Under the pieces are notes generated by a model that was not told the origin of the DNA, searched no databases, and saw nothing but the letters and a program-made list of their open reading frames with translations. A stretch of 64,000 nucleotides of DNA, from assembly GCA_032718475.1 (NCBI GenBank), contig JAUCBJ010001385.1:44457-108456 (forward strand). Reading direction: 5' to 3'. The first letter of the stretch is position 1; each line of letters begins with the position of its first letter. Position numbers and translations under genes: made by a program. Below are positions 1-64,000 of the stretch, in pieces. Origin of the DNA: Nemertoderma westbladi (taxonomy: Eukaryota > Animalia > Xenacoelomorpha).

Positions 1-305
1 TTATTATATTTATGTTCTAGAATAGTGTATAATATTTATATTTTGTTCTAGAATTCTACAATGTTGCCATGGGAACAATGATTTACGTTATAAAAAACGG
101 AACTGTTGCCTTTTTATCTGATACAGAACTAGAACATAATCTATGGATTCCATCGAGTTAAGTCGGACAGGTTTCCTGTGATCGGATAAAGGCTACTGGG
201 TAGGTTGCAATAACTGTGTAGATAAGTAAAGTTTGTGACTATGGATGTATGGAAAGATGGTCTCGCGTGCTGCGATAGAATTAAAGAGTTAGAGAACGCC
301 CTTCT

Positions 306-961
306 GTATTTTATTGTTAAATTTCTGGATTACTTAAACGCTCGTCTATGGACGAGCCGTAAGTAATCCACCTATTTATTTATCGCTCGCGCTGCCTTGG
401 TTACTATTAATAACAGAGTGTATTATTAACTATTTCTTGTTGCAGTTACTTAATATAGTAAATTACCTAATATAAGGTATTTCTTTTATACTAGAGCTAG
501 AATGTTCGTTCGCATGTTAGCTATTATTTTTATAATTTTATTACATTTTTTTTCAAAATGGGTCTAAATTAATATTCTAGCGGAGATAGTTTTTGTTATT
601 TTTAAAATACTGTTCTAGAACATGTTTTCTGGTTTATAAAAATTTTCCAGAATCGTTTTCTGTAACCTTTTTAAGAGATCTAGAACATAGTTCTAGAAAT
701 TTTGTATATAATAGCGAAAATGTTCGCGAATCGTGAACAAAACCTACTAATATAAGAAATGGCTACTATTATCTATTATACATCTTGTTAAGTAATCGAG
801 AAATTTAACAATAAAACAACATATTATATTGTGTATAATGTACCTTCATCTCAGTTCGGTCCCTCGTTTCAATATTTCACTCACTCGGTGCGCTCGTTCG
901 TGTAAATATTAACACTCGTGACCGGCGTGAGATAAAGTCCTACATTATACACAATATAATA
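306..961. repeat. Non-autonomous DNA-element-like region with two pairs of inverted repeats
   Basis: Inverted pairs ~306-336/789-819 (ttttattgttaaatttct..attactta) and ~821-842/941-961 (tattatattgtgtataatgta) around a cactcactcggtgcgctcgttcgtg core. A related motif occurs at ~10320-10350. Family not assigned. Confidence 0.4.
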
Positions 962-1655
962 AATAGTTATTGCACCACAGATCCATCCAACGCCATTTTT
1001 TATAGTAGGTCTACTACGATGCATCAATTCCGTGATTATGTAATGACTGATAACTTAGACCAAACCTTGATGGTAACTGTACCATTACCAAATCCCGCCA
1101 ACCGTAAAAAGTGGTCGCGGTGAACGTGAGAAACGTGAGCTATAGCTATAATAGCTGGTTTCCTATTTTATTTGCTAATAATAAGTGAGAATAAGAATAG
1201 ACTTGCTTGGTGCACTTTAGGAGGTTGAGTAACTGCACCAATAATATGTTACAATAACACAATAATATTGGTCAATAATCATGAGATGAAAACATCCTTG
1301 GTGCCGTCTCATAATCGGACACCAACTCTTAGCATACGGGTCATAAATAGGCCTAAATAACGAAATGGGTAAAGGATATAACTTTCAGACATTTCGCCGC
1401 CTATCGACACACTCGAGAAAGACACAGTTAATGGTTTAATAGGTATTACTACTTTTGCTCCATAAACCAATTTTTAAACCATTTTTGAGATATTAGACAA
1501 AAAACGATAATACGTATTATTAATTTTAATAAATTACGAGACTCAAAGTTAAAATGAATATTGTGATAGTATAACAGTAGTCAGTACTTCCTAAATAAGT
1601 TTATAAATAAAGTAAATACAGTAGTATGATTTTGTATAGCGGTATTTATAGTATC

Positions 1656-1922
1656 TCAAAGAATTACGCAAACGTCACTAGATCTTTTGGGTTTAATGGA
1701 GCCAACGTTGTCGTTACTATTCCAAACATCTTTTTCTATCAACCATTCGCCGTCGAATTGCTTCCAAACTGTCAAAGATTTCCCGTTAAACATAATCCTT
1801 CCTTTTTCTTTTGACTCATCCCCACTGATTAGTATGTCATTTTGAACAAGAACAATATCTTCAAATTTCTCTAATTCTATAACATTAATATCCAGATTTC
1901 TGGCCCCTGATTTGTAGATTTG
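1656..1922 (-). CDS. DUF4440/YybH-like NTF2-fold (SnoaL-like) protein, exon 2 (last)
   Basis: Acceptor ttttgcag|CAA at 1922, phase 0. Encodes GKSLTVWKQFDGEWLIEKDVWNSN, the typical DUF4440 C-terminal motif (GKY..VWK...GEW.I..D.WNS), and ends KPKRSSDVCVIL*. Confidence 0.75.
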   Translation of the reverse strand, partial: QIYKSGARNLDINVIELEKFEDIVLVQNDILISGDESKEKGRIMFNGKSLTVWKQFDGEWLIEKDVWNSNDNVGSIKPKRSSDVCVIL

Positions 1923-2589
1923 CTGCAAAAAATACAAATATTAGAAGAAGTGTTAAAAATGTTCCAGCTACAGCTACTCACACTGTAACCTCGGAACATT
2001 CCCTGTCCTTTATGGTACGTTAGATAACTATTATTAAAATGTAGAATAATATAAAAATATTATTACTATATTTAATTAACACAAAAAAGTCACATAGTAA
2101 AATAAAAGTCTAACTAAAAGAAACACAAGTTCGAGGCACGATGAAAAAAGACAAGGTAATGTGGTAATGCGGCTTCACATTATCAATAAATAAATATACC
2201 AATACGTGAAAGAAGGAAATTGAATTCTATTAATAATATAAACTTTAGAATTAGCCTAGATACACAAACAGCAGAACAAAATAGGTAATTTAAGATTTCC
2301 GAATTCCACAATACGAAAACCTTATTATAAACCAGTTTAGCCAATTCGATTAGGTTTCCCGGGTTTTGCAAAGACTCTTGAACGAGTTTGCAAGACGGGG
2401 AAACAAAAAAAAATTACAAAAAACAAACTTGATTGGATGTTTGTTGATAAACCCCTCGGCGTACCACCAAATAGCGAAATCAACATTGGCTCAATTTCTA
2501 TTAATTGTGCTTGTCCTCATCGCATGGGGTTAGCCCTACAACAATGTAGAAGGGGAAGTAGCAGATATCGTTCGCACAGTCACAGACAC

Positions 2590-3060
2590 TGACTTTCAGA
2601 TGATGTCGGTCTGCTTTCTAAAATACGCTAGCTGATGAACAACCACTACTGAATAAGGTGGAAAGGGTTGTTAAGGAGTTTGGATTGAATATAAATGCTA
2701 TCAAAACCAAATTCATAACTTTTAATATTAATGGAAGCCGTCGACTATATTCAACTTAAAAGTTGACGACTTCCAGTACCTTGGCTCCTGGATAAGAGCA
2801 CGATAAAAATAGAATTTAGAAAAGCAGAGGACTTATCAAAAATGGATACCATCTGGAAATCAGAAAGCCTCTATAACCTGAAGAAAACCAAGTTCTTTCG
2901 AACCACAGTTTTATACGGGGGTGAGACCTGGACATTAACAAAATCACTTAAACAACGAATTGATGGTTGCTACACAAGACTACTAAGGGCATCCCTAAAC
3001 ATCAGCTGGAGACAACACATGACAAACGCCGAGCTTTATGGCACAATACCAACTGTACAC
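2590..3060 (+). mobile_element. Degenerate RTE-clade non-LTR retrotransposon fragment (RT C-terminal part)
   Basis: Frameshifted remnants DD.., GLNINAIKTK, VDDFQYLGSWI, LYGGETWTLTK..RIDGCYTRLLR. Confidence 0.75.
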
Positions 3061-3064
3061 CCTG

Positions 3065-3580
3065 TACGTACATCCTGTTCATTCTGTACATATCTACTAT
3101 GATGGGATAGATGAGCTTTAAACACTCAGGTATTTTAAAGACCTCAGGGGGAACACCATCTACTCCACTGGCACGATTGGTCTTAATGCTCTTTGCAGCA
3201 GCCTTCACTTCTGCAAAGGAGATATCGCCAATGGGAATATCTGGGAGTACAGACTCAGACACTTTTACTTCTATAAAGTTATCGGGCAATACCCTGTCAT
3301 TATTGAGGAGCTTTTCAAAGTGGGCCTTCCAACCATTGAGGCGATCGGCTGGTGATTCTGCCTTAACCTTGGTGGTTGGTTGGCTTTTCCGCCCAGTAAG
3401 CAAGTTGATCAATTTCCATGCCTGGGATGATTGCCTGCTGTCGTTAGCATCATTGATGGCATCAACCTGTTGGTTTATTAGCTCCTGTAGATTAACAGAG
3501 TACTGCCTGTTCAGGGACCTAGATGCAGCCTTAACTGCATTCTTGGCCGCCATAGTCTGATAGAGTCGGGACTCTTTCAA
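3065..3580 (-). mobile_element. RTE-like LINE fragment (region upstream of RT, SGVDGVPPE motif)
   Basis: WKAHFEKLLN..RASGVDGVPPEVFK. Near-identical DNA at ~26490-26600 and related DNA at ~18320-18450. Confidence 0.8.
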
Positions 3581-3780
3581 TTAATGTATTCAGTGGCCAC
3601 TTCTACTGCTGGAGAAGTAAACACGATGAGGTAATACCAGATCTACTTTTCTACTACATAGTACTGTAATAATAGCACAGTGGCAGATGATGATATTGAC
3701 AGATAGGAGGCCATGAGGAGGTAAATTGAGGACATACAGTACAAGGTATCAGATAGTATTTCCAGGTCTATCTTTTACCT

Positions 3781-3854
3781 GAGCCGCTAGCTGAATGGTT
3801 AGAGAGTCAGACTTCCAACCCGGAGGTCACCAGTTCGATCCCACCTGGACGTCA
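3781..3854 (+). mobile_element. tRNA-derived SINE head / tRNA pseudogene (TCC in the anticodon-like loop)
   Basis: A-box tagctgaatgg, B-box gttcgatccc, loop cttccaa. The acceptor and T stems do not pair well. Confidence 0.55.
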
Positions 3855-4030
3855 TTGCCGACTTTGCAAAAGCTGTGTCAAACAAAGAGTTATATCTTAT
3901 CTACTTTCCAGGCAACCAACACAATGGAGGCGCTCCCGCGGACAACCGGCTACAACCATAGAAATTGAGAAACGGGAAGGAAGCCTGGAAGGTTCTCATT
4001 TCCACAGTCCGAGCTTGCTCGACTGTAGTA

Positions 4031-4963
4031 CCCAGTGAAAAGTGCGCAAGCCTATCGCAAGCGTGCAACGCAGGCGTATCTCAAGTGATTCCCAAGAGTT
4101 ATGGCCCGACCTTTACGCAAGCGATTTACTTGAGTTATGTCACATAAATATCGCAACAACTTGCGTTAAGTCGCATAAAAATCACAACAACTTGCGTTCA
4201 GTCGCATAAAACTCGCATGCGATTCACTTGCGACTTTCAAGCGTCATGGCGCATAAATATTGCAAAAATCTACTGGTTGTGAGTTTTGTGTAATATATTG
4301 AGACCTTTGTGACAGAAAATATGATACAGTAGTTGATTATTCCACTACTGTTTGATACTATGGGCTTCCGTATCATCTGCCTACTGTACTTACCTTACAT
4401 TACATTACATTACATTACATTACACTCTCTAGACTTAGAACATTAGACATGCTGTATGAATAAATACTAGAAATGGTTGGTTATATAGAGGATAATACAA
4501 ATAGATTAGAATAACCATGATACACTTTTAACTATTCCCTATAATTTTCTATTCTATAAAATATATTAATATAATCTCTGTATTCGACAGCCATATTAGA
4601 TAATTCGTATTCATCAATTTTATATTTTAAAACTATTTATTTCTTGATAGGCAACTTTATTTTAATTAATAATCTTTAGTGTAATTATAAACATGCGATT
4701 CATATGGGAATTAACGCATGATATTCTCATGGTGTAAAACATGCGTAAAATAAGCGTTAAATGAGGTGTGATTCGCATGCGATTTTCATGCACGGAATCA
4801 CATGCGTAAAATAAGTTGTGAATCGCATGCGTGGAATCGCTTCCCTATTTTACATGTGATTCACATGCGAATCACAAGAGTTTTATCGCTATTTATTGAG
4901 CCGCAATAAAAACGCATGACGCTTTAAAATCACTCGCGATACGCATGCGCATTTTTCACTGGG
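4031..4963. mobile_element. MITE / non-autonomous DNA transposon with CCCAGTGAAAA termini, TA-flanked
   Basis: ~30-bp imperfect TIRs (cccagtgaaaagtgcgcaagcctatcgc / gcgatacgcatgcgcatttttcactggg), TA on both sides, subterminal cgcatgcg repeats and an internal (cattac-like)n run. Confidence 0.75.
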
Positions 4964-5260
4964 TAGTAGTAGTAGTAGTAGTAAAGAAATTAGTCTAGGT
5001 GTAGAGCCAAAGAGATTTGTTTTCTTCCGTTTTATAAAGTCATCCGAACAAGTTTGTAAAAGTCGAGAAAACAAAAAAAAAGGGGGGTTTCAAATATGGC
5101 CACAAAAGGCTACCGTAATCGTATGAATTTGTGACATTATCGAATAAACCAAGATTATCAAAGACTCTCTCATCAGGAGACCGTAACCACTTGTAAACCG
5201 TTGGCCGGTCGGTCGCCCCACACACTACAGTAAATACCTACTATACACTACAATACTCAC

Positions 5261-5431
5261 TCTATATATGGGTACAACATATTCTGGTCCGTACCCAAGT
5301 GGTCTGTTTGGCGGCATTATCTTTGCCAGAGGGGCATATCTCTTGCCAATCAACTCGTAATTTCCATCATTAAAATGTTTTCCTTGACCGCACTCTAATT
5401 CTGTTATCAATTTGCGAAGCTCTTCGTCCAT
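5261..5431 (-). CDS. DUF4440/YybH-like NTF2-fold protein, exon 1
   Basis: ATG at 5431, 171 nt, donor AGA|gtgagt at 5261/5260. FNDGNYELIGKRYAPLAKIMPPNRP matches the FN.GD...Y..DA..MPPN.P N-terminal motif. Splices in frame to exon 2 to give 145 aa. Confidence 0.7.
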
Positions 5432-6780
5432 TATCGAGAAAAGTCCGTCTAATTTATATAATTACTACCAGTACCAGCACCGTTAGAAGTAAATAAGGAC
5501 TACTTCGGCAGACTTAATGTATTATTTTGAGTAAATCGAATATAAAGTTACTTTTAGAAAAAATAAGTATTTTCTTATTACGAAATAATGGCCCAAGTGT
5601 AATGAAGATAGAGATTTGTTGGTCTTAATTATCTCAATGCGAAATTTTTACGTCTTAATTGTCGTTAATATGAAGTTTAAGACCTTTTTGGTATTAATAT
5701 TCAATTCAGGAAAAATACAAAAGATTTCCGAAATGGAAATTTCAGAGCCTTGAACGTTTTGCCCCAATTGCTTTTGTCTATTGCTATATTAGTCCGACAG
5801 AAACAGTTTCTAATGGCCAGTCTAAAGGCCCAGTTATACTCGTCCGTAAGAGGTCAACGTCAACGGCCTCATCCATGGCCGTACGGTGCCGTACGGAATC
5901 TACAGTTGTTTTACGACCGTACAGTATATTACCGTACGGCATACCAAACCTACCGTACGGCCACCTGACGGCGCTGTAGGGACAAATATCACAATTTCTT
6001 ACCGCACGGTCACCGTACGGCTGTGTACGGCCTTTTAACGCCTACGCTTTTAACGCCGGCTGCGTACGGCCTACATTTTAAAGTATAAAGTATACAGTAA
6101 AAGCAATTTAATAGGCCTACTGTAGAAATATCATAACTTTAATTTAGATATGTAGTTAAATAAAATTTGAAACAAAACAAATGTTAGTTATAGATAAAGG
6201 GAGGGAGGGCTTACGGAACAATGAGTGGTTGTTTGTAACAACTGTGCTCATTTAACCAGTGTTAGTGTATCGGCTATCGATTAAACTATTACCATTGATC
6301 GTACCGAGAACACTGCGTTGTAGGCTGGCACAGTCAGCGAATCAGAGACAGGACACAATTGTTAAAATTTGCAACTCAAATAGGAACAGGTTTGTAAAGC
6401 GCTGCCTCCTTCCATTTCTACATATACTGCACTACATACAGTATACTGTAGACAAATTATAAGTAATACTATCATTTGTCTCAATAACAATTTGTAATGA
6501 GACTACGTCCACCAATTAATTGCGTAGACCCCCACCACCTCTGATCCTGACTAACCAACCCCCCCCCCCCCCCCCCCCCCCGACCCCCAACTTCCTCAAT
6601 CCATTGCCGTTGACCACATCGCCTCACATATTTAAATTAAGAAAAGCTTAGACCAGTAGATTATCTGATATCCTCGTGTAAATGGTAATTGGTGCCGGAA
6701 ACTTCATTAAGCTGGGCTGGAGAGCTATCAAACCAAATTAGATAGACTTAATGATGGATATGATGTACGTTACAATTTTA

Positions 6781-8263
6781 TCAGGAACCGAGAGGTTCAT
6801 TACTGTAAGAATTGCTCGAGACTGGCTGGCTGACTGACTGATCTACAGCCAAAACCACTCTAACGATTTTGATGAAATTTTCACAGCGGCTAGATACCGC
6901 GATTCTAAGGTCCCTGGTATGTTCCGCTATTTCGTCCATGAGCCGTGGGCTCGAAAAATAGACATAAACGAAAATACGCCATAGGCGCAATGGTAAAATA
7001 ACACCAATAACAGCTGGTGTCGTGATGAAAAATGGCTTATGTAATGGATTTCTACACTTAGTTCTAGGCTTAGTATAAATCGATGAGGTTGCCAAGATTA
7101 TTGTACTCAGTACACCCATACTGTTTGTTTAGGCCCTAGGACACTCTATCAAAGCAAATATTAACTGGTTGGTTTAGTTTGAAATCTATTATCGCCTCAG
7201 ATGAATTACTCTTCCCAATGCATTCTATAGGAATATCTCAATCTGCTAATGTAAGCTGAATGACTTAAGTACACAGTGTGTTGGCTACATTAATGCCAAC
7301 ATTATTGCAAAATGTTTTATTGTTGGATTACTCTCCCCTTCAGAACATTGTATAGGGAATTTACTTTAGTTTACTCTACTGTGCCATTCAGCTGAATGGA
7401 TTTGAGCGATTGCCAAGTTACAGAGTTGGATAATTTTCTGACCATAGGCAAAGACATCAAATCTTTTTAAAAAGATACTTTTTCCATGTTTTTTTTCTGA
7501 CCAAAAATTTCAAAAAAAAATTTTTCGTAGCCAGTACTGCCAATCGATTTGCCATCAAAAATAACGCAAAAAATTTTTTTTGCAAAATTTTAAATTACTG
7601 TAAATTTTTGGCGACTGGGGGGGGGTCAATTTTTTTCGATCCGCTATAACTCCGGAACGCTTTGTCGAAATTCGATGGGGTTTTGATTTTTCAACTTAAT
7701 TCGATGTCCTCTTTCAGCCTATCCATGTTTCGAAACCCCAAACAGCGCCGTTCAAAAGTTAATTTTTTCTAGTTCTAGAATTTTACAAATTTCAATAAAG
7801 TTGCAGTATTTTATTAACGCCTTTACGGAATTCGATAGCGTTTTCGATTTTTATAATAAACGCAATATCCTGAAACTCACTAGCCTAGTTTCGCGTCACC
7901 AATGCCAAGACTTCATACTTTTTGAGGAAAATGTTTCTAGAATAATTTTTATTCAAATTACATTTATCGCGATTTCTTATTACTGGTTGCACATGAATTG
8001 ATGGAGTTTTCACTTTATTAACTAAACACGATATCGCGCATAGCACCAGCGTGGTTTCGAAATTCCAAAACGAGGTCTTCACTAGTTGCAGGTCGATTTT
8101 GTTCTAGAATTGAGCAACTAATAATAGATCGAATTTATTAATAATTATTGTATGAAATATGATTGTATTTTTACATAATTATTAGTTCTATACTAATTCT
8201 CGTTGTCTCTTTTATTTAAAATAAAAAGTCGGTTCCTTATCGGGCCGCTAGGCCCGTCACTAG
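6781..8263 (+). mobile_element. Non-autonomous Helitron/Helentron-like element
   Basis: A|TC start at 6781, 3' hairpin cgggcc-gcta-ggcccg (8241-8256), then CTAG|T at 8260-8263. Subterminal inverted repeat aggaaccga/tcggttcct and a (ctga/ctgg)n run near the 5' end. Confidence 0.6.
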
Positions 8264-8304
8264 TTATCAAAAACAATTGTATTTGTTGTGGTACACCTTA
8301 ATTA

Positions 8305-10003
8305 ACTTTAACAAATAAGTAGGCCTACACGTCGTGTGTTGTGTTAACAGATAAGTAGGCCTACACGTCGTGTGTTGTGTTAACAAATAAGTAGGCCAAC
8401 ACGTCGTGTGTTGTGTTAACAAATAAGTAGGCCTACACGTCGTGTTTTGTGTTAACAAATAAGTAGGCCTACACGTCGTGTGTTGTGTTAACAAATAAGT
8501 AGGCCTACACGTCGTGTGTTGTGTTAACAAATAAGTAGGCCTACACGTCGTGTGTTGTGTTAACAAATAATTAGGCCTACACGTCGTGTGTTGTGTTAAC
8601 AAATAAGTAGGCCTACACGTCGTGTGTTGTGTTAACAAATAAGTAGGCCTACACGTCGTGTGTTGTGTTAACAAATAAGTAGGCCTACACGTCGTGTTTT
8701 GTGTTAACAAATAAGTAGGCCTACACGTCGTGTGTTGTGTTAACAGATAAGTAGGCCTACACGTCGTGTGTTGTGTTAACAAATAAGTAGGCCTACACGT
8801 CGTGTGTTGTGTTAACAAATAAGTAGGCCTACACGTCGTGTGTTGTGTTAACAAATAAGTAGGCCTACACGTCGTGTTTTGTGTTAACAAATAAGTAGGC
8901 CTACACGTCGTGTTTTGTGTTAACAAATAAGTAGGCCTACACGTCGTGTGTTGTGTTAACAAATAAGTAGGCCTACACGTCGTGTGTTGTGTTAACAAAT
9001 AAGTAGGCCTACACGTCGTGTGTTGTGTTAACAAATAAGTAGGCCTACACGTCGTGTGTTGTGTTAACAAATAAGTAGGCCTACACGTCGTGTGTTGTGT
9101 TAACAAATAATTAGGCCTACACGTCGTGTGTTGTGTTAACAAATAAGTAGGCCTACACGTCGTGTGTTGTGTTAACAAATAAGTAGGCCTACACGTCGTG
9201 TGTTGTGTTAACAAATAAGTAGGCCTACACGTCGTGTTTTGTGTTAACAAATAAGTAGGCCTACACGTCGTGTGTTGTGTTAACAGATAAGTAGGCCTAC
9301 ACGTCGTGTGTTGTGTTAACAAATAAGTAGGCCTACACGTCGTGTGTTGTGTTAACAAATAAGTAGGCCTACACGTCGTGTGTTGTGTTAACAAATAAGT
9401 AGGCCTACACGTCGTGTTTTGTGTTAACAAATAAGTAGGCCTACACGTCGTGTTTTGTGTTAACAAATAAGTAGGCCTACACGTCGTGTGTTGTGTTAAC
9501 AAATAAGTAGGCCTACACGTCGTGTGTTGTGTTAACAAATAAGTAGGCCTACACGTCGTGTGTTGTGTTAACAAATAAGTAGGCCTACACGTCGTGTGTT
9601 GTGTTAACAAATAAGTAGGCCTACACGTCGTGTTTTGTGTTAACAAATAAGTAGGCCTACACGTCGTGTTTTGTGTTAACAAATAAGTAGGCCTACACGT
9701 CGTGTGTTGTGTTAACAAATAAGTAGGCCTACACGTCGTGTGTTGTGTTAACAAATAAGTAGGCCTACACGTCGTGTTTTGTGTTAACAAATAAGTAGGC
9801 CTACACGTCGTGTGTTGTGTTAACAAATAAGTAGGCCTACACGTCGTGTGTTGTGTTAACAAATAAGTAGGCCTACACGTCGTGTTTTGTGTTAACAAAT
9901 AAGTAGGCCTACACGTCGTGTTTTGTGTTAACAAATAAGTAGGCCTACACGTCGTGTTTTGTGTTAACAAATAAGTAGGCCTACACGTCGTGTGTTGTGT
10001 TAA
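8305..10003. repeat. 36-bp tandem minisatellite, ~47 copies
   Basis: Unit gttaacaaataagtaggcctacacgtcgtgtgttgt, head to tail with no spacers. Variants recur with a 540-bp period. Confidence 0.97.
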
Positions 10004-10403
10004 TTACACTATTTTGTTATCAACAATAAAGTATAATGTTATCTATTAATATTTAATAATATAACTTATGTTATATAAAGTATAATTAATTCATGCGATT
10101 ATAAATTTGGGTGTAATCCTTGCGATTTTTAAAATTATGGAAATGGATCATTCCTCTCTGCATATCATTATAGATATCAGTTAATATTCAAAGTTTTAGA
10201 AGTACTAAGAAATAATACTACCTACTGTATTTGGAAATACTACTGGTTAGGTAATAACTATTTTACTTACTTGTGTGTAAAGTAGCACTTTACCGTGTGA
10301 TGATCCGAGTGGCTTTGTTACACGAACGAACGTTAGTGAGTGAGTGAAAATAAAGCCACGAGGATCAGAACACTGTAAAGTACTTTGCAACAAGTATGTA
10401 TGT

Positions 10404-10857
10404 AGTTTTATTCCAAAATTGTAACATTACGAAATGATTGTACATATACATTATAAGTGATAGAAACTGCTACAAATTAATATTAGTTGCTGTATAAATA
10501 AATGTAAAAATGAAATAAATTATGTTATAAATAAGTTAGCTTATTATGGTGGCGTTTGGAGCCATGATAATAATATAGCTACTGGTTATTAATAGCTATA
10601 CCCCGCCTACCGGTACGTAATGCAGTAGGCCTATCTGGCTGTCAGGCAAATTTCCACCTATTGTTTACGTGGTAACCAATGACGGCGTTACGTAATGTCC
10701 GCTAGGGGGACATTACTTAACTGATAACACCAAATACAATACTAAATGTACAGACCAATACAATGCTGAAATGTCCTCAAAAGTTGTAAAGTGCTAAATA
10801 ACAACTCGCTGTTAATACTAACGGCGTTGAGTAATGTTACAATTTTGGAATAAAACT
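10404..10857. mobile_element. Inverted-repeat-bounded non-autonomous element
   Basis: 27-bp perfect inverted repeat agttttattccaaaattgtaacattac (10404-10430) / 10831-10857. Confidence 0.55.
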
Positions 10858-11196
10858 TATTTAACTCGCAAAGAAATGAAATTTCGCAATAGGTGGACCT
10901 TTTTTCCGGATTTTTTATTGGCTCTGAGTGCTAGTTCCTTCCAGGTTGTATATGTACATACCATTATTTTATCAGTTCTTCAACACATTAGTTAAAAAAC
11001 AGTACCTACTTCGTAAAATAATAGTGAATAAAATACAAGTCCAATAAACCACCCCCAATGTTCCAAATATACAAGAATACATCCATTCGGTTAATAAGTT
11101 AGTTTTATTTAATTTAGAATGGGTTCTAAATATTATTACAATAGTTCAAGCACACACACTCTTACTCATCAGCCACGATATTTTCAATACAAAAGT

Positions 11197-11520
11197 TCAT
11201 CCACTTTTTAATATGACGGCTCCTGTCGGTGGTATACCTTGCTCTTTCCTTTTTTTTGGATGATACTGTACCATCGGCACGCTTTCTTTAACCTTGGTGC
11301 TTGGTTGCGAGACTCCCATACTGCGAATGACTTTGTGTTCCAGTGCCATATGATTGACAGGTTTAAGTCCAACACAAGCTCTGAAAATGTTTTCTATACA
11401 AGCTCTTTGTTTGAACAAAGCGTTTACAACCGGTGTATCTTTAGGTGCGAGAGGAGCTTTGAGAAGGTAACTGAGAATGGATAATACCGAGTGGAAACTT
11501 TGGTATGGTTGGTCCTCAAC
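11197..11520 (-). CDS. ISYNA1: Inositol-3-phosphate synthase, coding exon 8 (last)
   Basis: tttccag|[45 protein letters not shown]..stop. Confidence 0.95.
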
Positions 11521-11661
11521 CTGGAAAGTTATTAAAACTTCACAAATTAGCACATACATGTTGGACGCATTCATTACACCACCTCGTCGGTCTTAAAAAA
11601 TGTACGAACAACTAGCCTATTAATTTAAGTACTTTAATTACTTAAGTTTCAATTTAATTAC

Positions 11662-11850
11662 CTTGAAAGTGATTCGTTGACAGATCTCAGCAAGTATAAC
11701 AAGATCCAGAATGATTGGTGAAGCCAGCAGACTGTCCTCGCAGGTGTTATGTAGCACGATAGTGTTTGTTCCTCCCATCATAATCTCGCTTGTGTATTCA
11801 TCCAAAGCCCGTTTACTGTCGCCAACGTAAGGTACGTATTTGATTACAAC
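11662..11850 (-). CDS. ISYNA1: Inositol-3-phosphate synthase, coding exon 7
   Basis: [50 protein letters not shown]; AG/GT boundaries, 189 nt. Confidence 0.95.
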
Positions 11851-12106
11851 CTACAACATAATTATATTTAAATAAAATTCGGCCTACCACATTCCTATTC
11901 CACTAAGCTTGCACAATGATCATTGGTGTTCCCTAGGATGCGCCCTGGCTAGTCCCTTAATTAAAGCATTCGTGTCGAAACGAAAACTTCCCTGACCCCG
12001 GAGAGACATGAATTCAAGATGACGAATTTAACCACTACTCCAAGGTGAGAGATAAGTTTGTAAATATACACGAGTATCAAGGTGTTCTCTAGTGTACAAT
12101 ACTTAC

Positions 12107-12279
12107 ACAATGATCTGGATGTTCTCCGGGTTTGTAAAGTATATTGTTACTTTCAACCATGTCATCGACAACGTTTCGCTTGCTTATTTCCTTAGAACGG
12201 AACTGCTGTGGGGCGCTGAGGTTCTTGCCATCGTTGTTACCAAGGTGATTGTAACTAACAATTGATACTGGTTTAATAC
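12107..12279 (-). CDS. ISYNA1: Inositol-3-phosphate synthase, coding exon 6
   Basis: [33 protein letters not shown], the conserved MIPS motif; phase matches exon 5. Confidence 0.95.
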
Positions 12280-12452
12280 CTAAAGTATTATTTTTCTACC
12301 CTTATTACTAAACATTTTATGATTACTGTTAATTTATATAATGTTTTGTTATAGTTGTTAAATTTGTTATAGCATTTTAGTTCGTGGTACCGGTACTTAA
12401 CTGAATAGTTAGAATAAATTAAGTTTATTTTACGGTTCTTTGCTAGAGTTAC

Positions 12453-12603
12453 CTGCACCAATAAGGAAGTCGACTAGAACGCTCTTAACCTTCGTCTGTC
12501 CCGATTTAAAATCATCGCCACCAATAAAAACCCCTTTCTTTGACGCGAGTTCCAAAACGCCAGGAACGAATGTGTTCTGCGGCGAACCGTTTATGTAGGG
12601 GCA
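12453..12603 (-). CDS. ISYNA1: Inositol-3-phosphate synthase, coding exon 5
   Basis: [38 protein letters not shown]. Confidence 0.95.
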
Positions 12604-12750
12604 CTGCAAATGATAAATTACTGTATGAGATTTTTATTAATTTATCACATAAACATTAGAAAAATAGAAGAAATAACTTTAATTACAAGCAGCAATACTC
12701 TAGAAGTATTGGAAAAACTAATAATAATTGTTTAAAGTTGAATAACTTAC

Positions 12751-12960
12751 TCCTTCTAGTATCGAAGCTACTGCAAACAACGTCGATGGACTAATCTCAT
12801 CCTTATTCTCTTTGATACTCTCCATTATCGTCTCAGCTGTATCGTTCAGACCAACTTCTATGTCGGAGAAACGTTCCGTATTGGCCGTCCAGAGAACAAT
12901 GATTTTATCAACTTTTGATTTCGATTTAAAATCCCGAATATCAGAACGTATTTTTTCCAT
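12751..12960 (-). CDS. ISYNA1: Inositol-3-phosphate synthase, coding exon 4
   Basis: [27 protein letters not shown]|gtaagt. Confidence 0.95.
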
Positions 12961-13371
12961 CTAGATCAACGAATAGTCTGTTATTATTTATTCCAAATAC
13001 ACCCCCCCCCCCCCCCCCCCCCCCCATTGGTGTAATACACGAATATTTTAATTGCATCAACTTTAGGCTGTGGCTGTGAGAATTGTGAATAAAAAGTAAA
13101 AATAAAAAGTTGCTGTGGGAATTGTGAGTCACTGGACTAAATATTTAACTTAAATATATAAAGATTGCTGCCATCTTACACGAGTTTCTTTGCTAACGAG
13201 ATGTGGGGGGATCCATCCAGCCCACGAATTACGTCCTACAAATTATGAGACACTCAAACAATACGCATCCACTTTAAAGTTCATTACATGAGATAATTCA
13301 TCTACAAACAATTTAAAAAAATAATGACATACCTCACATGTACCCAAATTTGAAAAGTCCATTTAACTCAC

Positions 13372-13515
13372 CATTTGTTGTTTTGTTCCAGTAAGTACGT
13401 TATCAGCCCGGTCTTTTTGATTGGCTGCTATGAAGTCAGGTATGTAGATAGAAGGTCTGGGAACCATGTGTTTTATGTGGGGAGCTAATTGTTCTCTCAG
13501 AGGATAATCCAGAAC
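13372..13515 (-). CDS. ISYNA1: Inositol-3-phosphate synthase, coding exon 3
   Basis: VLDYPL..PRPSIYIPDFIAANQKDRADNVL; ctgtag| ... |gtgagt, 144 nt. Confidence 0.93.
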
Positions 13516-13555
13516 CTACAGTTAAGGTTTATCTAACAATTATTTGACATTGTTT

Positions 13556-14790
13556 TGTGAGTCAGTCTATCTAGACATAGTACTTAGTTAGTTCACCTTA
13601 TATCGAATCGGCCACCTAAAGAGTGTGAGTCAGTCTATCTAGACATAGTACTTAGTTAGTTCAACTTATAGCGAATCGGCCACCTAGAGAGTGTGAGTCA
13701 GTCTATCTACACATAGTACTTAGTTAGTTCACCTTATAGCGAATCGGCCACCTAGAGAGTGTGAGTCAGTCTATCTAGACAAAGTACTTAGTTAGTTCAC
13801 CTTATAGCGAATCGGCCACCTAGAGAGTGTGAGTCAGTCTATCTAGACATAGTACTTAGTTAGTTCAACTTATAGCGAATCGGCCACCTAGAGAGTGTGA
13901 GTCAGTCTATCTACACATAGTACTTAGTTAGTTCACATTATAGCGAATCGGCCACCTAGAGAGTGTGAGTCAGTCTATCTAGACATAGTACTTAGTTAGT
14001 TCACCTTATAGCGAATCGGCCACCTAGAGAGTGCGAGTCAGTCTATCTACACATAGTACTTAGTTAGTTCACCTTATAGCGAATCGGCCACCTAGAGAGT
14101 GTGAGTCAGTATATCTACACATAGTACTTAGTTAGTTCACCTTATAGTGAATCGGCCACCTAGAGAGTGTGAGTCAGTCTATCTACACATAGTACTTAGT
14201 TAGTTCACCTTATAGCGAATCGGCCACCTAGAGAGTGTGAGTCAGTCTATCTACACATAGTACTTAGTTAGTTCACCTTATAGTGAATCGGCCACCTAGA
14301 GAGTGTGAGTCAGTCTATCTACACATAGTACTTAGTTAGTTCACCTTATAGCGAATCGGCCACCTAGAGAGTGTGAGTCAGTCTATCTACACATAGTACT
14401 TAGTTAGTTCACCTTATAGTGAATCGGCCACCTAGAGAGTGTGAGTTAGTCTATCTACAAATAGTACTTAGTTAGTTCTCCGTATAGTGAATCGGCCACC
14501 TAGAGAGTGTGAGTCAGTCTATATACACATAGTACTTAGTAAGTTCACCTTATAGCGAATCGGCCACCTAGAGAGTGTGAGTCAGTCTATCTACACATAG
14601 TACTTAGTTAGTTCACCTTATAGCGAATCGGCCACCTAGAGAGTGTGAGTCAGTCTATCTACACATAGTACTTAGTTAGTTCACCTTATAGCGAATCGGC
14701 CACCTAGAGAGTGTGAGTCAGTCTATCTACACATAGTACTTAGTTAGTTCACCTTATAGCGAATCGGCCAACTAGAGAGTGTGAGTCAGC
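13556..14790. repeat. 68-bp tandem array, ~18 copies (ISYNA1 intron)
   Basis: Unit gtgagtcagtctatctacacatagtacttagttagttcaccttatagcgaatcggccacctagagagt. Confidence 0.95.
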
Positions 14791-16160
14791 CAGCCAACCT
14801 AGTGAGTAAGCTTACCTACCTAGTGAGTTAGCCTACCTACTTAGTGGGTAAGCCTACCTACCTAGTGAGTCAGCCTACCTACCTAGTGAGTCAGTCTACC
14901 TACCTAGTGAGTCAGTCTACCTAACTAGTGAGTCAACATACCTACCTAGTGAGTAAGCCTACCTACATAGTGAGTAAGCCTACCTACCTAGTGAGTCAGT
15001 CTACCTACCTAGTGAGTCAGCCTACCTACCTAGTGAGTAAGCCTACCTACCTAGTGAGTAAGCCTACCTACCTAGTGAGTAAGCTTACCTACCTAGTGAG
15101 TCAGCATACCTACCTAGTGCGTAAGCCTACCTACCTAGTGAGTGAGCCTACCTACCCAGTGAGTCAGCATACCTACCTAGTGAGTAAGCCTACCTACCTA
15201 GTGAGTAAGCCTACCTAGCTAGTGAGTCAGTCTACCTACCTAGTGAGTAAGCCTACTTACCTGAGTAAGCCTACCTACATGAGTAAGCCTACCTACCTAG
15301 TGAGTCAGTCTACCTACCTAGTGAGTCAGCATACCTACCTAGTGAATAAGCCTACCTACCTAGTGAGTAAGCCTACCTACCTAGTGAGTCAGTCTACCTA
15401 CCTAGTGAGTTAGCCTACCTACCTAGTGAGTAAGCCTACCTACCTAGTGAGTTAGCCTTCCTATCTAGTGAGTAAGCCTACCTACCTAGTGAGTCAGCCT
15501 ACCTACATAGTGAGTCAGCCTACCTACCTAGTGAACAAGCCTACCTATCTAGTGAGTCAGCCTACCTACCTAGTGAGTTAGGCCACCTACCTAGTGAGTT
15601 AGGCCACCTACCTAGTGAGTCAGACTACCTACCAAGTGAGTAAGCCCACCTACCTGGTGAGTCAGTCTACCTACCTAGTGAGTTAGGCCACCTACCTAGT
15701 GAGGTAGGCCACCTACATAGTGAGTCAGTCTACCTACCTAGTGGGTTAGCCCATCTACCTAGTGAGTTAGGCCACCTACCTAGTGAGTTAGGCCACCTAC
15801 CTAGTGAGGGAGCCCACCTAGCTATTGAGTTAGCCCACCTACCTAGTGAGTTAGCCCACCTACCTGGTGAGTTAGGCCACCTACCTAGTGAGTTAGCCCC
15901 CCTACCTAGTGAGTTAGGCCACCTACCTAGTGAGTTAGGCCACCTACATAGTGAGTCAGTCTACCTAACTATTGAGTTAGCCCACCTACCTATGTGAGTT
16001 AGACACCTATCTAGTGAGTTAGCCCACCTATCTAGTGAGTTAGCCCACCTACCTAGTGAGTTAGCCTACCTACCTAGTGAGTTAGGCCACCTACCTAGTG
16101 AGTCAGACTACCTAGTGAGTCAGACTACCTAGTGAGTTAGCCAACCTACCTAGGTTAGCT
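14790..16160. repeat. 21-bp tandem array, ~65 diverged copies (ISYNA1 intron)
   Basis: Unit ctagtgagtHagcctacctac, directly abutting the 68-bp array and sharing gtgagtcag with it. Confidence 0.93.
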
Positions 16161-16228
16161 AAGCTTAGCCCAGTTACCTGTCTGCCCCCCCCCCCCCCCC
16201 CGTGTCCCCTACCAGTAAAGTCCCCTAC

Positions 16229-16570
16229 CTGTGCTCTCTCCATTGCTGCCACCAAATCCAACTTGGAGATATCCCACCCGTCAAATACAATATCGTTGGG
16301 GTTTATCATCGGCAGGATATCCTTGAATGGGATATAAATCTCTCCGTCAGGCCCATTGCCTATGCTGATAGTACTCGATTGGGTGAGAGAACCGTAGTAG
16401 TTAGCCTGGACGAGACCCCGCCGAGTCTGCCACTCCAAACCCAGACGGTTAGCAATGGTAGCCGCGGTAACCGTAGTACCGTTGTTGCCGCCCCATCCGA
16501 CGAGCATTACACCGAGTTTAGGAACTTTACGATCGGTTCGAAACTTCATGTTAACAGTTTGTGGCACGAC
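16229..16570 (-). CDS. ISYNA1: Inositol-3-phosphate synthase, coding exon 2
   Basis: [16 protein letters not shown] (NAD-binding), [20 protein letters not shown]; 342 nt with AG/GT boundaries. Confidence 0.96.
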
Positions 16571-17829
16571 CTGAAAGAAATTAAAAATAACAGTTTATTA
16601 ACTAGAAAGCCAGCAAGCTGGCTTTAAACGAACCTGCCCCTCAAACCAGTACCCTGAGTGAGCGAAAATGAAAAGACGAAAATTGCCATCAACTCAACGA
16701 TAAAAACACCAACTGCTGGTACTCATGTGGGCGTAGTAAGCTACTACTATTTATTGAATGGATAGCCCAAACTGCAGAGAAGTATATTATTACTTGCCAA
16801 AAATATTACTATCTCACTCTATCCCAGACATCAAACATCAACTGTTAGTTTGTATAAATGTATTTCCCCGACAGCTGAATAGCTCTTCCCAGTGAATCCT
16901 ATGGGAATATCTATAAGTACTCACTGCTATGTTAGGTGGGAGGCCAGCTGATTGAATTGTAAGCACTGGGCCGTTCAAATGTTTTATTTGTTATTAAAAT
17001 TTTTGCGTACCTGCTTGAGTTTTTGCGATATTGGATGGTTATACATATATATATACACACACAACCACATCGTGTTTTAGAACGGCTCAACTCTTGACAA
17101 GAACTACCCTGGCCTATTAATAGGCAGGTTCGTTATAATGACTATTACAAATATTGTTTTATTAATGTTTTCCAGATGAAGTCTACTGACGGCGTTTCTC
17201 CTATAGTAGAGAAGAGCCCTGATACCTGATACAACGGACTGGCATCGTAGCTTCACTACGCTGCGACCTGCACCTGGCAGCAGGGAACAATCTTACATAG
17301 TATTGTGCAATAATACCTGATAATCAGTACTTGTTTTTTAAATAGTTAGAATAATACGGTGCGATATTAGATTCGGTGTCATGTAGTGATACGAACTTGG
17401 ATACTTTATATTGTGAATCACGGCATTTTATATACCTGTTCATGTAAATTTAATATAATATATTAAATTTAATTTAGAGGGGAATACGTATTTAAACATC
17501 TAATTGTAGATGTATGAAATCTACATTGTAAATTAATTCAAAGTTAAATTATGTAATTAACTTCTACAATGCAACAGTGAGTGTTCTAATTCATAGCGTT
17601 TTTTCAAGCTACGTATCGTTACACTTATACTATATTTTACTGTATAATAATTAGTATTTCAGGATTTAACGTTTTAAATTTATTTTGTATGTTCTGTGAT
17701 TTTAGCAGCTTTTTATAATTTCAAAGGATTTGTTGGAAAATAAAAATTTTCGGGTCATTTCTTAAAATTGTGAAAATGTGCCTTAAGCATAATCCGGTAC
17801 TGAATTGCCCCGAGAGCTGACTCGGCAAT

Positions 17830-19525
17830 AAAGCACCCCCCAACCCCCACTGGATTACAATAGTAATGCGGAGGTCCGACCACTAGAGGCCAGTGGAATT
17901 ACCTGACACAATTGGCCTCACAGGCGTCAGTTATATCCTGGACTGGATGCCTGTCTTACCCCCTACTGGAGAGAGAGAGAGAGAGCGGCCAGCACAATGC
18001 TGACAATCACCTACATCGCCCTGGGTCTATAGTGTTAACCGAAATTCCGTCCACATTCAGGATTGCATCTCGGGAAATGGAATGTTTTCGGCTGGAACAA
18101 GAAGCGAACTGGAAAGCTATGGACTTATACTGAACCCAGTGGTCACAAGTTCCACATAGACCATATTCTGTTTCGTGGAAAATACAGATCACAGCGAGGG
18201 CTATACCTATACTGCCTTCACAGAAGCAGCTGCAGAAACAGTTCATGTATACCCTCGAAACAGGAAAAAGGACCATTGACTGACCACAGAATTCGGAAGT
18301 GCATAGAGTGTGAAGAATAAACCTGCTCACTGGAAGGAAAATCCAACCAACCTCCAAGATTAAGACTTTAAATTTCCAGCTGAACGTCACAATGGTTGGA
18401 AGGACCACTTTGAGAAGCTTCTAAAGATTAACAGGGTATTGTCTGATAGACTTTGCTGATGACTTAGGAGTACTCTCAGAATCACTAGAGGGAGCCCAAC
18501 GGCTCCCCAGCTCATTAGAACCTGCTGCTTCTAGTGTTGGTCTTTTTATTACCTCCAGAAAGACCAAAATTTTGACAGTTAACTTTGAAAGTCCTCAGCA
18601 AGTCTCTGATCGGATGAGCATAAGCTCAAAAGATGGTATGCTTGAGCATGTGGATGACTTCTGTTACCTGGGATCATGGATCCGGAAGTCAGGTGAGGAC
18701 CTTCGAATACGTAAGGGAAAGGCATGGGCAGCCTTGGATAGGCTTTCCAGGATTTGGAAGTCACCGAGAATTAATCGGACACTTAAGGTCCGATTATTTA
18801 GAGCAGCAGTAGTTCCAGTACTCCTCTATGTGAGTCCATGCTGGGCTCTAACTGCTGAGGACACCAAATCTCTGGATAGCACATTCACAAGAATGCTACT
18901 CCGGGTTCATTGTGTCACGTACAATGCACACATCTCCAACCAGACACTATATAACGTTGGAGGTGTCTCATTGGTTCCCCCAAGCTTGACACTAGAACAA
19001 AATCGCCTCCGCTTTGCAGGACATTGCTTTCGCCGTGAGGACCAGCCAGTGCATAATCTTGTACTTTGGCCGCCTCATGGAGTGAATAAGCATGGTGGAC
19101 AGCCCATGACTTTCTTGAGACGCATCTTAAAGGACACTGGCCTTGAAGATGCGGATGATCTAGCAAATGTCATGGGTGATAGGGAGTTGTGGCGGTGCAA
19201 TTTTGTCGATAAGCCGGCACAGCATTCTTAAAAATGCAGCTGCAATGCAGCATGCCGATCCTAGTAGTACTAGTCTGATAAGTTTGTGGTACATCCGGAA
19301 TCTCAAGGTTCGATTATTTAGGGCTGCAGTAGTGCCAGTACCCTTATATTGGAGTTCATGTTGGGTTCTAACTGCAGAGGATATCAAATCTCTGGATGGC
19401 GCTTACACAAAAATGCTGCGTCGGGTTCATTGACTCATTGTGTCAAGTACAATGATCACATCTCCAATCAGAGTTTATACAAACATTGGAGGTGTTTCAT
19501 TTGTCTCACCTAGCTTGACACTAAA
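17830..19525 (+). mobile_element. Internally deleted RTE-like LINE copy with a partly duplicated 3' segment
   Basis: Endonuclease remnant (HIDHIL), FADD remnant (tttgctgatgac ~18452), ORF 18572-19231 DFCYLGSWI..RLRFAGHCFR. The segment ~19290-19525 repeats ~18770-18995. Confidence 0.85.
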
Positions 19526-20133
19526 CGGCAAACATGCAAACCAATAATAATAGTACGATTCCATAACTCTTAACACATGGGGGAAATTAAAGGGCGTGAA
19601 CGCTACGTCATATTCTTCAAATTAGTCGTTGTTGGCTGAGGATGTCGGCTGTAGTCGGTATTCGACGTAGCGTTGCGTTGCCACAGGGAAGTGAATATGG
19701 AAGAAACTATAATCTATTCAATTTTATGGATTTGTTACGAGGTGGCTAGATTAAATTTGAAATAATTTTTAGTGAATTGTGGTGTTATGCAGAATAAAAA
19801 TATTAATAATTTCTTATGAATAATTATTCATATTCTTAAAGTGCTATTTTCGCTCGAATATACCCCAAAATCGAGAGAAAAAGGAGTTCTTTTTCCCTTA
19901 GGGAGAAAAGTAACTCGTCGAAAAAAAGTAAAATAAAATATTTTGGTGGAATTTCTTAAATTGCATTCTATCTATCTATCCATCTACAGTATAACCAGCC
20001 TACTGCATTGAATCCGTAATTGTATTACATGTTGATAGAGCATCGAATTAGAATAAAGGTTTGTGCGAGTAATTTGATCAATATCCATGCACACACTCAT
20101 AATTTATTATTACAACTTTTAGTGTTTGCAAGA

Positions 20134-20530
20134 CGTACTCCAAAACGGTATGCCTAAAGGGCGTACCGTTAGTAGTAAGGTAAGTAGGCGTACTCCAAAA
20201 CGGTACGCCTAAAGGGCGTACCGTTAGTAGTAAGGTAAGTAGGCGTACACCAAAACGGTACGCCTAAAGGGCGTACCGTTAGTAGTAAGGCAAGTAGGCG
20301 TATTCCAAAACGGTACGCCTAAAGGGCGTACCGTTAGTAGTAAGGCAAGTAGGCGTATTCCAAAACGGTACGCCTAAAGGGCGTACCGTTAGTAGTAAGG
20401 TAAGTAGGCGTACACCAAAACGGTACGTCTAAAGGGCGTACCGTTAGTAGTAAGGCAAGTAGGCGTATTCCAAAACGGTACGCCTAAAGGGCGTACCGTT
20501 AGTAGTAAGGTAAGTAGGCGTACTCCAAAA
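20134..20530. repeat. 55-bp tandem array, ~7 copies, each with an 11-bp perfect hairpin
   Basis: aacggtacgcc-taaag-ggcgtaccgtt in each unit. Confidence 0.93.
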
Positions 20531-21132
20531 CAAAAATATCCAATATTGGATTATGTAGTTAAAGTGCAGAGGCTCTCTAATTAAGTAATAAACATTCATG
20601 AACATTATTCAAGACCATGGAATACTAAACATAGATCTATATTTAGTATTCCATGTTTAGGACTACCGTCCCGCCGTATTTAACATTGAGTAAGGCAGCA
20701 TCAGGAGTTGAAGAGTACAATAATTTGAATCACAGTAACTATGGAAGCAATATAGTAAAATACTACAGTTGAACATATTTTGTAACACGATATCGCTCTA
20801 TATTATATTAAATAATTGAGCAACAAAAAAGTAACAAATTCAAGAATAAAATTACGGATTACATGAGGAGAAAACTCGCTGGCGCTCGGTAAATAAGATC
20901 ACTCGAGGGTATCGAAAAAGGTTCTAATTTTTTTTCCCATGTATTCTGTAATTATTTTTATTAATAATTTTTAGTGTAAATCCAATTAAATATATTGGAG
21001 AATGATTAATTCCAGTTATGGATTTAGTGATTTTGGTGAAGAAAAAATTTAAACGAACAAATATTTATAATTAATATCAATATTTATTTTTATTAGGCAA
21101 TACTTTTGTATACCAGATATACAGTACCACAC

Positions 21133-21312
21133 CTGTAGAACTCCGTTATTAGTGTCACAAACATTTACATCGTAAACGTAATCCGAGTCAATAAAGCCAT
21201 CGCTGTAGGTAACGTTGGGAGAAACCACTTCAAACGCCAGTTGGTCCTTTTCATTAACATCATTAGTGGAATCTTGTGAGGTAAGTTTCGTTGATTTGGG
21301 ATTTGGAGCCAT
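21133..21312 (-). CDS. ISYNA1: Inositol-3-phosphate synthase, coding exon 1
   Basis: ATG at 21312, FEVVSPNVTYSDGFIDSDYVY, donor CAG|gtgtgg. The eight exons sum to 1713 nt = 570 aa + stop. Confidence 0.88.
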
Positions 21313-24300
21313 TATTCTTCGTGACCACAATGAAATATAATTATAAAACCAGAACTGGAAATAAATACTTTAGCTACAATTTCAACAAGGAATCAAATTC
21401 TTGAGTATCAGAAATTTTCAAAACTTTAAAGATCCTGCCGCAGATTAATTTATATTTGTTTGTTGGGTGGGGGATTTTATATAACTAAATTACTAACTAA
21501 ATTCTTTAAGATTCTATAGAATTCTTTTTTCGGGATTGTTAACGGAGGAAAGTAAGTAACCAATTAGGAACGTCAGGAATTTTCCAGCAATTCATGTCTC
21601 CCTTCCTAGCTCAAACTTCATAAGTTATTTTTAAAACAAACAGCCAAAATATTAGCCAATGAGAGTAATTCAGTACCTATAAATAGATTAGAACGGCGTG
21701 GATGTATTGGTATGTATGCTTGGCGTGAGTGCGGTGTGAACCCTGGGAAATCACTTGGGCCTGGATAATATCTGCCAACCAATCACGGAAAACTTCACCT
21801 AACATACAAAAAGCAACCAACCAGGAACAGCCACCGAAAATACTGGTACAAAAGCGTGATTCCAACGTGATCCACACGTTGTTGGTAGTTGCGAACTTTC
21901 TGAGCACATTTCCGTTATATTATAAATTAAAGAGTGAAAAAGTAATACCCAAATCACATAATGGAACTAATACTGGATGAATTGAGTTCCTAACCCCCAC
22001 GCCGTACTGCACAATACATTGGTAAATAAATGAGAAGCCCCCCCCCCCCCCCTCCCCCGCCTATTTCGCCAACGATAAAAGGGAACGGTAATTTTAAGCA
22101 CTGAAATAATGGCGAAAATTAACTTGCATTGTTGAATTTCTACAATGAGAAAGGCACACCTAAGGGACATACGTTTTCACAAACCTTATTTATAAATTTA
22201 GAAATTGTTCTTTGTAGCCGCCACATTAGCACTGATAGGGATTGGGTACTTAAGTTAGCTAGTTTTATTTTTAAGTAATTTACATTCAGTTTGTATTCTC
22301 TCCTAAAATAGTTCGTTACAATATTCTTCTGTTTTTGGGAATATTAGGATTTTCAGGTGAACGACCCAACATGTAGTTGTTTACCGCAGCTCATTGCAAG
22401 GATGTTAATAAAATGATTGTCTAAACTGTTGAATTAACTGTTACGACGTTTACCGCAATGGCACCGCAACGGTACCGTTGAGTGTGAACGGTAATTTATT
22501 CATTTATTTGATCCATATCAGTACAGCGGCGAGTCAACAAGTAAGCTGTTACATTTTGGAAGTCAAGTGATAAACAGAATACCACCTGTTCTAGGAGTGA
22601 TATACGATATATCAACCTTCAGCAAATAAACTTTGTAACTTTTAAACTTAAACAAATTTATTTGCTTCAGGTTGATAAATAAACTCGGGCCATAACGCTG
22701 CAAAGTGCTACTTTGCACACAATGATGTAAATAAATAGTTATGATTATGTTAAGGCATCTGCCGGTACATCATCATGATACCTCACCAACATCTGTCAGT
22801 GTCGAAAATATGTTAAAATCGGTTATAAACTTGAAAATAAAAAGACATTCGACTTAATCCGCATTTATTAATCTTCAGCTTCATATTTAACCTTCCTATG
22901 TACCTTCCCAGGTGTACTGTACACCTGGGGTCAAAAACTTCAATAGTTGTATGTGGGGTTCTGAACTTTACAGTACCTTCCTAGCACAGGTAATGCCATG
23001 AAATTCCATGAATATTTGTTTTGTTTAGCTATTTGATATAAAAATACACACCTCTTTTTGAGCAACACTCGCTGCGACCACCTGGGGTCAATAATCACCC
23101 CACTGATAAAATCGAATACCGGTTAGGGTTAGGGTGCATCACCTGCTCCTTTTTTCGAAATTGGTGTTCTAGATAGTTTTATTTAGTTACACACCCCAAA
23201 AACGTCTTCCATGCCAAATTTTATGAAAATTGAACAATGTCTGGAGGGTCCACAATCACACTAAGCACATGGCCAGTTCCGCCCTTGGCGCAAGTGAGTC
23301 ATATTCCCCATTTTTGTGATTATCAACTTCTAGTATTCCTACTGCATTGATATTATGCCCATTAGAACCGCAATGACCGATTTAGTTGGTGTAGACACCT
23401 TCAAAGCAATCATAGAGCGAATAGCTTTTGAGATATTGCAGAAAATGTGTAGTCCGGCACAAGTCAACATTAGCGCCTTGATGCGATATTGACAAATACA
23501 CTAAAAATGATACTTATAATTCTCTCAAGGCATCCAGAATTTAGAAATAACTGCAATGATCAATTTAGGTGATGTTGACACTCTAAAAATATGAGTTGAG
23601 CGATTAGTTCTCGAGTTATTGTACAAAATGTCAAGGCTAGGTCCACCAATGACCTTATATTGAGTTGACCTAGTCCAGACATTTTTTTTAATTTTTTTCC
23701 AGACACTAAATTAAGTATTTTTTTCTCAAAATTTTTCTCACTAAAATATATTAATTAACACATTAATTATTATTACTAGTAAAATACATTAATAATATAA
23801 TAGTATTATATTAATTTCATCAAATATTAATATATTAATTAAGTAACTGTTCCTTTCCCTTATTTAGTGATAATGAATAGATTTTGGTTATAACAGTATT
23901 TCGTGCTCCCGAAGAAACAGTAAGTTGAAATGGTTACTGTTACTGCACATCACTATAGAGGATTATTAAATAATAGATTGATAGTCAGTCCGATTGCCCT
24001 AATACCTGTCCGTATCAATGTAGACTCTATTACAGTTACATATATTAATTAGCTTGACTATACATGAATCTTGTTGCATTTTAACATCATTATAAAATTT
24101 GAGATATTCTACAAAAACCTTTACTTACACTCTTTATAACAACAAAATATTCTATAAAGTGGTTTTCATTATTACCAGGTCGACTACTACTGGGTCGAGC
24201 GAACACGGACAGATGTGGACACGCTTTCAGCTGCTTAGTAATGCTATTTGAGTCATAGATGTGTAATCTATTGCTGTGCTCCTCATTATAAGGAAAATAT

Positions 24301-24572
24301 ATATTGGTTTATATCCCTTATAGATATAATTGTTCCCACTCGCATTAAATAATTATGTATCGGTCAAAATAATCGGTTTATTTTTGTAATCGGTTTTATG
24401 TCTCATAAAAACTCCAGTATTGGCATGACGACGGTTTACTCCACTGCAAAAATATCCATTAACGTAAAAGAACCAAAAACAAAAATTGTATGAAAGTCAA
24501 ACAGAAACTATATTTTTTTTATTCCTAATCCATTAAGTTATAAATTCCCTTTCCTCACATTTGATTCATATT

Positions 24573-25439
24573 CTATAATTGTTCGGTATTAAATACAGAG
24601 TCCGACTGATCTACAACGCAAACATCACCGATATCTCCGTCCCTTATGGACTTTGCTTTCCGACTCTGCAACTTCGACACGAACTTCAACCCCTTGTCCT
24701 TCTTACTGAGACTCCGCAGTAGGTTGGGCGACTGATACTTTGTGTTCTCCCACAGAGTGGCCCCGGAGAAACTTCCGTCAAACAAACGGAGCGGATTGAG
24801 AACGAAGCGAGGACCGATCTCGGCGAGTTGGCCGGCGGAATCGACGATCTGGTAGTTCCTGAACCAAATCCGACTGTCGATCACCGTGAGGGAGAAGCAA
24901 TGGTCCACGAAGGGCTGGCTCTTGGGGTGGCCCAAGGGGGTCCCCAGTGTCTGAGTAAACACCTCCTTTAATAGCCGCCAATGCGGGAGAGAGTCGAACT
25001 CGGAGTTAAAGGATAAAATTGGTCTGGAGGATTTGAGACAGTTCCCTGTGAGTTTAAGTTCCTCCGTTGTGTGAATGTTCTCAACCAGGAATTTAGCGGA
25101 AGGTCCGTTTGGAAGACACGAAACCCACATATAAACGTCCTTCTTCTTTTTGCCTTCGATGTAGATACATTTATTACAGTTCCTCATCTCACAGATCTCG
25201 TTGATCTGGGACAGTTTGTGTTTCTCGTCGAATTTGCTTTCGGATTTGCTGTGCGGCATTAGCCGTTTTAGGTCGTTCATTAGATGGCGACCGCGTGCGG
25301 TTATACCACGCGACGCCAGTACCATAACCCGCTGTTTGTTCGTCCATCGTGGTTTCTTTGTGGGGGGAGTGATAGCGGGCTCGGCGCTCGTATCGCAGTT
25401 ACTAACGCGTTCTAACAGTTCCCGAATTCGTTTAGGCAT
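24573..25439 (-). CDS. BRIX1: Ribosome biogenesis protein BRX1 homolog (Brix domain), intronless CDS
   Basis: WTNKQRVMVLASRGI, NGPSAKFLVENIHTTEELKLTGNCLKSSRP, HPKSQPFVDH, EIGPRFVL. Confidence 0.96.
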   Translation of the reverse strand: MPKRIRELLERVSNCDTSAEPAITPPTKKPRWTNKQRVMVLASRGITARGRHLMNDLKRLMPHSKSESKFDEKHKLSQINEICEMRNCNKCIYIEGKKKKDVYMWVSCLPNGPSAKFLVENIHTTEELKLTGNCLKSSRPILSFNSEFDSLPHWRLLKEVFTQTLGTPLGHPKSQPFVDHCFSLTVIDSRIWFRNYQIVDSAGQLAEIGPRFVLNPLRLFDGSFSGATLWENTKYQSPNLLRSLSKKDKGLKFVSKLQSRKAKSIRDGDIGDVCVVDQSDSVFNTEQL

Positions 25440-25739
25440 TTCTTCTATATTTGTATATACCTGTATACAGGTAGGTACTGAGGTATCTCTGTATCTTGTT
25501 CAGTACTGAGCACTACTGCACTAAGCCTGTAAGCTGGCAGGCTGGGTAGTACAGTACTGCAGTACTGCTGTACTGCAGTAGGCTACAAATCCAGTACTCT
25601 GATACCGGCACAGGTACGGTAATATCTGAATATAGGCTACAATAAGGCAGTTTAATCAGCAGACTTTAGTCCAGGAAATTGGAATTGGGGAGGGGGGGGG
25701 GGGGGGGTGGGGGGGATGGTGAGTAACAGGAAAGTATCA

Positions 25740-25975
25740 CAAATCTGCTTAATTTAGTTTATTTATTTTTTCAACCAATCAGAAATCTGCTTAATTTAAT
25801 TTATTTATTTTTTAAACCAATCATAATTTACTTAATTTATTAGTTTATTTATTTATTCAACCAATCAGAAACCTTCTTAAATTAGTTTATTTTTTTTTTA
25901 ACCGATTAGAAAAGTACTTAATTTAGTTTATTTATTTTTTCAACCAATCAGAATTTACTTAATTTAGTTTATTTA
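25740..25975. repeat. ~44-bp tandem repeat, ~5 copies, carrying CCAAT boxes upstream of BRIX1
   Basis: cttaatttagtttatttattttttcaaccaatcagaa units, ~300-530 bp upstream of the BRIX1 ATG. Confidence 0.7.
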
Positions 25976-26489
25976 CTTTTTTGCTATTTACAACAGTACT
26001 TGTATTGGTTTTTGGAAGGAAGTACATAAATTTAGATTTATTTTATAATAATTACTATGGAGTGTTTATCATCGTAATCTACGTATGTTGATATCAAATA
26101 CGTTTCATACCTTCTATGGAATTAGAAATCTATGAGAGGTCATCTGCTTACTTTAAATGATTACCGGGTACATCATTTATTGCGCATTTGACATCCTATA
26201 TTTATCCTACATATTTTTTTTATTTATCTTTTTTATTTATCTTTTTTATTTATCCATATCCTACATTTCATCTATGTAGAAGGCGTAAAAGTACCCAGAA
26301 AGACCCCCCCCCTGTTTGGTCCCATTTGCAACCCTAAAACTAAAAATAAACAAAAAATAAAAAATATCTTTGGCCATAAAAAAATTATCAAACTATATAT
26401 ACAAATTTACAAGCATATCAAAAATATTTAAATATAAACTGTATTGTATTGTGTTGAATTGTCTTGTATTGGACTAGACTACTGTAGCT

Positions 26490-27469
26490 CGGAGCATCAA
26501 GACCAATCGTGCCAGTGGAGTAGATGGAGTGCCCCCTGAGGTCTTTAAAATTCCTGAGTGTTTGGAGCTCATTCACCCCATTATTGTGGACATGTATAGG
26601 ACAAAGAGAAGCCCTCAAGAACTGAAAACAAATAAGTTGGTCCCAGCCCCAGAGAAGGGCAACCAAACAACCCGTGGAACTTTCGCGAATCTCGCTCTTC
26701 TCCATTGCTGCAATAAAGCTATACAATATAATTTTGTAAAATCGCATCAGGGATCCTGTTGAGAGACTCTGTTACGTGGGAACCAAAATGGATTCCATAA
26801 AGGCGTGGAACCCTGTAGCCAATTCTGGCACTTCGAAGGATATTCGAAGAGTTATCAATAAAGAATGACAGATTATTATTATGACAGAATGAAGGACTGG
26901 TTATTATCTTTGTTGACTTCTTTAAAGCCTTTGACTCAGTCTCCCGACCACGTATGTTGGGCACGTATGACCACGGTATGTTGACCACGTATGAGTTCAG
27001 TTCAGCATACAGGGTGCATGTGGGATTGATGAGGAATAAATTATTGCAGCTATCCGATCACTGTGACGATGGTTCCACCACATTTGTGTCTACTGCTGAT
27101 GGTGACACAGATCCATTCGAAATCTTATGGGGAGTTCTTCAGGGTGACACACTTGCACCATTCTTATTCGTGATTGCGCCTGGGGCGAGGTTGATTATGT
27201 TCTACGCATGCCCTTGCTTAGACCATCTAAATAAGGATGGGGGGTGATGGTAACACCCTGTACTAACTGGCACAAGAAGTAGAGGAAATCCAGCAAAGTT
27301 TCTTACTGATCTAGACTTTGCTGATGACTTAGGGGTACTGTCAGAACACTAGAGGGAGCCCAAAGACTCCTGTGCTCATTCCGGAGCAGGTTGCTTCTAG
27401 TGTTTGGTCTTTTTCGACTTCTGCTACTTTGGGATCATGGTTTCGAAAGTCTGGTGAAGAGCATCGGGT
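26490..27469 (+). mobile_element. Degenerate RTE-like LINE RT fragment
   Basis: GVDGVPPE, IFVDFFKAFDSV, GVLQGDTLAPFLF, DFADD. It resumes at ~28665 after an insertion. Confidence 0.85.
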
Positions 27470-28664
27470 CCCTAGACTAGCGACTTTACGAATCTGCCAA
27501 GATCTATACGGATCATGCTATGTGCTTGATTCATCTGCACTGATCATAATACATTGTAAATCTGCTACGATCATAGAATGATCATACAAAATCTTCTAAG
27601 AATTTACATATACAAAATATTGAAAAAATATTTATTTATTGGATGTATGGTTGCAATTTGTTAAATATCAAAACCATTTTTACATTAAAGATTATAATTA
27701 TTGTCTTGGAAAGTAACAACATGGCTATTATATCTGCTACGATCAGACTACGATCAGGATAAGATCAGGCCAGATAATGAGGCCAAATTTAAAAACCAAA
27801 ATTTAAAAACACCAGAGGCAGAGGCCAATGATTATTATTTTTTTGCCGTATTTGACCGACCAGAGTACTCTCTTTCATAGCATTTTACATAAGATTACAT
27901 ATCATACGAAGATCTTTTCTGATCTTATCATGATCATATCATGATAATATCAAGTTAGAAATTATCAACCAATAATTAATTATAAATTATCAATTAATAG
28001 GTATAGAAACAAAGAAATTTATAAATATACTTCAATATGAATTTTATCTAATATGGTGGCCAAGTAGAGTAATTATATTAATTTATATGAATCTAATATA
28101 AATTTATTGATATTAATGCAAAGTTAAATTGGCTTATCTTAAAACCAAATTGAAATTTGTTCTGCTTAAATATAATACCATTACCACACAATAGATATAC
28201 AGGTAGGGACAATAGGAAATGTTAGGCAGTTAGGTGTGTAGGTGTTAGTTGTACTGTACAGTAGGATATGTAGGTAAGATTTGTTAAGTTAGTTCTACAT
28301 CCCCCACCGTTCATATCCCCATAGTAACAATCCACAGTGCAAACAGAAGAATGCTTCAAATTGTGCTTACTACTAGGATCGGCATGCTGGATTGCAGCTG
28401 CATTTTTAAGAATGCTGTACCGGCTTTCAAATTTTGCTTAATTATTGACTGAGAACTATTAAGATCTTTGCAGAACTTTGTTATATATCATTTATTCTGC
28501 AAAGATCTGCACTGATCTTACTAATCTTACCAATCCTGCAAAGATCTGCACTGATCGTTACCAACCCTGCTAAGATCATAGAGCAAAGGTGCCAAGATCT
28601 TACCAAGACATATAAAGATCTTATGCTAAGATCAGTGCAGATTGGTGATGTTGCAAGTCTAGGG
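27470..28664. mobile_element. Non-autonomous DNA transposon (CCC..GGG termini, CACTA/EnSpm-like) nested in the LINE fragment
   Basis: Termini ccctagact / agtctaggg and many subterminal aagatc/gatctt repeats. The flanks rejoin to match the LINE sequence at ~18690-18730. Confidence 0.6.
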
Positions 28665-29438
28665 ATACTTAAGGGGATGGCATGGGCAGTCTATCTAGGA
28701 TTTAAATAGTTTGTCCAGGATTTGGTAGTACCATAGAATAAAAAGTACTCTTTATATGGGTGTTGCTTTCTATAGTATAATTAGTATTCATATTAATATT
28801 TTTTTATTAATCATAGGCCTACAGTTTATGCTCTTTCCCTTGTGTATTTACCCCATGTAGAGGTATATATATATATATAATTGGGGTTATTAGCTTTCAA
28901 TTAATCTGAATAGGATCGCTCAAACATAAGAACGGTACGCTTCCTCAAAGTCAAAACTAAACAAGTACTGAGTGAACTATGTAGGTTAACCAATATAGCC
29001 TACCAATAAGAGTGAGGGATAGATTTGAGTGAGGAGGGAAATTCAAAATCTAAAAATTAAAACAATTCCTACATTGTTTGTGCCATTTCGTCATTTTGCG
29101 AGTACCGGTACCGGTAGAGCAGTTTGTTAACTGCGTGTTTTGTTAAATTTAGATAAATCTCTACCAGTCAGTACACGAGTCTGGCTAGGCAATATACTGG
29201 GAACTGGATTGGATGCAGTTGGAGCAATATTGTAGTACAATTATTGCGGTATTTCACGGTTGTACTATAACTCTGTGATTTGCGATAGGATAGCGCAACA
29301 GTTGACCGGCAGTTAAAACGTACGTTACGGTATACAACCTGTCGCCATTCCGCCTGGTTCGTAGCGCCGTGGGCTACCTATTAATATTTTACTTCCTATT
29401 TTATTCGAACTGACGAAGGAAGAAACGAACAACTAAGA

Positions 29439-29480
29439 ATGACTGACCCCCTCATAATAGATGATTACAAGGATTTGCAG
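29439..29480 (+). CDS. WDR59: WD repeat protein 59 (GATOR2/SEA3), exon 1
   Basis: MTDPLIIDDYKDLQ|gtttgt, in frame with exon 2; corresponds to ..EFRDSQ of WDR59. Confidence 0.75.
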
Positions 29481-30873
29481 GTTTGTGGCCAATGTTTCAT
29501 TTGTTACTTTGTTGTTCTAAGTTGCTAGGCCAGTGTTCTGCCTGGGGCTGGGCTTCTGGCTCTCTCAGTCTGCCAAGGAGTTGGAGTTCCAATATCAGAA
29601 TATTATGTAATTTCAAGGTTCATTTATATTGATTTAGGGCAGCAGTGGAAGCAGTTCTTACATTTATGGCTTTCCAATGTCCATTCTGTACTGTAACTAC
29701 TCTCCGAATGACACATACACAAGAATACTACGTAGAGAATAAGCGTTGGTGGACAGCTCAGGATTGACGGACAGACTGGACGTGAAGATCTGGATAATCT
29801 TGCGTAGATCATGGGTGATGAGGGGTTGTTGATACAATTTTGTTGAAAAACAGACGCGGCATTCTGCATATCACTGTATCATTCAGTTACAATGACCATA
29901 TGCGGCTACCATTGAGCGTTGTCGGTATGGTCTAATACTAAAAAACACCGTATATGCTTTAGCGTACATGCTTGGCAAATTTCAATAACTATGCCCAACT
30001 AAGCTACTTAAGCAAACGCGAGCGCGGCGAGCGGACATTTTTAGGATTAGGCTTATTCTGTTATTGATGGGAAGACCTGAAAAGTTGTGTCGCCGAAATG
30101 CCGAATAAAAAAGATTCGGAAGAGATGATCAAAGAAAAATCAATATAAAATTATTAGATAGTTACCGGTGCGGTAGATGGATTTTGGTATTAATTTTATG
30201 TTTATAACCTGGTTCAAAGAAAATAAATTAATGAAAAAAATTATTTTGTTCGGTATATTTGTGTAACATATAACGTACTGTTAGTCTTTGTTTACTTCAT
30301 ACAGTCGCATTTGACCAAACATAATACAGTGGCAATGGGACTACCAGCCTATGCAGCTATGGAATTTCAACAATACAGTAGGTAAAAACGTGAGCCGAAC
30401 GAGCGGAAATTTTTTAACTGATGGAGAACTCGGATCAGAGACAGACACAGAAGCCCAGCTACATGGTTTTTGCATTTTGTGTTTGTGTTTATGTTTTCAA
30501 AAGTTCGCCCCATGCGGCCAAACGGCTGAAGCTGCGTGCCAGTATTTACTTTTCAAAGCATTTAAAACTGTTATTGTAGCCGTTGGTCTTAGTCAGTTAT
30601 TTGCAGATTAATCGTAATAACGTGGAGTAGTGCTCTGGTGGTTTACTTTCTGATTTGGTGGCATTAGTAAAATATATGACAAGAAATACAAAACTGGATA
30701 GAATCCATTATACCACCGTCATGTTGCAAATTATTGAGTTTAAATATTAATTCCTCAAAATAATTGAGTATCAGTTCCATTGATTGGTAATTATTATTAT
30801 ATTTTGCAGTTAATGACTTGCAATGTGTTTAGAATACTAGTAGTTATTACTTCAATTTCCAATATTGTTTCAG

Positions 30874-31065
30874 GCAACCCATATGGCTCTGGACTGCCTC
30901 GGTCACAGAGCAGTTCTGTGTTCTCGTAAAGATCTCCAACTCATAAACTTGGAAAAACCGCAAGAGGTTATGAAACGTCAGTTTCGGCCAGGAGGGGGGA
31001 AGTTTCCTGTTTCTGAAGTTCAGTGGAATCCGCATGCGGCCAGACGGAATATATTGGCTGTTGCA
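30874..31065 (+). CDS. WDR59: WDR59 exon 2
   Basis: ATHMALDCLGHRAVL..VQWNPH; tttcag| ... |gtaagt. Confidence 0.92.
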
Positions 31066-32170
31066 GTAAGTACAACCGAGTCCTTAACAGTGGCAGACGG
31101 AATGTATTGGGTATGACAGTAAGTACAACCGAGTCCTTAACAGTGGCAGGCGGAATGTATTGTGTATGGCAGTAACACCAGTAAGTACAACCGAGTCCTT
31201 AACAGTGTCAGACGGAATGTATTGGGTATGGCAGTAAGTAGAACCGAGTCCTTAACAGTGGCAGGCGGAATGTATTGTGTATGGCAGTAAGTAGAACCGA
31301 GTCCTTAACAGTGGCAGGCGGAATGTATTGTGTATGGCAGTAACACCAGTAAGTACAACCGAGTCCTTATTAGTGGCAGACGGAATGTATTGGGTATGGC
31401 AGTAAGTACAACCGAGTCCTTATTAGTGGCAGACGGAATGTATTGGGTATGGCAGTAAGTACAACCGAGTCCTTAACAGTGGCAGACGGAATGTATTGGG
31501 TATGGCAGTAAGTACAACCGAGTCCTTAACAGTGGCAGACGAAATGTATTGGGTATGGCAGTAAGTACAACCGAGTCCTTAACAGTGGCAGACGGAATGT
31601 ATTGTGTATGGCAGTAACACCAGTAAGTACAACCGAGTCCTTATTAGTGGCAGACGGAATGTATTGTGTATGGCAGTAACACCAGTAAGTACAACCGAGT
31701 CCTTATTAGTGGCAGACGGAATGTATTGGGTATGGCAGTAAGTACAACCGAGTCCTTATTAGTGGCAGACGGAATGTATTGGGTATGGCAGTAAGTACAA
31801 CCGAGTCCTTAACAGTGGCAGACGGAATGTATTGGGTATGGCAGTAAGTACAACCGAGTCCTTAACAGTGGCAGACGGAATGTATTGGGTATGGCAGTAA
31901 GTACAACCGAGTCCTTAACAGTGTCAGGTGGAATGTATTGGGTATGGCAGTAAGTAGAACCGAGTCCTTAACATTGGTAGACGGAATGTATTGTGTATGA
32001 CAGTAAGTATAATGGGCTCAGAACCGTAGCATGTGTGTGTATGGCAGTAATTATAATGGGCTCAGAACCGTAGCATATGGAATGTATTGGGAATGGCAGT
32101 AAGTTAAGTACAATGGACTCAGAGAACCGTTGCAGACGAAGTTTATTGAGTATGGCAGAAAGTAGAATGG
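31039..32170 (+). repeat. 53-bp tandem array (~18 good copies, then decaying) derived from the WDR59 exon 2 end plus donor
   Basis: Unit gtaagtacaaccgagtccttaacagtggcagacggaatgtattgggtatggca versus exon end gccagacggaatatattggctgttgca|gtaagt. Confidence 0.93.
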
Positions 32171-32294
32171 TCTCAGAACGATGGCAGGCGGAATGGAATA
32201 TAATGATAATGGTAGTTAGTTAGTATAATGTACTCAGAACCACGACAGAGGGAATGGTATTCACATATTACACGTTCGTGGGGACTTCGCGCAG

Positions 32295-32868
32295 CACGTA
32301 GTCGGCAAGCCTTGGCATACGGTTCATATAGAGCAAATGAGGCATGTCTAGTTTGGACCCCATATCCAATGCTATAAATGTATTCATTCGATATACAATC
32401 ATATGTTAATCCGCTAGGTGGTGTCAAATTGTTATTCTGCAATTTCGTACTTACCAGTGCAGCACTGTACAGCAGTACCGTACCGGTAGGCCTTTGTCAT
32501 TACTTCTGAGTCTCTAGCGGATCCCCAATTAAATGTCTTAACTTTTCAATTTCGTAAAAGATAGACTTCATGATTCTCTACAGGCCACCAAAATTTCAGC
32601 TCAGGAAAATAAGGCCTTCCCGAGAAATTTAACATTTTCTAAAAACCACATAATCTGTCGTAGCTGACGTCAGACTGCATGATTTTTCACCAAACTTTAC
32701 AAACTTTCTAAACTTTCTCTCTACTACTTACCTACTAAGTTTGGTTCAATTCCGAACCAGCGATGCCAAGAAATTCGCGTTCAAACATTTACCAGACAGA
32801 CAGACAGACAGACGGACATGCCCCATTTGCCCTATATGAACCGTATGCCAAGGCTCGCCGACTACGTG
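32295..32868. mobile_element. Inverted-repeat element with (caga)n-cggacatg, DINE/Helentron-like
   Basis: ~54-bp imperfect inverted repeat 32295-32348 / 32815-32868. It interrupts the decayed 53-bp-related repeats. Confidence 0.6.
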
Positions 32869-33186
32869 TCTCGCCCCACATAACCGTAGCATGTGAATGG
32901 CAGTAAGTATAATGTACTCAGATCCGTGGAACGCTTATGGCAGTAAGTATAAAGTACTCAGAACCGTGGCATGCTTATGGATGTACGTATAAAGTACTCA
33001 GATATCAATCATAGCTAGATAGCAATATCATAAAGATTTGTTTAAAATTTTTTGAGGGAGTGGTGTTCCTCACTGAATATTCCAGTTGTATTACAATTAC
33101 TTGCACCTCATTTTGTACCAACTGGCAACTGGTTTTAACTCGCAAGTTTTTAACTAATATTCAATTATTATCTTTTTCGTTTTCAG

Positions 33187-33403
33187 TCGAACCAACAGGT
33201 AGACGTTATGCGATGGGCTAGTAACGCCGATGTTTGCTGCAAGATAGCAGAGAGTCAGACTCTTAAGGGTCACACCCGTCATATTACCGACATTGATTGG
33301 AACCACGTTGATTCCAATGTGCTTGCTTCATGCAGCCTCGATTCATATCTGGTTGTTTGGGACGCCCATAATGGCAAGCAGTTGCTCTCACTAAGCGCCA
33401 TGG
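33187..33403 (+). CDS. WDR59: WDR59 exon 3
   Basis: SNQQVDV..TLKGHTRHITDIDW..LASCSLDSYLVVWD..LSAM; phase-1 donor G|gtaagt. Confidence 0.93.
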
Positions 33404-33639
33404 GTAAGTGTAAAACTTCTTGGCGCTGGTAGACATGAGACACGAACCGAAAGCTCTATAAAGTGTCAGAATCCCAACTATTACAAACTGTAGGTTGCCG
33501 CTTGAAATTGTCTAAACGTTTTGCATTAATAATGGTGGTTATGGAAGTCAAATAAAGCCTTTAATGTTATGGTACAGTATAGTGTATATTGACACTTAAA
33601 CGGAACCGCCTCCTATTTCCAGGACATTGACACTTCAAC

Positions 33640-33835
33640 GGAACCGCCTCCGCTTTGCAGGACTTTCGCCGTGAGGTCCATCCAGTGCATAATATTGTGC
33701 TTTGGCGGCCTCATAGCCGCATGGTGGGCAGCCCATATCTTTCTTGAGACGCATCTTAAAGGACACTGGCCTTGAAGATGCAGACGATCTAGCAAATGTT
33801 GTGGGTGATAAGGAGTTGTGGCGGCGCAATTTTGT
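33640..33835 (+). mobile_element. RTE-like LINE 3' fragment
   Basis: Close match to 19003-19205 (cgcctccgctttgcagga..cttaaaggacactggccttgaagatgc). Confidence 0.85.
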
Positions 33836-33925
33836 ACTGTATATCCAATAGTTTATCTATTGCCCCCCTCAAATGTTTAACTCCAGTGTCTAGCTAGGTA
33901 TATAAGTACATGGGTTTTTGTCTAG

Positions 33926-34131
33926 GTGGCGTATCTCAATGTAAATGGAACCGCCATAGTAGAGACGTTATCGCTACCTCTCACGATGGTAACATCCGTA
34001 TCTGGGATATCCGCGCTCCAAAATCCCCTCAGCATTATATCACTGGTCATCTGAGTAAAATATATTGGATTGATTGGGGGCCGTTCAGCGAGACAACGCT
34101 GGCTACATGCAGTCAGGATGCTACTGTTAAG
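33926..34131 (+). CDS. WDR59: WDR59 exon 4 (later exons not found in this window)
   Basis: GVSQCKWN..IATSHDGNIRIWDIR..HLSKIYWIDW..LATCSQDATVK|gtgagt. Confidence 0.94.
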
Positions 34132-37100
34132 GTGAGTATCTGATTGGTTGGCCCACAACGAGACAACGCTGGCTACATGCAGTCAGGATGCTACTGTTAA
34201 GGTGAGTATCTGATTGGTTGGCCCACAACGAGACAACGCTGGCTACATGCAGTCAGGATGCTACTGTTAAGGTGAGTATCTGATTGGTTGGCCCACAACG
34301 AGACAACGCTGGCTACATGCAGTCAGGATGCTACTGTTAAGGTGAGTATCTGATTGGTTGGCCCACAACGAGACAACGCTGGCTACATGCAGTCATGATG
34401 CTACTGTTAAGGTGAGTATCTGATTGGTTGGCCCACAACGAGACAACGCTGGCTACATGCAGTCAGGATGCTACTGTTAAGGTGAGTATCTGATTGGTTG
34501 GCCCACAACGAGACAACGCTGGCTACATGCAGTCATGATGCTACTGTTAAGATGAGTATCTGATTGGTTGGCCCACAACGAGACAACGCTGGCTACATGC
34601 AGTCATGATGATACTGTTAAGGTGTGTATCTGATTGGTTGGCCCACAACGAGACAACGCTGGCTACATGCAGTCAGGATGCTACTGTTAAGGTGAGTATC
34701 TGATTGGTTGGCCCACAACGAGACAACGCTGGCTACATTAGTCAGGATGCTACTATTGAGGTGAGTATGTGATTGGTTGGCCCACAACGAGACAACGCTG
34801 GCTACATGCAGTCAGGATGCTACTGTTAAGGTGTGTATCTGATTGGTTGGCCCACAACGAGACAACGCTGGCTACATTAGTCAGGATGCTACTATTGAGG
34901 TGAATATCTGATTGGTTGGCCCACAACGAGACAACGCTGGCTACATTAGTCAGGATGCTACTATTGAGGTGAGTATGTGATTGGTTGGCCCACAACGAGA
35001 CAACGCTGGCTACATCAGTCAGGATGCTACTGTTAAGGTGTGTATCTGATTGGTTGGCCCACAACGAGACAACGCTGGCTACATGCAGTCAGGATGCTAC
35101 TGTTAAGGTGTGTATCTGATTGGTTGGCCCACAACGAGACAACGCTGGCTACATGCAGTCAGGATGCTACTATTGAGGTGAATATCTGATTGGTTGGCCC
35201 ACAACGAGACAACGCTGGCTACATTAGTCAGGATGCTACTATTGAGGTGAGTATGTGATTGGTTGGCCCACAACGAGACAACGCTGGCTACATCAGTCAG
35301 GATGCTACTGTTAAGGTGTGTATCTGATTGGTTGGCCCACAACGAGACAACGCTGGCTACATGCAGTCATGATGCTACTGTTAAGGTGAGTATCTGATTG
35401 GTTGGCCCACAACGAGACAACGCTGGCTACATGCAGTCATGATGATACTGTTAAGGTGAGTATCTGATTGGTTGGCCCACAACGAGACAACGCTGGCTAC
35501 ATGCAGTCATGATGCTACTGTTAAGGTGAGTATCTGATTGGTTGGCCCACAACGAGACAACGCTGGCTACATGCAGTCATGATGATACTGTTAAGGTGTG
35601 TATCTGATTGGTTGGCCCACAACGAGACAGCGCTGGCTACATGCAGTCAGGAAGCTACTGTTAAGGTGAGTATCTGATTGGTTGGCCCACAACGAGACAA
35701 CGCTGGCTACATGCAGTCAGGATGCTACTGTTAAGGTGAGTATCTGATTGGTTGGCCCACAACAAGACAACGCTGGCTACATGCATTCAGGATGCTACTG
35801 TTAAGGTGAGTATCTGATTGGTTGGCTCACAACGAGACAACGCTGGCTACATGCAGTCAGGATGCTACTATTAAGGTGAGTATCTGATTGGTTGGCCCAC
35901 AACGAGACAACGCTGGCTACATGCAGTCAGGATGCTACTGTTAAGGTGAGTATCTGATTGGTTGGCCCACAACGAGACAACGCTGGCTACATAAGTCAGG
36001 ATGCTACTATTAAGGTGAGTATCTGATTGGTTGGCCCACAACGAGACAACGCTGGCTACATGCAGTCAGGATGCTACTGTTAAGGTGAGTATCTGATTGG
36101 TTGGCCCACAACGAGACAACGCTGGCTACATGCAGTCAGGATGCTACTGTTAAGGTGAGTATCTGATTGGTTCGCCCACAACGAGACAACGCTGGCTACA
36201 TGCAGTCAGGATGCTACTGTTAAGGTGAGTATCTGATTGGTTGGCCCACAACGAGACAACGCTGGCTACATGCAGTCAGGATGCTACTGGTAAGGTGAGT
36301 ATCTGATTGGTTGGCCCACAACGAGACAACGCTGGCTACATGCAGTCAGGATGCTACTGTTAAGGTGAGTATCTGATTGGTTGGCCCACAACGAGACAAC
36401 GCTGGCTACATGCAGTCAGGATGCTACTGTTAAGGTGAGTATCTGATTGGTTGGCCCACAACGAGACAACGCTGGCTACATGCAGTCAGGATGCTACTGG
36501 TAAGGTGAGTATCTGATTGGTTGGCCCACAACGAGACAACGCTGGCTACATGCAGTTAGGATGATACTGTTAAGGTGAGTATCTGATTGGTTGGCCCACA
36601 ACGAGACAACGCTGGCTACATGCAGTCAGGATGCTACTGTTAAGGTGAGTATCTGATTGGTTGGCCCACAACGAGACAACGCTGGCTACATGCAGTCAGG
36701 ATGCTACTGTTAAGGTGAGTATCTGATTGGTTGGCCCACAACGAGACAACGCTGGCTACATGCAGTCAGGATGCTACTGTTAAGGTGAGTATCTGATTGG
36801 TTGGCCCACAACGAGACAACGCTGGCTACATGCAGTCAGGATGCTACTGGTAAGGTGAGTATCTGATTGGTTGGCACACAACGAGACAACGCTGGCTACA
36901 TCAGTCAGGATGCTACTGTTAAGGTGAGTATCTGATTGGTTGGCCCACAACGAGACAACGCTGGCTACATGCAGTCAGGATGCTACTGTTAAGGTGAGTA
37001 TCTGATTGGTTGGCCCACAACGAGACAACGCTGGCTACATGCAGTCAGGATGCTACTGTTAAGGTGAGTATCTGATTGGTTGGCCCACAACGAGACAACG

Positions 37101-39925
37101 CTGGCTACATGCAGTCAGGATGCTACTGTTAAGGTGAGTATCTGATTGGTTGGCCCACAACGAGACAACGCTGGCTACATGCAGTCATGATGCTACTGGT
37201 AAGGTGAGTATCTGATTGGTTGGCCCACAACGAGACAACGCTGGCTACATGCAGTCAGGATGCTACTGTTAAGGTGAGTATCTGATTGGTTGGCCCACAA
37301 CGAGACAACGCTGGCTACATGCAGTCATGATGATACTGTTAAGGTGTGTATCTGATTGGTTGGCCCACAACTAGACAGCGCTGGCTACATTAGTCAGGAT
37401 GCTACTATTGAGGTGAGTATGTGATTGGTTGGCCCACAACGAGACAACGCTGGCTACATGCAGTCAGGATGCTACTGTTAAGGTGTGTATCTGATTGGTT
37501 GGCCCACAACGAGACAACGCTGGCTACATTAGTCAGGATGCTACTATTGAGGTGAATATCTGATTGGTTGGCCCACAACGAGACAACGCTGGCTACATTA
37601 GTCAGGATGCTACTATTGAGGTGAGTATGTGATTGGTTGGCCCACAACGAGACAACGCTGGCTACATCAGTCAGGATGCTACTGTTAAGGTGTGTATCTG
37701 ATTGGTTGGCCCACAACGAGACAACGCTGGCTACATGCAGTCAGGATGCTACTGTTAAGGTGTGTATCTGATTGGTTGGCCCACAACGAGACAACGCTGG
37801 CTACATGCAGTCAGGATGCTACTATTGAGGTGAATATCTGATTGGTTGGCCCACAACGAGACAACGCTGGCTACATTAGTCAGGATGCTACTATTGAGGT
37901 GAGTATGTGATTGGTTGGCCCACAACGAGACAACGCTGGCTACATCAGTCAGGATGCTACTGTTAAGGTGTGTATCTGATTGGTTGGCCCACAACGAGAC
38001 AACGCTGGCTACATGCAGTCATGATGCTACTGTTAAGGTGAGTATCTGATTGGTTGGCCCACAACGAGACAACGCTGGCTACATCAGTCAGGATGCTACT
38101 GTTAAGGTGTGTATCTGATTGGTTGGCCCACAACGAGACAACGCTGGCTACATGCAGTCATGATGCTACTGTTAAGGTGAGTATCTGATTGGTTGGCCCA
38201 CAACGAGACAACGCTGGCTACATGCAGTCATGATGATACTGTTAAGGTGTGTATCTGATTGGTTGGCCCACAACGAGACAGCGCTGGCTACATGCAGTCA
38301 GGAAGCTACTGTTAAGGTGAGTATCTGATTGGTTGGCCCACAACGAGACAACGCTGGCTACATGCAGTCAGGATGCTACTGTTAAGGTGAGTATCTGATT
38401 GGTTGGCCCACAACAAGACAACGCTGGCTACATGCATTCAGGATGCTACTGTTAAGGTGAGTATCTGATTGGTTGGCTCACAACGAGACAACGCTGGCTA
38501 CATGCAGTCAGGATGCTACTATTAAGGTGAGTATCTTATTGGTTGGCCCACAACGAGACAACGCTGGCTACATGCAGTCAGGATGCTACTGTTAAGGTGA
38601 GTATCTGATTGGTTGGCCCACAACGAGACAACGCTGGCTACATAAGTCAGGATGCTACTATTAAGGTGAGTATCTGATTGGTTGGCCCACAACGAGACAA
38701 CGCTGGCTACATGCAGTCAGGATGCTACTGTTAAGGTGAGTATCTGATTGGTTGGCCCACAACGAGACAACGCTGGCTACATGCAGTCAGGATGCTACTG
38801 TTAAGGTGAGTATCTGATTGGTTCGCCCACAACGAGACAACGCTGGCTACATGCAGTCAGGATGCTACTGGTAAGGTGAGTATCGGATTGGTTGGCCCAC
38901 AACGAGACAACGCTGGCTACATGCAGTCAGGATGCTACTGTTGAGGTGAATATCTGATTGGTTGGCCCACAACGAGACAACGCTGGCTACATGCAGTCAG
39001 GATGCTACTGTTAAGGTTAGTATCTGATTGGTTGGCCCACAACGAGACAACGCTGGCTACATGCAGTCAGGATGCTACTGTTAAGGTGAGTATCTGATTG
39101 GTTGGCCCACAACGAGACAACGCTGGCTACATGCAGTCAGGATGCTACTGGTAAGGTGAGTATCTTATTGGTTGGCCCACAACGAGACAACGCTGGCTAC
39201 ATGCAGTCAGGATGCTACTGTTAAGGTGAGTATCTGATTGGTTGGCCCACAACGAGACAACGCTGGCTACATAAGTCAGGATGCTACTATTAAGGTGAGT
39301 ATCTGATTGGTTGGCCCACAACGAGACAACGCTGGCTACATGCAGTCAGGATGCTACTGTTAAGGTGAGTATCTGATTGGTTGGCCCACAACGAGACAAC
39401 GCTGGCTACATGCAGTCAGGATGCTACTGTTAAGGTGAGTATCTGATTGGTTCGCCCACAACGAGACAACGCTGGCTACATGCAGTCAGGATGCTACTGG
39501 TAAGGTGAGTATCTGATTGGTTGGCCCACAACGAGACAACGCTGGCTACATGCAGTCAGGATGCTACTGTTGAGGTGAATATCTGATTGGTTGGCCCACA
39601 ACGAGACAACGCTGGCTACATGCAGTCAGGATGCTACTGTTAAGGTGAGTATCTGATTGGTTGGCCCACAACGAGACAACGCTGGCTACATGCAGTCAGG
39701 ATGCTACTGTTAAGGTGAGTATCTGATTGGTTGGCCCACAACGAGACAACGCTGGCTACATGCAGTCAGGATGCTACTGGTAAGGTGAGTATCTGATTGG
39801 TTGGCACACAACGAGACAACGCTGGCTACATCAGTCAGGATGCTTCTACAGTATTAAGGTGAGTATCTGATTGGTTGGCCCAAAACGAGACAACGCTGGC
39901 TACATGCAGTGAGGATGGTACTGTT
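34089..39925 (+). repeat. 70-bp tandem array, ~83 copies, made of the WDR59 exon 4 end plus 5' splice site
   Basis: Unit cgagacaacgctggctacatgcagtcaggatgctactgttaag|gtgagtatctgattggttggcccacaa. The first copy is the real exon end. Confidence 0.97.
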
Positions 39926-40629
39926 GGTATCGAACTTAGGTACCTGAACACCTAATAAAATAGCCTCGCCCAAAAATTTACCATATCTTTGTTCAATATC
40001 CTGTTTCAAATTCCATACATTTTCAATAAGATTTGTAGAAAAATTTTCATTCAAGTAAGAAATTATACATTTCGATATATTTTTTGTACCAAAATCTTCT
40101 GAAATTTACATGTTTCCATAAAATAGTATTTACATTCATTTCATAGGGCCGAGTATTTAGTATCCATGGTTATACTCTTGATGCATAGATTATGATTATA
40201 GAACCAAAAAATATGGTGGAGGCTACAAAAATTAACATCAATAAGCACAGAAAAACATATGTAAGATATTATCGAATCTACTTTAATAAGATCCCGGACG
40301 ATTAAACATTTTGTGGTCGTGGTTCATATTATTGCTGTGCTGTTGCACACTAAACGTAACATCTTTTACTTGTAATATTTTTGGCCCTTGTGCGTGTGCA
40401 TTGTGCAACCTGCCTTTTTTCCTATTGTGTCTGGTCTGGGGGGTAAATCCGCCACACACACAGGAGGCCCCACTGGTGGTTAAATCAACCACCCACACGG
40501 GACGCCACTGGGGGTAAATCAGCCACCAGCACGGGACGCCACTGGTCAATTAATTTCGACTGTAAGTTGAAATATTTCAGCAGATCTAGAATTAGTCTTA
40601 CAATTCTAGTTCAAGTGAATGAATAAAGC

Positions 40630-41184
40630 TTTACACATTCAGTGCATGATATGTTCATTACACGTTCAGTGCATGATTTGTTCTTTACACGTTCAGTGCA
40701 TGATCTGTCCTTTACACGTTCAGTGCATGATATGTTCATTACACGTTCAGTGCATGATTTGTTCTTTACACGTTCAGTGCATGATTTGTTCTTTACACGT
40801 TCAGTGCATGATTTGTTCTTTACACGTTCAGTGCATGATCTGATCTTTACTTCATACGTTCAGTGCATGATCTGTTCTTTACACGTTCAGTGCATGATCT
40901 GTTCTTTACTTTACACGTTCAGTGCATGATCTGATCTTTACACATTCAGTGCATGATATGTTCTTTACACGTTCAGTGCATGATCTGTTCTTTACTTTAC
41001 ACGTTCAGTGCATGATATGTTCTTTACACGTTCAGTGCATGATCTTTCCTTTACACGTTCAGTGCATGATCTGATCTTTACTTCATACGTTCAGTGCATG
41101 ATCTGTTCTTTACACGTTCAGTGCATGATATGTTCTTTACACGTTCAGTGCATGATCTGTCCTTTACACGTTCAGTGCATGATC
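40630..41184. repeat. 27/32-bp satellite, left part
   Basis: Unit tgatctgttctttac(tttac)acgttcagtgca. Confidence 0.96.
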
Positions 41185-41722
41185 TGTGACGGGATCCAGG
41201 AGGGATCCCGATTTATCCGATGTGGTATTTAGTCCACGCGTCCCCGCCGTGTATAAGAGTGAAATAAAGATAACTGAGTTCTGAAGTTCGGTGTATAATA
41301 ATAGGTTATAGGATATAGATATACTGTGAATTGTACGGTAGGCGGGATACGGTAACTAAAGTCCCGTGATCCCCTAACTAAACTAATTGGCTGTACCCTA
41401 CGCTAGCACTGCTGCACTGAGATAACTGAATCACTGATTAATAGGTTATTGGTTATATTGCACGGTGGCCTTACTGCTACTCAATCGATGCCATTCCCCC
41501 CTCTGATTGGTTAATACCCTTGTTGGCGCCCCGTGGAGTATTCCCGTTCACTCCACCTGTTCTCTCTGGGTTAGGGGTTTGGCCCCTGACCCTCTATTGT
41601 GTGCTTCCTTCCCACTCTTATTGGGATGGCACGAGTTGGTTAATTGCCCAATCTCGTGGCTCCCAATATTGCTTATCGGCTAATAACTTTATGGGGTGTT
41701 GGCGGGATTGAATAAGCTAACA
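41185..41722 (-). repeat. 3' LTR (538 bp)
   Basis: Direct repeat of 54676-55213; one mismatch found by eye (C41218 vs T54709). Confidence 0.97.
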
Positions 41723-41731
41723 CTCCCCCCC
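41723..41731 (-). other. Polypurine tract
   Basis: GGGGGGGAG on the element sense strand, immediately 5' of the 3' LTR TG. Confidence 0.85.
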
Positions 41732-42431
41732 ATGCTATCTTCCCGGTAAGAAGATAGCATCAACCAAAAAGTGCGTTACAATCCCGCTGGATCCCGATCT
41801 AGTATCGGGTGTGGGGTGGAATTCTTTTCTCTTGGAGCCGGCTTTCCAGGCCGCCCCCTATGGGTATGATATCGCTACCCTGTGTGCCTGGCGTCTCATG
41901 TCGGGCCGATCGCGCTCACCTCTTCACACGACCTTTGTTTCCCCAACACTTTCGCCCTATTTCACCTTCACTCTCACCCTAGCTCTCTCACATTCGGACC
42001 TCCCCGTCCCTTACTCAGCCTCTTATTCTCCCCCCCCCACACTCTAGAATCGCGTCCGCACTCTCTTTGCACTCCACTCTATCACTCCGTCCCTCAACCT
42101 CACTTCGGCTGTTTTATCTCTCCTGACGAACCTCCCCCCCCTCTCGTGCCGTCGCACTCGAGAAGTATGAAATTGTCAGTTGTCTCGTCCATAGTGCCAT
42201 AGTCAGTTATTCCCCCCAGTCCCACTAGCTAGTTGAGAAAGGTTGTATGACTATAGTACTTACTCCAAACGTATGTATTTTACTGCTAATCACTACGTAC
42301 GTACATACAAATTGCACTTATATGATTATTTGCATTAATTAAATTTATACTTAATAGTTCGTACGTTACATGCGGCGCCTTCCAGGCGCACCACTTCCCA
42401 GTCTCAGTCTCATTCCCTCGTCTCCGGGAAC

Positions 42432-44069
42432 TTATCTGTTCCTCCTCACGTCCTCTTCCCTGGCCCGTTTCTTGGTTATCACTGCTCCTCTGGCATCATC
42501 CGCTTTCTGCTTCCGGACCTTCGCTGCCACTTCCTTGCTGATCCCGGTCGTCGGCTCCTTGGGCGCTGGTGTTATTAAAGCCCGATACCGCTTCGCCGGT
42601 GGCCCCTCAGAATGGCCTGGTTGTTTCCCTCGTGTGGCGTCCCATAGGATCATCTTCATTGCCTTTGGTACGTGTTCCGCCAAGAAATCCCTAAACTCCC
42701 TCCGGTTCTCTGGTGTCCACCTGTCCAGGTACCGTTGCGTGTTCATAACTCCGGCGAACGATGCCGCCGTTGCTACCTCTTGATAGGTAAACGGTAACCT
42801 TCGCTTTATAATTTCCATGTGGGTCTCCTGGTTTATGAGGAAGAAACCCCACTTGAACTCTTGGGCCTTCATGCGCTGGCGCGTCATGGCCCCGACGTCG
42901 GCCCACTCCTCGAACCTCGTGAACTTCTCCTCGTCGCTCATCCAGTCGCACTCGCGTCCGTAGTGCCCCCGAAAGTGGCACTTTGGACATCGGTTATGCA
43001 ACCGTGGACACGCCCCCATCCTGTGACTTGGTTCTCTACAATAGAGACAAAAGGTTCCCCGTTGGAACCGGTATAGGCAGCTGCTTTCCCGATGGGTCTG
43101 TCTCCCACAGTAGTCGCAGCCGAGTACCAATGTCTCCCGTCCCACCTCGTCTTTCGTCCCAAGCGATCTCCGCGGTCTATGGAGTCGCTGGTAGGTGAAC
43201 TTCTCTACGTTGCTCTCCCTGTTTACGTCTATCTCTCCGCCCCTTTCGGGCATCGTCTCCCCGAATACTATCCGTGGTGCCGTTCCCGGTTGCTCGCCCA
43301 ACCTGATGGTGCTCCCCGCGAAATCCATCGCCGGCCCCTCGTGCACCCAGGTCCGCTTGCCGGATCTGTTCCAGAAGGCCCTCGCCCCACTGGCCGTCAC
43401 CACCCTTCCGCCAACCCAGTCCGTGTCCGAGTGGCCTATCCTCTCGATGGGCGGTATCTCTCCGAACTCGTCGTCGCCGTCTTCCTCTTCTGGTAGTGTT
43501 TCCAACCCCGGTATCCCGATGGATCCACTATGTCCCTTCCCGCCTTGGCTCTCGCCTGTAGCTCTCCATCCCTCCAGCTCCCTTAGCTTCCTTGGCGGTT
43601 GGTCGCCCTCGGCGCCCGCTGGTATGGGTATCGTGTGCAACCCCGACGTCGACTGTTTCGGCGATCCCACCGTCCATCCCAATTCTCGCCCTAGAGACTC
43701 CCCCGAACTCCCTGACGAAGTCCAATGAAGTTCGTCTAGGCCCGCCTGTTCCTCGAAGCCGTAACTCTGTGCCCTGGCCTCCTCTTCCCTCTCCTCTGCT
43801 TCTATCCTCTCCCGTCTAGCGACTTCTTCCAGTCGCTTTGCTTCTCGTCTGTCCGCCTCTAGCTGCTCCCATCTCTGATACGGTGTATCCGTCTCCCCGT
43901 CTACCAGATGTCGGCTGTTGTAGTACACCGACTCGCCCTTCAGCCCCGGGTGGTCTACCAGACCGTCAAAGGCCACTTTAAAGGCTCTCCTGTAGCTTAG
44001 GGGTGATCCCGATAACAGAAATGCCCCTGGTTCCCTTTCGATAACTACGGTCATGAATAAGTTAAGCAA
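42432..44069 (-). CDS. Extra ORF, C-terminal part: acidic/low-complexity linker plus three CCHC zinc knuckles
   Basis: CDYCGRQTHRESSC, CLYCREPSHRMGAC, CPKCHFRGHYGREC. Separated from the upstream part only by a 25-bp tandem duplication. Confidence 0.8.
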   Translation of the reverse strand: MLNLFMTVVIEREPGAFLLSGSPLSYRRAFKVAFDGLVDHPGLKGESVYYNSRHLVDGETDTPYQRWEQLEADRREAKRLEEVARRERIEAEEREEEARAQSYGFEEQAGLDELHWTSSGSSGESLGRELGWTVGSPKQSTSGLHTIPIPAGAEGDQPPRKLRELEGWRATGESQGGKGHSGSIGIPGLETLPEEEDGDDEFGEIPPIERIGHSDTDWVGGRVVTASGARAFWNRSGKRTWVHEGPAMDFAGSTIRLGEQPGTAPRIVFGETMPERGGEIDVNRESNVEKFTYQRLHRPRRSLGTKDEVGRETLVLGCDYCGRQTHRESSCLYRFQRGTFCLYCREPSHRMGACPRLHNRCPKCHFRGHYGRECDWMSDEEKFTRFEEWADVGAMTRQRMKAQEFKWGFFLINQETHMEIIKRRLPFTYQEVATAASFAGVMNTQRYLDRWTPENRREFRDFLAEHVPKAMKMILWDATRGKQPGHSEGPPAKRYRALITPAPKEPTTGISKEVAAKVRKQKADDARGAVITKKRAREEDVRRNR

Positions 44070-44991
44070 CTACGGTCATGAATAAGTTAAGCAAACTTAT
44101 CATCATCCAGTCCTCCTGCAGGATATATCGCTTCTGATATACCTTTATCGCTCCTCTGCGAAACTGATATACCTCCTGCTTTCCCGGTCTCGCTCCCCAC
44201 TTCAGCGAGTTCGCTAGTTCTGCTCCGTATTCTTCCCTAAACTTCCCCCAATCCATTGGTTTGTGGCATACGAGCCCCAATAATTGGCCCATCGCCACCG
44301 CCCCGCATTGGCCTGAGTTCTCGACCACCCCCAATCCATCCGGTGCCGTCATAGCCATAAAGACTTTCTGCATATCCAGGAGGTTGGTGGCGTCCGGACC
44401 GATGATCCTCTCCGCGTCCTCGCGAATCGCCGATCCCACTTTCGTCGTCGACTTCTCTCTTACTAAGACTTGTACCGCTTTCGGCAGTCGGTCTAATTTC
44501 GGCCCGTCCTTCTTCCCATACGTCCCTAGGTCGAATAAGAAGATGTCCCCATTCGGCGCGGCCAAATGTAGGAGTATGGTCCTGGCCGACCCTGCCGTTC
44601 CTCGTCTTGAACCCGCTTCGTCCTCCACGGTTCCCTCGTCATCTAGGATCATATATCCTCCTCTGTTGACGGACTCTATGAATCTTTTCCAGTCCTTCCT
44701 CGGCGATTCCCTCGGATACTTCGGAATCCCGAACTTCGCTTCGTCCCCTTTCACCACGTAGTGGAAGTGTTGGAAGATCGCGTTGTCCAGCGACGGCGTC
44801 CCGTAGGTCCCGACCAACCGCTGTTCGTGCGCCTCCCGGAAGTGATCCTGCAGCGCTCGTGCCGAGTGACCCCTTTCCAACCTCTCGTAGTATCCTCTCG
44901 TCTTCTCCTCCGGGTGTCTTTCGGTGAAATCCACCAATATCTCTTTTCCTCCTGACTCCGCCTTTCTCTTCCTGATCAGCTTACTCGCCAT
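44062..44991 (-). CDS. Extra ORF, N-terminal part: putative DEDDy (WRN/EXD/Mut-7-like) 3'-5' exonuclease
   Basis: ExoI MILDDEG, LLHLA..IFLFDL, LPKAVQVLV....TKVGSAIREDAERI (ExoII), NLLDMQ, QKRYILQED (ExoIII). First ATG at 44991. Confidence 0.7.
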   Translation of the reverse strand: MASKLIRKRKAESGGKEILVDFTERHPEEKTRGYYERLERGHSARALQDHFREAHEQRLVGTYGTPSLDNAIFQHFHYVVKGDEAKFGIPKYPRESPRKDWKRFIESVNRGGYMILDDEGTVEDEAGSRRGTAGSARTILLHLAAPNGDIFLFDLGTYGKKDGPKLDRLPKAVQVLVREKSTTKVGSAIREDAERIIGPDATNLLDMQKVFMAMTAPDGLGVVENSGQCGAVAMGQLLGLVCHKPMDWGKFREEYGAELANSLKWGARPGKQEVYQFRRGAIKVYQKRYILQEDWMMISLLNLFMTVVA

Positions 44992-45494
44992 TCCGAACAC
45001 TACACTCGCTCACCTGTAGGGTGGTGCCTTACCAAGGCGCAATACAGATGAGTGATGTATTAAGATGTTTCGTACAGTTCGATAATGGCCTAGTTTTCTA
45101 CTTAACTGCGCCTTTCAAGCTTAATTTAATCTAATTAATTTCGGAGCTAGTAAATCAGCCTAATTTACAATTTCCGTCCGTTACTTTTATTATGTTCTAG
45201 AACGACTTTCCTTGCGTTACCACTATTTTCCGATTTTTTTTTTAGCCCTATTCTATTTATTTATTTATTTTGCTTTGATTCTACTGTCCTACTACTTACT
45301 ACTGCCTATGGATTTATTCTATCCTCTGATCCATATTCTGGCCTACTCAGTGGGCCTATGCAGTACAGCAGTATGCGTCGTGTGGCCACACGATTTATCC
45401 AGCTGCACTCATATGCCCCCCTCTCGCTACTAACTCTACTTACTGCTAACTAATATCTATATCCTATTTACCCCTTTTATCTCTCACTCTCTCT

Positions 45495-46025
45495 CTCTAA
45501 CTAATGGTACTACGTACCTACTAACCCTAACTAACTATTGGTACTACGTACCCTCTAACTCTAACTCTAACTAGGTACTACGTACCTACTAACTCTCTAA
45601 CTATCGGTACTACGTACCCTCTAACTAACTAACTATTGGTACTACGTACCCTCTAACTCTAACTCTAACTAGGTACTACGTACCTACTAACTCTCTAACT
45701 ATCGGTACTACGTACCCTCTAACCCTAACTAACTATTGGTACTACGTACCCTCTAACTCTCTAACTATCGGTACTACGTACCCTCTAACCCTAACTAACT
45801 ATTGGTACTACGTACCCTCTAACTCTCTAACTATCGGTACTACGTACCCTCTAACTCTAACTCTAACTAGGTACTACGCACCTACTAACTAACTAACTCT
45901 AGGTACTACGTACCTACTAACTAACTAACTCTAGGTACTACGTACCTACTAACTAACTAACTCTAGGTACTACGTACCTACTAACTAACTAACTCTAGGT
46001 ACTACGTACCTACTAACTAACTAAC
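45495..46025 (-). repeat. Internal ~32-34-bp tandem array of ~16 GGTAC-NNN-GTACC hairpins
   Basis: ggtactacgtacc recurs every ~33 bp with variable (ctaa/ct)n linkers. Confidence 0.92.
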
Positions 46026-46129
46026 TTTTATTTTTATTTTATTTTATTTGTGTGGGAAGGGCGTCTCGCCCTCAATCCCACCCCCCTCAGTCCAAAACTT
46101 GGACGACTAAACTCCACTCTAACTCCGCT

Positions 46130-48700
46130 CTAAGGTGCTCCTTCTAAGAGACAGCATTTACCTACCGCTCTCCTGCAGGTTTTTCTGTCCTTCGCACCTA
46201 TCTTTCCACCTATCCGCACTTCTACCGATCAGACTCTTCCGTCCTCGTCGGAGTAGGTGCCTACAACTCTCGCCAACCGCCATTGGTTGTTGATGATAGT
46301 ATCATCCGTGACGATTACGAGATCTCCCTCTCTTAACTCCCTGTTTGGCTTCCTCCACTTGCTTCGCTTATGGAGCGTGGGTAGGTATTCTTCTACCCAC
46401 CTCCTCCAATACTCTGCGCTTATTGCTTTAGCGACTTTCCAACTCTGGCGGGAATGTATGTCATCTGGGTCTACACCCCGCATATCGATGGTCGCTGGCC
46501 TTTCCATTAGAAAATGGCTAGGCGTCAACACGTCTAATGACTCAGGGTCATCATTCTCCGGATATAGCGGTCTGCTATTAATGATCCCCTCGCACTTCGC
46601 AAGTACTGTTCGTAAAACGTCCTCAGTGACCATGTGGGTGTTCATTAACTTCGTCATTAGACGCTTTGAACTGCCCACCAATCTCTCGACGCATCCTAGT
46701 GTATGTGGTGCATACGGCGTCCTTCTCTCCCACTTTACTTGTCGTCTTCTCATGGCCGCCCTGACTTCTTCTCCTTCTAAGATGTCCAAGGCCTCTGCCA
46801 TCTCACTCTCTGCGCCCACAAAGTTGGTGCCGTTGTCGCTGTATATCACTGCGATCGTCCCACCCTTGCGGTCCCTAAACCTTTCTAAGGCGTTAATGAA
46901 CGCTGATGCGGTTGCATCTTGGGCGAGTTCTATCCCCACCGCCCGCGTATTGTTGCATACGAAGATAATGCCGTAACGTTTCTCCGTGTGTCGCATCACT
47001 TTGATCTTTATCGGCCCGAACATGTCCACACCGCAATGCGTAAATGGCGGGTCGTGCTGTCTTACCCTACTCGCCGGTAGTGGCGCCATCTCCTGTACGG
47101 CTCGCTCCTTCTTCGCTCGTCGGCAGGTCTGGCACTGCCCCACTACCGCTTTCACCTTCTTCCTTAGTTGTTTGACCCAATAGGTCCTCCTTATCTCTGT
47201 GAGGGTTCGGTTGGTGCCCCCATGCAGTATCGATTTGTGGGAGTCCCATATGATCTGGTGTACTATAGGCGATCCTGTGGGAATGATGATGGGTTTAGGT
47301 GGCACGACTATACTGTTGTTATATCCCACCCTAGAATTCATTACTAGAATCCCATCGTAGTTTAGTTGTGGCGACAGCGTGATCAACTCGCTATCTCGTC
47401 GGAGGTGCTGTTGGTTACCGACGCGTTCCACCTCGTCGCCGTAGTTCTTGCGTTGTTCATAGCGGATCACTGCCTTGGCCGCTCCTTCCAGATCTATGGT
47501 TATCCTGGTCTTCTTGTCCTTGCCGACTCCAACAAGGAAGTTCCCAAAGGCTCTCCAGTACGCCACTAGTTTCCTGGTCTTATACCAACTGGAACTGTAG
47601 CTGAGGAGTTTATCCGTCGGGTTATCGCACAGTTCCCTTCCTGGTTGCACGTCCCTAATCTCCCTCACCATCTGGGAGTATATCTCTTCTCCCTCCGAAT
47701 CTCCCTCTTCTCCTTCTGATACTACTTCCGAGCCCGGGTCCACCTTCCTCATCGGCGGCCAGGCCTCCCTATCGCTCAGGAATTGTGGCCCATGTTGCCA
47801 CAATACTTCCTTCTTCAGGAATGTGTGGCGTTCCACGCCCCTCGACAGCAAGTCCGCTGGGTTCTCATCTGTTGGGCAGTAGTGCCACCTTTCCAGTTCT
47901 GTGCTCGCCCTTATTTCGTCCACTCTATTCGCGACGAATATCGGGTATCTCGTCTTTTCATTGTGTAGCCAACCAAGCACTACCATGGAGTCCGTCCAGT
48001 AGTGTGTCTCCACTATGTTGGGAATTGTATCCACTAGGTAGGCTGTGGCTCTAACTCCTAGTCTCGCAGCTGTCAATTCTAACTTGGGAACAGATGCTGA
48101 ATCTGGCGGCGTTGACTTAGCTTTGCTAAAGGCTAGTCTGGGCTTGTGAGGCCCCTCTCGTTGTACTAAATAGAGTGCCGCTCCGTATGCCTCTAACGAC
48201 GCGTCGGAGAACATATGTAAGTCCAGATTCGTCATGTTCCTGTCCGGAAAATACACTCGCGGCATGTTGTATGTTCCCATCCTCTCCAAGTCTCCTGTCC
48301 ATTTGCTCCACTGTTTCTTGATGTCCTCTGGTACCTCTACATCCCATTCATCCTTCAATTTATATACTCTCTTGAGTATCTGTTTCCCCGTGACTAGTAG
48401 TGGGGATGCTAGGCCTAGGGGATCGTATATCCTTGCTATATACGATACATAACCCCTCTTCGTATGGGTGTCTGCGCCCTCCTGGCTCAGCTGATACTTC
48501 AGTTCGTCTGTTTTCCTATCCCACACGATTCCCAATGCCTTCTGCTGGGATTCCGTTCTCTCAATCGCCATGTCCTGTCCTTTGGCTGTTGTAGGGTTGT
48601 CCATGGTCGATCCTGGTTTCTTGTCTTCTATTTCCTTGATAAATTCTTCTGAACTGGATTGGAATTTGGTCAGGTTGAAGCCGGATCCTTTCAGGATGTC
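46130..48700 (-). pseudogene. BEL/Pao pol, second part (RT end, RNase H, integrase, DUF5641-like), with a premature TGA at 46229-46231
   Basis: IYDPLG, HMFSDASLEAYGA, YWTDS, HCGVDMFGP, SDNGTNFVGA, WVEEYLPTLHKRSKW. Past the TGA the frame continues SVEVR..RRAVGKCCLLEGAP* to 46130. Confidence 0.9.
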
Positions 48701-51700
48701 GCCCTGTTTCCAGTATCTCCTCAACCGTATTTCCAGACTCCATACCGTCGTCTACGTAGAAGCCGCGTCGGATCATATCGACGGCCCTACTGCTGTATCT
48801 ATCTTCCTTCCCCTTTACCGTGTCTCTCACTGCCATAGTCGTCGTAAACGAGGACGACTTGGCCCCCATATTTTGTACTACCATCTTATACACTGGTATT
48901 ACCGGCGGTTCTTCTTCGCCGTTATACCATAAGAAGCGTTGACTGTCACTATCTTCTTCCGTTACACGGACCTGGTTGAACATGCCTTCTATGTCACACG
49001 TGAAGGCGTGTTTCCCATTCCTAAATCTAAGTAGTACTTCTATGCCCGAATTGTATATGTTTGGGCCCTCTAGTAGGTAATCGTTTAAGCACTTTCCGTC
49101 GGTCTTTGCCGATGCATCGACTACCATCCTAAGTTTACCTTTCTTTGGGTCTAAAGCTACGTGGAGTGGCAGGTAGTATGTCCTGTCCGTGTTCGGTTCG
49201 TCGACCGGTAACTCCACGGCCCATCCCTTCTCGACGTACTTCTTGATCGTTTTGTGAATGTACTCGTTCTTCTCGGGGCTCCGTTGTAGTGTTTGTTTCA
49301 GCTTGCGGAGTCTCGTGAGTACCATCCCTCTATTATCGGGTAGCGGTATCTTCGGTAGTTTCCATACCATTCCTATTGTATACCGCCCCTCATCACACGT
49401 CATCGATTCCTCCACACTTTGTAGAGCCTGCTTGTCTTCTACCGAGGTCCCGACCCCGGTCTCTTTCAGTCCCTCGAAGTCTTGTCTGAGCAGTCTTTTA
49501 AGCTGCTCCTCTGCTCCCTCATCACCCATTTCCTGCATTGTTCCCGCGAACATGCATCCTGATGTCTCCGACATCCTGAATGGTATCTTGCTCTTAATTG
49601 GACCACTCAGCGTCCACCCGAATGGCGTTAGTATAGCCACCGGGTCGCTCTGCTTGTCTTCGCCGAAGACCGTTTGCATTCTTTCGTGGGCCGTCGGGCA
49701 GTCCATTCCTACTATGATGGATACCTTCCTAACGTCCACGTCTGGGATTGAGAAGTCAATGTTGTCCAGGAATTTGTATTGCTCGACCTCGATGTTGGTT
49801 GGCCGCCTGGCATTGATGTTAATTGACTCTATTACTTGGATGGGGTCGATGGTTGCCCCATAGTCGCATCCTGGTGCCACTGCTGCAATTGCGCACCGTC
49901 CTGTCCTCATCTCTAGGATCTCGTCTTTGCTAGAGATGGTTGTCACCGCCATCCTGCTTGGCCTCGTTCTCAACCCTATTTCTTCGGCTACCCATTCCTC
50001 TACTAATGTGAAGGCAGCTCCACTATCAACCAGCATTAGTGTTGTTACTGATCGATTGCCTTCCCCGATCACTCGTACTGGTACTACTCCAAGTAGCACT
50101 GTTCCTCTCTTCTTCGCCCCTACTGTGCTCGTTGCCATCGTCTGGCCTCTCCTTTGGCCAAACTTGACCGGCTTCTCTTGGCATTCCCTGGCCTTGTGTC
50201 CACTCTTTACACATCGCGAGCAGATTTTATTGCTCGACGCGTAATCTATCTGGTCTTGCCTCGGTAGCGCCTGCCAGTACCTGCAGTTCATGGTTTTATG
50301 AAGCGCATTTGCGTGTAACTGGCATTTGCTCTTTGGGTCGTAGCCCTCTTTATACAATGCGTTGCGTATCGCAGTTATATTTGTACCAAAGTCCCTACTG
50401 TTCTTATTGACTGGATTTGGCCTACTGGACGTACTGGGGTTATGTTTATTCATGTTGTTATTGTTCCCCTGTCCGTTCCATGATGTTGTCTTATCTTCGC
50501 TTGTCTGTGGACTTGCAGTCCCCTGCGTCGCTGCGTATGGCAATGATTGCCTGAGTCTCGGTAACGCGTTCGATGTATTGTGCTCTGGTTTGGGCCTGTA
50601 GTGATCTGTCTTTGGTCCCTTTCCCAGGCTATCTTCACTATAGACTGGGTCCGTTATTAGTTCAGCCTCGTAATTTAAGAAGTTTGACATTTCTTCTAAA
50701 CCTGGTTCCGCACCCTTCTTGTCTCGGGTGGAGAAAGCGATCTTCCTCCATTTGTTGCGCAGCCAGCTCGGTAGTGCCTGCGCTATCGTGGTGATGTTAT
50801 TGGACGCGTTGAGTTCGTATGGCGCGTCTAGCGTCTTCAGCACGATCAGCGCCTTCTCGACTTTGTTAGCAAACGTCTTAATGCTAACGGGGTTATCCTG
50901 TAGGCCACCCGATGTTATGCCTCTCAGCGTCTGCCTGATGATCTTGGCCGGGTGCCCGTATTCCCTATCCAGTGCCCGCCATGCTGTCGTGAAGCCGCCC
51001 TCTATTCCTTGGTATTGCCTCACGATATCGTATGCTGGGCCTCCCGTGTACACTTGTAGATACTTTAGGCACTCCGCCTGCGTCAAGTTTTTTGTTAGTA
51101 TTTCGTTACTATACATTCGCCGAAACTGTAAGTATTCTTCCGGCCTGCTCCCATCGAATTTGAACGGTTCCACGGGTGGTAATTCGATCCTCGTTTTCAA
51201 CGCATCGATCAACGTGGCCATCCCCATTGCCTGCGCTTCTAATGGATTCGACGGGTGCTGTATAGTTTCCCCTGTCTGGTGCGGTTCGTCCGTCCTATTT
51301 CTTGATCTTCTCTGACTCGGATATGTCATCGGGGGTAGCGGCCCCCTCCATATGTCTGTATCACACGACCTGTTTTCATCTAGGGGTCTCGTTGTTCTTG
51401 TTCCTGTCGGGGTATATTGTTGATATTGTGATGGGGGAATGTCACCCTGTCCCCCCCCCACCGGTATGTCTGGTACTGGGGTTGATGTTAATACGTTGGG
51501 GCCCATGCACCTATCCGCAATAATTCCCCCCTCCCCTGGGTATATGTTATGTCCCTGCATGCTGTAGTCATACTGCTGTGCTGGTACCGGTATAGGCCTA
51601 TCAGCTACTGGCCTACTCGCCGGTATGTATTCCGCGACTTCCGGGTTTAATCCCGTTGTCCGCGCTATCCTATCGCCTACATTGCCTCTCTCAGTATGGC

Positions 51701-54596
51701 CTACGGTATGTGCAGTAAGACCTACAGTATGCCCTACAGTCTGCATGTGTTGCTCGGGATCGAAGTTTATTCTTCTCGAATAATCCTCCCCGCGGCTACC
51801 GTATTCTCGATCGGTAGGTATATTCCGTCGGAAAGTTTCTCTTCGACCCCCCTCTCCACTGTTTTCATCTTCGTACCGGTACATTGCGTACCCCTCTCTC
51901 GGCGTGTAATGCGTCTCACCGGATCGCATCCCTCCGGGGCGACGGCAATCTCCCGGAGTCCGACCCCACTGACTCTCCGTTCTCATCTCAACTACCGACG
52001 GCTCGCTGTCCGTCCTCGCTCTTCTATCTTTTGCGGCGATACTTCTACTACTCTCTTCCTCTCTTCTCCTATCAGTGGAATATTCCCGCTCACGAGATCT
52101 CTCGTCGACCTCCCGGTTAAACCCCACTGTTCTTCTTCCCTCCTCTGATTGGGCTCGACGCTCCGTCTGCCCTCCCGCGACGTCAACCTGTCTCTCTCTG
52201 CTCGGTCGCACGCCGCTGGGGATACTCGCGATCCCCCTATTACTTTCCGTCGCCGGTCGTTGCGGTTTACCTATTTCGGCCCTCGCATTATCCGCTGACG
52301 GCTGTGGGACACTCTCTGCCCCCCCCCTCTCGCCGCTAACTCTCTGTTGTGGGGTGCTCGCAGCCCCCCCCCCCCCCCCCCACTCGCTACATCTAACTTC
52401 GCTACCTCTCTCCCCGCTATTATATACCTCTCCAGTCGACACATCCACCCTACCACAGTCGGGTCTATTCACCCCCGCCTCTCCCTCTGCTATTGCGTGG
52501 CCTTCCAGGCCCTCTACTCCCTGCCTACCAACCACGTGGCCTACCAGGCCCTCAGCTCCCTGTCTACTAACTACGCGGCCTACCAGGCCCTCTGCTCCCT
52601 GTCTACTAACTACGTGGCCTACCAGGCCCTCTGCTCCCTGGTTACGTAGGCCCGACGTGTTTACATTAATAGCACCCACATTGGAAACGGAATTAATTTG
52701 CTCATTTGAAACAAAATCATTTGTATTATTCTGCGCGACTACGCTATCTGACTTATTTTGTAAATTCGGGCTAAGATCATTATTTGAATTATTCGAATTA
52801 TTCTGTGTAATTGTGTTATTTAAGTTATTTTGTAGGTCCGAATTCGGATTATTATTTTGATTATTTGAATTATTTTGCGTAACTACATCAACATTAGGGT
52901 TATTTTCTACATTAGTATTGGGATTGTTCTGATTTAAATTTAAATTACTACCACTAGGCAAAGTATTTCCTGCAATAAAGGTTTGATTAGTGTTATCCCA
53001 TACGGTACTATTAATATCAACAATGTCTACTGTACCATTATTATTACCCCCCCCGCCCGTACGGTCGCACCAGTTTTGGGTCTGTCGTGCGGTCCCTGTC
53101 AGTGGAGTATTAATAAATATATCTACGGCCCTCGGCTCCTCAAAAATACTCGAGCCGGCCCCGCTTTCAGACGGCAACACTCGGACCAATTCCAGCTCGT
53201 GCGCCCGTCTAATCTTATTTTTTGCCGATACACCTTGGCGTTTCTCTAATTCCCTTAACTCTCGCTCAGCCTTTGCCCCTCTCTCCTCACTCTCCTGGCT
53301 GTCCCGTCTGGCCGACTCTACTACACTCCTAGCGTTCTCCCTTCGTCTCGCCTCACGTTCTTTGCGTTCCTTTTCCTTTCTTGCCTCATATTCCTTGCGT
53401 TCCTTTTCCCTTCTCGCCTCACGTTCCTTGCGTTCCTCGTCCTCCCTTGCCTCACGCTCTCTGCGTTCCCTTTCCTCCCTAGCCTCACGCTCTCTACACT
53501 CCTTTTCCTCTATTTCGTCACTCTCCCTAAGGCTCCTCAAAGCCCTTTCGACCCTCTCACCGTTCTCTTTAATCAATGCCGCTTCCCTCGCTAACCGCGC
53601 TCTCCCTTCCTCTAGCCGTTCCTCCATTTCCTTCTGACCTTGCTCTGCCACGTCGAGGCGGTATGCGGCACCTATCTCTCTCACCACTCTTTCTTTCGCG
53701 GAGGATGTAACAGACTTATCGGTTACGACGGACTTCCCCCGCCTTCCCGACCTACTAACTTTCCCCGGCCTCCCGGAGCTTTCTCCGACCGACGAGGCCG
53801 AATCCTCGGGGTTAACCTCGGATTCGCCCCCTTCGAGTCCCCTCCAACCCACTGGTTTTACTCCCCGGGCATCGACCAAGTATGGCCCTATGTACACTGG
53901 CGCTACACTAGGTTCCATACTCCCACACTCCCATAGTTCAAACAGTTCGCCGGCTATCCTTTCTGCTCTCTCCCCGGCCAGTTCTCTCTGCCCAAAACGT
54001 ATTAGGTAATTTAAGTGTCTATCCGACTCACCTAGTCGCTTTCTCAGTCTCACCTCGTCTACCTTCGCCCCTTCCTTCTTGGCGTCGTTTATCAGCTTCC
54101 GGGTCGCGTTGTAGGCCCGTCGAAGTCGCTCAGAAACCCCGACGTCCTCGTCGCCGACCTCTCCTCCGTCCCTCCGGGTTCGACGTCGTACCGGCGGCTC
54201 CACCGTCGCCGTTCCGGTGGGCCGTCCGTCGCCCTCGGCCTGTAGCTGGCCGGCGACATCGGTACCGATCTCTCCTCCGTCTCTTCGTGTCCGGCGTCGC
54301 ACCGTCGGCCCCACCGTCGCCGTTTCGGTGGGCCGCCCGTCGCCCTCGGCCGGTAGCTGGCCGACGACATCGGCGCGCCGTTCTCCCTCCCGTGTCGACT
54401 CGTCTCCATCTCCCTCCATCTCGCTCTCTTTCTCTCTTGGTTCGACTTCGGGTTCCAGGCCCTCCTCGTCCTGGACTTCCGGTTCGCCCGTTGTCGATGG
54501 CTCCGGCGTCGTGGGCCTGTATCGCTTGGTCGCGGCCTCGCGGATCGTTAGGTCTTCGTCCGGGGTCCGCGTCGGTGTCTCGCCCGATTCACTCAT
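48561..54596 (-). CDS. BEL/Pao gag-pro-RT polyprotein, first part (frameshifted just after YVDD)
   Basis: DUF1759-like FDGS.PEEYLQF, knuckle CSRCVKSGHKAREC, protease LVDSGA, RT YYLPLH..KLRMVVDAS..DIEGMFNQV..FYVDD. Confidence 0.92.
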   Translation of the reverse strand: MSESGETPTRTPDEDLTIREAATKRYRPTTPEPSTTGEPEVQDEEGLEPEVEPREKESEMEGDGDESTREGERRADVVGQLPAEGDGRPTETATVGPTVRRRTRRDGGEIGTDVAGQLQAEGDGRPTGTATVEPPVRRRTRRDGGEVGDEDVGVSERLRRAYNATRKLINDAKKEGAKVDEVRLRKRLGESDRHLNYLIRFGQRELAGERAERIAGELFELWECGSMEPSVAPVYIGPYLVDARGVKPVGWRGLEGGESEVNPEDSASSVGESSGRPGKVSRSGRRGKSVVTDKSVTSSAKERVVREIGAAYRLDVAEQGQKEMEERLEEGRARLAREAALIKENGERVERALRSLRESDEIEEKECREREAREERERREREAREDEERKEREARREKERKEYEARKEKERKEREARRRENARSVVESARRDSQESEERGAKAERELRELEKRQGVSAKNKIRRAHELELVRVLPSESGAGSSIFEEPRAVDIFINTPLTGTARQTQNWCDRTGGGGNNNGTVDIVDINSTVWDNTNQTFIAGNTLPSGSNLNLNQNNPNTNVENNPNVDVVTQNNSNNQNNNPNSDLQNNLNNTITQNNSNNSNNDLSPNLQNKSDSVVAQNNTNDFVSNEQINSVSNVGAINVNTSGLRNQGAEGLVGHVVSRQGAEGLVGRVVSRQGAEGLVGHVVGRQGVEGLEGHAIAEGEAGVNRPDCGRVDVSTGEVYNSGERGSEVRCSEWGGGGGAASTPQQRVSGERGGAESVPQPSADNARAEIGKPQRPATESNRGIASIPSGVRPSRERQVDVAGGQTERRAQSEEGRRTVGFNREVDERSREREYSTDRRREEESSRSIAAKDRRARTDSEPSVVEMRTESQWGRTPGDCRRPGGMRSGETHYTPREGYAMYRYEDENSGEGGRRETFRRNIPTDREYGSRGEDYSRRINFDPEQHMQTVGHTVGLTAHTVGHTERGNVGDRIARTTGLNPEVAEYIPASRPVADRPIPVPAQQYDYSMQGHNIYPGEGGIIADRCMGPNVLTSTPVPDIPVGGGQGDIPPSQYQQYTPTGTRTTRPLDENRSCDTDIWRGPLPPMTYPSQRRSRNRTDEPHQTGETIQHPSNPLEAQAMGMATLIDALKTRIELPPVEPFKFDGSRPEEYLQFRRMYSNEILTKNLTQAECLKYLQVYTGGPAYDIVRQYQGIEGGFTTAWRALDREYGHPAKIIRQTLRGITSGGLQDNPVSIKTFANKVEKALIVLKTLDAPYELNASNNITTIAQALPSWLRNKWRKIAFSTRDKKGAEPGLEEMSNFLNYEAELITDPVYSEDSLGKGPKTDHYRPKPEHNTSNALPRLRQSLPYAATQGTASPQTSEDKTTSWNGQGNNNNMNKHNPSTSSRPNPVNKNSRDFGTNITAIRNALYKEGYDPKSKCQLHANALHKTMNCRYWQALPRQDQIDYASSNKICSRCVKSGHKARECQEKPVKFGQRRGQTMATSTVGAKKRGTVLLGVVPVRVIGEGNRSVTTLMLVDSGAAFTLVEEWVAEEIGLRTRPSRMAVTTISSKDEILEMRTGRCAIAAVAPGCDYGATIDPIQVIESININARRPTNIEVEQYKFLDNIDFSIPDVDVRKVSIIVGMDCPTAHERMQTVFGEDKQSDPVAILTPFGWTLSGPIKSKIPFRMSETSGCMFAGTMQEMGDEGAEEQLKRLLRQDFEGLKETGVGTSVEDKQALQSVEESMTCDEGRYTIGMVWKLPKIPLPDNRGMVLTRLRKLKQTLQRSPEKNEYIHKTIKKYVEKGWAVELPVDEPNTDRTYYLPLHVALDPKKGKLRMVVDASAKTDGKCLNDYLLEGPNIYNSGIEVLLRFRNGKHAFTCDIEGMFNQVRVTEEDSDSQRFLWYNGEEEPPVIPVYKMVVQNMGAKSSSFTTTMAVRDTVKGKEDRYSSRAVDMIRRGFYVDDGMESGNTVEEILETGRHPERIRLQPDQIPIQFRRIYQGNRRQETRIDHGQPYNSQRTGHGD

Positions 54597-54675
54597 CTCG
54601 TTTGTGGCTGATGATTCGGCTAGCTAGGTTGCAGTTCTTAGAGTTTAACTAGGGCGGCAGCTCGGTTTTAGTTAC

Positions 54676-55213
54676 TGTGACGGGATCCAGGAGGGATCCC
54701 GATTTATCTGATGTGGTATTTAGTCCACGCGTCCCCGCCGTGTATAAGAGTGAAATAAAGATAACTGAGTTCTGAAGTTCGGTGTATAATAATAGGTTAT
54801 AGGATATAGATATACTGTGAATTGTACGGTAGGCGGGATACGGTAACTAAAGTCCCGTGATCCCCTAACTAAACTAATTGGCTGTACCCTACGCTAGCAC
54901 TGCTGCACTGAGATAACTGAATCACTGATTAATAGGTTATTGGTTATATTGCACGGTGGCCTTACTGCTACTCAATCGATGCCATTCCCCCCTCTGATTG
55001 GTTAATACCCTTGTTGGCGCCCCGTGGAGTATTCCCGTTCACTCCACCTGTTCTCTCTGGGTTAGGGGTTTGGCCCCTGACCCTCTATTGTGTGCTTCCT
55101 TCCCACTCTTATTGGGATGGCACGAGTTGGTTAATTGCCCAATCTCGTGGCTCCCAATATTGCTTATCGGCTAATAACTTTATGGGGTGTTGGCGGGATT
55201 GAATAAGCTAACA
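54676..55213 (-). repeat. 5' LTR (538 bp)
   Basis: Sense strand TGTTAG...GTCACA; direct repeat of 41185-41722. Confidence 0.97.
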
Positions 55214-58200
55214 TGATCTGTTCTTTACTTTACACGTTCAGTGCATGATCTGTCCTTTACACGTTCAGTGCATGATCTGTTCTTTACTTTACACGTTCAG
55301 TGCATGATCTGTCCTTTACACGTTCAGTGCATGATTTGTTCTTTACACATTCAGTGCATGATTTGTTCTTTACACGTTCAGTGCATGATCTGTTCTTTAC
55401 ACGTTCAGTGCATGATCTGTTCTTTACTTTACACGTTCAGTGCATGATATGTTCTTTACACGTTCAGTGCATGATCTGATCTTTACTTTACACGTTCAGT
55501 GCATGATCTGTTCTTTACTTTACACGTTCAGTGCATGATATGTTCTTTACACGTTCAGTGCATGATCTGATCTTTACTTTACACGTTCAGTGCATGATCT
55601 GTTCTTTACTTTACACGTTCAGTGCATGATATGTTCTTTACACGTTCAGTGCATGATTTGTTCTTTACACGTTCAGTGCATGATCTGTCCTTTACACGTT
55701 CAGTGCATGATCTGTTCTTTACTTTACACGTTCAGTGCATGATATGTTCTTTACACGTTCAGTGCATGATTTGTTCTTTACACGTTCAGTGCATGATTTG
55801 TTCTTTACACGTTCAGTGCATGATTTGTTCTTTACACGTTCAGTGCATGATCTGTTCTTTACTTTACACGTTCAGTGCATGATCTGTTCTTTACACGTTC
55901 AGTGCATGATCTGTCCTTTACACGTTCAGTGCATGATTTGTTCTTTACACATTCAGTGCATGATTTGTTCTTTACACGTTCAGTGCATGATCTGTTCTTT
56001 ACTTTACACGTTCAGTGCATGATCTGTTCTTTACTTTACACGTTCAGTGCATGATCTGTTCTTTACACGTTCAGTGCATGATTTGTTCTTTACACGTTCA
56101 GTGCATGATCTGTTCTTTACTTTACACGTTCAGTGCATGATCTGTTCTTTACTTTACACGTTCAGTGCATGATCTGTTCTTTACACGTTCAGTGCATGAT
56201 CTGTTCTTTACTTTACACGTTCAGTGCATGATATGTTCTTTACACGTTCAGTGCATGATCTGTCCTTTACTTTACACGTTCAGTGCATGATCTGATCTTT
56301 ACTTTACACGTTCAGTGCATGATCTGTTCTTTACTTTACACGTTCAGTGCATGATCTGTTCTTTACACGTTCAGTTCATGATCTGTCCTTTACACGTTCA
56401 GTGCATGATCTGTTCTTTACACGTTCAGTGCATGATCTGTTCTTTACACGTTCAGTGCATGATCTGTCCTTTACACGTTCAGTGCATGATCTGATCTTTA
56501 CTTTACACGTTCAGTGCATGATCTGTTCTTTACACGTTCAGTGCATGATCTGTTCTTTACTTTACACGTTCAGTGCATGATATGTTCTTTAAACGTTCAG
56601 TGCATGATCTGTCCTTTACACGTTCAGTGCATGATCTGATCTTTACTTTACACGTTCAGTGCATGATCTGTCCTTTACACGTTCAGTGCATGATCTGTCC
56701 TTTACACGTTCAGTGCATGATCTGTCCTTTACACGTTCAGTGCATGATCTGTTCTTTACACGTTCAGTGCATGATCTGTTCTTTACACGTTCAGTGCATG
56801 ATCTGTTCTTTACTTTACACGTTCAGTGCATGATCTGTTCTTTACACGTTCAGTGCATGATCTGATCTTTACTTTACACGTTCAGTGCATGATCTGTTCT
56901 TTACACGTTCAGTGCATCATCTGTTCTTTACTTTACACGTTCAGTGCATGATCTGTTCTTTACACGTTCAGTGCATGATCTGATCTTTACTTTACACGTT
57001 CAGTGCATGATCTGTTCTGTACACGTTCAGTGCATGATCTGATCTTTATTTTACACGTTCAGTGCATGATCTGTTCTTTACACGTTCAGTGCATGATCTG
57101 TCCTTTACACGTTCAGTGCATGATCTGTTCTTTACACGTTCAGTGCATGATCTGTTCTTTACACGTTCAGTGCATGATCTGTTCTTTACTTTACACGTTC
57201 AGTGCATGATCTGTTCTTTACTTTACACGTTCAGTGCATGATCTGTTCTTTACACGTTCATTGCATGATCTGTCCTTTACACGTTCAGTGCATGATATGT
57301 TCTTTACTTTACACGTTCAGTGCATGATCTGTTCCTTACTTTACACGTTCAGTGCATGATCTGTCCTTTACACGTTCAGTGCATGATATGTTCTTTACAC
57401 GTCCAGTGCATGATCTGTCCTTTACACGTTCAGTGCATGATCATTCCTTTACACGTTCAGTGCATGATATGTTCATTACACGTTCAGTGCATGATCTGTT
57501 CTTTAGTTTACACGTTCAGTGCATGATCTGTTCTTTACTTTACACGTTCAGTGCATGATCTGTTCTTTACACATTCAGTGCATGATCTGTTCTTTACACG
57601 TTCAGTGCATGATCTGTTCTTTACTTTACACGTTCAGTGCATGATATGTTCTTTACACGTTCAGTGCATGATCTGTCCTTTACACGTTCAGTGCATGATC
57701 TGATCTTTACTTTACACGTTCTGTGCATGATCTGTCCTTTACACGTTCAGTGCATGATCTGTTCTTTACACGTTCAGTGCATGATCTGTTCTTTACACGT
57801 TCAGTGCATGATCTGTTCTTTACTTTACACGTTCAGTGCATGATCTGTTCTTTACTTTACACGTTCAGTGCATGATCTGTCCTTTACACGTTCAGTGCAT
57901 GATATGTTCTTTACACGTTCAGTGCATGATCTGTCCTTTACACGTTCAGTGCATGATCTGTCCTTTACACGTTCAGTGCATGATATGTTCTTTACTTTAC
58001 ACGTTCAGTGCATGATCTGTTCTTTACTTTACACGTTCAGTGCATGATCTGTCCTTTACACGTTCAGTGCATGATATGTTCTTTACACGTTCAGTGCATG
58101 ATCTGTCCTTTACACGTTCAGTGCATGATCATTCCTTTACACGTTCAGTGCATGATATGTTCATTACACGTTCAGTGCATGATCTGTTCTTTAGTTTACA

Positions 58201-61200
58201 CGTTCAGTGCATGATCTGTTCTTTACTTTACACGTTCAGTGCATGATCTGTTCTTTACACATTCAGTGCATGATCTGTTCTTTACACGTTCAGTGCATGA
58301 TCTGTTCTTTACTTTACACGTTCAGTGCATGATATGTTCTTTACACGTTCAGTGCATGATCTGTCCTTTACACGTTCAGTGCATGATCTGATCTTTACTT
58401 TACACGTTCTGTGCATGATCTGTTCTTTACACGTTCAGTGCATTATCTGATCTTTACACGTTCAGTGCATGATCTGTCCTTTACACGTTCAGTGCATGAT
58501 CTGTCCTTTACACGTTCAGTGCATGATCTGTCCTTTACACGTTCAGTGCATGATCTGTTCTTTAGTTTACACGTTCAGTGCATGATCTGTTCTTTACTTT
58601 ACACGTTCAGTGCATGATCTGTTCTTTACACATTCAGTGCATGATCTGTTCTTTACACGTTCAGTGCATGATCTGTTCTTTACTTTACACGTTCAGTGCA
58701 TGATATGTTCTTTACACGTTCAGTGCATGATCTGTCCTTTACACGTTCAGTGCATGATCTGATCTTTACTTTACACGTTCTGTGCATGATCTGTTCTTTA
58801 CACGTTCAGTGCATTATCTGATCTTTACACGTTCAGTGCATGATCTGTCCTTTACACGTTCAGTGCATGATCTGTCCTTTACACGTTCAGTGCATGATCT
58901 GTCCTTTACACGTTCAGTGCATGATCTGTCCTTTACACGTTCAGTGCATGATCTGATCTGTCCTTTACACGTTCAGTGCATGATCTGTCCTTTACACGTT
59001 CAGTGCATGATCATTCCTTTACACGTTCAGTGCATGATCTGTCCTTTACACGTTCAGTGCATGATCTGATCTGTCCTTTACACGGTCAGTGCATGATCTG
59101 TCCTTTACACGTTCAGTGCATGATCTGTCCTTTACACGTTCAGTGCATGATCTGTCCTTTACACGTTCAGTGCATGATCTGTCCTTTACACGTTCAGGGC
59201 ATGATCTGTCCTTTACACGTTCAGTGCATCATCTGTTCTTTACTTTACACGTTCAGTGCATGATCATTCCTTTACACGTTCAGTGCATGATCTGTCCTTT
59301 ACACGTTCAGTGCATGATCTGATCTGTCCTTTACACGTTCAGTGCATGATCTGTCCTTTACACGTTCAGTGCATGATCTGTCCTTTACACGTTCAGTGCA
59401 TGATCTGTCCTTTACACGTTCAGTGCATGATCTGTCCTTTACACGTTCAGTGCATGATCTGTCCTTTACACGTTCAGTGCATGATCTGTTCTTTACACGT
59501 TCAGTGCATGATCTGTCCTTTACACGTTCAGTGCATGATCTGTCCTTTACACGTTCAGTGCATGATCTGTTCTTTACACGTTCAGTGCATGATATGTTCT
59601 TTACTTTACGCGTTCAGTGCATGATCTGTTCTTTACTTTACACGTTCAGTGCATGATCTGTTCTTTACTTTACACGTTCAGTGCATGATCTGTTCTTTAC
59701 TTTACACGTTCAGTGCATGATCTGTTCTTTACACATTCAGTGCATGATCTGTTCTTTACACGTTCAGTGCATGATCTGTTCTTTACTTTACACGTTCAGT
59801 GCATGATATGTTCTTTACACGTTCAGTGCATGATCTGTCCTTTACACGTTCAGTGCATGATCTGATCTTTACTTTACACGTTCTGTGCATGATCTGTTCT
59901 TTACACGTTCAGTGCATTATCTGATCTTTACACGTTCAGTGCATGATCTGTCCTTTACACGTTCAGTGCATGATCTGTCCTTTACACGTTCAGTGCATGA
60001 TCTGTCCTTTACACGTTCAGTGCATGATCTGTCCTTTACACGTTCAGTGCATGATCTGATCTGTCCTTTACACGTTCAGTGCATGATCTGTCCTTTACAC
60101 GTTCAGTGCATGATCATTCCTTTACACGTTCAGTGCATGATCTGTCCTTTACACGTTCAGTGCATGATCTGATCTGTCCTTTACACGTTCAGTGCATGAT
60201 CTGTCCTTTACACGTTCAGTGCATGATCTGTCCTTTACACGTTCAGTGCATGATCTGTCCTTTACACGTTCAGTGCATGATCTGTCCTTTACACGTTCAG
60301 GGCATGATCTGTCCTTTACACGTTCAGTGCATGATCTGTTCTTTACTTTACACGTTCAGTGCATGATCATTCCTTTACACGTTCAGTGCATGATCTGTCC
60401 TTTACACGTTCAGTGCATGATCTGATCTGTCCTTTACACGTTCAGTGCATGATCTGTCCTTTACACGTTCAGTGCATGATCTGTCCTTTACACGTTCAGT
60501 GCATGATCTGTCCTTTACACGTTCAGTGCATGATCTGTTCTTTACACGTTCAGTGCATGATCTGTTCTTTACACGTTCAGTGCATGATCTGTTCTTTACT
60601 TACACGTTCAGTGCATGATCTGTTCTTTACACGTTCAGTGCATGATCTGTCTTCTTTACACGTTCAGTGCATGATCTGTTCTTTACACGTTCAGTGCATG
60701 ATCTGTTCTTTACTTTACACGTTCAGTGCATGATCTGTTCTTTACACGTTCAGTGCATGATCTGATCTTTACTTTACACGTTCAGTGCATGATCTGTTCT
60801 GTACACGTTCAGTGCATGATCTGATCTTTATTTTACACGTTCAGTGCATGATCTGTTCTTTACACGTTCAGTGCATGATCTGTCCTTTACACGTTCAGTG
60901 CATGATCTGTTCTTTACACTTCAGTGCATGATCTGTTCTTTACACGTTCAGTGCATGATCTGTTCTTTACTTTACACGTTCAGTGCATGATCTGTTCTTT
61001 ACTTTACACGTTCAGTGCATGATCTGTCCTTTACACGTTCAGTGCATGATATGTTCTTTACACGTTCAGTGCATGATCTGTCCTTTACACGTTCAGTGCA
61101 TGATCTGTCCTTTACACGTTCAGTGCATGATATGTTCTTTACTTTACACGTTCAGTGCATGATCTGTTCTTTACTTTACACGTTCAGTGCATGATCTGTC

Positions 61201-64000
61201 CTTTACACGTTCAGTGCATGATATGTTCTTTACACGTTCAGTGCATGATCTGTCCTTTACACGTTCAGTGCATGATCATTCCTTTACACGTTCAGTGCAT
61301 GATATGTTCATTACACGTTCAGTGCATGATCTGTTCTTTATTTTACACGTTCAGTGCATGATCTGTCCTTTACACGTTCAGTGCATGATCTGATCTGTCC
61401 TTTACACGTTCAGTGCATGATCTGTCCTTTACACGTTCAGTGCATGATCTGTCCTTTACACGTTCAGTGCATGATCTGTTCTTTAGTTTACACGTTCAGT
61501 GCATGATCTGTTCTTTACTTTACACGTTCAGTGCATGATCTGTTCTTTACACATTCAGTGCATGATCTGTTCTTTACACGTTCAGTGCATGATCTGTTCT
61601 TTACTTTACACGTTCAGTGCATGATATGTTCTTTACACGTTCAGTGCATGATCTGTCCTTTACACGTTCAGTGCATGATCTGATCTTTACTTTACACGTT
61701 CTGTGCATGATCTGTTCTTTACACGTTCAGTGCATTATCTGATCTTTACACGTTCAGTGCATGATCTGTCCTTTACACGTTCAGTGCATGATCTGTCCTT
61801 TACACGTTCAGTGCATGATCTGTCCTTTACACGTTCAGTGCATGATCTGTCCTTTACACGTTCAGTGCATGATCTGTCCTTTACACGTTCAGTGCATGAT
61901 CTGTCCTTTACACGTTCAGTGCATGATCTGTCCTTTACACGTTCAGTGCATGATCTGTTCTTTACACGTTCAGTGCATGATCTGATCTTTACTTTACACG
62001 TTCAGTGCATGATCTGTTCTGTACACGTTCAGTGCATGATCTGATCTTTATTTTACACGTTCAGTGCATGATCTGTTCTTTACACGTTCAGTGCATGATC
62101 TGTCCTTTACACGTTCAGTGCATGATCTGTTCTTTACACTTCAGTGCATGATCTGTTCTTTACACGTTCAGTGCATGATCTGTTCTTTACTTTACACGTT
62201 CAGTGCATGATCTGTTCTTTACTTTACACGTTCAGTGCATGATCTGTCCTTTACACGTTCAGTGCATGATATGTTCTTTACACGTTCAGTGCATGATCTG
62301 TCCTTTACACGTTCAGTGCATGATCTGTCCTTTACACGTTCAGTGCATGATATGTTCTTTACTTTACACGTTCAGTGCATGATCTGTTCTTTACTTTACA
62401 CGTTCAGTGCATGATCTGTCCTTTACACGTTCAGTGCATGATATGTTCTTACTTTACACGTTCAGTGCATGATCTGTCCTTTACACGTTCAGTGCATGAT
62501 CATTCCTTTACACGTTCAGTGCATGATATGTTCATTACACGTTCAGTGCATGATCTGTTCTTTATTTTACACGTTCAGTGCATGATCTGTCCTTTACACG
62601 TTCAGTGCATGATCTGATCTGTCCTTTACACGTTCAGTGCATGATCTGTCCTTTACACGTTCAGTGCATGATCTGTCCTTTACACGTTCAGTGCATGATC
62701 TGTTCTTTAGTTTACACGTTCAGTGCATGATCTGTTCTTTACTTTACACGTTCAGTGCATGATCTGTTCTTTACACATTCAGTGCATGATCTGTTCTTTA
62801 CACGTTCAGTGCATGATCTGTTCTTTACTTTACACGTTCAGTGCATGATATGTTCTTTACACGTTCAGTGCATGATCTGTCCTTTACACGTTCAGTGCAT
62901 GATCTGATCTTTACTTTACACGTTCTGTGCATGATCTGTTCTTTACACGTTCAGTGCATTATCTGATCTTTACACGTTCAGTGCATGATCTGTCCTTTAC
63001 ACGTTCAGTGCATGATCTGTCCTTTACACGTTCAGTGCATGATCTGTCCTTTACACGTTCAGTGCATGATCTGTCCTTTACACGTTCAGTGCATGATCTG
63101 TCCTTTACACGTTCAGTGCATGATCTGTCCTTTACACGTTCAGTGCATGATCTGTCCTTTACACGTTCAGTGCATGATCTGTTCTTTACACGTTCAGTGC
63201 ATGATCTGTCCTTTACACGTTCAGTGCATGATCTGTCCTTTACACGTTCAGTGCATGATCTGTTCTTTACACGTTCAGTGCATGATATGTTCTTTACTTT
63301 ACGCGTTCAGTGCATGATCTGTTCTTTACTTTACACGTTCAGTGCATGATCTGTTCTTTACTTTACACGTTCAGTGCATGATCTGTTCTTTACTTTACAC
63401 GTTCAGTGCATGATCTGTTCTTTACACATTCAGTGCATGATCTGTTCTTTACACGTTCAGTGCATGATCTGTTCTTTACTTTACACGTTCAGTGCATGAT
63501 ATGTTCTTTACACGTTCAGTGCATGATCTGTCCTTTACACGTTCAGTGCATGATCTGATCTTTACTTTACACGTTCTGTGCATGATCTGTTCTTTACACG
63601 TTCAGTGCATTATCTGATCTTTACACGTTCAGTGCATGATCTGTCCTTTACACGTTCAGTGCATGATCTGTCCTTTACACGTTCAGTGCATGATCTGTCC
63701 TTTACACGTTCAGTGCATGATCTGTCCTTTACACGTTCAGTGCATGATCTGATCTGTCCTTTACACGTTCAGTGCATGATCTGTCCTTTACACGTTCAGT
63801 GCATGATCATTCCTTTACACGTTCAGTGCATGATCTGTCCTTTACACGTTCAGTGCATGATCTGATCTGTCCTTTACACGTTCAGTGCATGATCTGTCCT
63901 TTACACGTTCAGTGCATGATCTGTCCTTTACACGTTCAGTGCATGATCTGTCCTTTACACGTTCAGTGCATGATCTGTCCTTTACACGTTCAGGGCATGA
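55214..64000. repeat. 27/32-bp satellite, right part, >300 units, running off the window
   Basis: Same unit as 40630-41184, resuming in register after the TSD; higher-order blocks are present. Confidence 0.98.

Follow-up and report, generated by a model that had tools for sequence, protein, structure and literature searches.

Third genes of retroelements and zinc-finger exonucleases

Genes for DEDDy exonucleases have been described in retroelements of bdelloid rotifers, namely the Juno and Vesta LTR elements and the Athena/Terminon ORF3s (PMC5408684; PMC6431247); an earlier note on the present DNA mentioned such genes. In these reports, the DEDDy gene is a separate sense reading frame placed after pol, in the position of env, and it has one Asp-to-Glu change in its motifs and no membrane helix, all of which also holds for the gene described below. 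The carriers include gypsy-like elements, and in the text consulted no BEL/Pao member is reported among them. Neither a function nor selection was demonstrated for the DEDDy ORFs (PMC5408684). As for BEL/Pao elements, the family Belpaoviridae as described by the ICTV (PMC8742986) has genomes of 4.2-10 kb, a figure that is descriptive, and a primer site of 18 nt that pairs with tRNA-Arg or tRNA-Gly; where a third gene exists, it is env-like. In the literature searched, neither a DEDDy third gene in BEL/Pao elements nor a DEDDy domain fused to zinc knuckles in any transposon was found.

Such a fusion is known in a cellular protein. TbRND, the RNase D of T. brucei (PDB 7C42 series; PMC7797062), is a mitochondrial enzyme in which a 3'-5' exonuclease domain is followed, after a linker of 28 residues, by four tandem CCHC fingers. 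These C-terminal fingers bind RNA at a distance of 5-9 nt from the 3' end, and guide RNAs become fewer when the enzyme is overexpressed (PMC7797062).

The element

The window, a stretch of 64,000 nucleotides from Nemertoderma westbladi, contains on its minus strand a BEL/Pao-type element of 14,029 bp. The element is young, its two LTRs of 538 bp having one difference, and it is flanked on both sides by a 5-bp target duplication within a 27-bp satellite. Its parts other than the extra gene are the following.

54676..55213, minus strand: 5' LTR, 538 bp, TG...CA, one mismatch against the 3' LTR
54667..54675, minus strand: primer-site position, candidate self-primer with 9-nt perfect pairing to the element's own LTR
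48561..54623, minus strand: gag-pol frame 1, first ATG at 54596, reverse transcriptase (RT) as far as YVDD (48758)
46229..48751, minus strand: pol frame 2, remaining RT/RNase H (Peptidase_A17), integrase H2C2 and core, DUF5641
45493..46026, no strand: 32-bp tandem array of about 16 copies, inside the spacer of 1.2 kb that separates pol from the extra gene
41723..41731, minus strand: polypurine tract, adjoining the 3' LTR
41185..41722, minus strand: 3' LTR, 538 bp

The first frame encodes in order a long N-terminal extension, DUF1759, a zinc knuckle, an aspartic protease and RT, and is lost soon after YVDD. DUF5641 at the end of the second is shortened by a stop at 46231-46229 (profile match 2-72 of 94). 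In this copy pol is broken twice, which the earlier note does not mention. Pfam scores were 2e-40 for Peptidase_A17, 4e-19 for DUF5641, 1e-12 for Integrase_H2C2, 8e-11 for DUF1759 and 6e-5 for the protease (E-values). Together with the TG...CA LTRs, the target duplication, the polypurine tract and the gag-PR-RT-RH-IN order with family-typical Pfam domains, which it has in common with Belpaoviridae, these protein domains make the element BEL/Pao-type. It is an atypical one, with 14.0 kb in place of 4.2-10 kb, no primer site of tRNA type and a gene other than env in third place. Searches with pol found a single 1.5-kb metagenome contig that ends ahead of any third gene, the match being an integrase fragment with 34% identity, and viral contigs gave no match. 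An Rfam scan of the element was also empty, even with E values as high as 1 allowed.

Within the first 30 nt after the 5' LTR there is no TGG, and a tRNA-type primer site is lacking. Perfect pairing is possible between the first 9 nt past the LTR and LTR positions 363-371 (window 54851-54843), a match equalled in 32 of 20,000 shuffled LTRs; the paired segment belongs to a longer stem, with z of -2.3 and -3.1. The element may prime itself. A primer made from the LTR by splicing was considered and rejected, no junction being better than the unspliced 9-nt match. The LTR has TATAA at position 266 and initiator-like TCAGT at 286, 294 and 303; AATAAA and ATTAAA are both absent from the LTR. In Tf1 and Tj1 (PMC4600332; PMC6317226) the primer site likewise pairs with the element's own LTR. 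Their primer is, however, the 5' end of the mRNA, whereas the pairing segment here would end about 75 nt past the start suggested by the motifs.

An extra gene broken in this copy and conserved in its sisters

The extra gene lies in sense to gag-pol, between pol and the 3' LTR (41722-41185).

44062..44991, minus strand: piece A, ATG at 44991, 309 aa, an N-terminal part of about 110 aa followed by a likely DEDDy exonuclease domain
42432..44069, minus strand: piece B, 545 aa from stop to stop, with a charged stretch, a G/P/S-rich linker, three CCHC knuckles and a basic tail
44043..44092, no strand: exact 25-bp tandem duplication (44043-44067 = 44068-44092), where the frame breaks

The coordinates of the two sense-strand reading frames, and of the exact duplication at which they had been said to meet, were reproduced. 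Two sister contigs from other studies, one in X5, which may be an RNA run, and one in X6, span the junction and are 25 letters shorter there. The break is therefore particular to this copy, and it is on these contigs that the pieces, which were analysed separately, are taken as one gene. The same contigs rule out a programmed frameshift at the junction.

Sister copies were seen as short contigs. In DNA runs from two studies, thousands of contigs that are 80-100% alike cover the region of the extra gene. Synonymous changes made up 27 of the 32 variants listed for piece A and 19 of the 28 listed for piece B, where about 30% would be expected. The first variant set gave 14/20 for piece B and 5/6 for piece A, and the second 27/32 for piece A, including 15/16 for its exonuclease part, and 5/8 for piece B. 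When the same 40 variant rows were read in two wrong frames, only 3/40 and 10/40 were synonymous. The extra gene is thus under purifying selection and conserved among sister copies, while broken here. Contig cover and synonymous excess therefore show neither absence nor neutral decay in sibling copies, either of which the earlier note would have taken as refuting its proposal. This differs from the env and GDSL ORF3s of rotifers, for which mostly neutral variation within a genome is reported.

The probable exonuclease domain

Piece A contains LDDEG (ExoI) at aa 116-120 (44646-44632), KVGSAIRED (ExoII) at aa 184-192 (44442-44416) and YILQED (ExoIII) at aa 289-294 (44127-44110). The claim that DEDDy motifs occur in order was borne out, except that ExoIII is not a canonical Y-x3-D. 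Candidate catalytic residues are D117, E119, D192, Y289 and E293/D294. The D-x-E of ExoI (D117/E119) closes a hydrophobic stretch, MILDDE, that is a strand in the alignment-fed model. In a MAFFT alignment with 50 WRN-like domains, D117, K184, G186, D192, Q286 and Y289 fell on invariant columns; E119 was not on the ExoI Glu column, and the ExoIII Asp column was occupied by E293 with D294 one place on. The motif triple was found in 0 of 100,000 shuffles against 40 of 50 WRN-like controls, with patterns that were written after seeing the query.

Further evidence comes from profiles built without the query. Those of 73 bacterial and of 50 WRN-like domains scored piece A at P = 4.9e-4 and 2.2e-4, each with 1 of 1000 shuffles as good, and the combined profile of 123 domains reached P = 2e-5 with 0 of 1000, a value that would correspond to E of about 0.5 if a database the size of Pfam were searched. 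The significant local match includes K184, G186 and D192, the ExoII Asp after KxG, and covers aa 135-216 only, with ExoI and ExoIII outside. Three of the six profiles were weak (P 0.04-0.06), hhalign gave E 0.033 with a probability of 1.5%, and ExoI and ExoIII were not placed by hmmalign. In parallel, the ESM Atlas pointed to a Werner-like exonuclease cluster at 0.90, with PF01612 on 38% of its members; all 10 of the best matches having a family agreed with the cluster in family or clan. The Atlas match has 160 of 256 features in common, below the 170 typical of true family members.

When folded as a single sequence, piece A gave no usable model (pLDDT 31). The alignment-fed model (pLDDT 73, pTM 0.71) matches DEDDy structures, with Z of 11-13 to most exonuclease domains of the PF01612 group, and is circular in that it leaned on a DEDDy alignment. 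Its top Foldseek match is TbRND, at 16-18% identity; the absence of a family from these fold lists excludes nothing.

Blind searches were negative. Pfam and NCBIfam gave no relative, PDB sequences none of piece A, and word-index searches with piece A none at near or longer lengths; no homologue was found for piece B, nor for piece A in viral contigs, genome contigs and phages. The only phmmer match over 1.84 billion proteins, P0001, was discarded as a repeat artefact, since only 19 residues of this 14-fold repeat protein are matched. Plasmids gave one chance match, to a DUF305 gene (E 3). A search of 401 bacterial genomes gave chance matches: among the 20 best loci, none was matched on a DEDDy gene, the one such gene (L226) being a neighbour on the opposite strand.

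Piece A probably has the DEDDy fold. The nuclease assignment, on which query-free profiles and the Atlas agree, is less firm than had been stated, given that no blind database match exists. It had also been placed with WRN, EXD2 and Mut-7. The WRN-like profile was indeed the best single group (P 2e-4 versus 0.04-0.06), but structural Z-scores tie, and no PF01612 subfamily stands out as the nearest. With this group (WRN, EXD2, Nibbler/Mut-7, EXD1, Egalitarian, RICE1) piece A shares the order and spacing of the motifs, KVG-x5-D and Q-x2-Y-x5-W; it differs in its 10-22% identity, its inserts after ExoI and before ExoIII and the change of the ExoIII Asp to Glu. It is also far more diverged than the rotifer DEDDy ORFs, for which strong HHpred homology is described.

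Zinc knuckles and the absence of env features

Three CX2CX4HX4C knuckles (43118-43077, 43049-43008 and 42989-42948) were confirmed in piece B. Shuffling left at least two knuckles in 0 of 20,000 sequences and one knuckle in 2. The Pfam knuckle profile scored E 0.1, and the Atlas leads were assorted CCHC clusters at 0.76-0.87. The knuckles had been likened to those of Air1/2, a link for which there were weak Atlas leads (0.82) and no homologue. They lie about 300 residues from the exonuclease domain, and the basic tail is, as we read its motif, NLS-like. The highest 19-residue hydropathy was 1.3 in piece A and 1.24 in piece B, with no membrane helix. Env was accordingly rejected, as in the earlier note, there being no hydrophobic segment and no env family match.

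For the rotifer DEDDy ORF3s, no knuckle array is described. The chain order is that of TbRND, which is a closer architectural parallel than those named before, although it has four fingers close to its exonuclease domain and works in a cellular setting. The likeness is probably convergent.

Possible functions

By analogy, RNA trimming assisted by the knuckles, with a working two-metal site, would be somewhat favoured. The three knuckles would hold single-stranded RNA while the exonuclease trims it from 3' to 5', and host silencing small RNAs or their precursors would be the most likely targets. That the product is a DEDDy 3'-to-5' exonuclease trimming knuckle-held RNA of chiefly this kind is proposed tentatively, at less than an even chance. 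Nibbler, EXD1 and RICE1, which are proteins of small-RNA pathways, are among the fold neighbours of the alignment-fed model. Against such a target, mature piRNAs have a methylated 3' end and are resistant to such exonucleases. A role as a plant silencing suppressor was proposed, and left unconfirmed, for a WRN-like protein (PMC8062710). Of the three functions suggested earlier, our best guess ranks counter-silencing first and proofreading last. It is a rather doubtful idea that the element represents a lineage of large, tRNA-independent BEL/Pao elements with a knuckle-guided RNA trimmer convergent with TbRND, which would either destroy host piRNA precursors or finish the element's self-made primer.

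Action on the element's own RNA is an unlikely alternative. The enzyme would then either mature packaged RNA or cut the 3' end of a self-primer back until the LTR-leader duplex is reached. The lack of a tRNA-type site and the 9-nt pairing within its longer stem would fit it, but the gene and such pairing were seen together in one element, and the Tf1 primer is made by RNase H alone. For the rotifer DEDDy ORFs, Rodriguez et al. suggest a processing of element RNA 3' ends (PMC5408684).

Quite unlikely is a protein that kept the fold with little or no cutting activity and, like Egalitarian or EXD1, binds RNA as an adaptor or decoy, so that element RNA is localised or shielded. Egalitarian and EXD1 are both fold neighbours, Glu stands in the ExoIII Asp column, and three knuckles, a charged stretch and the basic tail are present. 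However, acidic residues are retained at or beside all four positions, as is the Tyr. Maelstrom and EXD1 are noted in PMC5408684 as DEDD derivatives that have lost activity and kept RNA binding, which would fit this reading. Rotifer ORF3s, also with a D-to-E change (DEED), are termed possibly active, which speaks against it.

A role on DNA, in which the exonuclease would proofread the products of reverse transcription or trim the ends of cDNA, is very unlikely. It could be useful for a 14-kb genome exceeding the family's range, and the best structural scores are shared by WRN and the proofreading domains of polymerases (Z 13.4-12.2), but the gene is separate from Pol, sister copies at 80-100% likeness are highly diverse, and knuckle arrays usually indicate RNA. 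It is equally improbable that piece A is an orphan domain, conserved but with some other fold, whose three motifs are coincidental. The empty blind searches, the single-sequence pLDDT and the hhalign probability would fit this, but the query-independent profiles and the Atlas both indicate the family named beforehand and the motif triple, albeit with patterns written after seeing the query, was absent from shuffles.

Bearing on silencing and expression of the gene

To our knowledge, it is not settled whether any animal retrotransposon has an enzyme directed against small-RNA silencing. The present case adds another superfamily, a clear synonymous excess seen across numerous copies, and an RNA-binding module in the same protein for which the structure of a cellular parallel is solved; together they make the question of counter-silencing testable with one protein domain. 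The putative self-priming site offers a second, competing test of function. If it does destroy host piRNA precursors, the protein would be an anti-silencing enzyme encoded by a retrotransposon of an animal. As for its expression, what we take from its motif to be a candidate splice acceptor lies about 24 nt upstream of the ATG, and the extra gene would have a message of its own, made by splicing or from an internal start.

Host element and candidate primer site

The extra gene, a third gene that follows pol in the env position, belongs to a BEL/Pao-type LTR element and lies in two pieces.

Window 55213-41185, minus strand: LTR element of 14,029 bp that contains the extra gene
Window 44991-44062, sense of pol: extra gene piece A, 309 aa
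Window 44069-42432, sense of pol: extra gene piece B, 545 aa from stop to stop

The element has 538-bp LTRs with a TG start and a CA end, a 5-bp target duplication at its flanks and a purine tract before the 3' LTR. Its Pfam domains are typical of BEL/Pao: DUF1759, aspartic protease, Peptidase_A17, integrase H2C2 and core, and DUF5641. It is located inside a 27-bp satellite present on both sides of the insertion, at window 40629-41187 (~20 copies) and 55228-64000 (>300 copies, past the window edge). The copy is young but disabled at three places, namely a frame break soon after the YVDD of the reverse transcriptase, a stop near the integrase end and the interruption of the extra gene. The two pol breaks (window 48751-48561 and 46231-46229) are found while the LTRs differ at a single one of 538 positions, and they reflect either recent mutation or assembly error. 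The Gag region (window 54596-51150, minus strand) is unusually long, with ~1,150 residues ahead of DUF1759, internal repeats of 111, 33 and 39 bp, and one charged and one Asn-rich stretch. The spacer that separates pol from the extra gene holds a 32-bp tandem array (window 45493-46026), which might act as an enhancer or as a signal in the RNA.

According to the ICTV profile, BEL/Pao elements have an 18-nt tRNA-Arg or tRNA-Gly site and genomes of 4.2-10 kb (PMC8742986). Here TGG is absent after the 5' LTR, so that a tRNA-type primer site was not seen. The first 9 nt after the 5' LTR are complementary to LTR positions 363-371, as in 32 of 20,000 shuffles, and form a perfect core at the LTR edge of an extended stem (window 54675-54636 with 54880-54843, minus strand). 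With TATAA at LTR 266 and TCAGT at 286-303, the resulting 5' piece to LTR 371 would be ~75 nt. This pairing is a candidate self-priming site; two sources describe self-priming, in the available text, in Tf1/sushi elements and in several lineages of copia (PMC4600332, PMC6317226).

Layout and conservation of the extra gene

Pieces A and B were examined as separate sequences, and the single 844-aa product given in the earlier note is putative. As described in the earlier note, they are two sense frames joined at an exact 25-bp tandem duplication, and both were seen, in different frames. Three exonuclease-like motifs (ExoI D117/E119; ExoII K184, G186, D192; ExoIII Y289, E293/D294) and three CX2CX4HX4C knuckles lie as the earlier note has them, at least two knuckles occurring in none of 20,000 shuffles of piece B. 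The maximum 19-residue hydropathy does not exceed 1.3, in agreement with the proposed lack of a transmembrane helix. A pyrimidine-rich stretch ending in CAG (window ~45030-45010, minus strand), ~24 nt upstream of the start codon at 44991, is a candidate splice acceptor, and donor-like GT motifs are found beside it.

Whole or partial, the extra gene stretch was present in six of the seven public runs listed, and five runs were used for the comparison. Three DNA runs (X1, X2, X3) from two samples and two studies gave between 4,105 and 8,939 short contigs, 85-100% alike, over all 30 bins of 41190-45480, which indicates that the gene belongs to a large, diverse family. Two contigs span the junction with 25 letters fewer: one of run X5 (organism B), which differs at 6 further letters over 339, and one of run X6 (organism A, another study), which differs at 47 further letters over ~404. 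Most likely, then, the 25-bp break is peculiar to this copy. Among the contigs listed for X1 and X3 none bridges the junction; loose ends occur at 44069 and 44068, together with a dip in depth.

Neutral decay in sister copies, which the earlier note held would speak against its reading, was looked for in two variant tables that share three places, and a synonymous excess was found in both pieces. Among the 40 best-supported of 383 rows in the first table, 26 fell in the pieces and were synonymous at 5 of 6 sites in piece A and 14 of 20 in piece B. The 40 best-supported of 176 rows in the second, all in the pieces, were synonymous at 27 of 32 in piece A (exonuclease part 15/16, upstream 12/16) and 5 of 8 in piece B. 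The expectation is ~30%, wrong-frame controls of the second table gave 3/40 and 10/40, and no variant was a stop. The excess is large, counted as sites rather than as independent events or a codon-model estimate. The extra gene is a genuine accessory gene on which purifying selection acts, and the present copy of it is broken.

Likely relationship of piece A to DEDDy exonucleases

Blind searches with piece A found no relative in Pfam, NCBIfam, PDB sequences or two word-index searches and no DEDDy match among the 20 best loci in 401 bacterial genomes; phmmer against 1.84 billion proteins returned one match only, a repeat artefact. In the ESM Atlas a Werner-like exonuclease cluster ranked third at 0.90, after two unnamed clusters, a lead rather than proof.

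Profiles were then made from bacterial PF01612 domains with the query left out. Those of RNase D (32 domains), short forms (28) and Pol I (13) were each weak (P 0.04-0.06), and the combined 73-domain profile reached P 4.9e-4. A set of 50 domains that we call WRN-like, whose best PDB matches are WRN, EXD2 and Mut-7, gave P 2.2e-4, and the profile of all 123 domains P 2e-5, a value that none of 1000 shuffles equalled. As controls, piece A in reverse and piece B had no score. The match spans aa 135-216 only and would miss a Pfam-wide threshold, though the family was named beforehand; hhalign was weak (E 0.033). In an end-to-end MAFFT alignment D117, K184, G186, D192, Q286 and Y289 fall on invariant columns, and the ExoIII Asp column holds E293.

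AlphaFold gave no usable model from the sequence of piece A alone. Supplied with the WRN-like alignment, it reached a pLDDT of 73 (84-91 in most of the core, 46-64 at model residues 121-190). The Foldseek and VIA matches listed for this model were all DEDD-type, the best being T. brucei RNase D in Foldseek (E 5e-5) and Z 13.4 in VIA (rmsd 2.9, 164 aligned); since the family was built into the alignment, they show no more than compatibility.

The DEDDy claim of the earlier note gains from the query-free profiles and motif columns, while the blind searches and the Glu at the ExoIII Asp column stand against it. A DEDDy fold is quite probable, catalytic activity is putative, and a different fold for piece A is very unlikely. 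The extra gene probably encodes a DEDDy exonuclease that has diverged strongly and carries three knuckles.

Relation to known elements

In the accessible text, the rotifer elements Juno and Vesta, as well as Terminons, are reported to carry DEDDy third genes (PMC5408684, PMC6431247), and a review counts DnaQ-like domains as known accessories, citing the rotifer work (PMC6338049). The literature search found no BEL/Pao exonuclease gene and no exonuclease-knuckle fusion in a transposon, although supplements, Repbase and subscription papers could hold such cases. The word 'exonuclease' is absent from the main text of PMC12440569 and from the available main text of a BEL/Pao survey (PMC3118150). 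The extra gene would add a new superfamily and a new architecture to the known DEDDy third genes.

Proposed function

The best-studied protein found with the same layout is T. brucei RNase D. Its CCHC fingers contact the RNA at a distance of 5-9 nt from the 3' end, and its overexpression leads to fewer guide RNAs (PMC7797062). In contrast, the knuckles of the extra gene lie ~300 residues off the domain, from which they are separated by a linker that is first charged and then rich in G/P/S. They would grip single-stranded RNA for trimming by the domain, by analogy with T. brucei RNase D. Host small RNAs are tentatively ranked first as the target, because most BEL/Pao elements lack such an additional gene, several fold neighbours of piece A act in small-RNA pathways, and a WRN-like silencing suppressor has been proposed in plants. 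The plant proposal is unconfirmed in the available text (PMC8062710). That the enzyme instead processes the element's own RNA is doubtful, an inactive RNA adaptor is rather unlikely, and DNA proofreading is very unlikely; trimming of host small RNAs may be retained as the working reading.

Other features of the window

Window 24573-25499, minus strand: full Brix domain in an uninterrupted frame (E 1e-43), which is a retrocopy or a host gene that lacks introns
Window 16112-16594, minus strand: myo-inositol-1-phosphate synthase exon (E 4e-40)
Window 32295-32868: inverted arms of 54 nt, 94% complementary and 466 nt apart, possibly a MITE

Segments at window 3002-3580, 18425-19231 and near 26492-26608 are taken by eye to be non-LTR retrotransposon ORF2-like fragments, and some of these are related as inverted pairs. 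Large arrays of 36, 68, 21, 53 and 70 bp occur elsewhere in the window.
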